Assembly (NCBI GenBank): GCA_013334825.1
Contig: JAAXWR010000002.1
Span: 100,025 to 153,008, forward strand
Direction of reading: 5' to 3'
Origin: Candidatus Yonathbacteria bacterium
GTDB taxonomy: Bacteria > Patescibacteriota > Minisyncoccia > Phycocordibacterales > JACNGX01
Length of the DNA: 52,984 bases
Both the position numbers and the translations under genes were made by a program. The notes beneath the pieces were generated by a model. It did no database searches. It saw only the letters and a list, made by a program, of their open reading frames with translations, and was not told where the DNA came from. Positions 1 through 52,984 of this stretch are shown piece by piece. Positions within the stretch are counted from its first letter, which is position 1; every line of letters begins with the position of its first letter.

Positions 1-1
1 G

Positions 2-1156
2 GTTGCCGTCGTCATGGTATCGTACGTGCCGATGCCACCCAAAGTGGGTGAGATGAAGACCAAACCAACACAACACGCCAGTCGTTTACTCAATTCCGCG
101 GGACTTCAGGCGGATGTTATCATCGCACGTTCCGAACTTCCTCTTGATAAAAAGCGTAAAGATAAGATTGCGACATTTTGTAATATTGCATCTGAACGAG
201 TGATTTCCGCGCCAGATGCAGACAGTATCTATGATATCCCAGTGAACTTTGAGAAAGATAATTTGGGAGACACTATGCTCAAATTGTTATCATTGCCGCC
301 ACGTGAACGCGATATGGCACATTGGCGCCGCTTCGCGGCGCATACCAAGTCCGTGACCGAGCCAGCCAAGATTGCTGTCGTAGGGAAATATTTTGATACG
401 GGTGATTTTGTACTCTCTGATGCATATATTTCTGTTATCGAAGCAATCAAACACGCGGCATATCATCTGGATAAGAAGCCTGAACTCACATGGTTTTCCG
501 CGGAGCGTTTTGAAGATGGGAAAGAGCTTGCAAAGCTTGGTGTGTATGACGGCATTATTGTTCCCGGTGGCTTTGGAGAGCGGGGTATTGAAGGGAAGTT
601 GAATGTCATCCGTTATGCACGAGAAAAAAAGATTCCCTATTTCGGACTTTGTTATGGGATGCAACTCTTGACCATTGAATATGCGCGTCATGTCGCAGGG
701 CTCAAAGGTGCCAACACTGCCGAGATAGATGCCAAAGCTCCGCATGTCGTGATTGATATTATGGAAGATCAGCGCAAAAAACTTGAGCATGGAGATTATG
801 GTGGCAGTATGCGTCTCGGTGCGTATCCGGCAGTCCTTAAAAAAGGAACCATTGCTCGTGATGCGTACAAGAAGGAGGATATCCGTGAACGACATAGACA
901 TCGCTATGAAGTAAATCCTGAATACATCACGCGACTTACTGACGCAGGGTTAGTCTTTTCAGGAACATCTCCCGATGGTCGTCTTATGGAGATTGCGGAG
1001 CTTTCGCGAGAGAAACATCCATTTTTCTTGGGGACACAATTTCATCCAGAATTTCTTTCGCGACCGCTTCATCCGCATCCGCTCTTTGTCGCATTTGTGA
1101 AAGCGAGTACTGAAAGAAAAAAGAAACAGAAAAAAGACAAAGGGAAAAAACGATAA
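2..1156 (+). CDS. pyrG: CTP synthase, C-terminal part (5' end outside window)
   Basis: ORF is open to the window edge. Glutamine amidotransferase motifs GLCYGMQL and HRHRYEVN. Ends in an unusual Lys-rich tail RKKKQKKDKGKKR. Confidence 0.95.
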   Translation, partial: VAVVMVSYVPMPPKVGEMKTKPTQHASRLLNSAGLQADVIIARSELPLDKKRKDKIATFCNIASERVISAPDADSIYDIPVNFEKDNLGDTMLKLLSLPPRERDMAHWRRFAAHTKSVTEPAKIAVVGKYFDTGDFVLSDAYISVIEAIKHAAYHLDKKPELTWFSAERFEDGKELAKLGVYDGIIVPGGFGERGIEGKLNVIRYAREKKIPYFGLCYGMQLLTIEYARHVAGLKGANTAEIDAKAPHVVIDIMEDQRKKLEHGDYGGSMRLGAYPAVLKKGTIARDAYKKEDIRERHRHRYEVNPEYITRLTDAGLVFSGTSPDGRLMEIAELSREKHPFFLGTQFHPEFLSRPLHPHPLFVAFVKASTERKKKQKKDKGKKR

Positions 1157-1180
1157 ACGATAAAGATACAAAACGATATA

Positions 1181-1210
1181 CAGGCGCGGGGCATGCTTGC
1201 CCCGCGCCTG
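1181..1210 (+). terminator. GC-rich hairpin after pyrG
   Basis: caggcgcgggg / ccccgcgcctg stem around a short loop, 25 nt after the pyrG stop. Confidence 0.6.
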
Positions 1211-1283
1211 TACTGCTTGTGGTATATCTCCGTCCGTGGTATACCTAAGCAAGTCTTTTTCTTTTTAAATAAAAATCACCCTT

Positions 1284-1961
1284 ATGTTAAAGAAAAAAGA
1301 ACAAGTGCTGTACATTGCACATTCCGCGACAGATTGGCGTAGCCGAATGTTGAGTAATGACGTAGGTGCTTTTGTCATGATTGACGGAGAAGAAAGACGC
1401 CTGTTCCCCAGTGTGACGCAGTTTATTGAGATGATAAAATATCCTGAACATTCAGGATGGAGTCATCTTGATGAGTCACGTCTTTCCTTTGATGCAGAAA
1501 AAGAAACGGTTACCCTTGGAGAGTCAGACGTTTCCGATTCTGTCGGATATATGTGTGGTCGCCCGTATAATCCTGTGGTCTTTCATGCAAATAAGGGACT
1601 TGACTATCGGGAAATACTGAAACAATGTAGCCCCGATATAGCAAGGAAAATTGGATCGAAACTTCGTCCAGGGAGAGTCGTCGTGTATCTGTTTGGTAAG
1701 ACTTATCGGTACGGTTCCGCAGAACATGTTGCGCTTATTGAACAGGCGATTCGGGCAAAGTTTGCGCAAAACGAAACGGCTTTCAAGGCACTTCTTGCCA
1801 CGGAAGGATTGGAGCTTCGCTACGTCCCTCGTCGGGGCAAAGATTCAACACTTTTTTCTGCCGAAATGTTTTGCAAACTTCTCACAGAGATACGTGAAGC
1901 ATGTCTTGCGAAAAGAGATGCATATCGGCAGACATGTACAAACGGATGTGCACAGGTATAA
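1284..1961 (+). CDS. hypothetical protein, weak NADAR (DUF1768)-like
   Basis: 225-aa ORF. Segment AEHVALIEQAIRAKFAQNETAFKALLATEGLEL resembles the NADAR/YbiA helix pattern. The family call is tentative. Confidence 0.45.
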   Translation: MLKKKEQVLYIAHSATDWRSRMLSNDVGAFVMIDGEERRLFPSVTQFIEMIKYPEHSGWSHLDESRLSFDAEKETVTLGESDVSDSVGYMCGRPYNPVVFHANKGLDYREILKQCSPDIARKIGSKLRPGRVVVYLFGKTYRYGSAEHVALIEQAIRAKFAQNETAFKALLATEGLELRYVPRRGKDSTLFSAEMFCKLLTEIREACLAKRDAYRQTCTNGCAQV

Positions 1962-2043
1962 GGAAAACAAAAGCCACAGGGTCATACCTGTGGCGTTTTT
2001 TATATGTGTTATGAAGTGATAGGTGATGTTATACTATATGCAT

Positions 2044-2117
2044 TGCGGGGTCGTCTAACGTGGTAAGACACGGGCGCTTTGAACGCTTGTATCTGGGTTC
2101 GAGCCCTAGCCCCGCAT
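2044..2117 (+). tRNA. tRNA-Gln(UUG), copy 1
   Basis: Cloverleaf read by hand: acceptor TGCGGGG/CCCCGCA, D stem GTCT/AGAC, anticodon loop CTTTGAA (anticodon TTG), T arm CTGGG-TTCGAGC-CCTAG. No encoded CCA. TGTTATACT extended -10 lies upstream. Confidence 0.85.
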
Positions 2118-2387
2118 CAAAAAGCTCGCTTTTTGATGCGGGGAGCGGGGCGACTGCTCGTCCCGCGTCTAGGGTTCGAAAGCCACAGCGATGTCTGAGC
2201 GATTTATCGCGAAGACCGCGAGGAGAATTATTTACGATATGCCGGAATGATTTTAACAGTAATAAAGAAGAAGTATCTTAAATGTGTGCATTTGTCTCAT
2301 AGATTGAAGATATTACACAATACGTTTTTGTATGCAATATAACAAATCTGTTGCGTCTTTTTGGTGATACGGTATTATACTGTATAT

Positions 2388-3104
2388 ATGTCTTTATCTC
2401 ACGAGACGCTGACGGCTCCGGCCGAGGCAGGGTCAGTTGACTCATTAGAAAAACGTTTTAATGAACTAAAGGTCGAAAGAGAAAAAGTAGAACAAAGTAT
2501 TCGAGAGTCTTTCGATATTAAACGCTTGAAGGTGTATGTATCGATAGTTAATAGAGTGCATGCTCAGGAAGGGATAGATGATACCGAGAATATATTACGT
2601 AAGCGTCTTGAAGAGCTCGGAGAAGATTATGATGAATTAAAAAAAATGTATGAAGGATATCTGGCATATAAAGCGCAAAATCTTGATGTTATCGTTACAG
2701 AAATGCAACAAGTACAAGCATCAGCCATTAAAAAGTTTCAAGAAGACATAAAAAGAGACATTGCAGAAGCAGGACTTTTTGCGGAAGCGCTGAAGAGGGA
2801 AAAGGATGTATATCTATTTTCGCTCCTCACTGAGATTGTGCAATATGAAGAAGGTTTCATAGCTTCGGGGAAAAAAGAAGATTCTCTCGATTCAATTCTT
2901 GAGGATCAACCTGCAGATATACAAAAAAAATATTTTGGCTTGAAATGGGCATATAGTGAATTGGAAGCAATGGAGGGGCCCTTTATACAAGGGTCGTATG
3001 ACAGGGAAAGGTTTGTATATGAAATTCTTAAAGATTTGGGCATTACGATTGATACTGGACATTCGTTGATTTTTAATCGTAGAATGGAATCTCTAGAAAG
3101 ATAA
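2388..3104 (+). CDS. hypothetical protein (charged, coiled-coil-like)
   Basis: ATG at 2388 sits 6 nt after TATACT (2376-2381). No recognisable family. Lies between the two identical tRNA-Gln genes. Confidence 0.6.
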   Translation: MSLSHETLTAPAEAGSVDSLEKRFNELKVEREKVEQSIRESFDIKRLKVYVSIVNRVHAQEGIDDTENILRKRLEELGEDYDELKKMYEGYLAYKAQNLDVIVTEMQQVQASAIKKFQEDIKRDIAEAGLFAEALKREKDVYLFSLLTEIVQYEEGFIASGKKEDSLDSILEDQPADIQKKYFGLKWAYSELEAMEGPFIQGSYDRERFVYEILKDLGITIDTGHSLIFNRRMESLER

Positions 3105-3115
3105 TAAATATGACT

Positions 3116-3151
3116 AAACACACGGCGACCTATTTAGGCTGCCGTGTGTTT
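3116..3151 (+). terminator. hairpin after the 2388-3104 gene
   Basis: 11-bp stem aaacacacggc / gccgtgtgttt with a 14-nt loop. Confidence 0.5.
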
Positions 3152-3194
3152 AGTTGGAAACTATTCTAAAAGATATGTTATCATGCACCTATAT

Positions 3195-3268
3195 TGCGGG
3201 GTCGTCTAACGTGGTAAGACACGGGCGCTTTGAACGCTTGTATCTGGGTTCGAGCCCTAGCCCCGCAT
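3195..3268 (+). tRNA. tRNA-Gln(UUG), copy 2
   Basis: Positions 3193-3270 are identical to 2042-2119, giving the same cloverleaf. Confidence 0.85.
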
Positions 3269-3270
3269 CA

Positions 3271-3433
3271 GAGCGAAGCGATGATGTGGGGCTAGGGCTC
3301 GAACGCGGAGGGGGTCGGGGAACCTGTTGGTTCCTTGTGGAGGAAGTACATGGAACCGTGGGTTCCATGAGCGCAGCCCAGCCCTTTCCACCGAAAGGGC
3401 TGGGCGAGCAGTGAGTAGCCCTAGCCCCGCATC
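3271..3433 (+). ncRNA. GC-rich multi-hairpin module ending in a copy of the tRNA-Gln 3' end (function unknown)
   Basis: Perfect stems at 3319-3334, 3349-3369 and 3376-3405. 3288-3304 is the exact complement of tRNA positions 3248-3264. 3417-3433 repeats tRNA 3253-3269. Confidence 0.35.
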
Positions 3434-3469
3434 CTACAATATTTATTCTCATTTCTCATTATTACTACC

Positions 3470-4213
3470 ATGACAAACCTCACAGGAACCATTGCCCTTG
3501 TTACTGGAGCGTCAAAAGGTATCGGACGCGCGACGGCAATCGCCCTCGCGAAGGAAGGGTGTTCGGTCATTATCAATTATAAATCCGACGCCGAAGCAGC
3601 CGCCGATACTCTCAAAGAGTGCGATGCCTATTCACAAGGTAACATGACGATTGTGGCGGATGTTTCGCGCGAAGAGGATGTTGCTCGGATGTTCAACGAT
3701 ATCGAGAGCAGATACTCCCGCCTGGATGTTCTTGTTAACAATGCAGGGATATTTGACGAGCGTGACAGTCCGACAAATATTGAAACATTTGAGCATATAT
3801 ACAGAAATAATTTTCTCAGTGCTGTTATCGTTACCAAATATACACTGTCTCTTATGAAGGAAGGTAAGATTGTGAACGTGTCCTCCATCCATGGGAGACT
3901 TGGGTACGGTCGGCCCGGGGCGATTGCATACGCGGCATTCAAATCTGCACTTGAGAGCTATACGAAAAATCTTGCAAAGGAACTTGCCCCTCATATATGT
4001 GTGAATGCCATTGCCCCTGGGAGAACACTTACACCGATGTGGGGTACTTTGAGTGAGGATGAGCAAAAAGAATTGGGGAAGGGACAGCTCATCGGTCGTA
4101 TGATAGAACCGGAAGAAATTGCCGACGGTATTCTTTTTCTCATCAAAAATGATGCAATGTGTGGCGAAGTGATGACGATGGATGGCGGTATGGGAATCGC
4201 ATATCTCAAATAG
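3470..4213 (+). CDS. SDR-family oxidoreductase (FabG-like)
   Basis: TGASKGIGRA cofactor motif, NNAG, and catalytic YAAFK (YxxxK). Confidence 0.9.
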   Translation: MTNLTGTIALVTGASKGIGRATAIALAKEGCSVIINYKSDAEAAADTLKECDAYSQGNMTIVADVSREEDVARMFNDIESRYSRLDVLVNNAGIFDERDSPTNIETFEHIYRNNFLSAVIVTKYTLSLMKEGKIVNVSSIHGRLGYGRPGAIAYAAFKSALESYTKNLAKELAPHICVNAIAPGRTLTPMWGTLSEDEQKELGKGQLIGRMIEPEEIADGILFLIKNDAMCGEVMTMDGGMGIAYLK

Positions 4214-4217
4214 CGGT

Positions 4218-4679
4218 ATGAAATGGCAACACCCACCGATTATCAAAATATACGAAGCGCTTGGTGCCGTTGCTGACGGACGTATTGATGTATTAGAGAA
4301 TACGGCAAAAGTGTATTCATCCAGCCGGAACAAATGGTATGACGTTGTGTATGATGAGACGACGGGTGCCATTATGACGAACGATAACGGATCGTATTGG
4401 AAAGAGTATCTTGGGTATCCGTCTATCGCATTTTTCTTTGTGAAAGGAATACTTCCATATGATGCGCGCATGGGTGAATTGCTCAAAGGTATTAAGTGGA
4501 AAGATATCAATCAAGAATTCAAGAACGATTTTGACAAGACCCTCGCACATATCGAATCATCGCTCTCGTCGCCTGAGAGTGAAGCACTTGCTATATATGT
4601 TCGTGATATTGATACCCGCATTGCGACCCTCGCTCCGGACATGTTCGGTAAGAAAATACTGCCACCCGAGGGGTACTGA
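4218..4679 (+). CDS. hypothetical protein
   Basis: ATG 4 nt after the SDR stop. 153 aa, no recognised family. Confidence 0.55.
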   Translation: MKWQHPPIIKIYEALGAVADGRIDVLENTAKVYSSSRNKWYDVVYDETTGAIMTNDNGSYWKEYLGYPSIAFFFVKGILPYDARMGELLKGIKWKDINQEFKNDFDKTLAHIESSLSSPESEALAIYVRDIDTRIATLAPDMFGKKILPPEGY

Positions 4680-4703
4680 GTTGCTGGAATCTTCCAAAGA
4701 GCG

Positions 4704-4712
4704 TGCTATAAT
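4704..4712 (+). promoter_or_regulatory. extended -10 (TGCTATAAT) upstream of tRNA-Gln(CUG)
   Basis: Exact TGnTATAAT match 29 nt before the tRNA 5' end. Confidence 0.55.
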
Positions 4713-4741
4713 GCCCTCATATATTGAATATTGCGGGATCG

Positions 4742-4815
4742 TCTAATGGTAGGACATCGCCCTCTGGAGGCGAGTATCTAGGTTCGAGTCCTAGTCCCGC
4801 AGCCAGTCTGGACAC
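4742..4815 (+). tRNA. tRNA-Gln(CUG)
   Basis: Acceptor TGCGGGA/TCCCGCA, anticodon stem TCGCC/GGCGA, loop CTCTGGA (anticodon CTG), T arm CTAGG-TTCGAGT-CCTAG, discriminator G and encoded CCA. Confidence 0.9.
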
Positions 4816-4853
4816 TGTTCCTGAGACCAGGACGGGTCATATAAAATTAACCT

Positions 4854-5498
4854 ATGGCAGAAAAAGATATGACAGACAAGATTCAGTCTTGTTTAAATCA
4901 GGGTGAATCTATAACAGAGGATCAAGTCAGGTCCTTAATGATTTTGGTGCGTAAGCATCTTGAGCTCATGTCTGATACAGACATGCTGCAATTTTTAACA
5001 CTCAACCTATTTTGTAATTGGTGCGCTCATATAGAAATTACACAATCAAATACAGGCCTGCGAACTCTCGCAAAGATTAATGATGTTTTGGTGCGCGTAA
5101 AAAATTCAACAAACACTGATCACATGCTCGCGGAAATATCGGGTGCAATTGGTCTCGATGTGCTTCGTGCAGAGCTAATTACTTTCTTATCTCGAATTGG
5201 AGTTACACATCGTTTGGATCAGAGAGCAGAGTGGGCGGCTTTTCTAAAGTGCTTACTTGAAGTTGTTCGTGATGTGCCACTAGCATTTCCTCCGATTGCT
5301 AAACTCAACAAGGGAGCTCAAAAAATCTACGATCAGATTGCTCAAAATCCGATTAAGCCCGGGGCAGGGGTAATTCGCGCTACTATTTCAAAGGTAGATT
5401 ACGGCACTCTTGGAGCAGGAGAAGGAGAATTATGGTGTCTCCTAATACGGACTGAAGATACTACTACTCTCATTGCTCCTCTCCGTATCCTCGTCTAG
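4854..5498 (+). CDS. hypothetical protein
   Basis: 214-aa ORF. ATG 6 nt after TAAAAT (4842-4847). No recognised family. Confidence 0.6.
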   Translation: MAEKDMTDKIQSCLNQGESITEDQVRSLMILVRKHLELMSDTDMLQFLTLNLFCNWCAHIEITQSNTGLRTLAKINDVLVRVKNSTNTDHMLAEISGAIGLDVLRAELITFLSRIGVTHRLDQRAEWAAFLKCLLEVVRDVPLAFPPIAKLNKGAQKIYDQIAQNPIKPGAGVIRATISKVDYGTLGAGEGELWCLLIRTEDTTTLIAPLRILV

Positions 5499-5503
5499 TG
5501 GAT

Positions 5504-6841
5504 TCATGAAGGGTTTTCGAGCAATACTTTTTTGTTTATCAGAGTAAGCTTACTTTTAAACGACTGCATCAGCTCGCGCTTCTCCGCGACGGTTCCTTTT
5601 TTGAGAATATATTTTGCATAGGATCGTAGGTCTAAGCCGCTCTGGTCGGTTATCTGGTCTTCGGTTAAGCCAAGTACATTATTACGGAAATTACTGAAGC
5701 GCCCCATCTCTTTTTCGAGTTTTTCTTTAATTCCAATCTTATCTATTTGGATCTTGTCTAAGATCGCTAAAAGTTGTTCGACAAGACTGTCCTCACGCAA
5801 ATAGGTGTTTTTACACGACTTGTCATAAAATCGGGTACAGCCATAGTAGATGTAGCTGTTCGTAGATCCGTCTTTTAGATTTTTAAACTTCTCCTGTGCG
5901 GTTATACCAGAATTACATATTCCGCATTTCATCAGGCGAGTAAATGCAAATTCTTTCACCGCTGGCCCATGCGGTTTATGCGAATCAAGTTTTTCCTGGA
6001 CCTTCTTGAATAACTCCTGACTGATGATTGATTCGTGTCGGCCGATATTCCACCTACCACTCTTCCGTGGGTACTCGAGCAGTCCACAGTAAAAAGGATT
6101 TCGGAGAACGGTGTGCACGTTGCTAAGAGTGAAGGGCTTACCACTTTTGGTTCTAAATTTTAGGTCATCCTTCAACCATCTGTATAACGCTCTTCCACTC
6201 CACTTTTCGTACGCCACTTTTTCAAACATGATTTTGATGACGTGAGAGCGTTGAGGATCGAGAATGACGTGGCATTTCTTGGTGCGATCCGGGTGGTTGA
6301 GGTATCCGGTTGGTGCAACACTCGGCCACAGTCCCATTTCAATCCTGGTGCGAAGTCCGCGCTTCACGTTGACACTCTTATTATCGTTATCAAGCTTCGC
6401 CTGACTACAAAGAATCATCAAGAGGAACTTTTCGCTTGGAGAGTTGGTGAAGCGTTGCCCGTACGTTTTTACTTCTATCAGTTTGTGCTGATCCATCAGG
6501 TCAACAATTGAGCCGAGGTCGCCGGCATTTCTTGAGAGGCGATCGGGATGCCAAGCAAGAATACCGCCAAATCGACCCTCTTTAATTTGCCGGATCATCT
6601 CATTGAAGACCGGTCTCTGAGCAGTCTCTTTTGCCGAGTGCGACTCGCGTTTAATCTCTGTCACCTCGATTCCGTCTCGCTGGGCTAACTGCAACATCTC
6701 CTTGATCTGGGAATCGATGGACAGAGCCTGCTTTTCATCCGATTCGCTCGATTTACGGGCGTATAGGCAGTATTTGGGCGCTTCTATAGGAGGCGCCGGG
6801 TCAGAATTCAACTCTAGCGGGTTGCTGATGTGCATACACAC
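5504..6841 (-). CDS. large serine recombinase (resolvase domain + recombinase domain + zinc ribbon)
   Basis: N-terminal YARKSSESDEKQALSIDSQ resolvase-type catalytic Ser region. Later CGICNSG ... YYGC zinc-ribbon-like cysteines. Confidence 0.85.
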   Translation of the reverse strand: MCMHISNPLELNSDPAPPIEAPKYCLYARKSSESDEKQALSIDSQIKEMLQLAQRDGIEVTEIKRESHSAKETAQRPVFNEMIRQIKEGRFGGILAWHPDRLSRNAGDLGSIVDLMDQHKLIEVKTYGQRFTNSPSEKFLLMILCSQAKLDNDNKSVNVKRGLRTRIEMGLWPSVAPTGYLNHPDRTKKCHVILDPQRSHVIKIMFEKVAYEKWSGRALYRWLKDDLKFRTKSGKPFTLSNVHTVLRNPFYCGLLEYPRKSGRWNIGRHESIISQELFKKVQEKLDSHKPHGPAVKEFAFTRLMKCGICNSGITAQEKFKNLKDGSTNSYIYYGCTRFYDKSCKNTYLREDSLVEQLLAILDKIQIDKIGIKEKLEKEMGRFSNFRNNVLGLTEDQITDQSGLDLRSYAKYILKKGTVAEKRELMQSFKSKLTLINKKVLLENPS

Positions 6842-7024
6842 AACACATGCCGGACCTGGGGGAAGAAGTCTAGCCGCCCATTAGTGGATAACCAAGCAGA
6901 AAGTTAGAATTGCGGGAAGTTCTTATTAAAGTCACCTTCTAACCCACCGTCCCTTTTCGGGGGAGCAGGTTATTCTCTTATTTTAGGCCATTATATGGTA
7001 TGGCGAGGATGTAATAAGAACAAC

Positions 7025-7053
7025 TTGACAAGGCCTGGTACTTTGTATACACT
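7025..7053 (+). promoter_or_regulatory. sigma70-type promoter TTGACA-17-TACACT for the 7087 operon
   Basis: TTGACA at 7025-7030, a 17-nt spacer, then TACACT at 7048-7053. Confidence 0.55.
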
Positions 7054-7086
7054 TGTACTAAGCTTATTATTAATTCTGAAAACATC

Positions 7087-7890
7087 ATGGCTGAGGAAAA
7101 CAAAGGAGAATCTGGGGCTGGCAAGGTTAAGAAGGAGCGCAGTACCGCATATCCGGGTATTGCCGTACAAGACGCAATTGGATTCAGTAAGATTCTCGTC
7201 GATTCTTATGGAAAGTCTCCATTTAACAGAGACGCTGCGCTGCAGGCACTTAAGCTAAAACCCGGCGGTTCTTCGTTCACGAAGGTGGCGGCGCTGGTGC
7301 ATTACGGTCTACTTACAAGACAAGGTAACGCATACGGTATTTCGGAGCTTGCTGAGCGAATCATTTACTTCACTTCGGAGGAAGCGCAAAAGGCAGCAAT
7401 TGTCGAAGCTGTGTTAAAGCCGAAGCTGTTCAATTCACTCGTAACGGAATACACAGGCCGAGCGGTCCCAAATCTTCTGCGGAACATTTTGATCCAACAG
7501 CATAAGATAAACCGGAATGTTGCCGATAATGTCGCGGACATCTTCAAGTCCTCCATAGAGCATGCAGGCTTGTATATGAATGAAATCATAACCGCGGTAC
7601 CGGTTACGACTTCCGAAGTGTCTGATACGGGAGAAGAATTAGATGTACAGGATCTTGCCCAACCTCCTCGCGCTACAGGGAAGATGCCGGTTGCTCCACA
7701 GTTAAAAGTCCCCGCTGGGATGCAAAGTGTCTCTCTTCCAAGTGGAATTATTATCAGCTACCCCTCTGAAGTGGCATATCTGTTTGCGCTCGGTAAGTTT
7801 GGAGCCCAAGTAGCTGCTCTTGAGGAAGCTGTCGGTAAGGAGTTGAAAAAAGATAACAATGACCCAGAGCCTATTACTGCCACAGAATAA
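7087..7890 (+). CDS. hypothetical protein (possible winged-helix repeats)
   Basis: 267-aa ORF. The next gene overlaps it by 32 nt. No family recognised. Confidence 0.6.
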   Translation: MAEENKGESGAGKVKKERSTAYPGIAVQDAIGFSKILVDSYGKSPFNRDAALQALKLKPGGSSFTKVAALVHYGLLTRQGNAYGISELAERIIYFTSEEAQKAAIVEAVLKPKLFNSLVTEYTGRAVPNLLRNILIQQHKINRNVADNVADIFKSSIEHAGLYMNEIITAVPVTTSEVSDTGEELDVQDLAQPPRATGKMPVAPQLKVPAGMQSVSLPSGIIISYPSEVAYLFALGKFGAQVAALEEAVGKELKKDNNDPEPITATE

Positions 7891-8800
7891 CTGGAAGAAA
7901 GTACTTCCTCACATCCAAGCGGCTGGCGAACGTCAGTCGGTAAGTAAGGCTACGATTGGTGACGATTTTCAGTTTCTCCAAGACATCGGTGTCTTTCAAG
8001 AAGGCGCAGATGATGTTCTCACAGAAGCTGGGCGAGCTATCTTCGAGTCCATATTCATTCGGCGTGATGGGAAAGATGTAGAGATCCTTCAGCAACTATT
8101 GTTACAGTACCCAATCACTATCGCAATTCAGCAGTATCTTTGGGGGGTGAAAGATGCCAAGATCGATCAGGCGCTTACAGTCCTTAAAGCGACAGGTTTC
8201 TGGTTCTATTCCTCCGCAGAGCCAATGACACACTTTCTCGACCTACTAAATCAGGTTGGGATAATTAGCTATAGCAAAAAGTTGCGACAAGTTAAGGTTC
8301 TGGTTTCTCCTGACGTACCGTATGTTCCAAAAAATGTTTTTATTGACCCTAATCGACCGTTCTCAAACATTCTGTGGATAAAGAGGATCCTTGCGGAATG
8401 TAAGGGTTCAATATTGTGGTTTGATAAGCACTTCCAAAAAGAAGCCCTGGAATGGCTGTGGGCAGTAGCGGACGCAAACAAGATTACAGAGATCAAATTA
8501 CTCTCGCTTGATTTGGGGGAAGCAAATCTTAGCTCAGAAGCAAGGAAATCTTATAAACGATTTAAGCAAGAGATGCTTGCTAAAGGAATCAATGCCACTT
8601 GGTCAGTTATTGATAGTAAGCTAGTAAGAGATAGCCACGATAGGTGGATACTCGATGGGAGTGGTTACATGAGAAATGTTCCCAATGTAAATGCCATATC
8701 CTCAGGACAGCGATCCGAGATGTCTGTATCTGAGAATTATGATCAAATGCTTCCGGTGTTTGAAGAGTATTGGGAAAAGTCAAAAGAAATTACGAGTTAA
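7859..8800 (+). CDS. hypothetical protein, C-terminal PLD-fold / MIT_C-like module (tentative)
   Basis: 313 aa. The C-terminal pattern ILWFDKHF ... KLLSLD ... SHDRWILDGSGYMRNVPNV resembles the MITD1 C-terminal PLD-like domain (HDR-I ... G). Confidence 0.5.
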   Translation: MTQSLLLPQNNWKKVLPHIQAAGERQSVSKATIGDDFQFLQDIGVFQEGADDVLTEAGRAIFESIFIRRDGKDVEILQQLLLQYPITIAIQQYLWGVKDAKIDQALTVLKATGFWFYSSAEPMTHFLDLLNQVGIISYSKKLRQVKVLVSPDVPYVPKNVFIDPNRPFSNILWIKRILAECKGSILWFDKHFQKEALEWLWAVADANKITEIKLLSLDLGEANLSSEARKSYKRFKQEMLAKGINATWSVIDSKLVRDSHDRWILDGSGYMRNVPNVNAISSGQRSEMSVSENYDQMLPVFEEYWEKSKEITS

Positions 8801-8811
8801 TATTAAACATT

Positions 8812-9057
8812 ATGGCAAAACTGAATAAGTTCACACTGGAGTATAACGAGAAGAAGGATCGTTGGGATCTACGAAATGACAAGACGGATAAACTAATTGA
8901 ATCGTTCGACACTAAGACAGAGGCCACGGCCGGAGGTGTTCTACGGGAAGCGGTTGGTGATAGTGGCGGATCGGTCAAAATCCAAAAAGAGAATGGTCGC
9001 ATTCAGGAGGAGCGTACGTATCCAAAGAGCGCAGACCCTAGAGAATCAAAGGGATAG
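8812..9057 (+). CDS. DUF2188 family protein
   Basis: WDLRNDK ... FDTKTEATAGG ... SVKIQKENGRIQEERTYPKSADP matches the DUF2188 layout. Confidence 0.7.
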   Translation: MAKLNKFTLEYNEKKDRWDLRNDKTDKLIESFDTKTEATAGGVLREAVGDSGGSVKIQKENGRIQEERTYPKSADPRESKG

Positions 9058-9334
9058 TCTTGAGCCTTGTTGTATATAAATTAACCTAAGCTAAGCTAGA
9101 AATAGGTAGCAAATTTTGCTACAATTATTTAACAGTTCGGCCTAAACTTGTCGGTTAACTCCGGCAAGCATGGCAATAAATACCCGCTAGAGATCAAAGG
9201 ACTCCTGGTCAGAGTCACTCTAGCGGGTCATATCTGGAAACAGGTATGGGTTCGGCCGAAAGGTTGGATCGCGATGGTCAGGAGCCTTTTGATTATCTGG
9301 TTCACTCCGTCGATTAAAAACCCGCTAGAAAATT

Positions 9335-9559
9335 ATGAAAACAATACGAATCGTTCTTGGTTTGCTTTTCTGTCTTACTATTTATTTTCTTCCCACAGGA
9401 ATTGCAATTATTAGAAGCCGATCGAATACAGTAGCAATCCTTGTACTTGATCTATTCCTGGGTTGGACAGGAATTGGTTGGGTGGTCGCCTTAATTTGGG
9501 CAGTTGCCACAGATACGCCAAAGTCAGTAGTTCAGCAAACTCCTCAGCAAAAGATTTAA
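9335..9559 (+). CDS. superinfection immunity (Imm_superinfect) family membrane protein
   Basis: YFLPTGIAIIRSRSNTVAILVLDLFLGWTGIGWVVALIWAV matches the T4 Imm-like family signature (GWT-iGW--AliWA). Confidence 0.8.
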   Translation: MKTIRIVLGLLFCLTIYFLPTGIAIIRSRSNTVAILVLDLFLGWTGIGWVVALIWAVATDTPKSVVQQTPQQKI

Positions 9560-9790
9560 AGTGTGAATGAATATGTGGAGAAAGGGGTGGATATCTCGCC
9601 TTAGACTTCCGTGGGAGTTTTACCCTTTTTCATTTTTTAAGTATCTATAAAATAGCTTTGTTTTTAGCCAAAGTTGTGTAATCTCTTACCCCAAAATACC
9701 TGTTTTTATGGTGTAAAAGTCGGTATGTATTGGTCATAAAATTCCCCAGTTTTTGTGGAAGATCTGGCGGATAAGATTTTATCGAATTCT

Positions 9791-9902
9791 GGATGTGTAC
9801 ACCATAAGTATTTTTGATGTTTTCCTATTTTGTCTTTATTTTAAAGCCTTTAATCTTAAAAATAGGGGGGTCAAAAAAGCCCATCTTATGGTGTACACAT
9901 CC
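9791..9902. repeat. 18-bp perfect inverted repeat
   Basis: ggatgtgtacaccataag (9791-9808) and its exact reverse complement cttatggtgtacacatcc (9885-9902). Confidence 0.9.
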
Positions 9903-10178
9903 AATTTGATTAATAGGACTAATAACCCGTCTTAATGCTGTAAAAGTCTTTGGGCTATTTTGTTTTATCCTTATTTAAGGCTGTATTCTGGATGGTCTAA
10001 CTCGGACTTTTACAGGATCCTGGTTCTGGCGAATAGCGACCAAGACGGGTCACTGTCTGAGACTCGAACCGAGTATAATAAGGCTCAACAGTGGGGCATC
10101 AAACACACCCAACCAGACCTGTCAGCAATGAAGCGCAACGAAATGGTGCGGGACTCGAACGCGACAGAAACAAAATAC

Positions 10179-10217
10179 TAAAAACAAAAAACCCACTTCA
10201 TGGTATGGTAGTGGGTT
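10179..10217 (-). terminator. rho-independent terminator of the 10244-11077 gene
   Basis: Stem aacccact/agtgggtt followed by a T-run on the minus strand. Confidence 0.7.
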
Positions 10218-10243
10218 GTTTCACATGATGTGAAGTGATTATA

Positions 10244-11077
10244 TTACAGTGCCGTTGCAAACATGACAGGACAATCATAGCCATGTTTTGCATCGTAGCG
10301 GATTTTCGGAATGTTTTCACCACTCCAATGTTGCATGTTCACGTGAGAGATACGAGACGTGTTGAAGACGACATGATGGTGTTGTATGATGCGGGTCTCC
10401 TGTGAGAACTTCCAGAACAGATATCCGAGAGCAAATGGCGTTTGTTGCATATCCGCGACACGACTGTTGGCAAAGTCATTGTTGGCGCCTCTTCCTGAGC
10501 AATCAAACTTTGACTCCAGGAGTACTACACAGCGATGATTGAGAGAGTTGAACACTTCAAGTCCTCCAAACTCCTGCCAGATACACATTGCCAGAGATTC
10601 CGCGCAATCTTCATACTCTCGCATTGTTTTGGGAGCGATTTCATCGAGCGATTGGCCAGCAATAAACAGGTTAAGATGTTCCGCTCTCAGGTCATCGATG
10701 TTTTTCGGTGCTACCGTTGCAAAGACCGTAAGGGGATAGACCCGACAGATTTCGAATCCTCCACCATAGCGGTTGCAGACCACCATCTGCCGATTGTTTT
10801 CGAGGTTGGGCGGTGTGATGCCAAGATTTTTTTCACCGGACACAATGTTTGCAATCGCCTCATTTCGGGCATTGGTGTAAAGCTCGCGAAGGTGACCATC
10901 AAGGTCTATCGCTTCACGAAACACATCAGGGTGCAAACCGTAGTCCAGATTGTAGAAACTTTTTGCATTCGGATTGTGGAGAAAAAAACGACGAGTTTTA
11001 ATCAAATCAAGCACGACACGATTGGCGTGCTCTGCCTGCTCGGGGGTGTAGGCGTGATTGTCATAATAGTGTGTCAT
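10244..11077 (-). CDS. hypothetical protein
   Basis: 277-aa ORF with its own terminator. No family recognised. Confidence 0.6.
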   Translation of the reverse strand: MTHYYDNHAYTPEQAEHANRVVLDLIKTRRFFLHNPNAKSFYNLDYGLHPDVFREAIDLDGHLRELYTNARNEAIANIVSGEKNLGITPPNLENNRQMVVCNRYGGGFEICRVYPLTVFATVAPKNIDDLRAEHLNLFIAGQSLDEIAPKTMREYEDCAESLAMCIWQEFGGLEVFNSLNHRCVVLLESKFDCSGRGANNDFANSRVADMQQTPFALGYLFWKFSQETRIIQHHHVVFNTSRISHVNMQHWSGENIPKIRYDAKHGYDCPVMFATAL

Positions 11078-11255
11078 GTGGTGTTCCTCCTGCGGATTAC
11101 CAAGGTTGTTGAAAAAACAAGGGCGTTACGTGAATCGCACTGCCGTTACGAGCATACGATAAATAATCCGTAAATGCAAGACATACTGTTTAGGGTAACA
11201 GACGAAATGTTTTTGGTTATGGCAATCGATGGTTAGTGATGATAGAATAAGATTT

Positions 11256-11702
11256 ATGCACCATATCACACTGCGTAAACAATGGGTTATCAATGCTTCT
11301 GTTGATGATGTGTGTCGTATCGTGACGGACTTTGAACACATGCCGAAGCACTTTCCCAAGGTTGCCGAATCTATACATATCAAAAAGAGGGAAGGAAATA
11401 ATCTGGAGATGGAGGCGACTGCCAAGTCATTTGGTAGGACGTTCAAGGTGAATATGCATACGGAGATTCTTCCCGGCAAAGGATTTGTTTCAGATAACGA
11501 TAGCTACCAATTTGGGACGTCGGGACATGAGGAACTTCTTCTTTCTCAACATGTAGACGGAACATTGATTGACTATACGTATCAGATTTCCATCCACAAA
11601 GTATGGCTTCGTATCGTCGCGACACCGCTTATCAAATGGTATGCGATGAAAGCATGGGAAAAAGCGTTTATCAATGAACTCAAAAAGATGGTTGAGAGAT
11701 AA
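11256..11702 (+). CDS. SRPBCC (START/polyketide-cyclase-like) family protein
   Basis: N-terminus INASVDDVCRIVTDFEHMPKHFPKV is typical of SRPBCC proteins. ATG 7 nt after TGATAGAAT. Confidence 0.6.
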   Translation: MHHITLRKQWVINASVDDVCRIVTDFEHMPKHFPKVAESIHIKKREGNNLEMEATAKSFGRTFKVNMHTEILPGKGFVSDNDSYQFGTSGHEELLLSQHVDGTLIDYTYQISIHKVWLRIVATPLIKWYAMKAWEKAFINELKKMVER

Positions 11703-11731
11703 TATTTCTTGTGTTACTCTTACCCTACAAT

Positions 11732-12358
11732 ATGAAACTCTTTCTCGCATCATCACTCAATCAGACAATACAGAAATTCGATGAAAAGATCGAAGGTGGT
11801 TTGCGTGGTAAAACCGTTTTGTTTTTTGCAAACGCGTCGGATCCATATGACGGCGAAAAATGGTGGATTACGAATGACCGTATCGCTTTTGAGAAATTTG
11901 GATGTATTGTACATGAAGCCGATTTGAGAACTCTTGATAGCGATGCACTGCGCAAACTTCTCGACTCATCCGATATTATTCACTTTTGTGGTGGAAGTGT
12001 GGTATATCTCATGTCTCTTATTAGAGAAAGGGGCGTGGAAGAAATCATCAAAGAATACGTGTTGAGTGATAAGATTATGTATTCTGGTACGAGTGCTGGT
12101 TCTATGATTGCATCAAAAAATCTTGAGTTGTGTAAGTACGATACAGAAGAAGAGCCATTTGTGAGCAATATGAAGGATTGGTCAGGATTTGCTTTTGTTC
12201 ATGTGTACATACTTCCTCATGCAGGATCGCCTGATTTTTCAGAGACGAATAAAGAAATTGTCGGACATGTCCCCAAACACCCACAAGCAGTCATTGTCCT
12301 CTTTGACCATCAGGCGGTGTGGTATGCGGAGGAGAAATTTGAAATTGTGCAGGTTTAG
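11732..12358 (+). CDS. peptidase S51 (dipeptidase E-like)
   Basis: FCGGSVVYL ... YSGTSAGSMIAS nucleophile-elbow pattern of the S51 family. A GTG at 11711 is an alternative start. Confidence 0.7.
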   Translation: MKLFLASSLNQTIQKFDEKIEGGLRGKTVLFFANASDPYDGEKWWITNDRIAFEKFGCIVHEADLRTLDSDALRKLLDSSDIIHFCGGSVVYLMSLIRERGVEEIIKEYVLSDKIMYSGTSAGSMIASKNLELCKYDTEEEPFVSNMKDWSGFAFVHVYILPHAGSPDFSETNKEIVGHVPKHPQAVIVLFDHQAVWYAEEKFEIVQV

Positions 12359-12382
12359 CTGCTTTAATCTTTTAAATAATAA

Positions 12383-12859
12383 ATGTCTATGTCAGGTGCA
12401 ACAATGGAAATTCTGAAAAAGGAAACATATCTGAAGGCCGTTGAGAACGCCGTCGGCACGCGAATGTTCAATTCTTTGTTCGTTCGGTTCAGTGATGATA
12501 GGGAAGCGAAGGATATTTTGAATGATGGCATGTATTCGTGTGCGTTCTTTGTGAGCGCGGTGCTTTATTTGTCCGATATGCTTGATAAGCCGTATGCGAC
12601 TGTTGCGAGTCTTCTCGGATCGCTTGAGAAAGATACACGATGGCGACAGGTTGATATCGGGGATATCAAAGCGGGTGATGTTATTGTTTGGGAAAAAATC
12701 AGATTTGATGACGGTTCCGAAAATGCGCATACTGGCTTTGGAGTGACTGGTACCGAAGCTGTCTCAACGGATTACAAACAAAAGATGGTCGCACGGCATC
12801 CTATTGTGTCTGAGACACTATCACGAAAGATAGAAGCCGTATATCGGTATAGTTGGTAA
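12383..12859 (+). CDS. hypothetical protein, possible papain-fold (NlpC/P60-like) hydrolase
   Basis: Cys in YSCAFFVSAVL and His in GDVIVWE ... NAHTGF sit in the order expected for NlpC/P60-type enzymes. Weak call. Confidence 0.4.
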   Translation: MSMSGATMEILKKETYLKAVENAVGTRMFNSLFVRFSDDREAKDILNDGMYSCAFFVSAVLYLSDMLDKPYATVASLLGSLEKDTRWRQVDIGDIKAGDVIVWEKIRFDDGSENAHTGFGVTGTEAVSTDYKQKMVARHPIVSETLSRKIEAVYRYSW

Positions 12860-13223
12860 TATGAATTTTTCTTGTACCGCATCTTTTTTCATGGCGGTAT
12901 TTCGACACCCGCTCTATTCTCCACGAACTTCTTTGGGATCGAATTCTTTTTGGGAGGTCTACAGCAAGGAGTAGAATTATGAAAGACGAAGAGGGACACA
13001 AGGCTCTCTTTTTTGTTTATGCTGTTATAAAATGTTTGTATGACATGAGGAACCCTTATGTATCTATACTTCTGTATTCCCCAGCGTATAGAGTATATGT
13101 TGTGTAAAAGAGACACCCATCCGTGTGGAAAGATTTAATTGCGTTTGACTTCTTAGACACGGGTGATAGGATAAATATAGTATATACGTATGATTTTCTA
13201 AAATTATTTTTCATAATATTTTT

Positions 13224-14312
13224 ATGTTTATGTTCTCATCACTATTTGAACGTCAGACAGCAAAACAAGAAGGACAACATGATGTGTATGTCCAACACAA
13301 AGGAAGAGTTGCCGAAGCGGGTGATAGGTTTGTGCACGTCATGGCAGTCACACTTGATCCACAGACGGGTTACAAAGATGGTATTATCCGTTGTATTACG
13401 AGCAGGGAGGGAGAGTATGGTGTTGCTGGACAACTTGATAGAAGTGCATTATTCAAGATAAAAGCGGATTCTCTCGACAAGTTTGAAATTACAGAAGAAC
13501 TCAATATAAAGAATGCCGGGAATGTCATCACCAAGCTTAAAGGTGAAGGCGGAGATTTTATCGGTCTTGAAGATCCAGATATATGGAGAGATGAGGAAAC
13601 TGGATTGATGCATATATATTTTACTATGCCAGTGAAATTGGAAGAGAAAGATGCACAAGGTGATGACATATGGAATGTGCATTTGGGTCATGCTGTTGGA
13701 AAAGATTTGGATTCTTTGGAGATGACGGAACCGACACTCTTGGGAACTGCGGAGATGAATGCGAAAGAAGTGTCTATTGCTCCAAAAAACTCTGAGGGAT
13801 TTCGATACAATCTCTTTGAATCAAGTGATGAAAGAGATGGAGAAACCTATTCTGTCGTGCGTGTTGCGATTGCTCGTGATATGGGGAAGCCGTGGGAACT
13901 CGGAGAAATTGCCTTTCATCCGGCCGAGCACAATATCCCGTGGATTGCAGGACATGCTTCACCTGGCCCTCTTTTGTCGAAGAATTTTATTGATGTAGGA
14001 GAGAATAAATTGCTTGGAATCATGAATGGATGCGAAGCGAATAAGCATGAAGGAGACAAAATCATCTACGGCGCATTCACTGCGGGATTGTATATATATG
14101 ATTATGAAAAGGGAATGATTGATTGGGTTTCACCCGAACCTCTTATCTGGGATACGGAAGCGAGTGCAAAGAGACCTATTACATTTGCCAGTCAATTTGT
14201 GGAAGGTGCGAAAGGAGAGGGAACACTATATGCCCATGTTGATGATTCATTTGTGCGTGCATATACACTGAATGCGGAGGCACTCAAAGCGCTGTTGCCA
14301 GAAAAGAAGTGA
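13224..14312 (+). CDS. hypothetical protein
   Basis: 362-aa ORF. ATG 6 nt after CATAAT (13212-13217). GLEDPDIW is faintly glycosidase-like, but no firm call. Confidence 0.55.
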   Translation: MFMFSSLFERQTAKQEGQHDVYVQHKGRVAEAGDRFVHVMAVTLDPQTGYKDGIIRCITSREGEYGVAGQLDRSALFKIKADSLDKFEITEELNIKNAGNVITKLKGEGGDFIGLEDPDIWRDEETGLMHIYFTMPVKLEEKDAQGDDIWNVHLGHAVGKDLDSLEMTEPTLLGTAEMNAKEVSIAPKNSEGFRYNLFESSDERDGETYSVVRVAIARDMGKPWELGEIAFHPAEHNIPWIAGHASPGPLLSKNFIDVGENKLLGIMNGCEANKHEGDKIIYGAFTAGLYIYDYEKGMIDWVSPEPLIWDTEASAKRPITFASQFVEGAKGEGTLYAHVDDSFVRAYTLNAEALKALLPEKK

Positions 14313-14318
14313 TATTTG

Positions 14319-14350
14319 CTTATCTTTTCAGTGTAAAAAGATAAGTTTTT
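14319..14350 (+). terminator. rho-independent terminator
   Basis: Stem cttatcttt/aaagataag followed by ttttt. Confidence 0.65.
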
Positions 14351-14357
14351 ATGTTTG

Positions 14358-14419
14358 GAAAAAGGCAAAAATCTCTCGCATGTTTGATGTTTTCTGCTAT
14401 AATCGGGGAATGGAAGAAT
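14358..14419 (+). promoter_or_regulatory. repeated promoter/5' module, copy A (TGCTATAAT at 14395-14403)
   Basis: About 62 bp, near-identical to 15448-15510. The -10 ends 6 nt before ATG 14410. Confidence 0.6.
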
Positions 14420-15396
14420 TTCCTCTCAACAAAAAAGAATCGGGAATCAACAGAGTTGTTGGCTTTGACCATGAAAAGGAAACTGATTTTTTGGATTATT
14501 TCAAAGAAAAATTTGAAAGAAATTTTTTAGAATATGGAGAGAGAGAAAAGACCCTCGAAGAAATTGCCATTCTTAATCGTGTTAATAAGGATATGGTAGA
14601 GTTTTTACGGCATTACGGAGTTGAGGCAATTGAGATATCTCCCAATAATATTCATATACTTGATAAATCAAGATTTACTTCAGAAGAATTAAAAAAAATT
14701 CAAGAAAGATTTGGGACAGAGAGTGGTTTCTATTCTTCAAACAAACAAGGAGTCGGGATCATGAAAGATTATGAAGAAAATAAACTTTCTTTTCTTCAAA
14801 CTGTAGTGCATGAAGAACTTCATCTTCAAGGGTTCTATTCGTATCAAAAAAGTCTTCATGAAGGTGCAGAAATTACTTTAAAAAAAGAAGATGATTTGGT
14901 AGATATGAACACCCGAAGATCAGGGTTTTCTATGGGCACCACTGATGGAAAGACTCTGTTTTTTCGTGATGTTAACGAAGCTATCATTACTGAACTGCAA
15001 ATTCGTTTTGAACGTATGTTTTTAGAAAAATATCCCGAGTTAGAATCAGAGTTAGAAGCACGTGATGATTATATACAAGAAGTGGCAAGGAGAGATGATG
15101 CTCCTATAGAAAAAGTAAGAGAAGTGGTTGGAAAAGTCATTATAAATGAGGATGGGGAACGAAAGTGGAGAAGTTATGCATATCATGAAGAGCGCAAGAA
15201 GTTTGCTGAACTTATTGATGAATTGTATAAAAAGAACATGTCAGATTTTGAATCGAGAGAAGATGTGTTTAACCTCTTCGCACAAGCAACTTTGACGGGT
15301 AGGGTTCTCCCTGTTGCAAGATTGATTGAAAAAACATTTGGAAAGGGGGCATTTAGAAAACTCGGTGAAGGAAGTGCAGAGAATTATGTGGAATAA
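14410..15396 (+). CDS. hypothetical protein with HExxH motif (putative metallopeptidase)
   Basis: VVHEELHLQG motif. I place the start at MEEFPLNK because the upstream part of the long ORF is a DNA-level promoter repeat. Confidence 0.55.
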   Translation: MEEFPLNKKESGINRVVGFDHEKETDFLDYFKEKFERNFLEYGEREKTLEEIAILNRVNKDMVEFLRHYGVEAIEISPNNIHILDKSRFTSEELKKIQERFGTESGFYSSNKQGVGIMKDYEENKLSFLQTVVHEELHLQGFYSYQKSLHEGAEITLKKEDDLVDMNTRRSGFSMGTTDGKTLFFRDVNEAIITELQIRFERMFLEKYPELESELEARDDYIQEVARRDDAPIEKVREVVGKVIINEDGERKWRSYAYHEERKKFAELIDELYKKNMSDFESREDVFNLFAQATLTGRVLPVARLIEKTFGKGAFRKLGEGSAENYVE

Positions 15397-15447
15397 CATC
15401 GTATATACTCATGTATATGTTGCGTAAAAGAGACATTTCGCCTACGT

Positions 15448-15510
15448 GAAAAAGGGCAAAAATCTCTCGCATGTTTGATGTTTTCTGCTATAATCGGGGG
15501 ATGGAAGAAT
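15448..15510 (+). promoter_or_regulatory. repeated promoter/5' module, copy B (TGCTATAAT at 15486-15494)
   Basis: Same sequence as copy A with one inserted G and one substitution. The -10 ends 6 nt before ATG 15501. Confidence 0.6.
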
Positions 15511-16286
15511 ATCTTACATTTGCAAAAGAACTCGCCAAAGAGGCCGAGGAAATTGCGTTGAAATATTTCGGTTTTGATACCGAGACGACGTGGAAAGGGG
15601 ATAATACACCGCTGACGCAGGCGGATACGGAAATTAATGATTTGGTTATCCAAAGGGTTAATGAGCGATATCCCGAACACAGTATATATGGAGAAGAGAA
15701 AAGTGATAGAAAAGAAGGTGCCGAATATATCTGGGTGTGTGATCCTATTGATGGCACGATGGCTTTTTCGTGCGGAATGTCAGAGTTTGTATTTTCTATT
15801 GCGTTGGTAAATGTATCAAACGGCTTACCTGTGTTTGGATTGATACATAATCCGATAATGAAAAATACATATTGGGCGCATAAAGATGGCGGAGCATATA
15901 GGGATGGAAAAAAGATTATAGTATTAAAAAAAGAAGATTTTGCAAATACATATTTAAGTACTGGGGCTTCAGGACGTGCACTTGGTTTTTCAAATCTCCC
16001 TCTTTTAAAAACATTGAGTGAAAAGAAATGCGCGACGATGAAATTCCCGGGGTTTATCTATGGTGCGATACAAGTTGCAAATGGAAAATATATCGGCGCA
16101 GTGTATTATCATAAATATGCTCACGATGTCGCCGCGCTCAAGATTATTACCGAGGAAGCGGGTGGCAAAGTAACCGATTTAAATGGAGAAGAAAGGCGAT
16201 ATGATGAAGACGGTCTTGGCTGTATCATTTCAAACGGCATCCTCCATGATGAATTGGTGCAGATTGTGCAGACGGGGAAGGTATAA
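15501..16286 (+). CDS. inositol monophosphatase family protein
   Basis: IYGEE metal site and the WVCDPIDGT signature. Confidence 0.9.
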   Translation: MEEYLTFAKELAKEAEEIALKYFGFDTETTWKGDNTPLTQADTEINDLVIQRVNERYPEHSIYGEEKSDRKEGAEYIWVCDPIDGTMAFSCGMSEFVFSIALVNVSNGLPVFGLIHNPIMKNTYWAHKDGGAYRDGKKIIVLKKEDFANTYLSTGASGRALGFSNLPLLKTLSEKKCATMKFPGFIYGAIQVANGKYIGAVYYHKYAHDVAALKIITEEAGGKVTDLNGEERRYDEDGLGCIISNGILHDELVQIVQTGKV

Positions 16287-16336
16287 TTTTTTATGGACAT
16301 TGATATATAAAACAAAGAGACAACTTTTGAATAATT

Positions 16337-17455
16337 ATGAAGACTCTGGACATTACTCAAAACGTTGATTTTTTAAAAACATCTCCGATGTTTAATTTTT
16401 CACTTGGTTCGAAAGAGCTTTTTCACAGTAATTTCTTAGCATGGTTTGTTGAAGAGTATCCTGTGAGTGCGTCACATGTACTCAACACTTTTTGTATAGA
16501 AGATGATATTCCGCGAGATATAATCAATGTTGCTCGTGAAAGAAAAAATAAAGACCTCACTATTTATTTTTCAGACAATTCAAGTCTTATAGTTGAGAAT
16601 AAAGTAAAAAGTATACCGTCACTTGAACAACTAAGTAGGTACTCCAAGGATTGTAAAGGTATGCCAGGAAAAACATCATTCCTTCTTTTGTCTCTCATGC
16701 GCCCTCTCTTTGTATTGCCAAAACCATGGCAATACATGAATTACGGTGATCTCAGTAATCTAATAGAAAAAGAGATAGTGTATATTGAAAATTCATATCA
16801 TAAAGAAATCGTATATGATTATGTGAGAATGGTTAAGGCACTTCACACTCTTGTGCAAGAGATTCATGTTGCGGATGAGGATTTGTATAATTTTTGTGAA
16901 GATGGAATACACATAATTTTTAGAGAAATACGTATAGGTGATTTATATCACAAGCTACGGTTTCAGTTATTTGCGTTACGTATAGAAACAATGTTGAAAG
17001 AGTCCTTTCCTGAGAGTATATTTTCTATTGGTGATCGCGAGGGAGAGAAAGTAGCAGGACAGTTTTATATAAATATTGGGATGACGCGCGGGCAAGGATT
17101 GGTGGAGGTTGCATATATGATTATTCCAGGTTTATTTATTACGATACAGATTCAAGATAATCATTACAAACAAATGGTACAAGGATATGCCGGTTATGGC
17201 ACTGATGCAAAGCGTGTTGCTAAGATCCTTAAAGAACATGAATGGTGGTTTAACTTTGTCCAGATACAACATAAAAAAGAATATCCCAAAGATATAAACT
17301 CCTTTAATAAATACGGCACAACAGATTTTTATCGATCGGTATCATTAGATAATTCAGTCACGGTGAGAGATATTATTTATTCAATAGTAAGTGATATACG
17401 CACGCTTAAACAACAAGAAGGAAATATTAAAGCGATTCTTCCTAAAAGAATATAA
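16337..17455 (+). CDS. PD-(D/E)xK nuclease family protein (PDDEXK_4-like)
   Basis: ELFHSNFLAWFV, then DLTIYF ... LIVENKVKS ... EQLSRY, the typical N-terminal PD-ExK arrangement. Confidence 0.6.
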   Translation: MKTLDITQNVDFLKTSPMFNFSLGSKELFHSNFLAWFVEEYPVSASHVLNTFCIEDDIPRDIINVARERKNKDLTIYFSDNSSLIVENKVKSIPSLEQLSRYSKDCKGMPGKTSFLLLSLMRPLFVLPKPWQYMNYGDLSNLIEKEIVYIENSYHKEIVYDYVRMVKALHTLVQEIHVADEDLYNFCEDGIHIIFREIRIGDLYHKLRFQLFALRIETMLKESFPESIFSIGDREGEKVAGQFYINIGMTRGQGLVEVAYMIIPGLFITIQIQDNHYKQMVQGYAGYGTDAKRVAKILKEHEWWFNFVQIQHKKEYPKDINSFNKYGTTDFYRSVSLDNSVTVRDIIYSIVSDIRTLKQQEGNIKAILPKRI

Positions 17456-17615
17456 AAAATTATTACGAGAAATATTTCGGTATTGCTCCACAACCACTCA
17501 AAGCGGACGTGTCCGATGTAGATGAGGCGTTTACCACTCTTTGGCCAGATGTAGAAATAGTCACACAAAGAATCGGAGACGATAATAATTCCACACACGA
17601 ATAATCAGTTACTTC

Positions 17616-18707
17616 ATGTCCACCATTAACCACCTTGACCAACTTGGATATTCCTCTTTTTTTGAAGAGGGAAGGCGCGCGCTCGGCTGGGGCGATGTTT
17701 CTGTTGCACGCGTTATTTCCGAATCGCGCGGTATGTATCGCGTGAAAAATGCCGAAGGAGAATACACCGCGACGATAACAGGCAAGCGAATGTTTGATGC
17801 GTCATCGCGCGAGGATTATCCCGCTGTCGGGGATTGGGTGGCGATAGAGATGGCGGGTGCCGACCGCGCCGTGATACGCGGGATACTGCCTCGACGCACA
17901 GTGCTCAAGCGTGTGTATGGAGACGAGAACAAGTCTGGTAAAAAAGACGCCTCGCAACTCATTGCGGTCAATATCGATGTTGCTTTTATTATCATGTCGG
18001 TGGACCGCGACTTTAATCTCAATCGTATTGAACGCTATGTTGCCATTGCCGAACGTGGTGGTGTTACGCCCGCGATTGTCATCAACAAGATTGACCTCTG
18101 TGCACCCAAAGAGCGTGATACGCTATCGGCGGATCTCGGCAAGAGATTTCCCGACATTGATATCATCATGACGAGCACGGTGAACGGCGACGGTGTGGAA
18201 GTGCTGCGGACGTACATGCAAAAGGACATGACGTATTGTTTTCTTGGTTCGTCCGGCGTGGGCAAGTCATCGCTCGTGAATGCACTTCTTGGAACAGACA
18301 CAATACGAACTGGAGATATTGGTACCTATGCAAATAGAGGAAGACACGTAACGACAGCACGGCATCTCTATGTCTTGGTAGGTGGCGCCATCGTCATCGA
18401 TAATCCGGGCATGCGTGAAGTCGGTATGGCTGAGAGTGGTGACGTCGCGTCTTCGTTTGAGGAGATTGTACGTTTGTCCGAGGGGTGCAAATACGCGGAC
18501 TGTACGCATACGCATGAGCCTGGATGTGCGGTCTTGGCAGCGGTCGCAGTGGGCACGCTGGACGATGAGCAACGACTCAATTATGTCGCGCTCAAAAAAG
18601 AAGATGCATATCTGGAGATGGAAGAAAACGAAAAGAGAGAGAAAGACCGTCGTTTTGGCAAGTTTAAAAAGAACGCTCTCAAAGATTTGGGTAAGATTGA
18701 GAGGTAA
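17616..18707 (+). CDS. rsgA: ribosome small-subunit-dependent GTPase A
   Basis: NKIDL, GSSGVGKSSLVNALLG, GRHVTT, DNPGMRE, and the zinc knuckle CKYADCTHTHEPGCAV. Confidence 0.95.
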   Translation: MSTINHLDQLGYSSFFEEGRRALGWGDVSVARVISESRGMYRVKNAEGEYTATITGKRMFDASSREDYPAVGDWVAIEMAGADRAVIRGILPRRTVLKRVYGDENKSGKKDASQLIAVNIDVAFIIMSVDRDFNLNRIERYVAIAERGGVTPAIVINKIDLCAPKERDTLSADLGKRFPDIDIIMTSTVNGDGVEVLRTYMQKDMTYCFLGSSGVGKSSLVNALLGTDTIRTGDIGTYANRGRHVTTARHLYVLVGGAIVIDNPGMREVGMAESGDVASSFEEIVRLSEGCKYADCTHTHEPGCAVLAAVAVGTLDDEQRLNYVALKKEDAYLEMEENEKREKDRRFGKFKKNALKDLGKIER

Positions 18708-18749
18708 GGATATATCGCTCATAGGATGTTTTTTTAGTACAATACTGGT

Positions 18750-19286
18750 ATGTTCAATTTTTTTAAAAAATCAAAAAATATAGAAGAAAAATGTGAAGAG
18801 GTGCATGTTGTTCGTATAACTCCTGCACACCGTGTGTTTACAATGGAATATGCAAGGCGCCTGTATGGCACGGTAACGGATCCAGATCAAATTCCTATCA
18901 CTGATGAGACTCATGAGCGTATTGTGCGTATTCACCCCGATAGTGTCTTGGGTCTTGAAGATGCACAGGGAAACTTGCTTTCTTGGTCGGTATGTTTGCC
19001 GACGACGCGAGAACTCGCTGATCTCTTTTGTGAGGGAACGATTACCGAGAAAGAATTATTTGAGCGAACACCTGTTGGCGCAACGTATGATGCACTTTAT
19101 TTGTGTTCTATTATCACCTTGCCTGAGTTTCAACGTAAGGGATATGCAAGCACACTTCTTCGTGAAGGGATTGCGCGTTTCCCCGAAGCAAACACATATC
19201 TATTTGCCTGGGCGTGGAGCGAGGAAGGAAAAGCGCTTATTCGTTTTACAGAAAGAAATGGGCATACAATACGACTGAGAAAGTGA
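18750..19286 (+). CDS. GNAT-like acetyltransferase (tentative)
   Basis: LPEFQRKGYASTLLREG resembles the acetyl-CoA binding motif. ATG 6 nt after TACAAT (18738-18743). Confidence 0.55.
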   Translation: MFNFFKKSKNIEEKCEEVHVVRITPAHRVFTMEYARRLYGTVTDPDQIPITDETHERIVRIHPDSVLGLEDAQGNLLSWSVCLPTTRELADLFCEGTITEKELFERTPVGATYDALYLCSIITLPEFQRKGYASTLLREGIARFPEANTYLFAWAWSEEGKALIRFTERNGHTIRLRK

Positions 19287-19501
19287 AAGTTTTTGTGTTA
19301 TACTAGCCTCTTACGAACGAATCTCTCGTCTCTTTTTCTTTTTATGGTCTCGTTTATAGTTTATCGTTTACCGTTTTCTTCTTCATAATTTGCCTTTCGT
19401 ATTCTTGATTCGTGCTTCTTGATTCCCTGCACCACGTAGGATGCAGGGCACGCTTAATTCGAGTGTCCGCCCCTATCACCTCTAACCTATTTCCTCATTT
19501 T
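19287..19501 (+). repeat. pyrimidine-rich mosaic intergenic repeat (family F), locus 1
   Basis: Modules: TTATCGTTT, tcgtattcttgattcgtgcttc, hairpin ccctgca-N10-tgcaggg (19425-19448), cacgcttaattcgagtgtccg, and tatcacctctaacctatttcc. Shared with the loci at 26422, 39202, 42061 and 52597. Confidence 0.85.
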
Positions 19502-20908
19502 ATGTCCAAACTCCTCGAAGGTCCCATCATCACATCACTGCTTGCGCTCGCGGTGCCTATCGTACTTGCCAACATCTTGCAAACCGCATATCAGCTCACG
19601 GACGCTTTTTGGGTCGGACGTCTCGGGGGAGCGGCAGTTGCCGCCGTGTCGGTGTCATTTCCTATCACCTTTCTTCTTATTGCTCTTGGTGGCGGACTTG
19701 CGATTGCTGGCTCTACGTTGATTGCGCAGTACACGGGAGCAAAGAATAAAGAAATGGTCAGTCATGTCGCGGCACAAACGCTTCTCATGGTGTCTGTTGT
19801 GTCTGTCGTTCTCGGTATTATCGGGTATACACTTGCTCCGAGTATCTTGCGTCTTATGGGCGTGACATCTGATGTGTATACTGATGCGCTTGGTTTCATG
19901 CGTGTATCGTTCGTGGGAATCTTGTTCACCTTTATCACTATTATGTTCCAGTCGATTATGCGCGGTATCGGCAAGGCGACATTGCCCATGTATATCGTGT
20001 TGGTAACAGTCGTGCTCAACTTCGCGCTTGATCCATTCTTTATCTTTGGATGGGGAGGATTTCCCGCCTATGGCGTAGCGGGTGCCGCTCTCGCGACATT
20101 TGTGACACAAGCGCTTGCTGCTGTTGCCGGATTGGTCGTTCTTTTTGGTGGTAGACATGGTATCCATTTGAAGGTAAAGGATTTTACTCCTGATGTGCCA
20201 TTTATGCGCAAAGCATTTTTTCTTGGACTGCCTGCATCTATTGAACAATCAACACGCGCGCTTTCAATGACTGTCATGACATTTCTTATTACGAGTTTTG
20301 GTACACTCGCTATTGCTGGGTATGGTGTCGGTTCGAATGTTATTCAGCTTGTCATTATTCCGTCACTTGGTTTATCGATGGCTGTCTCGGCGCTTGTTGG
20401 CCAGAATATTGGTGCAGGGAACATGAAGCGTGCGGAGGATATTGCGCGTCTTGGAGCGATGATTTCATTTGTGGCACTTTCTGTTATTGGTGTCATCTCA
20501 TATATTTTTGCACCTCATATCATGGGATTTTTCGTACCTGGAGATGTGGCTACCATCGCAGTTGGTGTGTCATTTGTCCATGCAGTTGCGCTTACATTTG
20601 GCTTCATAGGTATTCAAATGGCGCTTCTTGGCGTGTTTCGTGCGTCTGGTAATATGATGACAACCATGATTCTGACGCTTGTATCGCAATGGGTACTTCA
20701 ATTTCCTCTTGCATATATTCTTTCCAAACATACTTCGCTCGGTGTGAACGGTATTTGGTGGGCATTTCCACTTACAAATATTCTTACAACGGCAATTACT
20801 ATTCTTTGGTATATGAAGGGAGATTGGAAGAACAAAAAATTGACGAAGGAAGAAAAAATTGAAGAAACTGTTTCCGAAGAAATTTTTGTGGAGGAAGGAG
20901 TGAGATAG
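19502..20908 (+). CDS. MATE family efflux transporter
   Basis: N-terminus PIVLANILQTAYQLTDAFWVGRLG and a 12-TM-like hydrophobic profile. Confidence 0.9.
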   Translation: MSKLLEGPIITSLLALAVPIVLANILQTAYQLTDAFWVGRLGGAAVAAVSVSFPITFLLIALGGGLAIAGSTLIAQYTGAKNKEMVSHVAAQTLLMVSVVSVVLGIIGYTLAPSILRLMGVTSDVYTDALGFMRVSFVGILFTFITIMFQSIMRGIGKATLPMYIVLVTVVLNFALDPFFIFGWGGFPAYGVAGAALATFVTQALAAVAGLVVLFGGRHGIHLKVKDFTPDVPFMRKAFFLGLPASIEQSTRALSMTVMTFLITSFGTLAIAGYGVGSNVIQLVIIPSLGLSMAVSALVGQNIGAGNMKRAEDIARLGAMISFVALSVIGVISYIFAPHIMGFFVPGDVATIAVGVSFVHAVALTFGFIGIQMALLGVFRASGNMMTTMILTLVSQWVLQFPLAYILSKHTSLGVNGIWWAFPLTNILTTAITILWYMKGDWKNKKLTKEEKIEETVSEEIFVEEGVR

Positions 20909-20981
20909 ACGATGAGTTTTTGCATTCCGTGTATGTTAAATGGTTTGTATATCAAACAAAAAACCGCGCGAGGCGGTCGTG

Positions 20982-21338
20982 TTACGGTGCGGACATGCGA
21001 GGAGTACAGAGAGAAATGAGTTTCTCCGTAGGCCTATATTCGTCCGTATTCGGGAAGAAGGGGTTTCCCGGATTTTTTTTAAAGTACCCTTGACGCGTCA
21101 TGGCTTCAAGGATTTGTTTGTCGGTCTCCCTATATTTCCATCTTCGTGTGTGGCGGATATATTTCCCGAAGGGAAACGCTACCCACCTATTGAGGTATTG
21201 GCGGGAAAGCAAATCAACAATTCCCTGTAATACAGGGATATAGACTATATTTATGTCTATATCTTGGGGGAATTGGGATACGTCTGATGGACGTATCAGT
21301 TGTTCGTTAGTCGCAACAGGATGTATGGTCATATTCAC
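20982..21338 (-). CDS. hypothetical protein
   Basis: 118-aa ORF followed on the minus strand by a short hairpin (20963-20977) and a T-run. Confidence 0.4.
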   Translation of the reverse strand: MNMTIHPVATNEQLIRPSDVSQFPQDIDINIVYIPVLQGIVDLLSRQYLNRWVAFPFGKYIRHTRRWKYRETDKQILEAMTRQGYFKKNPGNPFFPNTDEYRPTEKLISLCTPRMSAP

Positions 21339-21484
21339 ATTTTTTTGTGGGAAAAGCTACTCATCTAAATGGATGATACATGATATATTTTAATGTGTCA
21401 ATGTCTCATATAGTAAGATATGTGGGTGGAAAGTTACTAAAATTTTCTCTGTTTATAGCAAAAAATAAGCCGTATGTGAATAAG

Positions 21485-21520
21485 AAAAACAGCAGAGCAT
21501 TATATGCCCTGCTGTTTTTT
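21485..21520. terminator. bidirectional hairpin terminator
   Basis: aacagcag/ctgctgtt stem flanked by an A-run and a T-run. Confidence 0.6.
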
Positions 21521-21531
21521 GATGTTTAGTA

Positions 21532-22269
21532 TTACTTCAAACTGAACGTTGTTTTAACTGTTACCATGACTTCTTTATCAATACTCCCTGTGTCATACAT
21601 GCCGTAGTCAGAGACATCGACAGTTCCTGCGGGCATAACTTGAACAACACCCATGGAGACAGATTTGATAGAGTCTACTGTCTTACCACTACTTGTCGCG
21701 ATGGCTTCGGCTCGTTTTTTTGCATCAGCAATAGCATCGGGGAGCAGTGTGACGCGAAGCTCAGGAAGTGCTTGATAGTAATATTCCACCATACCCGCTG
21801 AGAATATAACACCATGAGTGGCAAGCGTTGAGCTTTCTTTGGCGAGGGCAGTCATCTTGTCAACATCATCGAGCTTTACTTCAACACTCTGAACGAGATT
21901 ATATTCTTTTGGCGCATTGGTGTCGTTTTTCCAAATTTCATTGGAAAAGACAGGAGAGATGGTAATATTTTCTGAGGGAACTCCTTGTCCTGTGAGGAAT
22001 GCAACTACTGCTTGTTCATCTGCTTTCATTTGCGCGTACCCTGTGGACATGCCAGACACCGTAACGGTACGTGAAAAGGATCCAGTCCAACGGGCAGAGT
22101 CAGCACGAACTTCTTGCTTGGCGGAACCAGAGACGGTGATAACATTGTCCATTGATTTTACAACAACGAACGTGCGCGCGACGATGATTGTCCCGATAAT
22201 AAGAGAAAGACCAAGGAGTGCTCCTAGTATGGGGAGTCCGAGATTACGTTCAGGAGAAAAGATGTTCAT
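21532..22269 (-). CDS. SIMPL (DUF541) domain protein
   Basis: N-terminal TM helix, then ITVSGSAKQEVRADSARWTGSF, typical of the SIMPL family. Start placed at MNIFSPE. Confidence 0.7.
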   Translation of the reverse strand: MNIFSPERNLGLPILGALLGLSLIIGTIIVARTFVVVKSMDNVITVSGSAKQEVRADSARWTGSFSRTVTVSGMSTGYAQMKADEQAVVAFLTGQGVPSENITISPVFSNEIWKNDTNAPKEYNLVQSVEVKLDDVDKMTALAKESSTLATHGVIFSAGMVEYYYQALPELRVTLLPDAIADAKKRAEAIATSSGKTVDSIKSVSMGVVQVMPAGTVDVSDYGMYDTGSIDKEVMVTVKTTFSLK

Positions 22270-22421
22270 AATAAAAAGAGATATGAATAAATGTGTATGC
22301 TGTATAGTGTAGCGTATTTGAGGGAGAGTGCAAGAGAGACACAGAAAGGTGCAGATTATGCGCGGAAACACACGGAATCAATATCTTGTATATACAAAAA
22401 AGCAGGCATACGCCTGCTTAG

Positions 22422-22859
22422 CTATGTCTCTGTGGGTATACACATCTTCCAGTAGTATCTGAATCCACAAGTGGTATCGATGTGGAATTCAAAGACGTCT
22501 GTATCATTTGCAAGAGAATCAAATATTAGACCAGTTCCGATACCACAATTGGGGGAAATATGATGTTTTGAAGAATATCCTGATTTACTGACAATATCCC
22601 AATCATATGGCTCATTATCATAATCAAAGATATCAAATGTGAGGATACTTTCATATTTTTTTATGAAACATATTCCTCTACCAGTCTCTGTGTGATCATA
22701 GATATTTTTTAATATTTCTTTTATGGTTAAAAAGACATTTGAAAAGGACAGCTCGACACCTAATGCATTGAATAGAGTTTTGTACGCTTTTATATTTATA
22801 AATTCTGAACGTTTTTTATCTTTTCGATCAAGGTGTATGGTTATTTCGATATGTTCCAT
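22422..22859 (-). CDS. small GHKL/HATPase_c-like protein (anti-sigma-kinase-like), tentative
   Basis: EILKNIYDHT (N-box-like) and CGIGTGLIF (G2-box-like GxGxGL). AT-rich gene. Confidence 0.4.
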   Translation of the reverse strand: MEHIEITIHLDRKDKKRSEFINIKAYKTLFNALGVELSFSNVFLTIKEILKNIYDHTETGRGICFIKKYESILTFDIFDYDNEPYDWDIVSKSGYSSKHHISPNCGIGTGLIFDSLANDTDVFEFHIDTTCGFRYYWKMCIPTET

Positions 22860-22942
22860 CGTGGTTATTTTTTTGTTTACGTTTGACTGAAAGCAACAAT
22901 AGCACATTCTTTCTCAATTGCAATGATATTTTATCAATATGT

Positions 22943-22988
22943 TATTTCGTCCTCCTCCACACAAGTGCAAAGAGGAAGATGAGTACTG
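22943..22988. repeat. 46-bp direct repeat, copy 1 (relic of the znuB 3' end)
   Basis: Identical to 23867-23912. Read on the minus strand it encodes ...VLIFLFALVWRRTK-stop, like the ZnuB C-terminus. Confidence 0.9.
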
Positions 22989-23013
22989 GCAGAATGATGG
23001 GGTTGTACAGATA

Positions 23014-23042
23014 GAGTGTTGTCTACAAAAAACCGAGGAATC
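23014..23042 (-). terminator. rho-independent terminator of 23073-23783
   Basis: accgaggaa-tca-ttcctcggt stem-loop followed by a T-run on the minus strand. Confidence 0.7.
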
Positions 23043-23072
23043 ATTCCTCGGTGATGTCATATAGCTAAGTTT

Positions 23073-23783
23073 TTATTTCCCATCAGCACCTCTTTTTTTC
23101 AAAGCTTCAAACTGTTTTCTTTGTCGTTCCATATAGCCTGAAAGCAGTTGAGCATTTGTTTTGAGAAGATGTGTTGTAACAGATTCAATTGTCACATTAG
23201 GAACAACTTTCTCCATTTTTTCTTTCAATATGGAAAAATTATCGGGTTCTATAAAAGATGTTCCGAGACAGAGAATCAATTTTGGGAGAAAACAATCTAA
23301 TGTATGAAGTGAGATTGTTACTTCCTCCGCCGTTTCTCCCCAGCAAAGGATTTTATCACTCTTTAACATAAGATAACCGAAAGTGTCAGAAAAGACAAAA
23401 TCAGACATCATGATAACGATGTCAAACTTTTTTTCGATTTGCATTATATTTTTGTTAAAAAATATATCTGCTCTTTCAGTGTTCGAGCATCTGTCATTTG
23501 CTTTTTCTGGTTTTTCTAAACCAACAAAGATAGGTATCTCAGTTTCAGTAAGATACCCAAATGGAGATGAAAAATCATCTTCCGTCAGGGCGCGTTCAAT
23601 CCAAGGCAGTTTCTTTGAATTTGAATTTGGTATTAAAAATTTATTTGCAATCATACTATGTCGATAGATTCTCGACATATCGATAATTGCAAGTCGTTTT
23701 CCTGATGTTGAAAGCTGTACTGCTAAAGCATAGCAGTAATAAACGGGCGATTGATCACCAAGACTAATAACACTGAGTATCAT
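23073..23783 (-). CDS. hypothetical protein, ParA/MinD-like fold lacking a Walker A lysine (tentative)
   Basis: ILSVISLGDQSPVYYCYALAVQLSTSGKRLAIIDM and FDIVIMMSDF align in layout with the ParA P-loop and Walker B regions, but GKT is absent. Confidence 0.4.
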   Translation of the reverse strand: MILSVISLGDQSPVYYCYALAVQLSTSGKRLAIIDMSRIYRHSMIANKFLIPNSNSKKLPWIERALTEDDFSSPFGYLTETEIPIFVGLEKPEKANDRCSNTERADIFFNKNIMQIEKKFDIVIMMSDFVFSDTFGYLMLKSDKILCWGETAEEVTISLHTLDCFLPKLILCLGTSFIEPDNFSILKEKMEKVVPNVTIESVTTHLLKTNAQLLSGYMERQRKQFEALKKRGADGK

Positions 23784-23865
23784 GGGATAATATTTTATTT
23801 TTATGAAAAAGGACGATATTTTTTTATAGCATGGTTAATATTTTTTGTCAATTTTTATATGATAG

Positions 23866-24672
23866 CTATTTCGTCCTCCTCCACACAAGTGCAAAGAGGA
23901 AGATGAGTACTGATAAGAGAACAATAGTGGCGCCAGTGGGGATGTCGGCAAAAAATGAGAGTGTGATACCGATAAGAATAACGCTTATAGCAAGGAACAC
24001 AGAAAGAGTCATTGCACCACCAAAGCTCTTGGCCAGCTGAAGTGCGGTAACAGCAGGAATGACAAGAAGCGCTGAAACAAGAAGAACGCCAACTGCTTTG
24101 ATGGAGAGAACAACAGCAATGCCGGTGAGTGCCATGAGAAGCGCTTCGATAAGTTTCGTGTGAATACCACTTGCACGCGCAAGTGATTCATCGAATGTTG
24201 TGAGGAAAAATGTGTGATAATTGACGAGGACAAGAACTGCTACTATGACAGAAAGTGCTGCGGCAAAAACAATTTCCCATGTCGCGACAGCGAGGATATT
24301 ACCAAAAAGATAGGAAAAAAGGTCCACGTTAAAGCCTTGTGCCATACTGGCAAGAAGTACTCCTCCTGCCACGCCTGTTGCTGATATGATACCAATTGCC
24401 GCATCACCAAAAAGTGTCGCGCGTTCGGTGAGTTTCCCTATACCAAGTGAGGCAAGGACGACAATAGGAACAGCGACCACAAAAGGATACATGCCCATGA
24501 CCATGCCGAGAGCAATTGCGCCGAATGATACGTGTGCGAGACCATCACCGATGAGCGCACGATTGCGGAGAACAAGAAGAAGTCCGAGCATGCCCGCGAG
24601 TGCGCCGATACACACACCTACGATATAGGCATGCATGATAAATCCATAAGAAAAAAGTGAGAATATATCCAT
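23866..24672 (-). CDS. znuB: metal (Zn/Mn) ABC transporter permease
   Basis: ABC-3 family pattern LRNRALIGDGLAHVSFGAIALG. Start placed at MDIFSLF, 1 nt after the znuC stop. Confidence 0.9.
   Translation of the reverse strand: MDIFSLFSYGFIMHAYIVGVCIGALAGMLGLLLVLRNRALIGDGLAHVSFGAIALGMVMGMYPFVVAVPIVVLASLGIGKLTERATLFGDAAIGIISATGVAGGVLLASMAQGFNVDLFSYLFGNILAVATWEIVFAAALSVIVAVLVLVNYHTFFLTTFDESLARASGIHTKLIEALLMALTGIAVVLSIKAVGVLLVSALLVIPAVTALQLAKSFGGAMTLSVFLAISVILIGITLSFFADIPTGATIVLLSVLIFLFALVWRRTK
23867..23912. repeat. 46-bp direct repeat, copy 2 (functional znuB 3' end)
   Basis: Identical to 22943-22988. Confidence 0.9.
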
Positions 24673-24673
24673 A

Positions 24674-25438
24674 TTAGTGTTCTGTGTGGGGATGATTGAA
24701 GAGGTGCTCTCCCGCGATATCTCCACCAAAATAATTGCGCAAGACGTCATCCTTACAAGAGCCGTCAAAAGGTCCGGAGAAAATAACTTTTTTGTCGAGG
24801 AAAAGAAGTGTGTCCGCGTATTGTCCGATATGCGCGGTATCGTGCGTTATCATGAGAATGGTAACACCACGTGCATGTTCGTCTTTGAGAAACGAAAAGA
24901 TGTGCGAACGTGTTTCTTGATCGAGTGCTGTTGAAGGTTCGTCAAGAATGAGCAAGTCAGGACGCGCGACAATAGCGCGTGCCAGAAGCATACGTTGTTT
25001 TTGTCCTCCGGAAAGCGCATGAACAGATGTGTCGCTTTTGTCTGTCATGCCGACACGTGCAAGTGCGTCTTGTACACGCGTTTTGTCTTGGGTGTTATAT
25101 CGTTTTGGGAATCGTTTCTCAGCCAAAAGTCCAGAACGCACAATTTCGGCGACAGTGGCGGGGAAGAGAGGGTTGAAATGACCCGTGTGTTGAGGAAGAT
25201 AGCCGATACGTTCCCATGAGGAAAACGATGTTTGTGGAGTTTCAAAAAGTGTGATGTCTCCTGTATAAGGTGTCGCAAGTCCAAGAAGGACACGAATGAG
25301 GGTCGTTTTGCCTGCACCATTGGGACCAGCAATTGCGACGTATGACCCTTTGAGAACAGAAAAAGAGACATTGCGCAGAGCGGTGTCAGTTTTGGTGTAT
25401 CCAAACGAGAGATTGTTAACAGAGATGATTGGTTGCAT
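24674..25438 (-). CDS. znuC: metal ABC transporter ATP-binding protein
   Basis: Walker A GPNGAGKTT, signature LSGGQKQR, Walker B LLILDEP. The ATG at 25438 is preferred over the upstream TTG. Confidence 0.9.
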   Translation of the reverse strand: MQPIISVNNLSFGYTKTDTALRNVSFSVLKGSYVAIAGPNGAGKTTLIRVLLGLATPYTGDITLFETPQTSFSSWERIGYLPQHTGHFNPLFPATVAEIVRSGLLAEKRFPKRYNTQDKTRVQDALARVGMTDKSDTSVHALSGGQKQRMLLARAIVARPDLLILDEPSTALDQETRSHIFSFLKDEHARGVTILMITHDTAHIGQYADTLLFLDKKVIFSGPFDGSCKDDVLRNYFGGDIAGEHLFNHPHTEH

Positions 25439-25443
25439 ATATG

Positions 25444-26421
25444 TTACTTGCAACGAAGTCCAGCACGGAGTGTCGCAAGATTCGTTTCAAGTATGGTGAT
25501 GAATGAGACACCATTGTCGCGTGCATCTTTACCAATATTTCCCGCCGGGTTTAACATATGTACTGTAGCTCCAGTCTCACGTGCAAGCGTGTCAGCGATA
25601 GCCGGACTTTCAAGTGCATCGGTAAATATTGCTGTTGCGTTTTCTTTTTTTACAATATCAGAAAGAGTAGCAAGCGCTGATGCGGAAGGTTCAGCGTCAG
25701 GGGAATATCCTTGGGCCGCGACATAGTGAAGGTCGAATGCTTCGGCAATGTATCCGAATGCGTAATGACCACCGTAGATGATTGTACGCGTATCACACGA
25801 AGAAAGCCCTGTTTCGTACGCGGCGAACACGGCATCGAGTTTTGCAAGATATGTGTCACGAGCATTGGCGATGTCTACGGAATGAGAGGGAAGCGCTTCT
25901 ACGAGCGCAGTGCCGATATCGTTCGCGATTACATGAGCATTGTGAGGTGAGAGCCAAATATGTGGGTCGCCCGCTTCGTGATCGTGGTCATGTTCTTCCG
26001 CTTCGTGTGCTTCTTCACTCTCATGTGCCTGTTCATCTTCTCCGTCTTCGTGATGAATGTCAGCATGGGTACTCGCATTGACAATAGTCATATGTGATGT
26101 ATCAATACCTGCAAGTAAATCAGCAACCCATGGTTCCATAAAAGGACCTGTATAGATAAACACATCTGCATGGGTAATTGCCATAATGTCAGAGGGTGTT
26201 GGTTCGTAGTTGTGTGGACTCATGCCGGGAGGAAGAAGGAGCGTTGTCTCAGTATATGTACCACCGATTTCACGTGCCATATCATAAAGTGGAAATAGTG
26301 TCGTTACTACGAAAAGTTTTTCCGAAGGTTTTGTGGAGGACGTATTTTGGATGATGAAGGTAAGAGCACCAAATATAATAACAAGCGTGACGATAATAAG
26401 TATGAGACGAGAGGTAGACAT
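25444..26421 (-). CDS. znuA: metal ABC transporter substrate-binding protein with His/Asp/Glu-rich loop
   Basis: TroA/ZnuA cluster-9 fold pattern, signal-anchor N-terminus, and loop HHEDGEDEQAHESEEAHEAEEHDHDHEAGDPH. Confidence 0.9.
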   Translation of the reverse strand: MSTSRLILIIVTLVIIFGALTFIIQNTSSTKPSEKLFVVTTLFPLYDMAREIGGTYTETTLLLPPGMSPHNYEPTPSDIMAITHADVFIYTGPFMEPWVADLLAGIDTSHMTIVNASTHADIHHEDGEDEQAHESEEAHEAEEHDHDHEAGDPHIWLSPHNAHVIANDIGTALVEALPSHSVDIANARDTYLAKLDAVFAAYETGLSSCDTRTIIYGGHYAFGYIAEAFDLHYVAAQGYSPDAEPSASALATLSDIVKKENATAIFTDALESPAIADTLARETGATVHMLNPAGNIGKDARDNGVSFITILETNLATLRAGLRCK

Positions 26422-26700
26422 AGTATATGGGGAAATAGGTTATAAATATAGGAAAGAGGTTAGAGGAACGGACATTCGAATCAAGCGTGCCCTGCATCCT
26501 ACGTGGTGCAGGGAATCACGAAGCACGAATCAAGAATTAAGGGTTACGAAGTACGAACTTGTACGAACATACGAAACGAGACGGGAATCAAGAATACGAG
26601 AGGCGAATGAAGAAATATGAACGTAGGAAATAGGTTAGAGGTGATAGGTTATAGGGACAGACGGGAAGCATGCTGAGATGTTAGGTTTATTCTTGCGCCT
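26422..26700 (-). repeat. family F intergenic repeat, locus 2 (inverted orientation)
   Basis: Reverse complement carries the same modules, including hairpin 26490-26513 and TAACCTATTTCC (26431-42) 9 nt upstream of the znuA ATG. Confidence 0.85.
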
Positions 26701-26755
26701 CACGTTGTGCTTCTCCCTACTGTATAGTATACACGATGCGTCAAGGGGGAGTTTT

Positions 26756-27064
26756 TTAAAGAGTCTGAGAGTCTCGGTGTTCTGTAGTTGGATGATCGAT
26801 GCGGATTGCCAAACCATGTACTACTGCTTGTGCGACTTTTGTACGTGCTGAAGTGAGAATACGTTGGAAAGTACTTTGGGATGTGTGCATTTCCGTGGCG
26901 GCATCTGTCTGCGACGTCCCTTCAGCGTCCGCGAGAGCGAGCGCCTCAAATTCTTCCGCGGAGAGTGTGACCACAGAAAGATTTCGCAAGGGGACACCTT
27001 GTGGTTTGAAATAGTTTGCGCGTGGGTTGCGACGAAGAATACGTTGTCGAGGAGGACGGGGCAT
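26756..27064 (-). CDS. DUF134 (UPF0251) DNA-binding protein
   Basis: MPRPPRQR ... FKPQGVP ... LSAEEFEALALADAEG ... STFQRILTSARTKVAQAVVHG matches the DUF134 consensus. Confidence 0.8.
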   Translation of the reverse strand: MPRPPRQRILRRNPRANYFKPQGVPLRNLSVVTLSAEEFEALALADAEGTSQTDAATEMHTSQSTFQRILTSARTKVAQAVVHGLAIRIDHPTTEHRDSQTL

Positions 27065-27085
27065 AAATAAGTGAATGAAAAAACT

Positions 27086-27199
27086 CAAATCACAAATTCC
27101 AAATCACAAATAATATTGAGTAATCAATAGATTATATAATATGTCTTATTATATATGTTTGAATATTGATATTGTTTGGGATTTGGTGATTGAGATTTG
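27086..27199. promoter_or_regulatory. operator-like repeat set between the DUF134 and DUF5320 genes
   Basis: caaatcacaaat occurs twice (27086-97, 27100-11). An imperfect inverted partner gtttgggatttggtgattgagatttg lies at 27174-99. These flank an AT-rich core. Confidence 0.45.
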
Positions 27200-27258
27200 A
27201 ATCGTTACCATGTACGCATTGTCTATCATATCATGTATCGCGTATTTCGGGTATTGAT

Positions 27259-27453
27259 TCAGCCGTTACTGCGTCGGCCACGACCTTGTCCGCGGCCCGT
27301 GCCACGACCTTGTCCGCGTACAGCGCCACGTCCACATCCTGCACCTTGAGCAGGGGACTCTACGGTTGTTCGCTGTTCATTAGCGCAGTTGCCACGTCCA
27401 CGACCTGTTTGGGGACCCTTTCCTTCGGGTCCTGTTCCGTCAAATTGAGGCAT
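27259..27453 (-). CDS. DUF5320 family protein
   Basis: MPQFDGTGPEGKGPQTGRGRGNC plus a Gly/Arg-rich tail, the typical DUF5320 N-terminus. Confidence 0.7.
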   Translation of the reverse strand: MPQFDGTGPEGKGPQTGRGRGNCANEQRTTVESPAQGAGCGRGAVRGQGRGTGRGQGRGRRSNG

Positions 27454-27621
27454 AGTGTATGTCATAATGAAAAAGAATAAAGGGTATCGACCATCACTAT
27501 TATGAGTATATACCCATAATAAAAAGAAGTCAAGTACCTTTACATTTCTCTGTTGATGTTTTTTTATAGTATGCTATAGTCAGCACAGGTGTTGTATTTT
27601 CATCAACTAAAAATAGTGGTT

Positions 27622-28215
27622 ATGAAATTTTTATCAAGAAATCAGTGGATTATTGATCCATTTGTTGAATTTCTTTCTTCTCTCCCTGAAAATGTTGAAA
27701 AGGGAAGAAAGGGATGCACAATTTTTTGTCTCAATTTGGAGACAGGCATTCCTGAAATAAAACAATACGGAAACGATGCACCTGAGAGGAGATTGCTGAC
27801 GGCGCGATATGCGCCAGAGAAAGTTCTCCGTATTATTGAAAAAGATGAGCAGCGCTCAATTTTTAGTGCGAAGGAAGAGAAAAAGAAATTCGGAGGTGGT
27901 GTAAAATCATCATCTTTTGCCATTGCTCCTTCAGGATGGCCGTGGAAACAGGATGAGGTCTTGGGAGTGTTCTTGATTGGGATTCACGCTGTGCAGAGAG
28001 ACATCACAAACTCTTCTTTATTGTCGGTGGATTCTTTTCTTAAGGAACTGTTTCCTTATGTTAAAGATTTTTATGATACTTGCATTTCGGGAAGTACGTA
28101 CCCAAATGAAGAGTTTCAAAAGATTCTCCCGAGATTTTTTGATGTAGGATTCTCCTCTTTTTCTTCTGTGAAACTCAAAGAACAAAAGGAACAATGGTCT
28201 TCTTTTTCTTCGTAA
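27622..28215 (+). CDS. hypothetical protein (paralog of 28332-28943)
   Basis: ATG 7 nt after TAAAAAT. Shares the pattern GG-x-SG-P-x-DE with the next gene. Confidence 0.5.
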   Translation: MKFLSRNQWIIDPFVEFLSSLPENVEKGRKGCTIFCLNLETGIPEIKQYGNDAPERRLLTARYAPEKVLRIIEKDEQRSIFSAKEEKKKFGGGVKSSSFAIAPSGWPWKQDEVLGVFLIGIHAVQRDITNSSLLSVDSFLKELFPYVKDFYDTCISGSTYPNEEFQKILPRFFDVGFSSFSSVKLKEQKEQWSSFSS

Positions 28216-28222
28216 CCGTGAT

Positions 28223-28247
28223 TCCTCCCCCTCAGGGAGGATTTTTG
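28223..28247 (+). terminator. rho-independent terminator
   Basis: tcctccc/gggagga stem followed by ttttt. Confidence 0.65.
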
Positions 28248-28331
28248 TTTGTCTTGACATACATACTTTTGTGTGTAAACTTACTGATAGATATGTCTTT
28301 CTTTTTCAAATAAAATAAACTGTGAAAAACT

Positions 28332-28943
28332 ATGAATTTTCAGTTTCCGTTTATGGGTGCGAGTCATCCGTTCGTGCAGGCGCTTCTGGAGGGAATTGGA
28401 AGATTTCCGGGATGTGAAGATGTATCAAAAAATGAAAATATAGTTGTTGCTGTGGGACCTTCTATATTTCGCGACGATTGGTTCACTGGCATTCAGTGGA
28501 TTGCCATGGGAAATCCGTCAGAGGATCAGACTATTTGTCTTCTTGAATCCGCAAAGACTGACATTGCATTATTTCACTTGGGTTTCCCCAAAAAAATAAT
28601 AAGTAATGGCGCTGTGGGAGGAGACGATGTCCTCAATGGACGTGTGTGGTCTGTGGCAGGTTTCCCCAGTGATGAGATGAATGCTGCTTTTGCCCTCTGT
28701 TATGGGGTGATGCAGACACTTCAATTGAATGGAAGAAAAAATGGACTGATACTTCCTGATGCTACTCAGAATACCACCCAAATGCAGATGGAAAGTGTTT
28801 TTTTTGGGCCTGAAATTCTCGAGCAGTGGAAATTGGAAGCAAATTCATTTCTTAATAGACTCACGGTAGATGATGACGACGTTTTTGCAAAAGTCATATC
28901 TACTGTTTGGTCTATTTGTTTCCAAAAAATAAAATTTCATTGA
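28332..28943 (+). CDS. hypothetical protein (paralog of 27622-28215)
   Basis: 203-aa ORF followed by a near-identical tcctcc/ggagga terminator. Confidence 0.5.
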   Translation: MNFQFPFMGASHPFVQALLEGIGRFPGCEDVSKNENIVVAVGPSIFRDDWFTGIQWIAMGNPSEDQTICLLESAKTDIALFHLGFPKKIISNGAVGGDDVLNGRVWSVAGFPSDEMNAAFALCYGVMQTLQLNGRKNGLILPDATQNTTQMQMESVFFGPEILEQWKLEANSFLNRLTVDDDDVFAKVISTVWSICFQKIKFH

Positions 28944-28953
28944 AATGGTGTCC

Positions 28954-28978
28954 TCCTCCTCTCTCGGGGAGGATTTTT
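28954..28978 (+). terminator. rho-independent terminator
   Basis: tcctcc/ggagga stem followed by ttttt. Confidence 0.6.
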
Positions 28979-29017
28979 GTACTTTCATTAGATTGGTGAA
29001 CATGATAGATTGGAAGT

Positions 29018-30301
29018 ATGAAGAAGGCAATGAAAAAAACAACAGCGGGAGATAGCTGGCGCGGCGGGCTTTCGCCCGCCGCGCCAGTTGACACACGAGG
29101 TAAAAGCGAAACCCCTTTGGCAGACCGTATGCGTCCACGTACACTTGATGAATTTGTTGGGCAGTCGTCGCTTGTCGGTGACGGCACGTTTCTTCGTAAG
29201 GCAATGCATACAGACTCAGTGCCGTCACTTATCTTTTGGGGACCACCAGGAAGTGGCAAGACAACGCTCGCGCATATTATTGCTAGTGAGACTGATGCGC
29301 TTTTTCTGACAATGTCGGCGGTTAACAGTGGTATTGCCGAACTTCGTGAAGTTATTGAGACTGCAGAGCATACACGGACTCAGGGTAAACGTACAATACT
29401 TTTTCTTGATGAAATTCATCGTTGGAATAAATCTCAACAAGACGCACTATTACCACATGTTGAACAGGGGATAATCACGCTCATTGGTGCTACGACAGAG
29501 AATCCAAGTTTTGAGGTTAATGCTGCGCTCTTGTCGCGCGCACGTGTGTTTGTACTTGAACGGCTTTCTGATGAAGCAATGAGTGATATCATCACGCATG
29601 CTCTCGCGGATACACAACGAGGACTCGGTATGGATGTGGTGCTTTCGGACGAAGCACGTGCTCTTATTGTGCGTTTTTCAGGAGGAGACGCACGTGTCGC
29701 GCTTGGTATGCTTGAAATTGCGGCGACTGAGACAGATCAGATTTCTGTTGAGACAATCAAAATGATTGTGCAACGCCCGAATCTTCGTTACGACAAAACA
29801 GGCGAAGAGCATTACCATATCATATCCGCGCTTCATAAATCGATGCGAGGGAGTGATGCCGATGCGTCACTCTATTGGCTTGGGCGTATGCTTGAAGCGG
29901 GAGAGGACCCTTTATATGTCGCGCGACGCCTCGTACGTTTTGCATCCGAAGATGTGGGGCTTGCCAATTCTCTTGCACTTCCACAAGCGGTCGCGGCGTA
30001 TCAGGCGTGTATGTATATTGGTATGCCAGAGTGTGAGCTTGCACTTGCTCAAGTTGTCGCGTATCTCGCGAAATGTAAAAAGTCTGTCGCACTGTATGAA
30101 GGATATAGTGCAGTAAAGCGGGATATCCAGAACTTACCTGATGATCCAGTACCACTTCATTTGCGTAATGCACCAACTGCACTGATGAAAGATCTTGGTT
30201 ATGGCAAAGACTATAAATATACACCACAATTTGACAATCCAGACGATGCTAAAAAAACATACCTTCCAGAACGGCTTCGTGGAAGAAGGTATTTACCGTA
30301 A
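29018..30301 (+). CDS. rarA: replication-associated recombination protein A (AAA+ ATPase)
   Basis: PLADRMRPRTLDEFVGQ, GPPGSGKTTLA, LFLDEIHRWNKSQQDALLPHVE, and a MgsA C-terminal domain. Confidence 0.95.
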   Translation: MKKAMKKTTAGDSWRGGLSPAAPVDTRGKSETPLADRMRPRTLDEFVGQSSLVGDGTFLRKAMHTDSVPSLIFWGPPGSGKTTLAHIIASETDALFLTMSAVNSGIAELREVIETAEHTRTQGKRTILFLDEIHRWNKSQQDALLPHVEQGIITLIGATTENPSFEVNAALLSRARVFVLERLSDEAMSDIITHALADTQRGLGMDVVLSDEARALIVRFSGGDARVALGMLEIAATETDQISVETIKMIVQRPNLRYDKTGEEHYHIISALHKSMRGSDADASLYWLGRMLEAGEDPLYVARRLVRFASEDVGLANSLALPQAVAAYQACMYIGMPECELALAQVVAYLAKCKKSVALYEGYSAVKRDIQNLPDDPVPLHLRNAPTALMKDLGYGKDYKYTPQFDNPDDAKKTYLPERLRGRRYLP

Positions 30302-30390
30302 CTCTTGCCAAATGTGTATATATGTGTATAGTAGGGGAAGAAAGTTCAAAGGAAAATATTTTTTTATGTAATGGTAAGAGGAGGTGTTTT

Positions 30391-30831
30391 ATGGTAATGA
30401 CAACTAATGAGTGGCCATATCCATTTCATCGTATAGGTACAGTACAGGAAAGGACAAGAATCGAAGAAGATGCAGGTGGCGGTACCACGGTCGCGCCTTC
30501 TTCGGGTCTTGGGGACATTCTCCCCAATCATTTGAAAGATTCCCGATGTCCTTTTTTCGGGATGAAGTTTGATGGCGATGCACTGATTCTTTCAGATGAA
30601 GTGGATTGTTGTGTTGTCGCGACACTTCTAAAAGAAACTGATGGTATGTGCAGTGTTGTTGCGTGTGGTGGCGTGTGTCCATCATGGACGGGCTGTCCCA
30701 GAAGTAAGCATACAAACGCAAAGAGCATTATCAGCATGCTAAGTGAAAATCGCGTCATTTTTTCGGATGATTTTCAAATGAATTTTGCACAGTGGTATGA
30801 CCGCTGTGTGAAAAAGACAAAACCAGCGTGA
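30391..30831 (+). CDS. hypothetical protein
   Basis: AGGAGG (30379-84) lies 6 nt before the ATG. A terminator hairpin (30821-30845) overlaps the stop. Confidence 0.5.
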   Translation: MVMTTNEWPYPFHRIGTVQERTRIEEDAGGGTTVAPSSGLGDILPNHLKDSRCPFFGMKFDGDALILSDEVDCCVVATLLKETDGMCSVVACGGVCPSWTGCPRSKHTNAKSIISMLSENRVIFSDDFQMNFAQWYDRCVKKTKPA

Positions 30832-30860
30832 TGGCTGGTTTTTTATATGTGTAAATCAAT

Positions 30861-30886
30861 AAACAAAAACCCGCCGGTAGGCGGGT
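30861..30886 (-). terminator. rho-independent terminator of 30894-31265
   Basis: acccgcc-ggta-ggcgggt stem-loop followed by a T-run on the minus strand. Confidence 0.65.
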
Positions 30887-30893
30887 GAGATAA

Positions 30894-31265
30894 TTAACCA
30901 TTCAGACAACGGTATGTACCGTCTTCCTGTTTTTCGAACTCAAATACCGTTCTCCGGCAAGCAGATGCCGGAGTTTTCATAGAAGGTTCTACGGAAATTC
31001 TGAAAACAGGTCGCATGCTCTTCTGAAGACGGTACGACCTTTCCGCCTCCGTCATATGGATCACAGAGATGGTTGCGTCCTTTTCTTTGAGCAAGTGAAA
31101 GAGGGTATCCGCCTCACTAAAATGACTGAGGTATTTTAACGTCCACGGATGTTCCGCAATGAATGCGGACGGGACATCAAAGACGTCAGTTCGTCTTTTA
31201 GCCGTTGCGACCAGGTCATGAATGACTTGAATCGCCGCTTCTTCGTTAGCATAATATTTTTTCAT
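30894..31265 (-). CDS. hypothetical protein
   Basis: 123-aa ORF with its own terminator. Confidence 0.55.
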   Translation of the reverse strand: MKKYYANEEAAIQVIHDLVATAKRRTDVFDVPSAFIAEHPWTLKYLSHFSEADTLFHLLKEKDATISVIHMTEAERSYRLQKSMRPVFRISVEPSMKTPASACRRTVFEFEKQEDGTYRCLNG

Positions 31266-31444
31266 GAAAGCTTATTTTTGTTGTTTTTTGGCGACTTGTC
31301 TTTGAGTTTCTACAAAAAGTTTATCACAAAAAATAGTATGTGTCAACTTACTGTATGATTGACAATGTTGAGGGTATGCCTTCATGATGTAATAGTTTAG
31401 AAAAATGATTCGTTTTTTTGTCTTTTTCCGTTATACTTGAACAT

Positions 31445-32059
31445 ATGGATATATTGTTTTTGAACGAAAATTTAGTGGAAGTGATTCGCGCTGTTGGCTA
31501 TGTGGGTGTCACCTTTGCAGTATTCGCCGAATCGGGACTCTTTTTCGGTTTCTTTTTACCGGGAGATAGTATGCTATTTACAGCAGGACTTCTTGCGTCA
31601 CAGGGTTTTTTTAATATTTATATACTTGCGTCTCTTACTGGAATTGCAGCGATTGTCGGGGATAGTGTGGGGTATTGGTTTGGTACGTTTGTGGGACCTG
31701 CAATTTTTGCAAAAGAAGACTCTCGTTTTTTCAAGAAGAGTGATATAGAAAAGGCGCATGCGTTTTATGACGCGCATGGACCAAAGGCAATTGTCTTGGG
31801 GCGTTTTATTCCTATTGTACGTACGTTTGTTCCGATACTCGCGGGTGTTGCCAAGATGGAATACATGACATTCCTCAGATACAATATCATTGGCGCGCTC
31901 ATTTGGGGTGTGGGGGTAACTGTTGCAGGGTATGTACTCGGTAGTGTTATCCCTGACGCGGAACGATATATATTGCCTATAGCGATCCTTATCATTGCAA
32001 CGTCGTTTATTCCCGTAGTGATGGAATATATACAAAAAAGAAAAAACATACGAATATAA
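31445..32059 (+). CDS. DedA family membrane protein
   Basis: FAESGLFFGFFLPGDSMLFTAG and GRFIPIVRTF motifs. ATG 7 nt after TATACT (31432-37). Confidence 0.9.
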   Translation: MDILFLNENLVEVIRAVGYVGVTFAVFAESGLFFGFFLPGDSMLFTAGLLASQGFFNIYILASLTGIAAIVGDSVGYWFGTFVGPAIFAKEDSRFFKKSDIEKAHAFYDAHGPKAIVLGRFIPIVRTFVPILAGVAKMEYMTFLRYNIIGALIWGVGVTVAGYVLGSVIPDAERYILPIAILIIATSFIPVVMEYIQKRKNIRI

Positions 32060-32127
32060 GATATGAAGAAACATATAACAAAAAAGCCCGCCGAAGCCGG
32101 CTTTTGAAGAATATATTGTATATTTTT

Positions 32128-32361
32128 TTATTTCCCTTTTAACGCCTCAATCAGTTTATAGATGACGATAGGTAGCCAAATCAAAAAACTGGCCAGTCCG
32201 ATAATAAACAGCGTCGGAATGATAGGGGTGAAATGATCGTCGCCGTTGTCGAACCATCCAAGCCAAATAGAAGCGATTGCGATTGTTGCGCAGGCAAGCA
32301 TGCAGACGAGAAAGATGCTCAAGGAGATTGTTTCAATGGTGTGTAGTGTAGTTTGTTTCAT
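32128..32361 (-). CDS. small membrane protein (2 TM), hypothetical
   Basis: 77 aa starting at MKQTTLH, with two hydrophobic helices. Confidence 0.4.
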   Translation of the reverse strand: MKQTTLHTIETISLSIFLVCMLACATIAIASIWLGWFDNGDDHFTPIIPTLFIIGLASFLIWLPIVIYKLIEALKGK

Positions 32362-32448
32362 ATAGAGAGAGTATAGCAGAATGTGGGGGAGATGGTAGGT
32401 TTGCGGAGGTGTGATGAGATGAAGCAGTTTTGTCGGTCTCTCTGTATG

Positions 32449-32479
32449 GAAAAAAACAAAACCCGCCTCGAGGGCGGGT
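32449..32479 (-). terminator. rho-independent terminator of 32483-32887
   Basis: aacccgcc/ggcgggtt stem followed by a T-run on the minus strand. Confidence 0.65.
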
Positions 32480-32482
32480 TCA

Positions 32483-32887
32483 CTAGTATCTTGAAAGGAC
32501 TTCTGGAATTTGCTTGCCATACGTGTATATTGCGATTTCCTTCGCAAGAATTTCAGGGTTCGCAGCAATGACGCCACAATAGATGAAGTCGAATTTGAAA
32601 TGATCCCATCTTAAAAGATGAAAAGAAGTGGGACATGTATGACCCCACCACACCACCTGAAACTCTTTTTCAACAGCGTGTCCACTGAAGGAGATGCCTC
32701 TGACTTTGATACGGAAATCATCATCAGCTTTCTGAAAAATGGAGATTACTTCCAGATTCAGTTTCTTGCCGGTATTTTTTTCAACCTGATTTTTTACAGT
32801 TTGAAGTTTCTCTGAAAGTCCCCCAATTATCCTTTTGAGACATTGGAGCATGGGAGATCTCAGTTCTTTATCGCTGCTTTTATTCAT
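32483..32887 (-). CDS. hypothetical protein
   Basis: 134 aa starting at MNKSSDK. No family recognised. Confidence 0.5.
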   Translation of the reverse strand: MNKSSDKELRSPMLQCLKRIIGGLSEKLQTVKNQVEKNTGKKLNLEVISIFQKADDDFRIKVRGISFSGHAVEKEFQVVWWGHTCPTSFHLLRWDHFKFDFIYCGVIAANPEILAKEIAIYTYGKQIPEVLSRY

Positions 32888-32969
32888 AGCAAATTTTGTT
32901 ATATTGTTTAATGAACAGGTATGATATTGCGATATTAGCATAAATACTAAAAAAGTCAAGGATGTGAGA

Positions 32970-33002
32970 TAAAATAAAACCCCAAGGGCATGCCTTGGGG
33001 TT
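32970..33002 (-). terminator. hairpin terminator
   Basis: ccccaagg/ccttgggg stem followed by a T-run on the minus strand. Confidence 0.55.
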
Positions 33003-33022
33003 CAACTATAGTATGCTCCAGT

Positions 33023-33049
33023 GGTAGGGATTATCCCGCAGTCACTAAG
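33023..33049 (-). repeat. partial family-E end (T-arm-like hairpin + TTAGTGAC box)
   Basis: ggtagggattatcccgcagtcactaag versus ggtagggctcgtcccgcagtcactaag at 33570-33596. Confidence 0.7.
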
Positions 33050-33195
33050 TAGGCGGCAGTAGGACTTGAGGTAGAGTAGTTGTTCTCTATGTCTGGAAGT
33101 TTCGAATCAAAGGCTTGCATATATAAAAAAGAACCGCCGACGCTGAGTGAGAAATTTTGACAAACGTCCTTTCTCCTTTCAGTGTGGCGGTTATT

Positions 33196-33474
33196 TCAAT
33201 TTACAAACGGGTGCGATGAGTTTATCCCATACACATAATGCCACGTGTGTGGGAATTGAAAGTACGGAAATGTATCCGCAACTTTCATTGTGATACAAAT
33301 AGACCCGTTGTCACCACTAGAGTGGTAGAAGTTGCCCTCTATACACTCTTTACCACGTCTCCACGCGCATGCGTGAGAATCGGATCCTTTTTTAAAGGTA
33401 ACCTCGTCAGGATTGACTCCTGTTACGATTGCGAAGGCTTTTTTGCCCAAATTTGCCAGATCTTGTCCATTCAT
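33196..33474 (-). CDS. hypothetical protein (cassette 2 downstream of tRNA-Asn)
   Basis: 92-aa ORF lying between two family-E ends. Confidence 0.4.
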   Translation of the reverse strand: MNGQDLANLGKKAFAIVTGVNPDEVTFKKGSDSHACAWRRGKECIEGNFYHSSGDNGSICITMKVADTFPYFQFPHTWHYVYGINSSHPFVN

Positions 33475-33568
33475 ATGAACCCCAGTCGTTTTGATGTTTA
33501 TTTATGTGATGGAACAGTATTAAAATGTATCGTACCATTTATACCATACTTTGTCAAATATATATTAA

Positions 33569-33680
33569 CGGTAGGGCTCGTCCCGCAGTCACTAAGCGGA
33601 TTGCTCCAAGTATTCGCAATCCGCAAAGTGCTGCTCCCCGCGGCGCGGCGACAAGCATGCGCGAACAGGCCACGCATCTT
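33569..33680 (-). repeat. family-E structured element fused to a copy of the tRNA-Asn 3' end
   Basis: The reverse complement aligns along about 110 nt with 43197-43313. Hairpin 33596-33624 has loop GAATACTTGGA. The terminal cggtagggctcg equals the tRNA-Asn 3' region (34431-34442). Confidence 0.8.
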
Positions 33681-33761
33681 ATTGTGTAAAGAGAAAGGCG
33701 GTCATCTCACGATGCCGCCTTGTAAAATACTCTTACAAACACAAATTACAAGCTGTTTTTA

Positions 33762-34304
33762 TTAAACTGCAACAAGCCCGACTTTGGTAGATTCGTACTT
33801 GGCACGGGTGATCATGCCGTTCTGGTCGGTGACAGTTATGCAATCTCCGACTTCCATCACCACCAAAGAATCATACCAGCCGATATTCTCTTTGTCCTGG
33901 CGGACAAAGAAATCAACCGGTCCGGTCGCGTTCTCAATGGCCTTGTTGTGTCCTTCGCGGGAAATGGACATCCCGCGTTCAAACCTCCAAGCGCCTGTGC
34001 ACTTTTGGTTTGAATGTCCGGCAACTGAGTATTGTGCCTTCGTACGAATCACGACGAGTATGTTTTCACTTTCGTGATTCGGCTTTGCCAGGGCGTACCC
34101 GTCACGAATCGGAACAGGGTGTGCTTCCATAATGATGCCAACCCACGGCATCCCAGGACCCTCGATGCGTTCGGCGGGATTTTTGTGGAAGAACGGGATG
34201 TTTTTCTGATTTTTCCCCGCTCCCAAACAAAGGGCGGACACTTTTGATCCAGTACTCATTGCACCGCGGCGGACCTTCTGGTCGGAAATTTCGTAGACGT
34301 TCAT
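33762..34304 (-). CDS. hypothetical protein (cassette 1 downstream of tRNA-Asn)
   Basis: 180-aa ORF with a strong AAGGAGG 5 nt upstream of the ATG. Confidence 0.6.
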   Translation of the reverse strand: MNVYEISDQKVRRGAMSTGSKVSALCLGAGKNQKNIPFFHKNPAERIEGPGMPWVGIIMEAHPVPIRDGYALAKPNHESENILVVIRTKAQYSVAGHSNQKCTGAWRFERGMSISREGHNKAIENATGPVDFFVRQDKENIGWYDSLVVMEVGDCITVTDQNGMITRAKYESTKVGLVAV

Positions 34305-34425
34305 GGCTTCCTCCTTAAGGAAAATCCGACAGCTTTCGCTGGGATTGTTTTAGTGTTTGTGTATAGGTATTGTTGGGAACTTTATTGTGTATATTATACA
34401 CTAGAATAAGTCTATTTGTCAAGTG

Positions 34426-34498
34426 CTCCGGCGGTAGGGCTCGAACCTACGACCAACGAGTTAACAGCTCGCCGCTCTACCAACTGAGCTACGCCGGA
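34426..34498 (-). tRNA. tRNA-Asn(GUU)
   Basis: Minus-strand cloverleaf: acceptor TCCGGCG/CGCCGGA, D arm GCTC-AGTTGGTA-GAGC, anticodon loop CTGTTAA, T arm GTAGG-TTCGAGC-CCTAC. Confidence 0.9.
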
Positions 34499-34506
34499 AT
34501 GGTACA

Positions 34507-34758
34507 TATTTGATTGTAAAACAAAACTTCTTATAAACAATTCCGTATATCTGCCAAAACAGCTACTTCGGAACAGTATATGTATTTGATTGTAAAACAA
34601 AACTTCTTATAAACAATTCCGTATATCTGCCAAAACAGTTATGCGGGAATATTGATACTACAATCTTTTGTAGTGTTTTGTGAGATTGGGACAAACCCGT
34701 ATATCTGCCAAAACAGCTACTTCGGAACAGTATATGTATTTGATTGTAAAACAAAACT
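34507..34758. repeat. 76-bp tandem repeat (one full copy plus two partial copies, the last after a 58-bp spacer) between tRNA-Asn and pyk
   Basis: Unit tatttgattgtaaaacaaaacttcttataaacaattccgtatatctgccaaaacagctacttcggaacagtatatg. Copies at 34507-34582, 34583-34638 (partial) and 34697-34758 (partial). Confidence 0.9.
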
Positions 34759-34962
34759 CCCTATTGGAATGATTGCTTGTCCCAAACTCTTTGTTACCTG
34801 TCAGGTAACGTTCTTTATCATACCAAACGGACGAAAAATGGCAACCTGTTTTCCCATACTGTCAAAATGTCTAAGAGTAGTATATACTATTGATGCCAGA
34901 TGTTCTCCGGCGTATTTTTTACCATTTTATTTTCCCGCCATAGGCGTTTCATATTTATGAAA

Positions 34963-36444
34963 ATGAAGAAAACTCATATTATCGGTACTATCGGTCCTGT
35001 TTCAGATTCTGTTCCTGCGCTCAAAAAATTGATTGGAGCAGGGATGAATGTTGCACGTCTCAACTTCTCGCACGGTGACTGGACGACACATGAGATGGCA
35101 TACAACAACGTGCGTCAGGCGGCAAAAGAAATGAATCGAACAGTGCCTATTATGCAAGATCTTATGGGTCCAAAGATTCGTATTGGTGATTTTGCGACTG
35201 AGTTTGTGACGCTTAAAAAAGGAGGAAAATTTACACTTGTAACGGAGAAAAAAATCGGCGATGAAACACATGCGCATATTACCTATGAAGGATTGTATAA
35301 GGATGTGAAGAAAGGTACGAAAATTCTTCTCAATGATGGAAAGATTGAATTGACAGTAAAAGAAATAAAAGGAACAGATATTGTGTGTAAGATAGATGTT
35401 GGTGGAAAAATTCGTGGACGTCGTACTGTCAATGTGCCAGGAGCATATCTCAAGATTTCTTCACTTACCGCAAAAGACAAAAAAGATTTAACACTCGGTA
35501 TGAAGCTCGGTGTCGATTTTGTCGCGTTTTCATTTGTGCGTACCGCTGATGATGTGCGTGAACTCCGTGCGCTTCTTAAAAAATATAAATCCTCAGCAAA
35601 AATTATAGTAAAACTTGAAACACCTGAAGCGGTAGAGAACATCGATGAAATTATTGAAGAGACGGATTCTGTCATGATTGCACGTGGTGACTTGGCAGTG
35701 GAAGTACCACGAGAAGATGTTCCCATGATTCAAAAACGTATTATTGAACTTTGTAATGCAGCAGGAAAGCCTGTAATTGTGGCAACGCAGATGCTCGAGA
35801 CAATGATTACTGAAGCACATCCAACACGTGCCGAGGTAAGTGATATTGCCTATGCGGTGCTTGAAGGTGCAGATGTGCTCATGCTTTCAGCAGAAACAGG
35901 TGTAGGAGAATATGCAGTGGAGGCGGTGTCTACGATGGCACGCGTTGCAAAGAAAGCAGAGAGTTATGTGGAGCCAAAGAAAATAAAACGTACGCACGCT
36001 GTCTGCCCTCCCGAAGGAGTGTGCGCGTATGATGTAGTAGATTCTGTAAGTGAATCAGCGGTTGATATTGCACGTTCGGTGCATGCAAAAGTGATTATTG
36101 CTTTGACACAATCGGGATTTACTGCACGGATGATTTCACGTTTTCGTCCCAAACAACCAATTCTTGCCGTGACGACAAATGATGCAACATATCATCAAGC
36201 TGAGTTTTCATATGGTTGTTATACGCATAAGATTAAACAATTCGGAAATATTGATGAAGTGTATGGTGAGGTAGATCATCTTGTCCTCGGTGAAAAACTC
36301 GCCAAGAAAGGGGATCGTGTAGTTATCGTTGCAGGACTTCCGTTTGGTAAGATTGGTGGGACAAATATGATCATGGTGCACGTTGTGGGAGATACAACAG
36401 ATAGAACAGGGACAAAAAAAGAGAAGGCAAAAAAGAAAAAATAA
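34963..36444 (+). CDS. pyk: pyruvate kinase
   Basis: KIIGTIGP, NVARLNFSHG, MIARGDLAVE and the rest of the PK barrel. Lys-rich C-terminal tail TKKEKAKKKK. An alternative ATG lies at 34957. Confidence 0.95.
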   Translation: MKKTHIIGTIGPVSDSVPALKKLIGAGMNVARLNFSHGDWTTHEMAYNNVRQAAKEMNRTVPIMQDLMGPKIRIGDFATEFVTLKKGGKFTLVTEKKIGDETHAHITYEGLYKDVKKGTKILLNDGKIELTVKEIKGTDIVCKIDVGGKIRGRRTVNVPGAYLKISSLTAKDKKDLTLGMKLGVDFVAFSFVRTADDVRELRALLKKYKSSAKIIVKLETPEAVENIDEIIEETDSVMIARGDLAVEVPREDVPMIQKRIIELCNAAGKPVIVATQMLETMITEAHPTRAEVSDIAYAVLEGADVLMLSAETGVGEYAVEAVSTMARVAKKAESYVEPKKIKRTHAVCPPEGVCAYDVVDSVSESAVDIARSVHAKVIIALTQSGFTARMISRFRPKQPILAVTTNDATYHQAEFSYGCYTHKIKQFGNIDEVYGEVDHLVLGEKLAKKGDRVVIVAGLPFGKIGGTNMIMVHVVGDTTDRTGTKKEKAKKKK

Positions 36445-36474
36445 AAAATGAAAAAGAAAAAACGATAAACCAGA

Positions 36475-36512
36475 ACATACACGGCGGCCTACTGGACGCC
36501 GTGTATGTTTGT
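36475..36512 (+). terminator. hairpin terminator after pyk
   Basis: 12-bp stem acatacacggcg/cgccgtgtatgt. Confidence 0.65.
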
Positions 36513-36566
36513 GTTGGTGATATAAAAAGATGTTTTGCAAAAATAAAAAGCGCGTATACGCGCGCT

Positions 36567-37016
36567 TTATACGTAACCGAGAATGATTGGCCGCGTCATT
36601 GTGAGGGATTCTACTCTCTCTGCAATTTTGGCCATCCCTGGGGCATGTGCATTTAGCATATCGGGAAGCATCATGTTGTTAAGGCGCTCCGCCATAGCAA
36701 CCACTGTCCACTCGGGTGGTGGGTACCACCGCAAGATACTTTTTCCAGGACTTTCTCCAAGAGAGAGAATATGTCGCCTCTGATAAAAAGTATCTGATAA
36801 TTCGATGAATGTTCCCTCGAAATACCAGGGAAGACTTTTGTCTATATAGGAATAGACAGAAATACCAGGTACCGAGAAGATATTTTTTCCTCTTAAGGTG
36901 ATTCGCAACACTTCAGGAGAGATATGGAGGCTTGTTTGTATGACAACATTACACATTTCTCTGTTCTTGCCTATAGCAAAAGCAAGATAGCCATTTTTTT
37001 CAGGATCTTTTTTCAT
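36567..37016 (-). CDS. hypothetical protein
   Basis: 149-aa ORF. No family recognised. Confidence 0.5.
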   Translation of the reverse strand: MKKDPEKNGYLAFAIGKNREMCNVVIQTSLHISPEVLRITLRGKNIFSVPGISVYSYIDKSLPWYFEGTFIELSDTFYQRRHILSLGESPGKSILRWYPPPEWTVVAMAERLNNMMLPDMLNAHAPGMAKIAERVESLTMTRPIILGYV

Positions 37017-37137
37017 GCTTCTTTTTTTGTGTGTTTTTCAGAACTTCTGACAAAAGGTATACACCCATAGATGACTTTTGTCAAAAAAACACACGGCAGA
37101 CATATTTGCCTGCCGTGTGTTTCTTCAATACTTTATA

Positions 37138-38448
37138 TTATTTGATTCCTTTTAAATATGAAGGGAGTTCAGCGAGTTTGACCGTGTCTTGGGAACGACT
37201 CTCCATGTTGCGGACGATGACCGTGCCATCCATTGCTTCTTGTTGTCCAAAAATAATCGCATAGGGAATGCCCATCTTTTCAGCAGTACCAAGTTGCGCG
37301 CCGAGTCCATCTTTTGACAAGGATTGGGCGATGGGGACGTGTGCTTTGCGGAGCATTTCAATGACGGACAGACTTTTCAGTCTCGCTTCAAAACCAAGTT
37401 GAATAAAATATACTTTTGGTTTCTTTAAGATACGTGGTGAGGGAATCTTGACTCCTTCTGTGGTGATAAGTCGGTCAATACCAATAGCCGCACCAACCGC
37501 GGGGATAGGTTTTTTGGAACCAAGCAATTTACCAAGTCCATCATAGCGGCCACCTCCAGCAATCGTGAGTGAGGTTGCTTCCTCGCTTCCTTCAGCGGGA
37601 CACAGTGCTTTAATCTCAAATACTGTGTGTGAGTAATAATCAAGTCCACGAACCAGTGTATTGTCGATACGGTAGGTGATACCTGAGGAGTCAAGATACT
37701 CAAGCACTTCTTTGAAATGCTTTTTTGCTGGTGCAGAAAGATGATTGAGAGATTCAGGCGCTTCTTCTTTGAATTCCTGACAACGAGCATCTTTACAATC
37801 AAGAAGACGTAGGGGATTCGTCTTGAGGCGCTCTTTGCAGTGAGGACACAAACTATCTGTGTGTTTCTTGTAATAGTTCACAAGTGCGCGTGTATACGCG
37901 ACACGAGAATCGATATCACCGATACTGTTTATTTCTACACATAAATCCGCGAAACCGACTTCTTCGAGAGCGTCGACAACGGTACGAATGACGATAGCAT
38001 CGGCAATACTTTTTTCACTTCCCAGTATTTCAAAATTAAATTGACGAAATTCACGAAGACGACCTTTTTGTGGATTTTCATGACGGAAGAATTCTCCGTA
38101 ATTGTAGAGCATGACGGGCTGAGGAAGCGATTGCATGCCGTGTTCCATATACGCGCGCATAACGGCAGCTGTTCCTTCTGGACGCATGACGAGTTTGTCA
38201 CCACCTTTTGTGCGAAGTCCATACATTTCTTTTTCAACAATATCTGTATGCTCACCGACACCACGGGCAAAAACGTCTTCGTCCTCGAGGATAGGCGTCT
38301 GGATGGGAGAGAAACCGTAATACACGGCTACTTCTTGAATCTTTTCAAAGAGGCCTTGATATGCGTAAAAGTCTTCACCGATGATGTCGTGCATACCTTT
38401 CGGTGTGCGTAATTCTTTTGAGGATTTTTTTGCAGGTGTAGCTGACAT
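37138..38448 (-). CDS. hisS: histidine--tRNA ligase
   Basis: Class II motifs: PKGMHDI, LRPEGTA, FRHENPQKGRLREF and GGGRYDGL. Confidence 0.95.
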   Translation of the reverse strand: MSATPAKKSSKELRTPKGMHDIIGEDFYAYQGLFEKIQEVAVYYGFSPIQTPILEDEDVFARGVGEHTDIVEKEMYGLRTKGGDKLVMRPEGTAAVMRAYMEHGMQSLPQPVMLYNYGEFFRHENPQKGRLREFRQFNFEILGSEKSIADAIVIRTVVDALEEVGFADLCVEINSIGDIDSRVAYTRALVNYYKKHTDSLCPHCKERLKTNPLRLLDCKDARCQEFKEEAPESLNHLSAPAKKHFKEVLEYLDSSGITYRIDNTLVRGLDYYSHTVFEIKALCPAEGSEEATSLTIAGGGRYDGLGKLLGSKKPIPAVGAAIGIDRLITTEGVKIPSPRILKKPKVYFIQLGFEARLKSLSVIEMLRKAHVPIAQSLSKDGLGAQLGTAEKMGIPYAIIFGQQEAMDGTVIVRNMESRSQDTVKLAELPSYLKGIK

Positions 38449-38518
38449 AGATGTGTATCTGCGTATGATACCATGACAAATGGTAAATGGGTAATAGGGA
38501 CGACGCCGCTTAGATATA

Positions 38519-39121
38519 TCAATAATTCATTTCTCCAGGAAGCCATGCGGCATGAGAGACGGGGAAGAGACGGAGCATGACTTTTCCTTGAAGAAATCCT
38601 TCATTAAGTGTTCCCCACACACGTGAGTCAGAGCTTGCATATCGATTGTCGCCCATGACGAAATAATCATCTTCACCCAATGTGACGGTCATGGTGTCTT
38701 CTTTGGGATAGGTGATGTATGGTTCAGAGAGAGTAAGTCCAGCGGTATCGTCAGGTGACTCTTTGATGGTGACTGCACCATCTTTCAGTGAGACCGTTTC
38801 TCCGGGAAGACCAATGACTCGCTTGATGAAAGAGACAGATGGGTCTCCAGGGTATTTAAAGACAATAACGTCACCTCTCTGTGGATCGGTAAACCGATAG
38901 GAAAATTTATCGACAATAAGATAGTCGCTTGATTCAAATGTGGGGAGCATTGATTCACCTGAGACGAGAAACGGACTGATGATATACATGCGTACCGGAA
39001 GGACAATAAGAAGAATGAGAAAAACCGCTTTTGCTGTCTCTCGAAAAAATCCAGATTTTGGCACTCCCTGTGGGGATGTTTCGTGTGTTGGCACGGCGGT
39101 ATGTTCAATGAGTGTGTCCAT
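38519..39121 (-). CDS. lepB: signal peptidase I
   Basis: GESMLPTF (catalytic Ser), GDVIVFKYP, IKRVIGLPGE (Lys) and GDNRYASSDSR. Confidence 0.95.
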   Translation of the reverse strand: MDTLIEHTAVPTHETSPQGVPKSGFFRETAKAVFLILLIVLPVRMYIISPFLVSGESMLPTFESSDYLIVDKFSYRFTDPQRGDVIVFKYPGDPSVSFIKRVIGLPGETVSLKDGAVTIKESPDDTAGLTLSEPYITYPKEDTMTVTLGEDDYFVMGDNRYASSDSRVWGTLNEGFLQGKVMLRLFPVSHAAWLPGEMNY

Positions 39122-39201
39122 GAGAAAAAACGATACGATTGATATAAAGAATAGTATCGCAGAACGAAAAAGGACGCAATGTTTTTTGACGTAGATACCA
39201 T

Positions 39202-39700
39202 GCGGATTAGAAGCGAAAGGTGAGTTTCCCGCGACGTCTCTGCTATGGTGGGGTGGATAAATTTTAAGAATGTTTATGAAGATTACGAATAATGAATGTA
39301 TACGAATACGATTTTTTTTATCGTTTATAGTTTTCTCTTCCCATATTCCTTATTTCTATTTTCTTATTTCATTGTCTATAGTTTTCGTTTTCATATTTCT
39401 ATTTTCTTATTTCATCGTCTATCGTTTATAGTTTTCGTCTTCATATTTCATATTTCATCATTCGTCTTTCGTATTCTTGCTTCATGCTTCGTGATTCGTG
39501 CTTCGAGTATCTGTCCCTATAACCTATCACCTATAACCTCTTTCCTACGTTCATATTTCATCATTCATCTCTCACATTCTTGCTTCATGCTTCGTGATTC
39601 GTGCTTCGAGTATCTGTCCCTATAACCTATCACCTATAACCTCTTTCCTACATTCGTCCGTCCCTATCACCTCTAACCCATTTCCTACATTCATATTCCC
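39202..39700 (+). repeat. family F intergenic repeat, locus 3 (expanded)
   Basis: T/C-rich modules with TTATCGTTT (39318, 39420). Includes the 103-bp tandem duplication and a third partial distal module (39652-39690). Confidence 0.85.
39448..39651 (+). repeat. tandem duplication, 2 x 101 bp (period 103)
   Basis: 39448-39548 and 39551-39651. The distal portion of about 75 nt is identical; the few mismatches are all near the 5' part. Confidence 0.9.
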
Positions 39701-39709
39701 AATAGAGCA

Positions 39710-39718
39710 TGATATACT
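39710..39718 (+). promoter_or_regulatory. extended -10 (TGATATACT) of pth
   Basis: Ends 7 nt before ATG 39726. Confidence 0.5.
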
Positions 39719-39725
39719 TATGCGC

Positions 39726-40340
39726 ATGGAAAAAGGATATGTTGTTGTTGGCTTGGGTAATCCTGGCAAAGAATACGAAAAAACTCCACACAATGCGGGA
39801 CGTCTTGCTGTGGAACATTTTGCTACTGTGCGCGCGTTCGGCGCGTTCCGCGCCGAACGCGCGCACAAAGGTCTTGTGAGTGACGGCACGCTTGATATGC
39901 AAGACGGTACTCCATGTCCCGTCACACTCCTCTTGCCCGAAACGTTCATGAATGCATCAGGGAAAAGTGTGATTACCTGTATCTTGTCTACAGAAGCAGA
40001 GCGTTTGATTGTTATACACGATGATGTGGATATACCTCTTGGTACGGTCAAGGTTTCGCGTGACAGAGGAGCGGGGGGACACAATGGTATTGCATCAATT
40101 ATCAAAGAGCTTGGTACTGCGTCATTCATTCGTGTACGTGTCGGTGTCGCACCCAAAACAGTATTTGGTACTGTTCGTCGTCCTACAGGTGACCGATTGC
40201 CTGCATATGTGCTCAAACCTGTGCCTGCTCTCCGTGAGAAATCGTTTATGACAGGCATTGTCCTCGCAGGAGATGCGACAGAAGCAATTATCCGCAACGG
40301 AGTCGGGAGTGCAATGAATACATATAACGGACACCAATAA
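39726..40340 (+). CDS. pth: peptidyl-tRNA hydrolase
   Basis: VVGLGNPGKEYEKTPHNAG, HDDVDIPLG and GHNG motifs. Confidence 0.95.
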   Translation: MEKGYVVVGLGNPGKEYEKTPHNAGRLAVEHFATVRAFGAFRAERAHKGLVSDGTLDMQDGTPCPVTLLLPETFMNASGKSVITCILSTEAERLIVIHDDVDIPLGTVKVSRDRGAGGHNGIASIIKELGTASFIRVRVGVAPKTVFGTVRRPTGDRLPAYVLKPVPALREKSFMTGIVLAGDATEAIIRNGVGSAMNTYNGHQ

Positions 40341-40344
40341 TTCT

Positions 40345-42060
40345 ATGAAAGACGAAGCAACCAAACGTATTCATATCATCTTCTTTTTATTTGTCGGGTT
40401 CGCGCTCGTGTTATCGGGGCGTCTCTTTTATATTCAGACGGCGCGCGCAAGTTATTATCGTGAAAAAGCAGAAAATCAATATGTTAAACATGCGCCCGAT
40501 ACTGCCAATCGCGGAAATATTTTATTCACGTACAAAGATGGTGGAACAATTTCTGCGGCAACACTTGGATATGGGTATGAAGTAATCATGGACCCGAGTA
40601 TGGTCGATGACCCTGCGGATGCACTTGCAAAGCTCAAGACCGTACTTCCTTCGTTTGAAACAGAGACATTTATCGCCAAGGCGTCCGATACGACCGATCG
40701 ATATGAAGTTGTGGCCGGACGTTTAGATGAAGAGACAGCAAAAGCGGTGGAAGCTCTCGATATCAAAGGAATTGGCGCATATAAAGAAAGTTGGCGTGTA
40801 TATCCAGGGGGATCGCTTGCCGCGCATGTGCTCGGTTTCGTGGGGTATCAAGGTGATGGACTTGCGGGTCGATATGGATTGGAGCGATATTATGAAGATG
40901 TATTATCGCGTAGCAATACATATATTCCTGCGAACTTCTTTGTAGAATTGTTTTCAAGTATTGCTGACTCTATTGTAAAAAGTGAATATGAAAGAGAGGG
41001 AGATATCGTTGCTTCTATCGAGCCCAATGTTCAAGCGTATGCCGAACGTGTCTTGCGAGAGACGCGCGCACATTGGAGCTCTGATGAAGGAGGCATGATT
41101 GTTGTTGACCCGATGACAGGACGTATCTATGCGATGGCGGCATTCCCATCCTTCGACCCCAATGTGTACGGTGAAGAAACTGACACTGCCGTCTTTGTCA
41201 ATCCACTCACGGAAAATGTGTATGAAATGGGTTCCATTATCAAACCACTTACTGTCGCGGCAGGGCTTGACGCGGGTGTCATTACCGCAAGGACGACATA
41301 TAACGATACAGGAAGCATTGTCATAAATAGTGCGAAAATCAGTAACTACGATGGCAAAGCACGCGGTGTCGTGCCCATGCAGGAAATTCTCAATCAGTCA
41401 CTGAACACAGGCGTATCGTTTATCGCAGGCAAGTTGGGACATGAACAATTTCGCACGTATATGCGCAAACTCGGTATCGATGAAGAAACAGGTATCGATT
41501 TGCCGGGTGAAGTGCATGGACTTGCAGACAATCTCGACAGCCCCCGTGATATTGAATACGCGACAGCTTCGTTCGGGCAAGGTATTGCGATGACACCGAT
41601 TGAAGCGACCATGGCACTGTCCGCGCTCGGCAATGGAGGGAAATTACTGACTCCTGGACTCGTCACGCGTATTGCTTATGAAGACGGCTCAGAAAAACTT
41701 ATCTACCCTGATGAAGGAAGACAGGTATTCAAAAAGAGCACCTCAGATGAAATCACTCGTATGTTGGTAACTGTCGTGGATGATGCGCTTGCTGGCGGGA
41801 AATACGCCCTTCCGCAACACACTATCGCCGCAAAGACAGGGACCGCGCAGATGTCCAACCCTGCGGGCGGAGGATATTATGAAGACCGCTATTTGCACTC
41901 ATTCTTCGGTTATTTCCCTGCGTACAATCCACGTTTTCTTGTCTTTATGTATCACACGTATCCCAAAGGAGCGAAGTATGCATCCGAGACGCTGACGGCA
42001 CCTTTTATGGAGATGACGAAGTTTCTCATTAGTTATTATGAGATTCCACCAGATAGATAG
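40345..42060 (+). CDS. penicillin-binding protein 2 / FtsI-type transpeptidase
   Basis: N-terminal TM helix and PBP dimer domain. SxxK (GSIIKP), SxN (SLNTG) and KTG (KTGTAQ). Confidence 0.9.
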   Translation: MKDEATKRIHIIFFLFVGFALVLSGRLFYIQTARASYYREKAENQYVKHAPDTANRGNILFTYKDGGTISAATLGYGYEVIMDPSMVDDPADALAKLKTVLPSFETETFIAKASDTTDRYEVVAGRLDEETAKAVEALDIKGIGAYKESWRVYPGGSLAAHVLGFVGYQGDGLAGRYGLERYYEDVLSRSNTYIPANFFVELFSSIADSIVKSEYEREGDIVASIEPNVQAYAERVLRETRAHWSSDEGGMIVVDPMTGRIYAMAAFPSFDPNVYGEETDTAVFVNPLTENVYEMGSIIKPLTVAAGLDAGVITARTTYNDTGSIVINSAKISNYDGKARGVVPMQEILNQSLNTGVSFIAGKLGHEQFRTYMRKLGIDEETGIDLPGEVHGLADNLDSPRDIEYATASFGQGIAMTPIEATMALSALGNGGKLLTPGLVTRIAYEDGSEKLIYPDEGRQVFKKSTSDEITRMLVTVVDDALAGGKYALPQHTIAAKTGTAQMSNPAGGGYYEDRYLHSFFGYFPAYNPRFLVFMYHTYPKGAKYASETLTAPFMEMTKFLISYYEIPPDR

Positions 42061-42291
42061 GACGAGAAGCAAGAATACGGGAAAACTGGAAGCAAGAATC
42101 ACGAAGCACGAATCAAGAATACGGGAAAACTGGAAGCGCGGGACGAACTTACTGGAAGCAAGCTTGCCATGCACCCTACGTGGTGCAGGGAACATACGAA
42201 CCGAGACGGGAATCAGGAATACGAGACTGAAGGACAGGAGGTGAGAATCAAGACAAAACTGATAGGGAAGCATGGGACAGTGGCGAATACT
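42061..42291 (-). repeat. family F intergenic repeat, locus 4 (inverted orientation)
   Basis: The reverse complement carries tcgtattcttgattcgtgcttcgtgattc modules and a degenerate hairpin (42167-42190). Confidence 0.8.
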
Positions 42292-42660
42292 TTATTTTTT
42301 TTGTTCCGTCACTCTAAATGCGACAATTTTTTCTATGAGGTCATAGGGAATAGGTTTTTCAATAGGGAATTGGATCGCACCCTTTGATGTTTTGTAGAGA
42401 GAAAGCTCCTTTTCAAATTTTTTGATTGCTGAGGGTGTCGGATAAAAACCGATATGATACGTGAATGCGGCGAAGTGTACCAAGTTGCCGTTCAGAGTAA
42501 ATGTCGGCATGCCGTAGGCAATTTTCTCTTCCGCGCGTGGCGCAGCTTTTTGTATTGTTCGCCGTATCTTTTTCAGTATCGTCTGGATATTAGAAGGGAA
42601 CGCAGCGATATATGCGTCGATATCCGCGTATGTGTGTTGCATGCTGGTGCGCCCGCTCAT
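42292..42660 (-). CDS. DUF1801 (YdhG-like) domain protein
   Basis: IDAYIAAFPSNIQTILKKIRRTI ... YGMPTF ... LVHFAAFTYHIGFYP is the typical DUF1801 layout. Confidence 0.6.
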   Translation of the reverse strand: MSGRTSMQHTYADIDAYIAAFPSNIQTILKKIRRTIQKAAPRAEEKIAYGMPTFTLNGNLVHFAAFTYHIGFYPTPSAIKKFEKELSLYKTSKGAIQFPIEKPIPYDLIEKIVAFRVTEQKK

Positions 42661-42813
42661 ATGCGCATTATAGCAGTAGGGGAAGACATGTCGCAGTAAC
42701 GGTAAGTGGATAATGTCGAGGTGTATCGTCAAAAAAGCAACATTGTCTTTTGGGCATTTTTGTATTAAAATAATGCGCACGTATTTCAAGAAATACAACG
42801 TATCATACAAATT

Positions 42814-42833
42814 GGCCCTATCGTCTGATGGTT
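42814..42833 (+). pseudogene. 5' fragment of tRNA-Glu
   Basis: ggccctatcgtctgatggtt matches tRNA-Glu positions 1-20 with one mismatch. It lies 74 nt upstream of the real gene. Confidence 0.6.
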
Positions 42834-42887
42834 GATCGCCGTCGCGAAAGGGTAATAACATATATAAAGAGAAAAGAGAATAATCAT

Positions 42888-42959
42888 GGCCCTATCGTCT
42901 AATGGTTAGGACATCACCCTCTCACGGTGGTAATCGGGGTTCAAATCCCCGTAGGGTCA
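42888..42959 (+). tRNA. tRNA-Glu(CUC)
   Basis: Acceptor GGCCCTA/TAGGGTC, D arm GTCT-AATGGTTA-GGAC, anticodon stem TCACC/GGTGG, loop CTCTCAC, T arm CGGGG-TTCAAAT-CCCCG. Confidence 0.9.
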
Positions 42960-43024
42960 CAAAAAATCTTTAGGTCGCCGAAGAGGCGACCTTTAGATTT
43001 TTCTGTGACCCTACGAGAAAGGCA

Positions 43025-43167
43025 ACTGCTTGCCTTTCGTGGGATTTGAACCGGCGGAGCATATCGCACCAAAAGTGCGATGCGAGCCGCGCCCAGCGGT
43101 ACTTATGAAAATCCGAATACATGGAGGATTTTCATTAGTAACCGCGGGGTCGACTCCCCGTAGGGTC
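43025..43167 (+). repeat. family-E structured module 1 (ends in a tRNA-Glu 3'-end copy)
   Basis: Hairpin atcgcac/gtgcgat, GCCGCGCC box, hairpin 43106-43134 with loop GAATACATGGA, TTAGTAAC, T-arm-like cgggg-tcgact-ccccg, then tagggtc. Confidence 0.8.
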
Positions 43168-43170
43168 TTT

Positions 43171-43313
43171 ATATGAGTCGAACGGCGCAAGGCGGTATAC
43201 AAGATGCGCGACTTGTTCGCGCATGCTTGTCGCCGCGCCGCGTCCAGGAGTACTTAGTAGATTGCGAATACTTGGAGCAATCTACTTAGTAACTCCGGGA
43301 CGACTCCCCGTAA
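43171..43313 (+). repeat. family-E structured module 2
   Basis: Hairpin atgcgcga/tcgcgcat, GCCGCGCC box, hairpin 43257-43285 with loop GAATACTTGGA, TTAGTAAC, then ccgggacgactccccgta. Confidence 0.8.
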
Positions 43314-43318
43314 ATCGG

Positions 43319-43470
43319 ACTGCTTGCCTTTCGTGGGATTTGAACCGGCGGAGCATATCGCACCAAAAGTGCGATGCGAGCCGCGCCCAGTAACCCTTTG
43401 CATATTCCGAATACCTGGAGTAATATACGTAATAATCGGTAATAATCGCGGGACGATTTCCCGTAGGGTG
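43319..43470 (+). repeat. family-E structured module 3
   Basis: 43319-43390 is identical to 43025-43096. Degenerate hairpin with loop GAATACCTGGA (43409-19). Ends cgcgggacgatttcccgtagggtg. Confidence 0.75.
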
Positions 43471-43596
43471 TCACCGTCATTGTTTGGTATGAGAAAGCTT
43501 CGGTAAAATGTCTTTTGAGAGGTACTTTAGTTGATATTTCAATATTTTTTTAAACGTCTTTTGACTCCTTTTAATAAAGTAAAATAAGAATTTTCA

Positions 43597-45696
43597 ATGA
43601 AAATATTCAAGATAAAAATTGAAAACTACAGACTTTTAAAAAAATTCTCTATTGATTTGGAGGATAAACTTTCGTTGATTATTGGCAAGAACAATACTGG
43701 GAAAACCTCTATACTTACAATCCTCGATAAGTCATTAAATTTTGAAAAGATTAGATTTTCTCTAGATGATTTTAATGTTGACTTCAAGAAGGACCTGAAG
43801 ACCTTAATTGAGACAAATGAAGATACGTTAGAAGATGATTTTAATAAATACAATGGTTTAGGTATAAAACTCAAGTTATTCATTAAATATGGAGAGGGTG
43901 ATAATCTCACCAATATCAGTCGAGTAATGATGGATCTTGACCCAACCAATAATGTTATCGTTCTCGGTTTCGATTATGTACTGGACTATTCTCATTATAT
44001 AGAACTTAAAAGAGATTATTCTGCTTTCAAAATTAACGAGGAATCAAAAAAGGCAGCCGAATCAAAATATGAAATAAAATGTTTTTTTGATTTTCTCAGA
44101 GAGACTCACTCTTCTTACTTTAAAATAAGAAGAAAAACCATCGAGTTTGATCAGCACACAAAGGAAGAAAATGAGGCAAATTTCATCGATTTAATTAAGG
44201 AAAAGATAAACATCAAGGACATCATTAATTTTAAATACATCAGCGCGAAGCGAGAGGTCGCCAACACCGATTCCGACAAAACGCTCTCGGCGCAAACCTC
44301 TAAGATATATGAGAAGACCGAAATAAGTGACGACCAGAGCGAGGTCATTGAGGTTTTTAAAGATAGGCTGACCGAAGCCGATGCCAGTTTAAGTAACGTA
44401 TATAAAACGCTGTTTGCTAACGCCATAGAGAAAGTAAGAAAATTCGGAGGCGTCAAAATCAACGAATCAGAGATTGAAATAATCTCAACTCTGCAACATC
44501 AAAAATTGCTTGAGGGAAACACTACTGTCGTATATAGGCATGATGTAGATAGCCAGCTCCCCGAGCATTACAACGGACTCGGCTACATGAATCTAATTAG
44601 CATGATTTTTGAGATTGAAATCCTCTTGCAGGATTTCAAGAAAGAAAAAGAATCAAAACCCGCTGACATCAATCTGCTTTTTATTGAAGAGCCTGAGGCG
44701 CATACTCACCCTCAAATGCAGTATGTGTTCATCAAGAACATAAAGGAGCTACTCAGAGAAGGAATCAAAAGAACGGACGGAGAAAATCGAGAGCTACAGT
44801 ACATCATCAGCACCCACTCTTCGCACATTGTCGCCGACAGTGATTTCGACGACATCAAATATCTCAAAAAAGACGACAGCGATGGTGTCACAGCAAGAAA
44901 TCTCAAAGACCTTCAGAAAGAATACACAACAGGGAAAAACCAGTATCAATTTTTGAGGCAGTATCTGACGATTAGCAGGGCTGAAATATTCTTTGCAGAG
45001 AAAGCTGTGCTTATCGAGGGTGACACCGAAAGAATCTTGATACCGACGATAATGAAGAAAGTCGATATTGAGGAAGTAACCGCACACGAAACGGCAGGTA
45101 CGACAGACCCTTGTCTTCCGCTATTGTCGCAGAATATTTCCATCATAGAAGTTGGCGCATATTCTCAGATTTTCGAGAAATTCATAGACTTTCTGGGAAT
45201 CAAATCTTTGGTTGTTACAGACTTGGACACAGTCGATGCTGACGGAGTGGCTTGCAAAGTAGCCGACGGTGTTGGCTACTCAAACAGTGCCCTCAACTTC
45301 TTTTTTGGCACACCCACACTCGCCGCTTTGAGAGGATTTGCCATCGGAGACAAGCAACTCAGCAAGGTCACTGGCGCTTGGGCTCGACAAGCCGATGGTA
45401 AGGTTTGTGTCGTATACCAAGTTGAAGAGAATGGGTATAACGCTCGAAGCTTCGAGGACGGATTCATACACCTTAATCGAGCATTCGTAACAACTAACAA
45501 AGACAGCTTCCAAGGATTGCAGAATCGGGCTGACTTTGACGATGGTGCGAAAGACGCGTATGACCTCGCTGGCAACTGCATAAAAAAGAAAACTCACTTT
45601 GCATTGGATATTCTATTTCACAGCAATGAAAACCTCGATAACTGGCTAATACCGTCGTATATAAGAGAAGGACTCCTATGGTTGAAGAAAGACTAA
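43597..45696 (+). CDS. OLD-family ATPase-Toprim nuclease (GajA-like)
   Basis: Walker A GKNNTGKTS, Walker B region LLFIEEPEAHTHPQMQ, C-terminal Toprim VLIEGDTERILIP and VVTDLDTVD. Confidence 0.85.
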   Translation: MKIFKIKIENYRLLKKFSIDLEDKLSLIIGKNNTGKTSILTILDKSLNFEKIRFSLDDFNVDFKKDLKTLIETNEDTLEDDFNKYNGLGIKLKLFIKYGEGDNLTNISRVMMDLDPTNNVIVLGFDYVLDYSHYIELKRDYSAFKINEESKKAAESKYEIKCFFDFLRETHSSYFKIRRKTIEFDQHTKEENEANFIDLIKEKINIKDIINFKYISAKREVANTDSDKTLSAQTSKIYEKTEISDDQSEVIEVFKDRLTEADASLSNVYKTLFANAIEKVRKFGGVKINESEIEIISTLQHQKLLEGNTTVVYRHDVDSQLPEHYNGLGYMNLISMIFEIEILLQDFKKEKESKPADINLLFIEEPEAHTHPQMQYVFIKNIKELLREGIKRTDGENRELQYIISTHSSHIVADSDFDDIKYLKKDDSDGVTARNLKDLQKEYTTGKNQYQFLRQYLTISRAEIFFAEKAVLIEGDTERILIPTIMKKVDIEEVTAHETAGTTDPCLPLLSQNISIIEVGAYSQIFEKFIDFLGIKSLVVTDLDTVDADGVACKVADGVGYSNSALNFFFGTPTLAALRGFAIGDKQLSKVTGAWARQADGKVCVVYQVEENGYNARSFEDGFIHLNRAFVTTNKDSFQGLQNRADFDDGAKDAYDLAGNCIKKKTHFALDILFHSNENLDNWLIPSYIREGLLWLKKD

Positions 45697-47579
45697 AACT
45701 TGAGCCAGAGGTTCAGGAAATATTCACTTGTATCGACAACAAGCGGAATTTTCTCTTGAGTGGTGGTGCTGGAAGTGGCAAGACCCATTCTTTGGTACAA
45801 GTAATCAAACAGGTCATAGCAGAAAACCCGACATCGAGAATAGCTTGCATGACTTTTACGAATGCGGCGGTCAAACAAATCGAAGAAAGAATCGGACATG
45901 CTAATCTTAGCGTATCCACGATCCATGATTTTTTATGGGATAACATCAAGCATTTTCAAAACGAACTCAAAATAGCGTTAGTTTCTATGGCAAATGACCC
46001 TCTTGTTGAAAAAATTAAAATAGAAGACCCAACACCAGTACCGAATGATTTTTTTGATCCATGCGAAAAAGGAATTCAATATAAAGAATATCTAAAGTTG
46101 AATAAGGGTATAATTTCACATGACGAGTTACTCTTGGTAGCAAACTATCTTTTTGAAAATTACCCTAAGCTTTGCGACATTGTAAAAGACAAGTTCGGTT
46201 TCATCTTCATTGACGAATATCAGGACACGGACAAAGCGGTTGTGGTAATTCTTCTTGACCATTTCAATCAAAGCGTTAAGCACAACATCGTCGGTTTCTT
46301 CGGGGATGCTATGCAGTCGATTTACGACGACGGTATCGGGAATCTTGACGCATATAAAGGAACAAATCCAGATCAAGTACAGGAAATTAAAAAGGAGCAA
46401 AATAGAAGAAATCCTAGAGCTATCATTGACCTCGCTAACAGGTTGCGCACGGACGGAATAACACAGGTACCCTCAATCGATAGAACCGCCCCGAACATGA
46501 CGACTGGCGGAGAGGTAAAAGAAGGAATCATTAAATTTATCTACTCTACAAATCCAGACATTGATCCAGTGAGATCATATCTGTCAGAAAATTTTGGTTG
46601 GGACTTTTCCAATTCCAAGGAAACAAAGGAACTGAATCTGACACATAACCTAATAGCGGACAAGGCTGGTTTTAGAACTTTGATGGATATATACGACAAG
46701 GAGAGAATCTTGGAATTGAAATACAAAATCACAAAGGAGATAAAGGAAAAAAATATAACGATTGCTGAGGCAGCCACTTTCGGTGAGGTTATTGACCAAG
46801 TTAATTTGATGATTAGTCCCACTACCGAGATTGGTAGGTTTCTTACTGAAAATCCTGAATTGTATGAAAAGGCTCGAGGATATCTTTTTTCAGATTTCAG
46901 AAAAATATATGCGGATAAAGAGCAATTACTCGACGATAAAAAACAAGACGAGGAGGATGAGAATAAAAAGGGCACAAAAAGAGATAATCTCATACGGCAC
47001 CTCTTTAAAATTCAAAATAATATTTTTCTGTATCAAAACAAGCAGTATAATGAATTTTTACGAGTCACTGATTTTTCTATTTTAACTATTGGAGATAAGG
47101 AGGATTTACAGAAGAATATTGAAGAGTTGACGAGTGTTGGAGATAAGACAATCGAAGAAATAATTAATCTTGCTGATGAAAACGGAATTTGTTTTATTGA
47201 CGACAATCTTGTTCGTTTCAAAATTGAAAATGAATACCTTTACGATCGTGTAAAAGAGGTTAAATTCAGCGAGTTCCAGAAGCTGTACGATTATTTGGAG
47301 GGTAAGACTCCATTCTCTACCCAGCATAAAACCAAAGGTGCGGAATTCGACAATGTATTCATCATTTTGGATAATGGCAAATGGAACGACTACAATTTCG
47401 AAAACCTTTTTCTTGGGTCAGGTAAAGCGAGTGTTTTAGAAAGAACACAAAAAATTTTCTATGTTTGCTGTACTCGGTCAAAGGAAAAATTAGCTGTCTT
47501 CTTTCATGATCCATCGGCTGGAGTAATCACCAAAGCACAAGAATGGTTCGGAGCTGAAAATGTGATATCACTGCCGTAG
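45678..47579 (+). CDS. UvrD/PcrA-like superfamily 1 helicase (GajB-like)
   Basis: GGAGSGKTHS, FIFIDEYQDTD, HKTKGAEFDNVFI and YVCCTRSKEKL. Overlaps the upstream OLD gene by 19 nt. Confidence 0.85.
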   Translation: MVEERLKLEPEVQEIFTCIDNKRNFLLSGGAGSGKTHSLVQVIKQVIAENPTSRIACMTFTNAAVKQIEERIGHANLSVSTIHDFLWDNIKHFQNELKIALVSMANDPLVEKIKIEDPTPVPNDFFDPCEKGIQYKEYLKLNKGIISHDELLLVANYLFENYPKLCDIVKDKFGFIFIDEYQDTDKAVVVILLDHFNQSVKHNIVGFFGDAMQSIYDDGIGNLDAYKGTNPDQVQEIKKEQNRRNPRAIIDLANRLRTDGITQVPSIDRTAPNMTTGGEVKEGIIKFIYSTNPDIDPVRSYLSENFGWDFSNSKETKELNLTHNLIADKAGFRTLMDIYDKERILELKYKITKEIKEKNITIAEAATFGEVIDQVNLMISPTTEIGRFLTENPELYEKARGYLFSDFRKIYADKEQLLDDKKQDEEDENKKGTKRDNLIRHLFKIQNNIFLYQNKQYNEFLRVTDFSILTIGDKEDLQKNIEELTSVGDKTIEEIINLADENGICFIDDNLVRFKIENEYLYDRVKEVKFSEFQKLYDYLEGKTPFSTQHKTKGAEFDNVFIILDNGKWNDYNFENLFLGSGKASVLERTQKIFYVCCTRSKEKLAVFFHDPSAGVITKAQEWFGAENVISLP

Positions 47580-47851
47580 TTATATTTCATCTTTTCTCAA
47601 AATAGTTTTATTCCCCAAGCATTTTGCAAGTTATTGAAGACCACCTAATGAGGACAAATTCTTGTATTATATTATCCATGTTTTTAATTTCACTCCAGTT
47701 TTGTCTCCAAGAAGTGTCTACATATTGGTTAGTCACACAAAATAGTTATATACGAGAAAGTTTGAAACGGTCTAAAAACATTAAGAGCAGTATTATAAGA
47801 CGAGGAATCTCCTTTAACCTTCTCAACCCTGCTATACTAAAGAAAAGCTAT

Positions 47852-48235
47852 ATGAGTATGAAACCAAAAAAACCAAAAGATAGTAGCGAGTGGCGCGACA
47901 CCTATTATCATAAACTGTTCGGGCTCAAAGCCGCGCAAGAAGCGGAGCGGGTGCTTCCGCTTTTTGAACGAGAACACCCTGGCGACAGCCGGCCGCGAAA
48001 GGCAATCGAAGCCTTGCGATCGTGGGCGGAAGGGAAGCGTGCCCTCAATATGAAAGAAGTGCGGACGCTTTCTCTCGATGCTCATGCCGCCGCACGAGAA
48101 GCGACATCGGACGCTGCCCGGCACGCGGCGCGAGCCGCGGGGCAGGCGATTGCCACATGGCATGTGCCCACGCATGCATTGGGGGCCTTTTCCTATGCGG
48201 CAAAAGCTCTCTGTGCTCAAAAGAAAGACAGGTAA
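47852..48235 (+). CDS. all-alpha hypothetical protein, resembles 'putative immunity protein' (Imm5-like) families, tentative
   Basis: 127 aa, Ala-rich helical repeat DAHAAAREATSDAARHAARAAGQAIATWHVPTHALGAFSYAAKA. Visibly GC-richer than its neighbours. TGCTATACT promoter at 47830-38. Confidence 0.4.
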   Translation: MSMKPKKPKDSSEWRDTYYHKLFGLKAAQEAERVLPLFEREHPGDSRPRKAIEALRSWAEGKRALNMKEVRTLSLDAHAAAREATSDAARHAARAAGQAIATWHVPTHALGAFSYAAKALCAQKKDR

Positions 48236-48375
48236 TAAAGCCACCCCAAAGAAGGGGACATCTTTCCACTGACACATTTGACAGAAATAGTCAAACATGG
48301 TAGTCTCTGAGAAGGTCAAAGTTGTTCTTTGTTTTTTTGTTTGTATTTTTTTAAAACCCTCTATTTTTAAAAAAC

Positions 48376-48690
48376 ATGTCAGGAAAACTTTTTATTGAAG
48401 CAAAGAATCTTTTCACTCTTCTGGGATCTGAGGGGTTTCCTCAGAGGTCTTTCCTCCGTTTTTCGGTAACCCATGAAGGGTTGCCGTTCCTCTGTAATTT
48501 TGGGGAGTCAGAGGTAATTCGTGTGATGGTGCCGAGAGGGGCAACTGTAGCCACTCTTGAATATTATCTGGGCGGAAGACGGTTGGGGATAGGATCAGTC
48601 CCCTTAGCCCTTTTTTCCAACGGGAAACCGATGGAAAATCTCCATCAGGGTTTCTGGAAGGAAAAAAAAGAGGAACCCGTGTGTGTTTGA
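48376..48690 (+). CDS. hypothetical protein
   Basis: 104-aa ORF followed by the terminator at 48693-48720. Confidence 0.45.
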   Translation: MSGKLFIEAKNLFTLLGSEGFPQRSFLRFSVTHEGLPFLCNFGESEVIRVMVPRGATVATLEYYLGGRRLGIGSVPLALFSNGKPMENLHQGFWKEKKEEPVCV

Positions 48691-48692
48691 TT

Positions 48693-48720
48693 ACAGGGCC
48701 GAAAGGCCCTGTTTTTGTTT
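48693..48720 (+). terminator. rho-independent terminator
   Basis: acagggcc-gaaa-ggccctgt stem-loop followed by tttttg. Confidence 0.75.
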
Positions 48721-48765
48721 TTTCGTATACTCATCTCCTAATATGCTCAGCTACTCACCTCCTAT

Positions 48766-49356
48766 CTAAAATGGTAATGTATGATTCATCATGGGTGACG
48801 TTCCACGATGTGTGTCACCCCACGATGATGTGTCGATAGTGAATTCTTTAATAGCGCCGAGTTCTTTGTATTTGAGCTTTTTGTGTTCAAGCGCGTATTC
48901 ATATACCTCTTTGGTGATACGCACATCTTCTTCACAATATTTACGAATCTCTTCAATTTTTCCTTCGCGCCACCATTTGATGGCTTCGAGTCCGTGACCT
49001 ATTTTGTTTTTGCCAAGTGTCCCTTCGGCGATTGCGTCAAGGCGAATACGACGACCGAGACTGTTTTTCACATGGACGAGCAAATCAAGAGACGGTATTG
49101 CCGTGAGGTCTCCCGGATAATATTTATTGAGCAGGGGAATATCAAAATGATCGGAATTATATCCGATGATGAGGTCGGTATGTTCAAGTGTTCGCCAAAG
49201 CTCGCCCAGTGTTTGTTCCGTGTATGAGCGATATGTGTCGTCCGTGTAATCGTAGACAACAAGAAGAGAAATAGAAAGAGATGCAGGGTCGTTCGAACCG
49301 ACATCGTTAAATGTATTTTGTGTCTCAATATCAAGTACGATTTTGCGGAACGCCAT
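48766..49356 (-). CDS. DEDD-type 3'-5' exonuclease (RNase H-like fold, PolB-exo-like)
   Basis: VLDIETQ (ExoI), IGYNSDHFDIPLL (ExoII) and YCEEDV (ExoIII-like). Confidence 0.7.
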   Translation of the reverse strand: MAFRKIVLDIETQNTFNDVGSNDPASLSISLLVVYDYTDDTYRSYTEQTLGELWRTLEHTDLIIGYNSDHFDIPLLNKYYPGDLTAIPSLDLLVHVKNSLGRRIRLDAIAEGTLGKNKIGHGLEAIKWWREGKIEEIRKYCEEDVRITKEVYEYALEHKKLKYKELGAIKEFTIDTSSWGDTHRGTSPMMNHTLPF

Positions 49357-49554
49357 ATACAGTAGGTCTTATGGTAACACAAAATCATAGGACTAGGAAT
49401 TATTTTATGTGTGAGAAACAGGTCTGTATGATAAGCAAAGAGTTTTGTTGTAAATGTTTATTTTGTTGCGGAATAATTTTAATATTTTTATTGAATTATA
49501 GAAACTTTTTATAAATTTTGGTGATGCGTAGCACTCTTCTTTATGTTATCGGGA

Positions 49555-49584
49555 ACAAAAAAGAACCCGTATGAAACGGGCTCT
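49555..49584 (-). terminator. rho-independent terminator of 49590-50081
   Basis: cccgt/acggg-centred stem followed by a T-run on the minus strand. Confidence 0.55.
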
Positions 49585-49589
49585 CGTGC

Positions 49590-50081
49590 TTAGCTGAGTG
49601 GGAAATACTCTTTCACCACTTCAAACTGTTTTTTGAAAACGGTCTTCACAACCGTAAGATATAATACTCCCAAAAGGAGCATGTATAAAAGGTTGTGTAT
49701 CCCTTCTGTGATTGGGATATTTACAAAAGGGATAAAAAGTTTATAAAAAACAGCCCCAGGGAAAAACGACAAGATAATCGCAATTCCACAATACCTCCAC
49801 GTGTCGTCGTGGGAGTATTTTCTGGTACCCCAGTACCAGTAGTACGGGGCATAGACAAAGACCGTTATGGCTGCAAATATAAAAAACGGACTCAGTGCCC
49901 ACATGGAGGCAGTATCCATCCATGTTCCATGGTATCCGCTCCCCATCCAAAAAACAGGCAGAAGGAGAATAATCGCCATTCCACTGCTGGCGAGTATTAC
50001 TTTGCGCCATGCGTTGGGGAAAATTGAAAAAATCTTTTTCCCGCGTTCTGTTTTGGTGAGAAAATTCAAAAACCTTTTCAT
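49590..50081 (-). CDS. hypothetical membrane protein
   Basis: 163 aa starting at MKRFLNF, with 4-5 hydrophobic helices. Confidence 0.5.
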   Translation of the reverse strand: MKRFLNFLTKTERGKKIFSIFPNAWRKVILASSGMAIILLLPVFWMGSGYHGTWMDTASMWALSPFFIFAAITVFVYAPYYWYWGTRKYSHDDTWRYCGIAIILSFFPGAVFYKLFIPFVNIPITEGIHNLLYMLLLGVLYLTVVKTVFKKQFEVVKEYFPLS

Positions 50082-50225
50082 TTTTTTTATTGTTGCACAG
50101 CCCCCACATATAGGGAAGCTGTAATGTTTGGAAAAGAAGACACCTTTTTTATGATAGCACAATATGATGTATTAGTCAATAACTGCACATGCGGGGAGAA
50201 TGTATCGACCACGCGTTATCGTTAT

Positions 50226-50810
50226 ATGTATCTAAACCCAAGGTCAGTTTTATTTTTCGTATGGTATGATAATACAGTGAATACTCTATATAAAAGGAAC
50301 ATACTGGAGCAAGAATTTTTTGATCAAGATACACTTGTTGTGGCACAGAAATTGTTGGGAAAATTTCTTGTACGACACTATCGGGGCAAGGACATGCGAC
50401 TTATGATTGTTGAGACCGAAGCATATGACGGTCCTGATGACAAAGCCAGTCATGCGTCACGAGGAAAGACCCCACGTAACGCACCTATGTTTGGTCCGCC
50501 GGGCATGTGGTATGTGTATCTCTGTTATGGCATGCATGAAATGCTCAATGTGGTGACAGGACCCGAAGGATATCCGTCAGCTGTTCTCATACGGGGAGTT
50601 GCGGGACATGATGGACCGGGCAAGCTGACAAAAGCACTCCATATCGGACGGAGTATGAATGACGTATGTGCGTGTCCCGCATCGGGCTTGTGGATTGAAG
50701 AAGGTGTGTCTGTACAGGAAGAAGATATTGTCCGTCTCCCACGTGTTGGGGTCGCGTATGCAGGGCATGACTGGTCGACACGTCCATATCGATTTCGTAT
50801 TTCCTGTTGA
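50226..50810 (+). CDS. mpg: DNA-3-methyladenine glycosylase (AAG/MPG family)
   Basis: FFDQDTLVVAQKLLGKFLV, ETEAYDGPDDKASHA and PGMWYVYLCYGMHEMLNVV. Start uncertain (first in-frame ATG used). Confidence 0.85.
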   Translation: MYLNPRSVLFFVWYDNTVNTLYKRNILEQEFFDQDTLVVAQKLLGKFLVRHYRGKDMRLMIVETEAYDGPDDKASHASRGKTPRNAPMFGPPGMWYVYLCYGMHEMLNVVTGPEGYPSAVLIRGVAGHDGPGKLTKALHIGRSMNDVCACPASGLWIEEGVSVQEEDIVRLPRVGVAYAGHDWSTRPYRFRISC

Positions 50811-50896
50811 CGATTTTTTTGATATACTTTGAGGAAGAAGGGGGACGCATCTCCTATGAATTGCGTGTACTATATTTATTATTAACAACTACTCAT

Positions 50897-51451
50897 ATGA
50901 TTCTCTATATTATTCTCGCCGTTATTGTTGTCATTGCCCTATGGGTTGTGTTTGCGTATAACGGATTTGTGAGCCTCGTAAAACGTGCTGAAGAAGCATG
51001 GGCGGATATTGATGTCCAACTCAAACGTCGCTACGACCTTATTCCTAATCTTGTGAATACGGTAAAGGGATATGCTACGCATGAAAGCGCAACATTTGAA
51101 AAAGTAACTGAAGCACGCACAAAAGCAATGGGTGCGCAGACACTTGCCGAACATGCTGAAGCAGAAAACATGCTTGCGGGTACACTCAAGTCACTTTTTG
51201 CTGTCGCGGAACAATATCCCGACCTTAAAGCAAACACAAACTTTCTTGAACTTCAACGTGAATTGTCTGATACAGAAAATAAAATCCAAGCCGCACGTCG
51301 CTTTTACAACGGTAATGTGCGTGATTTGAACACGATGATAGACATGTTCCCTTCAAATGTGATTGCAGGAATGTTTAAGTTTAAGTCTCGTGAATTCTTT
51401 GAACTTACTGAAGGTTCTGCAGAACGTGAACCCGTTGCTGTTTCGTTTTAA
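50897..51451 (+). CDS. lemA: LemA family protein
   Basis: N-terminal TM helix, then YNGFVSLVKRAEEAWADIDVQLKRRYDLIPNLV. Confidence 0.9.
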   Translation: MILYIILAVIVVIALWVVFAYNGFVSLVKRAEEAWADIDVQLKRRYDLIPNLVNTVKGYATHESATFEKVTEARTKAMGAQTLAEHAEAENMLAGTLKSLFAVAEQYPDLKANTNFLELQRELSDTENKIQAARRFYNGNVRDLNTMIDMFPSNVIAGMFKFKSREFFELTEGSAEREPVAVSF

Positions 51452-51489
51452 GAATCTTCCATCTTTTATTTGTTAATGTTCTTTTCCCT

Positions 51490-51639
51490 ATGATTTTCAT
51501 TGGATCGCTTCTTATTGTTACCGGTGTACTCTTTCTTCTCAATAATCTCGGTATCATTTCTCATATCAGCATGGATTTGTTCTGGCCGATTCTTGTTATC
51601 GCGCTGGGAGTCCATCTTCTTCTCCGCCGAAAGTGGTAG
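51490..51639 (+). CDS. small membrane protein (49 aa), hypothetical
   Basis: My own translation: MIFIGSLLIVTGVLFLLNNLGIISHISMDLFWPILVIALGVHLLLRRKW-stop. Two TM helices. Not in the supplied track because it is under 60 aa. Confidence 0.4.
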   Translation: MIFIGSLLIVTGVLFLLNNLGIISHISMDLFWPILVIALGVHLLLRRKW

Positions 51640-51679
51640 AACAATAACCGTTGTTTCTTAGGGTTTCTGTACGACATAT

Positions 51680-52594
51680 ATGCCGACACTGTATACACAA
51701 CAAGACAAGAATATTGGGCGGACATGGTTTCTCATGTTCACGTTTGTGTTTGTTGTGATTGCTATTGGTTGGGCGGCGTCATGGTATTTCAATGACCCTC
51801 TCATACTGACAGGATTTGTTCTTTTCAGTATTGTTATGAACGTTAGTAGTTTTTGGTTTTCTGACAAGATTGTACTGTCGACTGCTGGTGCGCATGAAGC
51901 CGATCCTGTCACATATTTGGAACTGCATCGTATTGTCGAAAATCTCGCTATCACAGCAGGACTTCCGAAACCACGGGTATATATTGTGAATGATCCGTCA
52001 CCCAATGCATTTGCGACTGGGCGTAATCCAGAACATGGAGTGGTGGCGGTGACAACAGGACTTTTGTCTCTTCTTGATCGTAGTGAACTCGAAGGTGTTG
52101 TCGCGCACGAACTTTCACATATCGGTAATCGCGATACACTTATTGCCACCGTTGCGGCGATACTCGTTGGTTTTGTTGCTCTTATCTCAGATGTTCTCTT
52201 ACGCGCGCATTTGTGGGGTGGAGGAGACGATGACCATGGTGATGGTCGTATACGTATCATTATGATGCTTGTTGGATTTGCGCTCGCTCTTCTTGCGCCC
52301 ATTTTTGCACGACTGTTACAACTTGCCATTTCACGTAAACGAGAGTTTCTCGCTGATGCTTCGGGTGCGCTTCTCACGCGATACCCCGATGGTCTGGCAT
52401 CTGCCTTGCAAAAGATTTCTGGTGCCGCGGTACCTCTTCGTCATGCCAATCAGGCTACCGCGCATTTGTATATTGAAAATCCATTTTCACGTCACGGAAA
52501 GGTAAGTGGTATGGCGTCGCTCTTTATGACTCATCCGCCCGTAGAAGCACGTATCGCCGCCCTTCTCGGTAATAATAAAGAAGAGACCGTTTAG
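51680..52594 (+). CDS. htpX: protease HtpX (M48 zinc metalloprotease)
   Basis: HELSHIGNRD zinc motif, four TM segments, and EFLADASGA. Confidence 0.95.
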   Translation: MPTLYTQQDKNIGRTWFLMFTFVFVVIAIGWAASWYFNDPLILTGFVLFSIVMNVSSFWFSDKIVLSTAGAHEADPVTYLELHRIVENLAITAGLPKPRVYIVNDPSPNAFATGRNPEHGVVAVTTGLLSLLDRSELEGVVAHELSHIGNRDTLIATVAAILVGFVALISDVLLRAHLWGGGDDDHGDGRIRIIMMLVGFALALLAPIFARLLQLAISRKREFLADASGALLTRYPDGLASALQKISGAAVPLRHANQATAHLYIENPFSRHGKVSGMASLFMTHPPVEARIAALLGNNKEETV

Positions 52595-52596
52595 TA

Positions 52597-52645
52597 CAAC
52601 ATTTTTTCTAGCCTATCTCCTATAACCTATTTCCTATTTCCTACT
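52597..52645 (+). repeat. family F intergenic repeat, short locus 5
   Basis: cctatctcctataacctatttcctatttcctact immediately upstream of ATG 52646. Confidence 0.7.
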
Positions 52646-52984
52646 ATGTCTTACCAAATCGCACACAGAGGATGGTCACAAGATGACCCAGAAGAGAATA
52701 CGCGCGCGGCGTTTCGTCGTGCCGAAGAAGCAGGTGTACACGGTGTTGAGTTTGATGTTCGGTGGAGTGACGCACGCGCGGAGCCGGTCGTGTGCCATTA
52801 TCCGTGGCAAGAAAAAGACGCTGAATCACTTGATCAGGCGCTCGCATTTCTTTCTACGACAACGTTCTCCATTCTTCTTCTTGAACTCAAAGAATACCAT
52901 CCGTTTTTGTGGTCAGAAATCAAACGTCTGCTCTTGTATTATGGGATTATGGACAGAACGGTTATTTTTGCGTTTCCACGTATA
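52646..52984 (+). CDS. glycerophosphodiester phosphodiesterase family protein (3' end outside window)
   Basis: My own translation: MSYQIAHRGWSQDDPEENTRAAFRRAEEAGVHGVEFDVRW... contains the GDPD signature HRG-x-ENT-x-AF-x-A-x-G-x-E-DV. Open to the window end. Confidence 0.8.
   Translation, partial: MSYQIAHRGWSQDDPEENTRAAFRRAEEAGVHGVEFDVRWSDARAEPVVCHYPWQEKDAESLDQALAFLSTTTFSILLLELKEYHPFLWSEIKRLLLYYGIMDRTVIFAFPRI

Follow-up and report, generated by a model that had tools for sequence, protein, structure and literature searches.

The stretch of DNA analyzed here, referred to as the window, comprises 52,984 nucleotides of contig JAAXWR010000002.1 from a Candidatus Yonathbacteria bacterium (assembly GCA_013334825.1). 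On its minus strand, a tRNA-Asn gene is followed by a 180-aa ORF, a structured noncoding element termed E1, a 92-aa ORF, a degenerate second element, E2, and displaced copies of the tRNA-Asn 3′ end (Table 1). All of these features had been recorded in an initial annotation, and all are present. The two ORFs are the only ones inside the tRNA-Asn island.

Table 1. Features of the tRNA-Asn locus and of the tRNA-Glu array in the window
Feature	Position	Strand	Description
tRNA-Asn(gtt)	34425–34498	−	ARAGORN; Rfam 70 bits; anchor, attB/attL-like
Promoter of 180-aa gene	34393–34422	−	TTGACA-18-TATAAT, 12/12 consensus matches; abuts the tRNA-Asn 3′ end
Conserved 5′UTR hairpin and SD of 180-aa gene	34305–34392	−	
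180-aa ORF	33762–34304	−	AAGGAGG 6 nt upstream of ATG
Terminator of 180-aa gene unit	33688–33720	−	Hairpin aggcggcatcgtgagatgaccgcct, then T-rich tail
E1 core (hp2, J2, hp3)	33581–33680	−	Covariance-model match, 83 bits
E1 hp2	33680–33653	−	
E1 J2	33652–33639	−	GTCGCCGCGCCGCG
E1 hp3	33638–33581	−	Long hairpin; loop GAATACTTGGA, TTAGTGAC, CGGGA
Junction and displaced tRNA-Asn copy	33569–33580	−	CGAGCCCTACCG; T loop to acceptor, truncated after 12 nt
Promoter of 92-aa ORF	33529–33557	−	TTGACA-17-TACGAT with TG extension, 10/12 consensus matches; directly after the junction
92-aa ORF	33196–33474	−	Orphan, putative coding
E2	33031–33108	−	Degenerate E unit: GATTCGAAAC (probable left-arm end), TTCCAG, probable decayed hp3, CTTAGTGACTGCGGGA (33049–33034)
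Oldest tRNA-Asn 3′-end relic	33014–33030	−	TCCCTACCACTGGAGCA; 14/17 positions match; ancestral trailer next
Ancestral tRNA-Asn trailer terminator	32977–33003	−	Kept in relative L025; outer border of variable segment
tRNA-Glu(ctc)	42888–42960	+	ARAGORN; second anchor
Bidirectional terminator	42961–43004		3′ of tRNA-Glu
Module M1	43005–43149	+	Left arm, J1, hp2, J2, hp3
M1 left arm	43005–43015; 43018–43037; 43040–43052	+	Reverse-complement acceptor; hp1; reverse-complement T part
Unit with module M2	43150–43300	+	Decayed tRNA-Glu 3′ part 43150–43167; core 43184–43300
M2 short left arm	43175–43183	+	GAGTCGAAC
Unit with module M3	43301–43474	+	5′-truncated, hp3 decayed
Terminal tRNA-Glu relic	43454–43474	+	CGATTTCCCGTAGGGTGTCAC; end of M3 unit

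The 12 nt that follow the E1 core are identical to tRNA-Asn from the T loop into the acceptor, as had been annotated, with the junction resolvable only to 1–2 nt. On its own this 12-mer is weak (E of about 0.2–0.35), and it is convincing because the same rule is seen at more than 20 independent loci. Sixteen nucleotides of E2 match E1 exactly (E = 0.001), and this partial end is likewise followed by a tRNA-Asn copy, in agreement with the annotation; the decayed portion of E2 is probably what is left of a left-arm end and of hp3. Direct repeats of the tRNA-Asn 3′ part are thus found at 33580–33569 and 33030–33014, the distal one adjoining the ancestral flank, and the elements do close segments that end in tRNA 3′-end copies. 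The T-arm-like hairpin that had been described at these ends is not one: CGGGA and UCC(A)G instead form the basal pairing of the long conserved hairpin.

Both predicted proteins are without a recognizable family, as initially proposed. Pfam, PHROGs, PADLOC, and NCBIfam give no match for either, and a homology search with the 92-aa ORF returns no homologue and no self entry. The 180-aa protein belongs to a rare family and yields a confident all-β AlphaFold model with 26 sequences (pLDDT of 90.5); a run with five sequences was unusable (pLDDT of 44). A Foldseek comparison of the model with the PDB and BFVD reveals no relative. Each ORF has its own σ70-type promoter. The 180-aa gene forms a promoter-to-terminator unit that is also present at two other loci, L029 and L032, without a tRNA or an E element. 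Its promoter is homologous at both of these loci, and its terminator, which was read directly from the sequence and was not listed by the consensus scan, is homologous to that of L032. Because this unit occurs without E and tRNA, an ORF and its adjoining E end are not demonstrably co-mobile. The reading of each ORF and element as a cassette is further disfavored by the separate promoters and by most E modules being ORF-less.

A second set of E modules, M1–M3, follows tRNA-Glu on the plus strand of the window. The closest relative of E1 is M2: positions 33578–33680(−) and 43201–43303(+) are 85.4% identical over 103 nt (E = 1e−19), which bears out the alignment noted initially. Asn and Glu copies alike switch from element to tRNA-specific sequence at the T-loop position, again as annotated. 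The E core motif is observed four times in the window, compared with 0.04 expected. Gabija adjoins the tRNA-Glu array. Its membership inside the array was considered and rejected, since a search beyond Gabija found no further tRNA-Glu relic.

The expectation that relatives would differ in these insertions is borne out by L025, a close and syntenic relative with 82–92% identity. L025 has the same tRNA-Asn and neither ORF; an unrelated 220-nt module is instead located between the tRNA and the same relic and flank. The L025 relic, GCCCTACCGCCGGAGCA, occupies the position of the oldest relic and is a 17-nt exact repeat of tRNA-Asn. A fully empty site was not seen, the L025 site holding another module. 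The different contents between the same borders establish that the tRNA-Asn locus is an insertion hotspot with att-like borders.

Pattern scans yield 6 + 20 loci. A 34-nt pattern and a covariance model, the latter with 36 matches, bring the E family to 36 copies, which come from assemblies of Paceibacterota, Saccharibacteria, and Parcubacteria. For 30 of these copies, a tRNA or tmRNA on the same strand lies 29–1479 nt upstream. Three more are found 3′ of tmRNA ends that were missed by ARAGORN, bringing the copies directly downstream of a same-strand tRNA or tmRNA to 33 of 36, and the remaining three are at contig edges. The claim that one element family has used different tRNA genes therefore extends to at least 11 tRNA identities and tmRNA. 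The conserved boxes of E are GGCGGAGCAT, GCGAGCCGCG, GAATACNTGGAG, and TTAGTRAC-NN-CGGGAC. In hp3, 88.9% of cells are paired, as compared with 28–47% in slid controls, and the covariation score is 0.433, as compared with at most 0.133. Covariation also supports hp1 and P2-type pairing. In arrays, older units have decayed 3′ parts and central palindrome deletions. E is a real family with a defined structure, a strict tRNA/tmRNA association, a T-loop junction, and a decay gradient. A MITE was considered and rejected: the inverted arms replicate the local tRNA and are not constant TIRs, there is no TSD, and copies are confined to tRNA/tmRNA tails.

Full modules also bear a left arm, which is the reverse complement of the 3′ part of the local tRNA and is split by a fixed 25-nt hairpin, hp1 (the spacer is exactly 25 nt in 12 of 18 cases). 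The reverse-complement acceptor has a mean of 0.67 mismatches to the local tRNA, compared with 1.9 for noncognate pairs. The left arm covaries with T-loop variants, the pair being TTCAAAT/ATTTGAA in the window, TTCGATT/AATCGAA in L014, and TTCAATT/AATTGAA at tmRNA loci. Variation with the target is confined to these outer arms, and the E core is without copy-specific internal loops. The left and right arms can pair as an acceptor/T-like helix of 7 + 5 bp, with hp1 placed at the exit point of the tRNA body. In silico, whole units fold as single strands with z values of −14.4 and −15.2, the inverted segments rebuilding the target duplex. Known att sites do not predict this combination of a target-matched inverted arm with a fixed hairpin.

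At none of the loci examined is a recombinase linked to the modules, and the loci are integrase-less, as annotated, in that none is adjacent. A Pfam search of the approximately 50 window ORFs finds no Phage_integrase-type protein, and for the 83 neighboring ORFs of other loci, no recurrent integrase occurs among the 25 most frequent of 94 families. The window does encode a large serine recombinase (5504–6841), which is weakly Ccr-like; no homologue of it was found near modules at other loci. At the gathering threshold, Rfam identifies only tRNA and LOOT in the whole window, and an E-value scan of 42950–43520, the region of M1–M3, gives chance miRNA matches only. Three patterns produce just two chance matches in viral contigs, and INPHARED phages and PLSDB plasmids contain no full-module match, with no phage or plasmid carrier found. 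Literature searches for a described equivalent of the E modules returned nothing relevant.

Several known systems share parts of this architecture. The likening of the array to integron cassettes stands for the segments closed by structured ends and fails for an ORF and its end as one co-mobile cassette. Similar to integron arrays, attC sites, and CALINs, the attC clusters without an integrase, E arrays line up short units from a single primary anchor site, which the most recent unit adjoins. An imperfect palindrome, better conserved in structure than in sequence, closes each unit; the crossover falls at one edge of this palindrome, so that the sequence beyond it is that of the neighbor, and arrays can occur without an integrase. 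The differences are that E is anchored at the T loop of a tRNA or tmRNA rather than at attI; that the palindromic fold is present without R″/R′ boxes (RYYYAAC/GTTRRRY) and without a GTTRRRY core; that no IntI-type recombinase is found at the E loci examined; that both ORFs have their own promoters, whereas integron cassettes are promoterless and use a common promoter; and that most units are ORF-less, with a palindrome arm that copies ∼20 nt of the local target. Islands that integrate at tRNA and tmRNA genes and grow by tandem accretion, among them the classical tyrosine-integrase islands and the tycheposons of Prochlorococcus, are likewise bordered by directly repeated 3′ parts of the tRNA, with restoration of the tRNA by the incoming element, relics that decay with distance from it, and a cargo hotspot in which defense genes are included. 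Unlike these islands, E units measure 0.15–0.8 kb, lack an integrase gene, and combine a conserved structured end with an inverted target copy, and one family of ends serves many tRNAs.

CTXφ and IMEX use a folded single-stranded attP and exploit host Xer. Like E, they have no recombinase of their own, and by folding, two inverted segments ∼100 nt apart can reconstitute the chromosomal target as a duplex. The E target, however, is not dif; the E arms stay together, whereas those of CTXφ are at opposite prophage ends; and E has no phage or plasmid carrier in the collections searched. Large serine recombinases mobilize recombinase-less pseudo-SCC cassettes in trans. In SCCmec-type islands, as in E arrays, a conserved gene has such cassettes stacked at its 3′ end with short direct repeats between them, and the window encodes a weakly Ccr-like serine recombinase whose link to the modules is putative. 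In contrast to SCCmec-type islands, the E anchor is a tRNA gene and not rlmH, and E units are far smaller.

The explanation that we favor, tentatively and at slightly below an even chance, is that the locus is a small accretion island at a tRNA 3′-end hotspot, built from Patescibacteria-wide, noncoding, hairpin-rich “tRNA-tail” (E) units. Each unit would begin within the T loop and supply a new 3′ part to the tRNA gene, so that the part of tRNA-Asn from the T loop onward would belong to the newest inserted unit. In noncoding units, a terminator comes next, followed by the reverse-complement left arm with its 25-nt hairpin, and the unit ends in the conserved core J1, hp2, J2, and hp3 (...TTAGTRAC-NN-CGGGAC). 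The final bases of hp3 mimic the 5′ half of the T arm (GGGAC for GGTTC) and directly adjoin the older, displaced 3′ part of the tRNA. Repeated insertion at the live tRNA would give the order tRNA, newest unit, older unit, and original 3′ end with its trailer. At tRNA-Asn, two single-gene passengers, each running from promoter to terminator, would replace the terminator and left arm in two units.

The most likely mechanism of such accretion is site-specific recombination in the T loop by an enzyme acting in trans. Conservative recombination at about positions 56–59 would have the tRNA gene as one partner and, as the other, a unit in circular form or as a folded single strand, whose arms and hp3 base would re-create a duplex mimic of the T arm of the tRNA gene. 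The serine recombinase of the window and host Xer-type enzymes are candidate recombinases; the window itself contains neither an Xer gene nor a dif site. The predicted circle junction joins ...CTTAGTGACTGCGGGA directly to CGAGCCCTACCGCCGGAGCACTTGACA..., and the predicted empty or alternative junction is tRNA-Asn followed by TACTATAGTTGAACCCC. The missing linkage of a recombinase to the modules, the failure to observe a circular junction or an empty site, the 180-aa gene unit that stands alone in L029 and L032, and the 1–2 nt uncertainty of the junction count against this proposal. So do the left arm with its fixed hairpin, which ordinary att relics do not predict, and the strong covariation, which fits a functional RNA equally well.

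A functional RNA is the basis of the foremost alternative, itself unlikely, in which the modules are structured ncRNA genes whose product is a tRNA-trailer RNA in which both arms pair into a tRNA-like acceptor/T minihelix. Read-through from the tRNA would produce this RNA and tRNA enzymes would process it; arrays would result from tandem duplication, and ORFs would be acquired by illegitimate recombination at fragile palindromes. In addition to the covariation in hp3, hp1, and the P2-type pairing, the 7 + 5 bp helix with hp1 at the tRNA-body position, and the absence of a recombinase nearby, this alternative is favored by the invariant apical loop GAAUACNUGGA, by the location of modules on the tRNA strand in every case, and by G-U pairs outnumbering A-C pairs on the module strand (15 versus 8). 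However, a strong bidirectional terminator separates tRNA and module at most loci and leaves no room for a promoter, many copies are truncated, decayed, or interrupted by nested insertions, and genomes that are 82–93% identical differ in module content at exact T-loop borders. Moreover, an independent RNA needs no copy of the neighboring tRNA acceptor.

It is also conceivable, although quite unlikely, that the modules are a new structure- or nucleic-acid-guided recombination device in which a tRNA-mimicking hairpin acts as ssDNA or RNA. The target-matched arms, split at the acceptor/T boundary, would present or recognize the T arm of any tRNA gene. If true, this reading would mean integrase-less gene capture and stacking, defense systems included, across candidate-phyla-radiation bacteria.

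An improbable alternative dispenses with a dedicated recombinase altogether: the tRNA and the E core or tRNA relic would serve as homology arms for natural transformation and RecA-type swapping. The hp3 sequence is 85–90% identical across phyla and would provide common flanks, relatives differ in content between identical borders, and modules lack a linked recombinase. M1 and M3 have a 72-nt stretch in common that is 100% identical, suggesting gene conversion. The homology blocks are short, however (17–100 nt), and swapping leaves unexplained the T-loop borders with their GGGAC mimic, the architecture of left arm and hp1, and the spread of the same core to at least 11 tRNAs.

Less probable still is the possibility that the E core is an orphan or nonautonomous IS110/IS1111 derivative with a bridge-RNA-like guide and a DEDD recombinase encoded elsewhere. 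The IS110 family is abundant in Paceibacterota, two loci, L012 and L033, have IS110-family elements inserted precisely where the left arm ends on its inner side (GGATTCGA^A), and the E core of ∼100–170 nt comprises two hairpins between target-matched segments. A role of the E core as the bridge RNA of the L012 and L033 elements was nevertheless rejected, because these elements have their own ends and their own RE ncRNA carrying their junctions, with the E core outside; in L033, the flanking core belongs to another family. In addition, tblastn with the L012 transposase finds no IS110 gene in the window or at other module loci, and the variable “guide” arms of E cover the same target half on both strands, which the loops of bridge RNAs reportedly do not. 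The insertions are reminiscent of REP/BIME sequences, which, like attC sites, are preferred targets of IS110/IS1111 elements. Similar to E, REP/BIME are abundant structured intergenic repeats in which IS110 elements insert at one fixed position; unlike REP/BIME, E modules are tied to tRNA 3′ ends and have target-matched arms. Finally, the chance that the tRNA-like end is coincidental, or stems from a common segmental duplication that has nothing to do with tRNA-Asn, to which the 12-mer alone would give room, is negligible and refuted by the E1–M2 alignment, by the 36 tRNA/tmRNA-associated family members in unrelated assemblies, and by the relic and flank kept in L025.

CPR bacteria, or Patescibacteria, have tiny genomes with few recognized mobile elements, and their gain of genes, such as those of defense systems, is poorly understood. 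The E module is found at many tRNA and tmRNA tails, is recombinase-less, varies between close relatives, is targeted by IS110 elements, and borders inserted genes, two orphans among them in this window; it could be the signature of a site at which these bacteria generally capture genes. The motif and the covariance model permit a census of such hotspots in metagenome-assembled genomes, and the target-matched inverted arm with its fixed hairpin offers a concrete way into a recombination mechanism that may be new or a new tRNA-linked structured RNA.

The features that the initial annotation placed at the tRNA-Asn locus, namely the tRNA gene, both ORFs, E1 and E2 (two copies of a hairpin-rich non-coding module, the E family, found behind tRNA and tmRNA genes), and the tRNA 3'-end copies, are all confirmed in the window. 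E1 (33680-33578, minus strand) is 85.4% identical over 103 nt to 43201-43303 beside tRNA-Glu (E = 1e-19), and the CGAGCCCTACCG at its end is tRNA-Asn sequence that begins in the T loop and extends into the acceptor. The CTTAGTGACTGCGGGA of E1 recurs in E2, exact over 16 nt, and directly behind this repeat lies TCCCTACCACTGGAGCA, which shares 14 of 17 positions with the tRNA-Asn 3' end. Four copies of the core motif, GAATACNTGGAG-N9-TAGTRAC, are present in the window versus 0.04 expected. The first unit comprises, in order, a promoter (TTGACA-18-TATAAT, starting 3 nt past tRNA-Asn), a conserved 5'UTR, the 180-aa ORF, a terminator, the E1 core, and a 12-nt tRNA copy; the second comprises a promoter, the 92-aa ORF, the decayed E2, and a relic, which is a displaced, older copy of the tRNA 3' part. 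Both tRNA-Asn and tRNA-Glu are preceded by tandem repeats of ~75 nt, which also occur in a close relative, L014 (567-865, three to four copies); each repeat starts by copying the tRNA 5' end and takes in the promoter region.

Features of the window discussed in the text
Feature	Position	Strand	Remark
tRNA-Asn(gtt)	34425-34498	(-)	
180-aa ORF	33762-34304	(-)	AAGGAGG ahead of ATG
92-aa ORF	33196-33474	(-)	
~75-nt tandem repeats	34507-34764; 42813-42887		at tRNA-Asn; at tRNA-Glu
tRNA-Gln(ttg), copies 1 and 2	2042-2119; 3193-3270		100% identity
Module behind copy 2	3270-3435		
Large serine recombinase	5504-6841	(-)	Resolvase + Recombinase + Zn_ribbon_recom
LOOT RNA	9139-9270	(+)	Rfam RF03000, 79 bits
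DUF1801	42292-42861		
GajA; GajB	43597-45696; 45678-47579		complete Gabija
Gabija + Imm5-like gene	43597-48235		
Purine-rich repeats	26513-26601; 42082-42226	(+)	
Purine-rich repeats	19382-19506; 39342-39700	reverse complement	
Intergenic direct repeat	14356-14422 / 15447-15513		67 nt, 94% identity
Intergenic direct repeat	22943-22988 / 23867-23912		46 nt, 100% identity

Read on the tRNA strand, a full module is composed of five parts: the local acceptor 3' strand in reverse complement, 7 nt long and extended by 1-3 nt of trailer; AG, hairpin hp1, and CG; the T stem and T loop of the local tRNA, also as a reverse complement (...GGAATCGAAC); GGCGGAGCAT, a variable hairpin, hp2, GCGAGCCGCG, and a third hairpin, hp3; and, starting at approximately T-loop position 57, a tRNA 3' part copied in direct orientation. 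The layout of hp3 is (G)UCC-AG-NN-GUACUU, stem, loop GAAUACNUGGA, stem, UUAGUAAC-NN-CGGGA(C); thus, the CGGGA previously assigned to a T-arm-like hairpin is in fact the 3' base of hp3, with UCC as its partner. In 21 copies, 88.9% of hp3 cells are paired versus 28-47% with slid partners, 73 cells are doubly changed versus 13-30, and the covariation score of 0.433, compared with at most 0.133 in controls, is reached by none of 500 shuffles. The GGGAC at the module end aligns with the T-arm GGTTC, and T54 and T55 are therefore absent from relic copies.

The left arm, a reverse-complement copy of the local tRNA 3' part split by hp1, varies together with the T-loop sequence of that tRNA. At tRNA-Glu of the window, TTCAAAT is matched by the left arm ATTTGAA; in L014, a 93%-identical relative, TTCGATT is matched by AATCGAA, and tmRNAs with TTCAATT have AATTGAA. 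The acceptor portion shows a mean of 0.67 mismatches with its own tRNA versus 1.9 with non-cognate ones. Of 18 tRNA-proximal left arms, 12 have an hp1 spacer of exactly 25 nt and 4 have one of 0 nt. As a single strand, the region spanning the tRNA T arm through hp3 folds into three hairpins (z-scores of -14.4 and -15.2): a giant one comprising the tRNA 3' part, terminator, and left arm, from which hp1 branches, followed by hp2 and hp3.

A 34-nt pattern finds six loci in GTDB genomes (Paceibacterota, Saccharibacteria, and Parcubacteria MAGs) and 20 in metagenome contigs, with chance hits only in viral contigs. In the collected sequences, R2, a covariance model of the family, finds 36 copies: 30 have a same-strand tRNA or tmRNA 29-1479 nt upstream, 3 lie behind tmRNA 3' ends missed by ARAGORN, and 3 are at contig edges. 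The uncalled tmRNA genes (L005 ~1460-1900, L007 ~6650-7062) have 3' ends, …GGTTCGATACCCCCCATCTCCAC… and …GGTTCAATTCCCCCCATCTCCACCA, plain upstream of modules. The proposal that one element family has used different tRNA genes is borne out, with Glu, Phe, Ala, Arg, Lys, Val, Tyr, Gly, Pro, and Asn among the anchors. Both tRNA-Gln(ttg) genes of the window are followed by related module families. An orphan 247-aa ORF separates these two genes; copy 1 is followed by a left arm with a 25-nt hairpin, and copy 2 by a different module family whose end, GCCCTAGCCCCGCATC, reproduces the tRNA-Gln 3' part exactly. No corresponding family was found in Rfam, no E module in phage and plasmid collections, and no description in the literature. 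The window is a CPR-type chromosome, as judged from LOOT RNA, HisRS, Pth, PBP, and pyruvate kinase.

The close relative L025, a 57-kb metagenome contig with 82-92% identity to the window, is syntenic across pyruvate kinase, HisRS, signal peptidase, Pth, and PBP. It shares tRNA-Asn, behind which lies ~220 nt of an unrelated non-coding module ending ...GTAAGGAGAGA|GCCCTACCGCCGGAGCA, followed by the trailer and terminator of window 33013-32977. Both ORFs are absent between these conserved borders and are thus insertions, and the common trailer and terminator identify the relic at 33030-14 as the ancestral tRNA end. L038, from a second sample, has the same arrangement as the window. Small elements bounded by 17-20-bp terminal inverted repeats (CCAGCTC.AC.TTCATG... 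and AGAACCAGTCTCACTGAAAA...) are nested within modules or between tRNA and left arm (L025 131-360, L010, L014, L006 3800-3990). L014 and L025 lack DUF1801 and the Gabija and Imm5-like genes, which in the window lie directly behind the last tRNA-Glu relic, and have the tRNA-Glu and module segment inverted, between PBP and an RNaseH-like gene. Purine-rich intergenic repeats, GAATCACGAAGCACGAATCAAGAATACG..., occur at several gene ends and are also present in the related contigs L017, L027, and L025; the 67-nt and 46-nt direct repeats look like duplicated promoter or leader regions.

A unit would begin with the tRNA 3' part, taken from the T loop onward, and continue through a terminator and the left arm to the core; an array would read tRNA 5' part, newest unit, older units, and original 3' end. 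The arrays fit this model. In the second unit of L006, the 42-nt terminator is identical and the 3' part has decayed, and the palindrome center is lost from older units in L027 and in the tRNA-Glu copies M2 and M3. The 3' part and left arm are complementary within a unit (window TCGACTC/GAGTCGA, L014 TCGATTC/GAATCGA), with one exception, L018, in which pairing is better with the following arm.

The 180-aa protein has four homologues at 51-56% identity by word search and matches 29 clusters among 1.84 billion representatives by exhaustive HMMER. Its promoter, 5'UTR hairpin, and SD are the same in L029-L031 and L032, with a homologous terminator in L032, and no tRNA or E element is near the gene in these contigs; it is thus a promoter-to-terminator passenger, also mobile by other routes. 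The conserved 5'UTR (34305-34392; L029 5900-6000; L032 2930-3026) contains a hairpin, AATCCC...GGATT, and a second hairpin enclosing the Shine-Dalgarno sequence, an arrangement that suggests translational control. An AlphaFold model from 26 sequences is confidently all-beta (pLDDT 90.5, pTM 0.88); Foldseek gave no match in PDB or BFVD (best E = 0.08). The 92-aa ORF lacks homologues and is itself missing from the database; it may not be a gene.

Among ~50 window ORFs, neither a tyrosine recombinase nor an IS110 gene was found, and the families listed for 83 neighbor ORFs of other loci include neither. A large serine recombinase with weak CcrB/XisF-like hits, 0.7 kb downstream of tRNA-Gln(ctg), is the sole recombinase found in the window; no homologue of it was found beside modules elsewhere. 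In the unrelated contigs L012 (822-1985) and L033 (2300-3760), IS110-family elements share an identical insertion point, GGATTCGA^A, where the left arm has its inner edge. The L012 protein has DEDD_Tnp_IS110 and Transposase_20 domains by direct Pfam search; L033 P0032 has precomputed hits. Both elements have their own inverted ends and a downstream non-coding RNA carrying their junction sequences; to the right of one lies an E-type core, and to the right of the other a core of another family. They therefore target modules, and their ownership of modules is rejected.

The best-supported reading, tentatively held, is a tRNA T-loop insertion hotspot used by a recombinase-less unit family with a putative trans recombinase. 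That the modules are structured trailer RNA is doubtful, homology-driven swapping between conserved flanks is improbable, and an E core acting as an IS110-related guide is highly improbable; chance match or plain duplication is excluded. The initial annotation had likened the locus to integron cassettes anchored on a tRNA. Integron attC arrays and CALINs, along with tandem tRNA-anchored islands, are closest in working, and the array likeness stands; however, the E system has neither IntI nor R boxes, and its cassettes are not promoterless. Classical tRNA islands are expected to carry an internal integrase, whereas the E system has none. It is unlikely that E modules are a categorically new structure-guided or nucleic-acid-guided recombination device. 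The regularity of the left arm and hp1 is not yet explained by the T-loop hotspot with a trans recombinase, which does account for the borders, decay order, polymorphism, and integrase absence. Under this hotspot reading, folding of the unit would recreate, as a duplex, a mimic of the T arm of the tRNA gene, the recombinase would be supplied in trans, and the gene units would be passengers.

Follow-up and report, generated by a model that had tools for sequence, protein, structure and literature searches.

We describe a large, hitherto undescribed family of non-coding, structured elements of about 150–200 nt that sit in the 3' part of many tRNA genes. They are best filed with the miniature site-specific integrative elements, as a new form of these. 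According to our preferred reading, to which we assign roughly even odds (about 0.5), the units are non-autonomous, become integrated at the T loops of tRNA genes, and accumulate there through successive insertions. Four copies lie in the window (the whole 53-kb stretch of DNA that was analysed), three of them in tandem behind a tRNA-Glu gene, and many relatives were found in metagenomes. The hosts probably belong to the CPR/Patescibacteria, judging from their gene content, the types of sample, and two Parcubacteria genomes in which a related long form occurs.

Anatomy of the units and the array behind tRNA-Glu

Each unit begins inside a tRNA gene. Its first part is the tRNA 3' part from T loop to discriminator, which is functional within the tRNA, and its second part comprises the trailer and a bidirectional terminator-like hairpin, the loop of which is often ACTGCT. 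The third part is the reverse complement of the trailer and the tRNA 3' part. It is followed by GGCGGAGC and hairpin A as the fourth part and by hairpin B as the fifth, after which the tRNA 3' part recurs in direct orientation. The inverted repeat formed by the tRNA 3' part (Y) and its inverted copy (antiY) is copied from the local tRNA and varies in length between copies: the third part pairs with 17 or more of the 24 final nucleotides of the tRNA in about 24 of the 52 distinct units, and with only the last 3–9 in the remaining ones. In the window's subfamily, also seen at loci L157, L153, L175, and L180, the ACTGCT hairpin splits the inverted copy into an acceptor part and a T-stem part.

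The junction with the displaced tRNA end is fixed. We considered the 21 copies that have 9 nt or more in common between their flank and the 3' end of the nearest upstream tRNA; in 16 of these the displaced copy starts at offset 7 after TTAGTRAC, corresponding to C56, and in the rest at offset 6–12. The stretch that the displaced copy and the local tRNA have in common measures 9–19 nt and involves about ten tRNA species, with direct repeats of 8–13 nt in the tRNA-Glu array, 12 nt at tRNA-Asn, and up to 19 nt in relatives. When a recombinase integrates DNA site-specifically into a tRNA gene, it classically leaves just such a trace, a direct repeat of a tRNA 3' segment that always starts at the same point. 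A preliminary description of the window had likened the module ends to attachment sites of elements that integrate at the T loop, and this likeness is reinforced by the C56 start, the fixed offset from hairpin B, and the recurrence at many loci and tRNAs. A second type of unit has its junction at the discriminator, with little or no tRNA duplication, and could be a structured region behind a terminator.

The array in the window starts with tRNA-Glu(CUC) at 42888..42960 on the plus strand (ARAGORN; Rfam tRNA, 62.1 bits), whose 3' part from the T loop onward (about 42944–42960, +) becomes the first segment of unit 1 upon re-phasing. A bidirectional intrinsic-terminator-like hairpin at 42962..43002, detected as an inverted repeat and by a terminator scan of both strands (42972–42992), forms the centre of the long palindrome of unit 1, called H0. 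The inverted copy of the tRNA-Glu 3' end follows in two pieces within 43005..43052 (+; inverted repeats), namely gtgaccctacg (43005–15) and gggatttgaacc (43041–52), which are split by the small hairpin with the ACTGCT loop (43018–37, +). The core of unit 1 (43044..43151, +) scores 81.9 bits (E 5e-18) with our covariance model R1 and consists of the junction GGCGGAGC, hairpin A, GCGAGCCGCGCC, and the long hairpin B with loop GAATACATGGA (43115–25, +). A direct copy of the tRNA-Glu 3' part (tccccgtagggtc; 43155..43167, +; direct repeats) then ends module 1 of the preliminary description and at the same time starts unit 2.

The core of unit 2 (43175..43302, +; R1 83.9 bits, E 1.6e-18), with loop GAATACTTGGA at 43266–76 (+), is preceded by gagtcgaac, an antisense T-loop fragment, and followed by a truncated direct copy of the tRNA-Glu 3' part (tccccgta; 43305..43312, +; direct repeat). 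Unit 3 (core 43338..43441, +; R1 40.5 bits; loop GAATACCTGGA at 43409–19, +) has a hairpin A identical to that of unit 1 and a degenerate hairpin B. The last direct copy (tttcccgtagggtg; 43457..43470, +; direct and inverted repeats) is probably the displaced original tRNA-Glu 3' end.

The three tandem modules of about 145 nt, with their hairpins and tRNA 3' fragments, lie exactly where the preliminary description had put them, including the identity of 43025–43096 and 43319–43390 over 72 nt. Their starts had to be moved, as the natural unit boundary falls inside the T loop: re-phased, unit 1 spans 42944–43154, unit 2 43155–43304, and unit 3 43305–43459, followed by the displaced end cccgtagggtg. 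The complementarity of gaccctacg (43007–15) and cgtagggtc (43159–67) was confirmed, but its reading as an acceptor-stem-like closure of module 1 was not; the segment is one arm of the long palindrome, in which the functional tRNA 3' end pairs with its own inverted copy. Similarly, the T-arm-like hairpin is real in the window's subfamily but not outside it, and represents the junction of the end of hairpin B with the displaced T-loop half. Compared with shuffled sequences, modules 1 and 2 fold with z-scores of -5.96 and -7.37, respectively, and module 3, a decayed copy with its degenerate hairpin B, with -1.93.

Within the window the motif is rare and specific. The 11-mer GAATACNTGGA occurs four times exactly, versus 0.10 expected, and none of 100 shuffles reached four. 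Scanning the 53 kb with R1 returned exactly four copies (83.9, 81.9, 65.6, and 40.5 bits) and, beyond these, no score above noise.

The fourth copy, noticed earlier as an inverted copy near 33600, is genuine and carries cargo. Its left boundary is tRNA-Asn(GUU) at 34425..34498 on the minus strand (ARAGORN; Rfam). Directly after this tRNA come a near-consensus TTGACA/TATAAT promoter-like site, an ORF of 180 aa (33762..34304, -), and a hairpin with a T-run. The ORF belongs to no Pfam family and has no homologue among the retrieved loci. The core (33579..33685, -; R1 65.6 bits, E 4.4e-14; loop GAATACTTGGA at 33605–15, -) is 85% identical to unit 2 over 103 nt (blastn), and it ends, immediately after hairpin B, in 12 nt repeated directly from the tRNA-Asn 3' part (cgagccctaccg; 33569..33580, -). 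The modules had been described as lacking cargo, which is true for the tRNA-Glu array but not for the tRNA-Asn copy.

The three-unit array is no assembly artefact, because it is also present in two independent metagenome contigs (L162 and L220) that are 85–96% identical to the window. In these contigs, the segment with the tRNA and the array has the opposite orientation with respect to the PBP and ORF-48376 genes on its flanks, and the DUF1801 gene and the Gabija and Imm5 genes of the window are missing. The Gabija island lies 3' of the array in the window; we dropped the idea that its genes form a cassette, since its far end has neither a tRNA fragment nor a module. The T loop of tRNA-Glu reads TTCAAAT in the window versus TTCGATT in L162. 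The inverted copy has changed at both matching T-loop positions, whereas the downstream direct copy is unchanged, and these concordant changes indicate that the tRNA 3' part and its inverted copy behave as one unit.

A widespread family downstream of tRNA genes

Metagenomes were scanned with the pattern ACTT-N-GAATACNTGGA-N-TTAGTRAC, yielding 105 contigs from groundwater, lakes, and digesters, nearly all of them with true relatives. The covariance model R1 extended this to 131 copies in 100 loci, and the aligned consensus core runs from GGCGGAGC through hairpin A and GCGAGCCGGGGTCGCGAGTACTTA to a stem, GAATACTTGGA, the complementary stem, and TTAGTAACTCGTGACC. Copies found by the model alone bear other apical loops, e.g., GAGTGAAGCGAA and GAGGAACGAA, on the same lower stem. 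The loop of hairpin B, initially taken to be invariant, is therefore constant within one class of a wider family and not family-wide. Tandem arrays are present at no fewer than 17 loci. One long form is free-standing (L179:9232-9445); a terminal stem closes it, and a terminator lies after it on the same strand.

In the genome collection, the pattern GCCGCGCC...GAATACNTGGA proved too unspecific, with 118 of the 120 matches being chance hits in GC-rich genomes; the two hairpin-bearing matches come from one Paceibacteria and one Taylorbacteria genome. Viral contigs gave only chance matches inside coding sequences, and the phage and plasmid collections gave no match. Searching Rfam 15 with positions 42600–43700 matched the tRNA alone, all other hits having E > 0.003 and lying on the tRNA or the terminator. 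Even at permissive thresholds (E up to 10), neither the modules nor the long-form relatives were matched, in agreement with the initial failure to recognise any known ncRNA family. The motif strings and topic terms were likewise without a match in the literature searched. Hammerhead, hairpin, and other small ribozymes were dropped because their core motifs are absent, and relatives of tmRNA, Y-RNA, and RNase P because neither Rfam nor ARAGORN supports them. A primer-binding site for mature tRNA was also considered and dropped, as the inverted copy runs on into the genomic trailer and not into CCA.

The preliminary description had proposed to check whether copies elsewhere sit next to tRNA genes. 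About half of the metagenome copies (56 of 108) lie 40–150 nt downstream of a tRNA gene on the same strand, where chance predicts 1.2%, and 77 of the 108 lie within 500 nt downstream of one. The excess at 150–500 nt is due to the tandem arrays. Of the copies without a tRNA, 17 are on contigs that provide less than 350 nt of sequence upstream of them. The tRNAs with units represent 22 isoacceptors; copies found by the model alone also lie behind tRNAs for Gly, Pro, Tyr, Val, Arg, and Lys. Near-identical cores occur behind different tRNAs within one genome. For example, single contigs carry the same subfamily behind Phe and Gly (L153) or behind Val and Pro (L180), and the repeats of each of these copies match its own tRNA.

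The genes around the units provide no recurrent partner protein: 1028 neighbouring ORFs were clustered and 112 ORFs were assigned to Pfam families in a census, and only housekeeping genes recurred. The neighbours are housekeeping genes, e.g., for Mur ligases, PBP, aminoacyl-tRNA synthetases, IF-2, and type IV secretion pilin. No tyrosine recombinase turned up in the scanned ORFs of the window, nor did the leading families of the 112 neighbouring ORFs include one. The earlier statement that the window lacks an integrase overlooked a large serine recombinase at 5504–6841, near tRNA-Gln and 36 kb from the array. According to the Pfam census, large serine recombinases occur in only three loci and are adjacent to the unit in none. 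We also saw no Nop family protein among the neighbours and no DEDD recombinase or Tas protein next to the units.

Resident copies show signs of not being maintained. Besides the decay of unit 3, hairpin B is cut in L162 and L220 by a MITE whose ends read ccagctccactttcat, and an IS110-family element lies between the inverted copy and GGCGGAGC in L157. The latter is bounded by its own inverted repeats, and its gene is an insertion into the unit rather than a component of it.

Two hairpins selected as a single strand

Within the unit, selection acts on hairpins A and B. Over 26 pairs in 70 non-redundant copies, standard pairs fill 93.7% of the cells versus 73.9% after shuffling, a level reached by none of 500 shuffles. 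Double-sided changes occupy 335 cells versus 90 in shuffled data, and the covariation score is 0.531, whereas shuffled alignments give 0.173 and slid structures no more than 0.096. The search itself cannot account for the pairing of the stems, because the pattern fixed only ACTT, the loop, and TTAGTRAC. The compensatory changes first noted between the few copies in the window had been taken as a sign of a selected single-strand structure, and those in the larger set show that there is one.

The folding is also strand specific. We folded hairpins A and B of the 52 distinct units on both strands: the tRNA-sense strand has 123 G-U and 4 A-C appositions, the antisense strand 27 and 35, and the mean fold energies are -37.7 and -30.8 kcal/mol, respectively. 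Both the bias and the energies indicate that the core has been selected as a single strand of tRNA polarity, i.e., as RNA or as one DNA strand. The long palindrome H0 shows no such strand bias. Hairpin B furthermore contains a T.T (U.U) mismatch and a bulged A, both conserved. The abundance of G-U pairs is more in keeping with RNA than with DNA.

These features are shared ground with the strongest competitor of the integrative reading, namely that the units are a tRNA-linked structured ncRNA, expressed by read-through from the tRNA or, in the free-standing form, from its own promoter, and acting on the tRNA or its processing. The antisense segment could, for instance, pair with the tRNA 3' half, with the downstream sense copy serving as anti-antisense, while hairpins A and B would form a protein- or ligand-binding scaffold and gene conversion would keep the copies similar. 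We regard this as a serious possibility, though one we would bet against. The sense-specific folding with its G-U pairs, the strong covariation, and the conserved non-canonical positions (U.U and bulged A) all speak for it, as do the fixed orientation relative to the tRNA, the way in which the inverted copy tracks T-loop changes of its tRNA, and the free-standing form at L179:9232-9445 with its terminator. However, the core always lies behind an intrinsic-terminator-like hairpin with no promoter-like site in between, which argues against an RNA gene, and the tRNA would lose its cloverleaf if the antisense segment paired with it. Moreover, the duplication starting at C56, the cargo, the tandem arrays, and the decayed or interrupted copies are marks of DNA insertion rather than of an RNA that the host maintains, and only 56 of the 131 tRNAs in the loci bear a unit.

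Proposed integration at the T loop and related systems

If the units are integrative elements, as we prefer to read them, an incoming unit would bring a trailer and a bidirectional terminator of its own, together with a replacement tRNA 3' part from C56 onward. By inserting between psi55 and C56, it would leave the tRNA intact and push the old 3' part downstream, and repeated insertion at one tRNA would generate tandem arrays such as the three units at tRNA-Glu. Some units would carry cargo, as the 180-aa ORF after tRNA-Asn may exemplify. Hairpins A and B, folded on the tRNA-sense strand as RNA or ssDNA, would most likely be recognised by a recombinase or nuclease acting in trans, and the inverted and direct repeats taken from the tRNA would offer that enzyme a copy of its target. 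As neither an empty site nor an excised form was seen, we infer the movement of the units rather than observe it. Several points speak against mini-elements. No recombinase is a regular neighbour, repeats that fit each new tRNA on near-identical cores are left unexplained, the units with a junction at the discriminator hardly duplicate the tRNA, the G-U pairs favour RNA, and the free-standing long form at L179 looks like an RNA gene. In addition, a classical integrase does not, to our knowledge, need an inverted copy of the core.

Among known systems, genomic islands and cis-mobilisable elements (CIMEs) that site-specific recombinases have integrated at tRNA gene 3' ends come close: the inserted DNA is enclosed by direct repeats from the tRNA 3' end, recombination takes place in the T loop, the element restores the tRNA, arrays build up in tandem, and CIMEs, like our units, have no recombinase. 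In contrast to these, our units are only about 150–200 nt long, use one core family for at least 22 tRNA species, and add an inverted copy of the core and two covarying hairpins. We know of no integrase attachment site that needs the latter two. No cognate integrase was found in the units. An inverted copy of the attachment sequence beside one junction recalls the single-strand integration of CTX-phi.

Integron cassettes resemble the units in several ways. Both form arrays of short units inserted serially at one attachment point, both are either empty or equipped with one ORF, and both have a structured end site that folds strand specifically, conserves structure rather than sequence, and keeps unpaired or extrahelical bases (in our case the T.T mismatch and bulged A of hairpin B). 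On the other hand, the units attach at a tRNA T loop instead of attI or dif, no link to IntI or Xer was found, and a terminator and a new tRNA 3' end come with each unit. Conservation of the apical hairpins and a basal stem that changes with the target are the reverse of what attC shows. Neither is there an integron platform, as the array begins at a tRNA gene with no adjacent integrase, nor are there attC boxes: the alignment contains no GTTRRRY, and TAGTAAC in ...TTAGTRAC-TCGTGAC/CGA... does not fit RYYYAAC.

One may consider a bolder version of the integrative reading: an undescribed cassette-type recombination system of CPR-like bacteria that would use the T loop of any tRNA gene as attachment site, in which the conserved two-hairpin scaffold (ssDNA or RNA) would present a self-made duplex copy of the target to a trans-acting enzyme, so that one element family could be retargeted to at least 22 tRNAs. 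We put this forward only tentatively and consider it doubtful. There is a substantial chance that the mechanism is new.

Units with two stems or tandem stem-loops that are non-coding, occur in CPR bacteria, and match both strands of a DNA target are also known from IS110 bridge RNAs and TIGR arrays (PMC12045711). Unlike these, our units lack box C/D motifs and large internal loops that bear guides. TIGR arrays, with units of 36 nt (PMC12045711), are excluded, as the units here measure about 150 nt and no Nop family protein is present among the neighbours. An IS110 bridge RNA, which is encoded at the end of an element beside a DEDD/Tnp recombinase gene, does not fit either, the sole IS110-family gene seen (L157) sitting inside a unit with its own inverted repeats.

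Small non-coding hairpin units in many copies at transcript 3' ends bring to mind REPs, REPINs, and MITEs. The units might be REP/BIME-like extragenic palindromes spread and maintained by a single-copy domesticated HUH (RAYT-like) or other nuclease and located at tRNA terminators because hairpins are tolerated there, with the tRNA fragments as by-products of palindrome extension by template switching. The multi-hairpin layout at the 3' ends of transcription units, the conserved loops on variable stems with compensatory differences between copies, and the strand-specific folding next to an unbiased H0 palindrome all agree with this. REPs are known targets of IS110-family elements, and such an element has targeted the unit in L157. 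We still find such an origin unlikely. The four copies in 53 kb all lie at tRNAs instead of at genes generally, their terminal repeats are copied from the target, and a fixed C56 junction with a direct tRNA repeat of up to 19 nt is not a known REP feature. In addition, no RAYT or transposase partner was seen in the 53-kb window and the short contigs, no Y1-transposase-like ORF lies near any copy, and the Y1_Tnp family is absent from the census of 112 neighbouring ORFs.

Most improbable of all is that the array is a scar of repeated island integration and excision at tRNA-Glu, e.g., by large serine recombinases, with functionless hairpins: a large serine recombinase island in tRNA-Glu of L241 did displace the old 3' end with its unit, and the window has such a recombinase near tRNA-Gln and a Gabija island following the array, but the right end of the L241 island has no A/B module, most units have no island on either side, and selection on the hairpins themselves is evident from covariation and sense-strand bias in 70 diverged copies. 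The order in which we rank the readings, with integrative elements first, follows from the balance of the missing companion recombinase, the inverted copy, the repeats fitted to each tRNA, the terminator, the richness in G-U pairs, and the free-standing long form.

If the integrative reading is true, small-genome uncultured bacteria would harbour a widespread, uncatalogued class of miniature tRNA-targeting elements with a strongly conserved folded core and a target-copying design that is not known from integrases, integrons, or insertion sequences. It would point to an unknown, possibly retargetable, recombinase or nuclease. The elements would moreover leave their mark on the DNA downstream of tRNA genes, a place in which defence islands gather, the window's Gabija system among them. 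Should the units be RNAs instead, they would constitute a new class of tRNA-linked ncRNA with excellent covariation support. Either way, the covariance model R1 can be used to annotate hundreds of blank intergenic regions.

Rearrangements around the tRNA-Glu array

Upstream of tRNA-Glu(CUC), the gene that the array of structured units follows, the first 20 nt of the tRNA are duplicated together with a promoter-like stretch (TTGATC...TAATAA), at 42813-42833 in the window and at 540-860 on the minus strand in L162, one of the two loci closest to the window array. The window holds one additional copy and L162 four to five copies in tandem, 74 nt each, with the junction located in the D loop. Relative to the flanking PBP gene and ORF 48376, the entire segment carrying tRNA-Glu and the array (window 42061-48323) has opposite orientations in the window and in its two nearest relatives, L162 and L220.

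Immediately 3' of the array, a Gabija-type defence pair is encoded on the plus strand (window 43597-48235). Its members are a 699-aa protein with AAA_15 and OLD-TOPRIM and a UvrD-like helicase of 633 aa; an Imm5-like ORF comes next. L162 and L220 contain neither the pair nor this ORF, and at the distal end of these genes neither a tRNA fragment nor a module was found.

Insertions into units and longer variants

Units are also hit by other elements. In the related locus L157, an IS110-family element (590-1990, minus strand; Transposase_20 and DEDD_Tnp_IS110) with the ends ccatagaaccctg and cagggttctatag sits precisely at the border that separates a unit's inverted tRNA copy from its GGCGGAGC, and both flanks of the element are matched by stretches in its own 3' non-coding region. 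A small element with the inverted ends ccagctccactttcat...atgaaagtggagctgg (L162 1-165; L220 131-360) is inserted 3' of GGTAC in hairpin B and destroys this hairpin in units 2 and 3 of both loci; one further insertion lies 3' of the displaced tRNA end, the direct copy downstream of hairpin B.

The same building pieces recur in longer variants (L179 9232-9445 and 3460-3700; L198 1133-1180; L234 300-500; L019 4660-4870; L083 655-885), two of which come from Parcubacteria genomes. These have an additional hairpin, GGGUGAGAAGC-GAAUACUUGGA-GCUUCGCAAG, and two others, one with UUUGUAAUCAAA and one with GAAUC-UGUAA-GAUUC. There are variants fused into a unit and free-standing ones with a terminator 3' of them.

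tRNA-Asn and tRNA-Gln regions of the window

Immediately 3' of tRNA-Asn, which precedes the fourth copy, lies a near-consensus promoter-like site on the minus strand (TTGACA, 18 nt, TATAAT; window 34380-34424), followed by a Shine-Dalgarno-like aaggagg and a 180-aa ORF without assigned function. Elsewhere, the Rfam family LOOT RNA (RF03000) has a match on the plus strand at window 9139-9270, whose 79.1 bits exceed the gathering score of 46.4.

Large serine recombinases occur at tRNA genes as well. In L241, a 6.4-kb island in tRNA-Glu(UUC) (2408-8860) encodes one of 513 aa, whose gene overlaps the tRNA 3' end; on the far side lie the diverged old tRNA 3' end and the unit belonging to it. The window region 2044-6841 contains no A/B modules (the hairpin cores of the units). 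Here, ORFs without assigned function alternate with three tRNA-Gln genes (2044, 3195, and 4732), after which a 445-aa large serine recombinase is encoded on the minus strand (5504-6841), an arrangement that looks like serial insertion of islands at tRNA-Gln.
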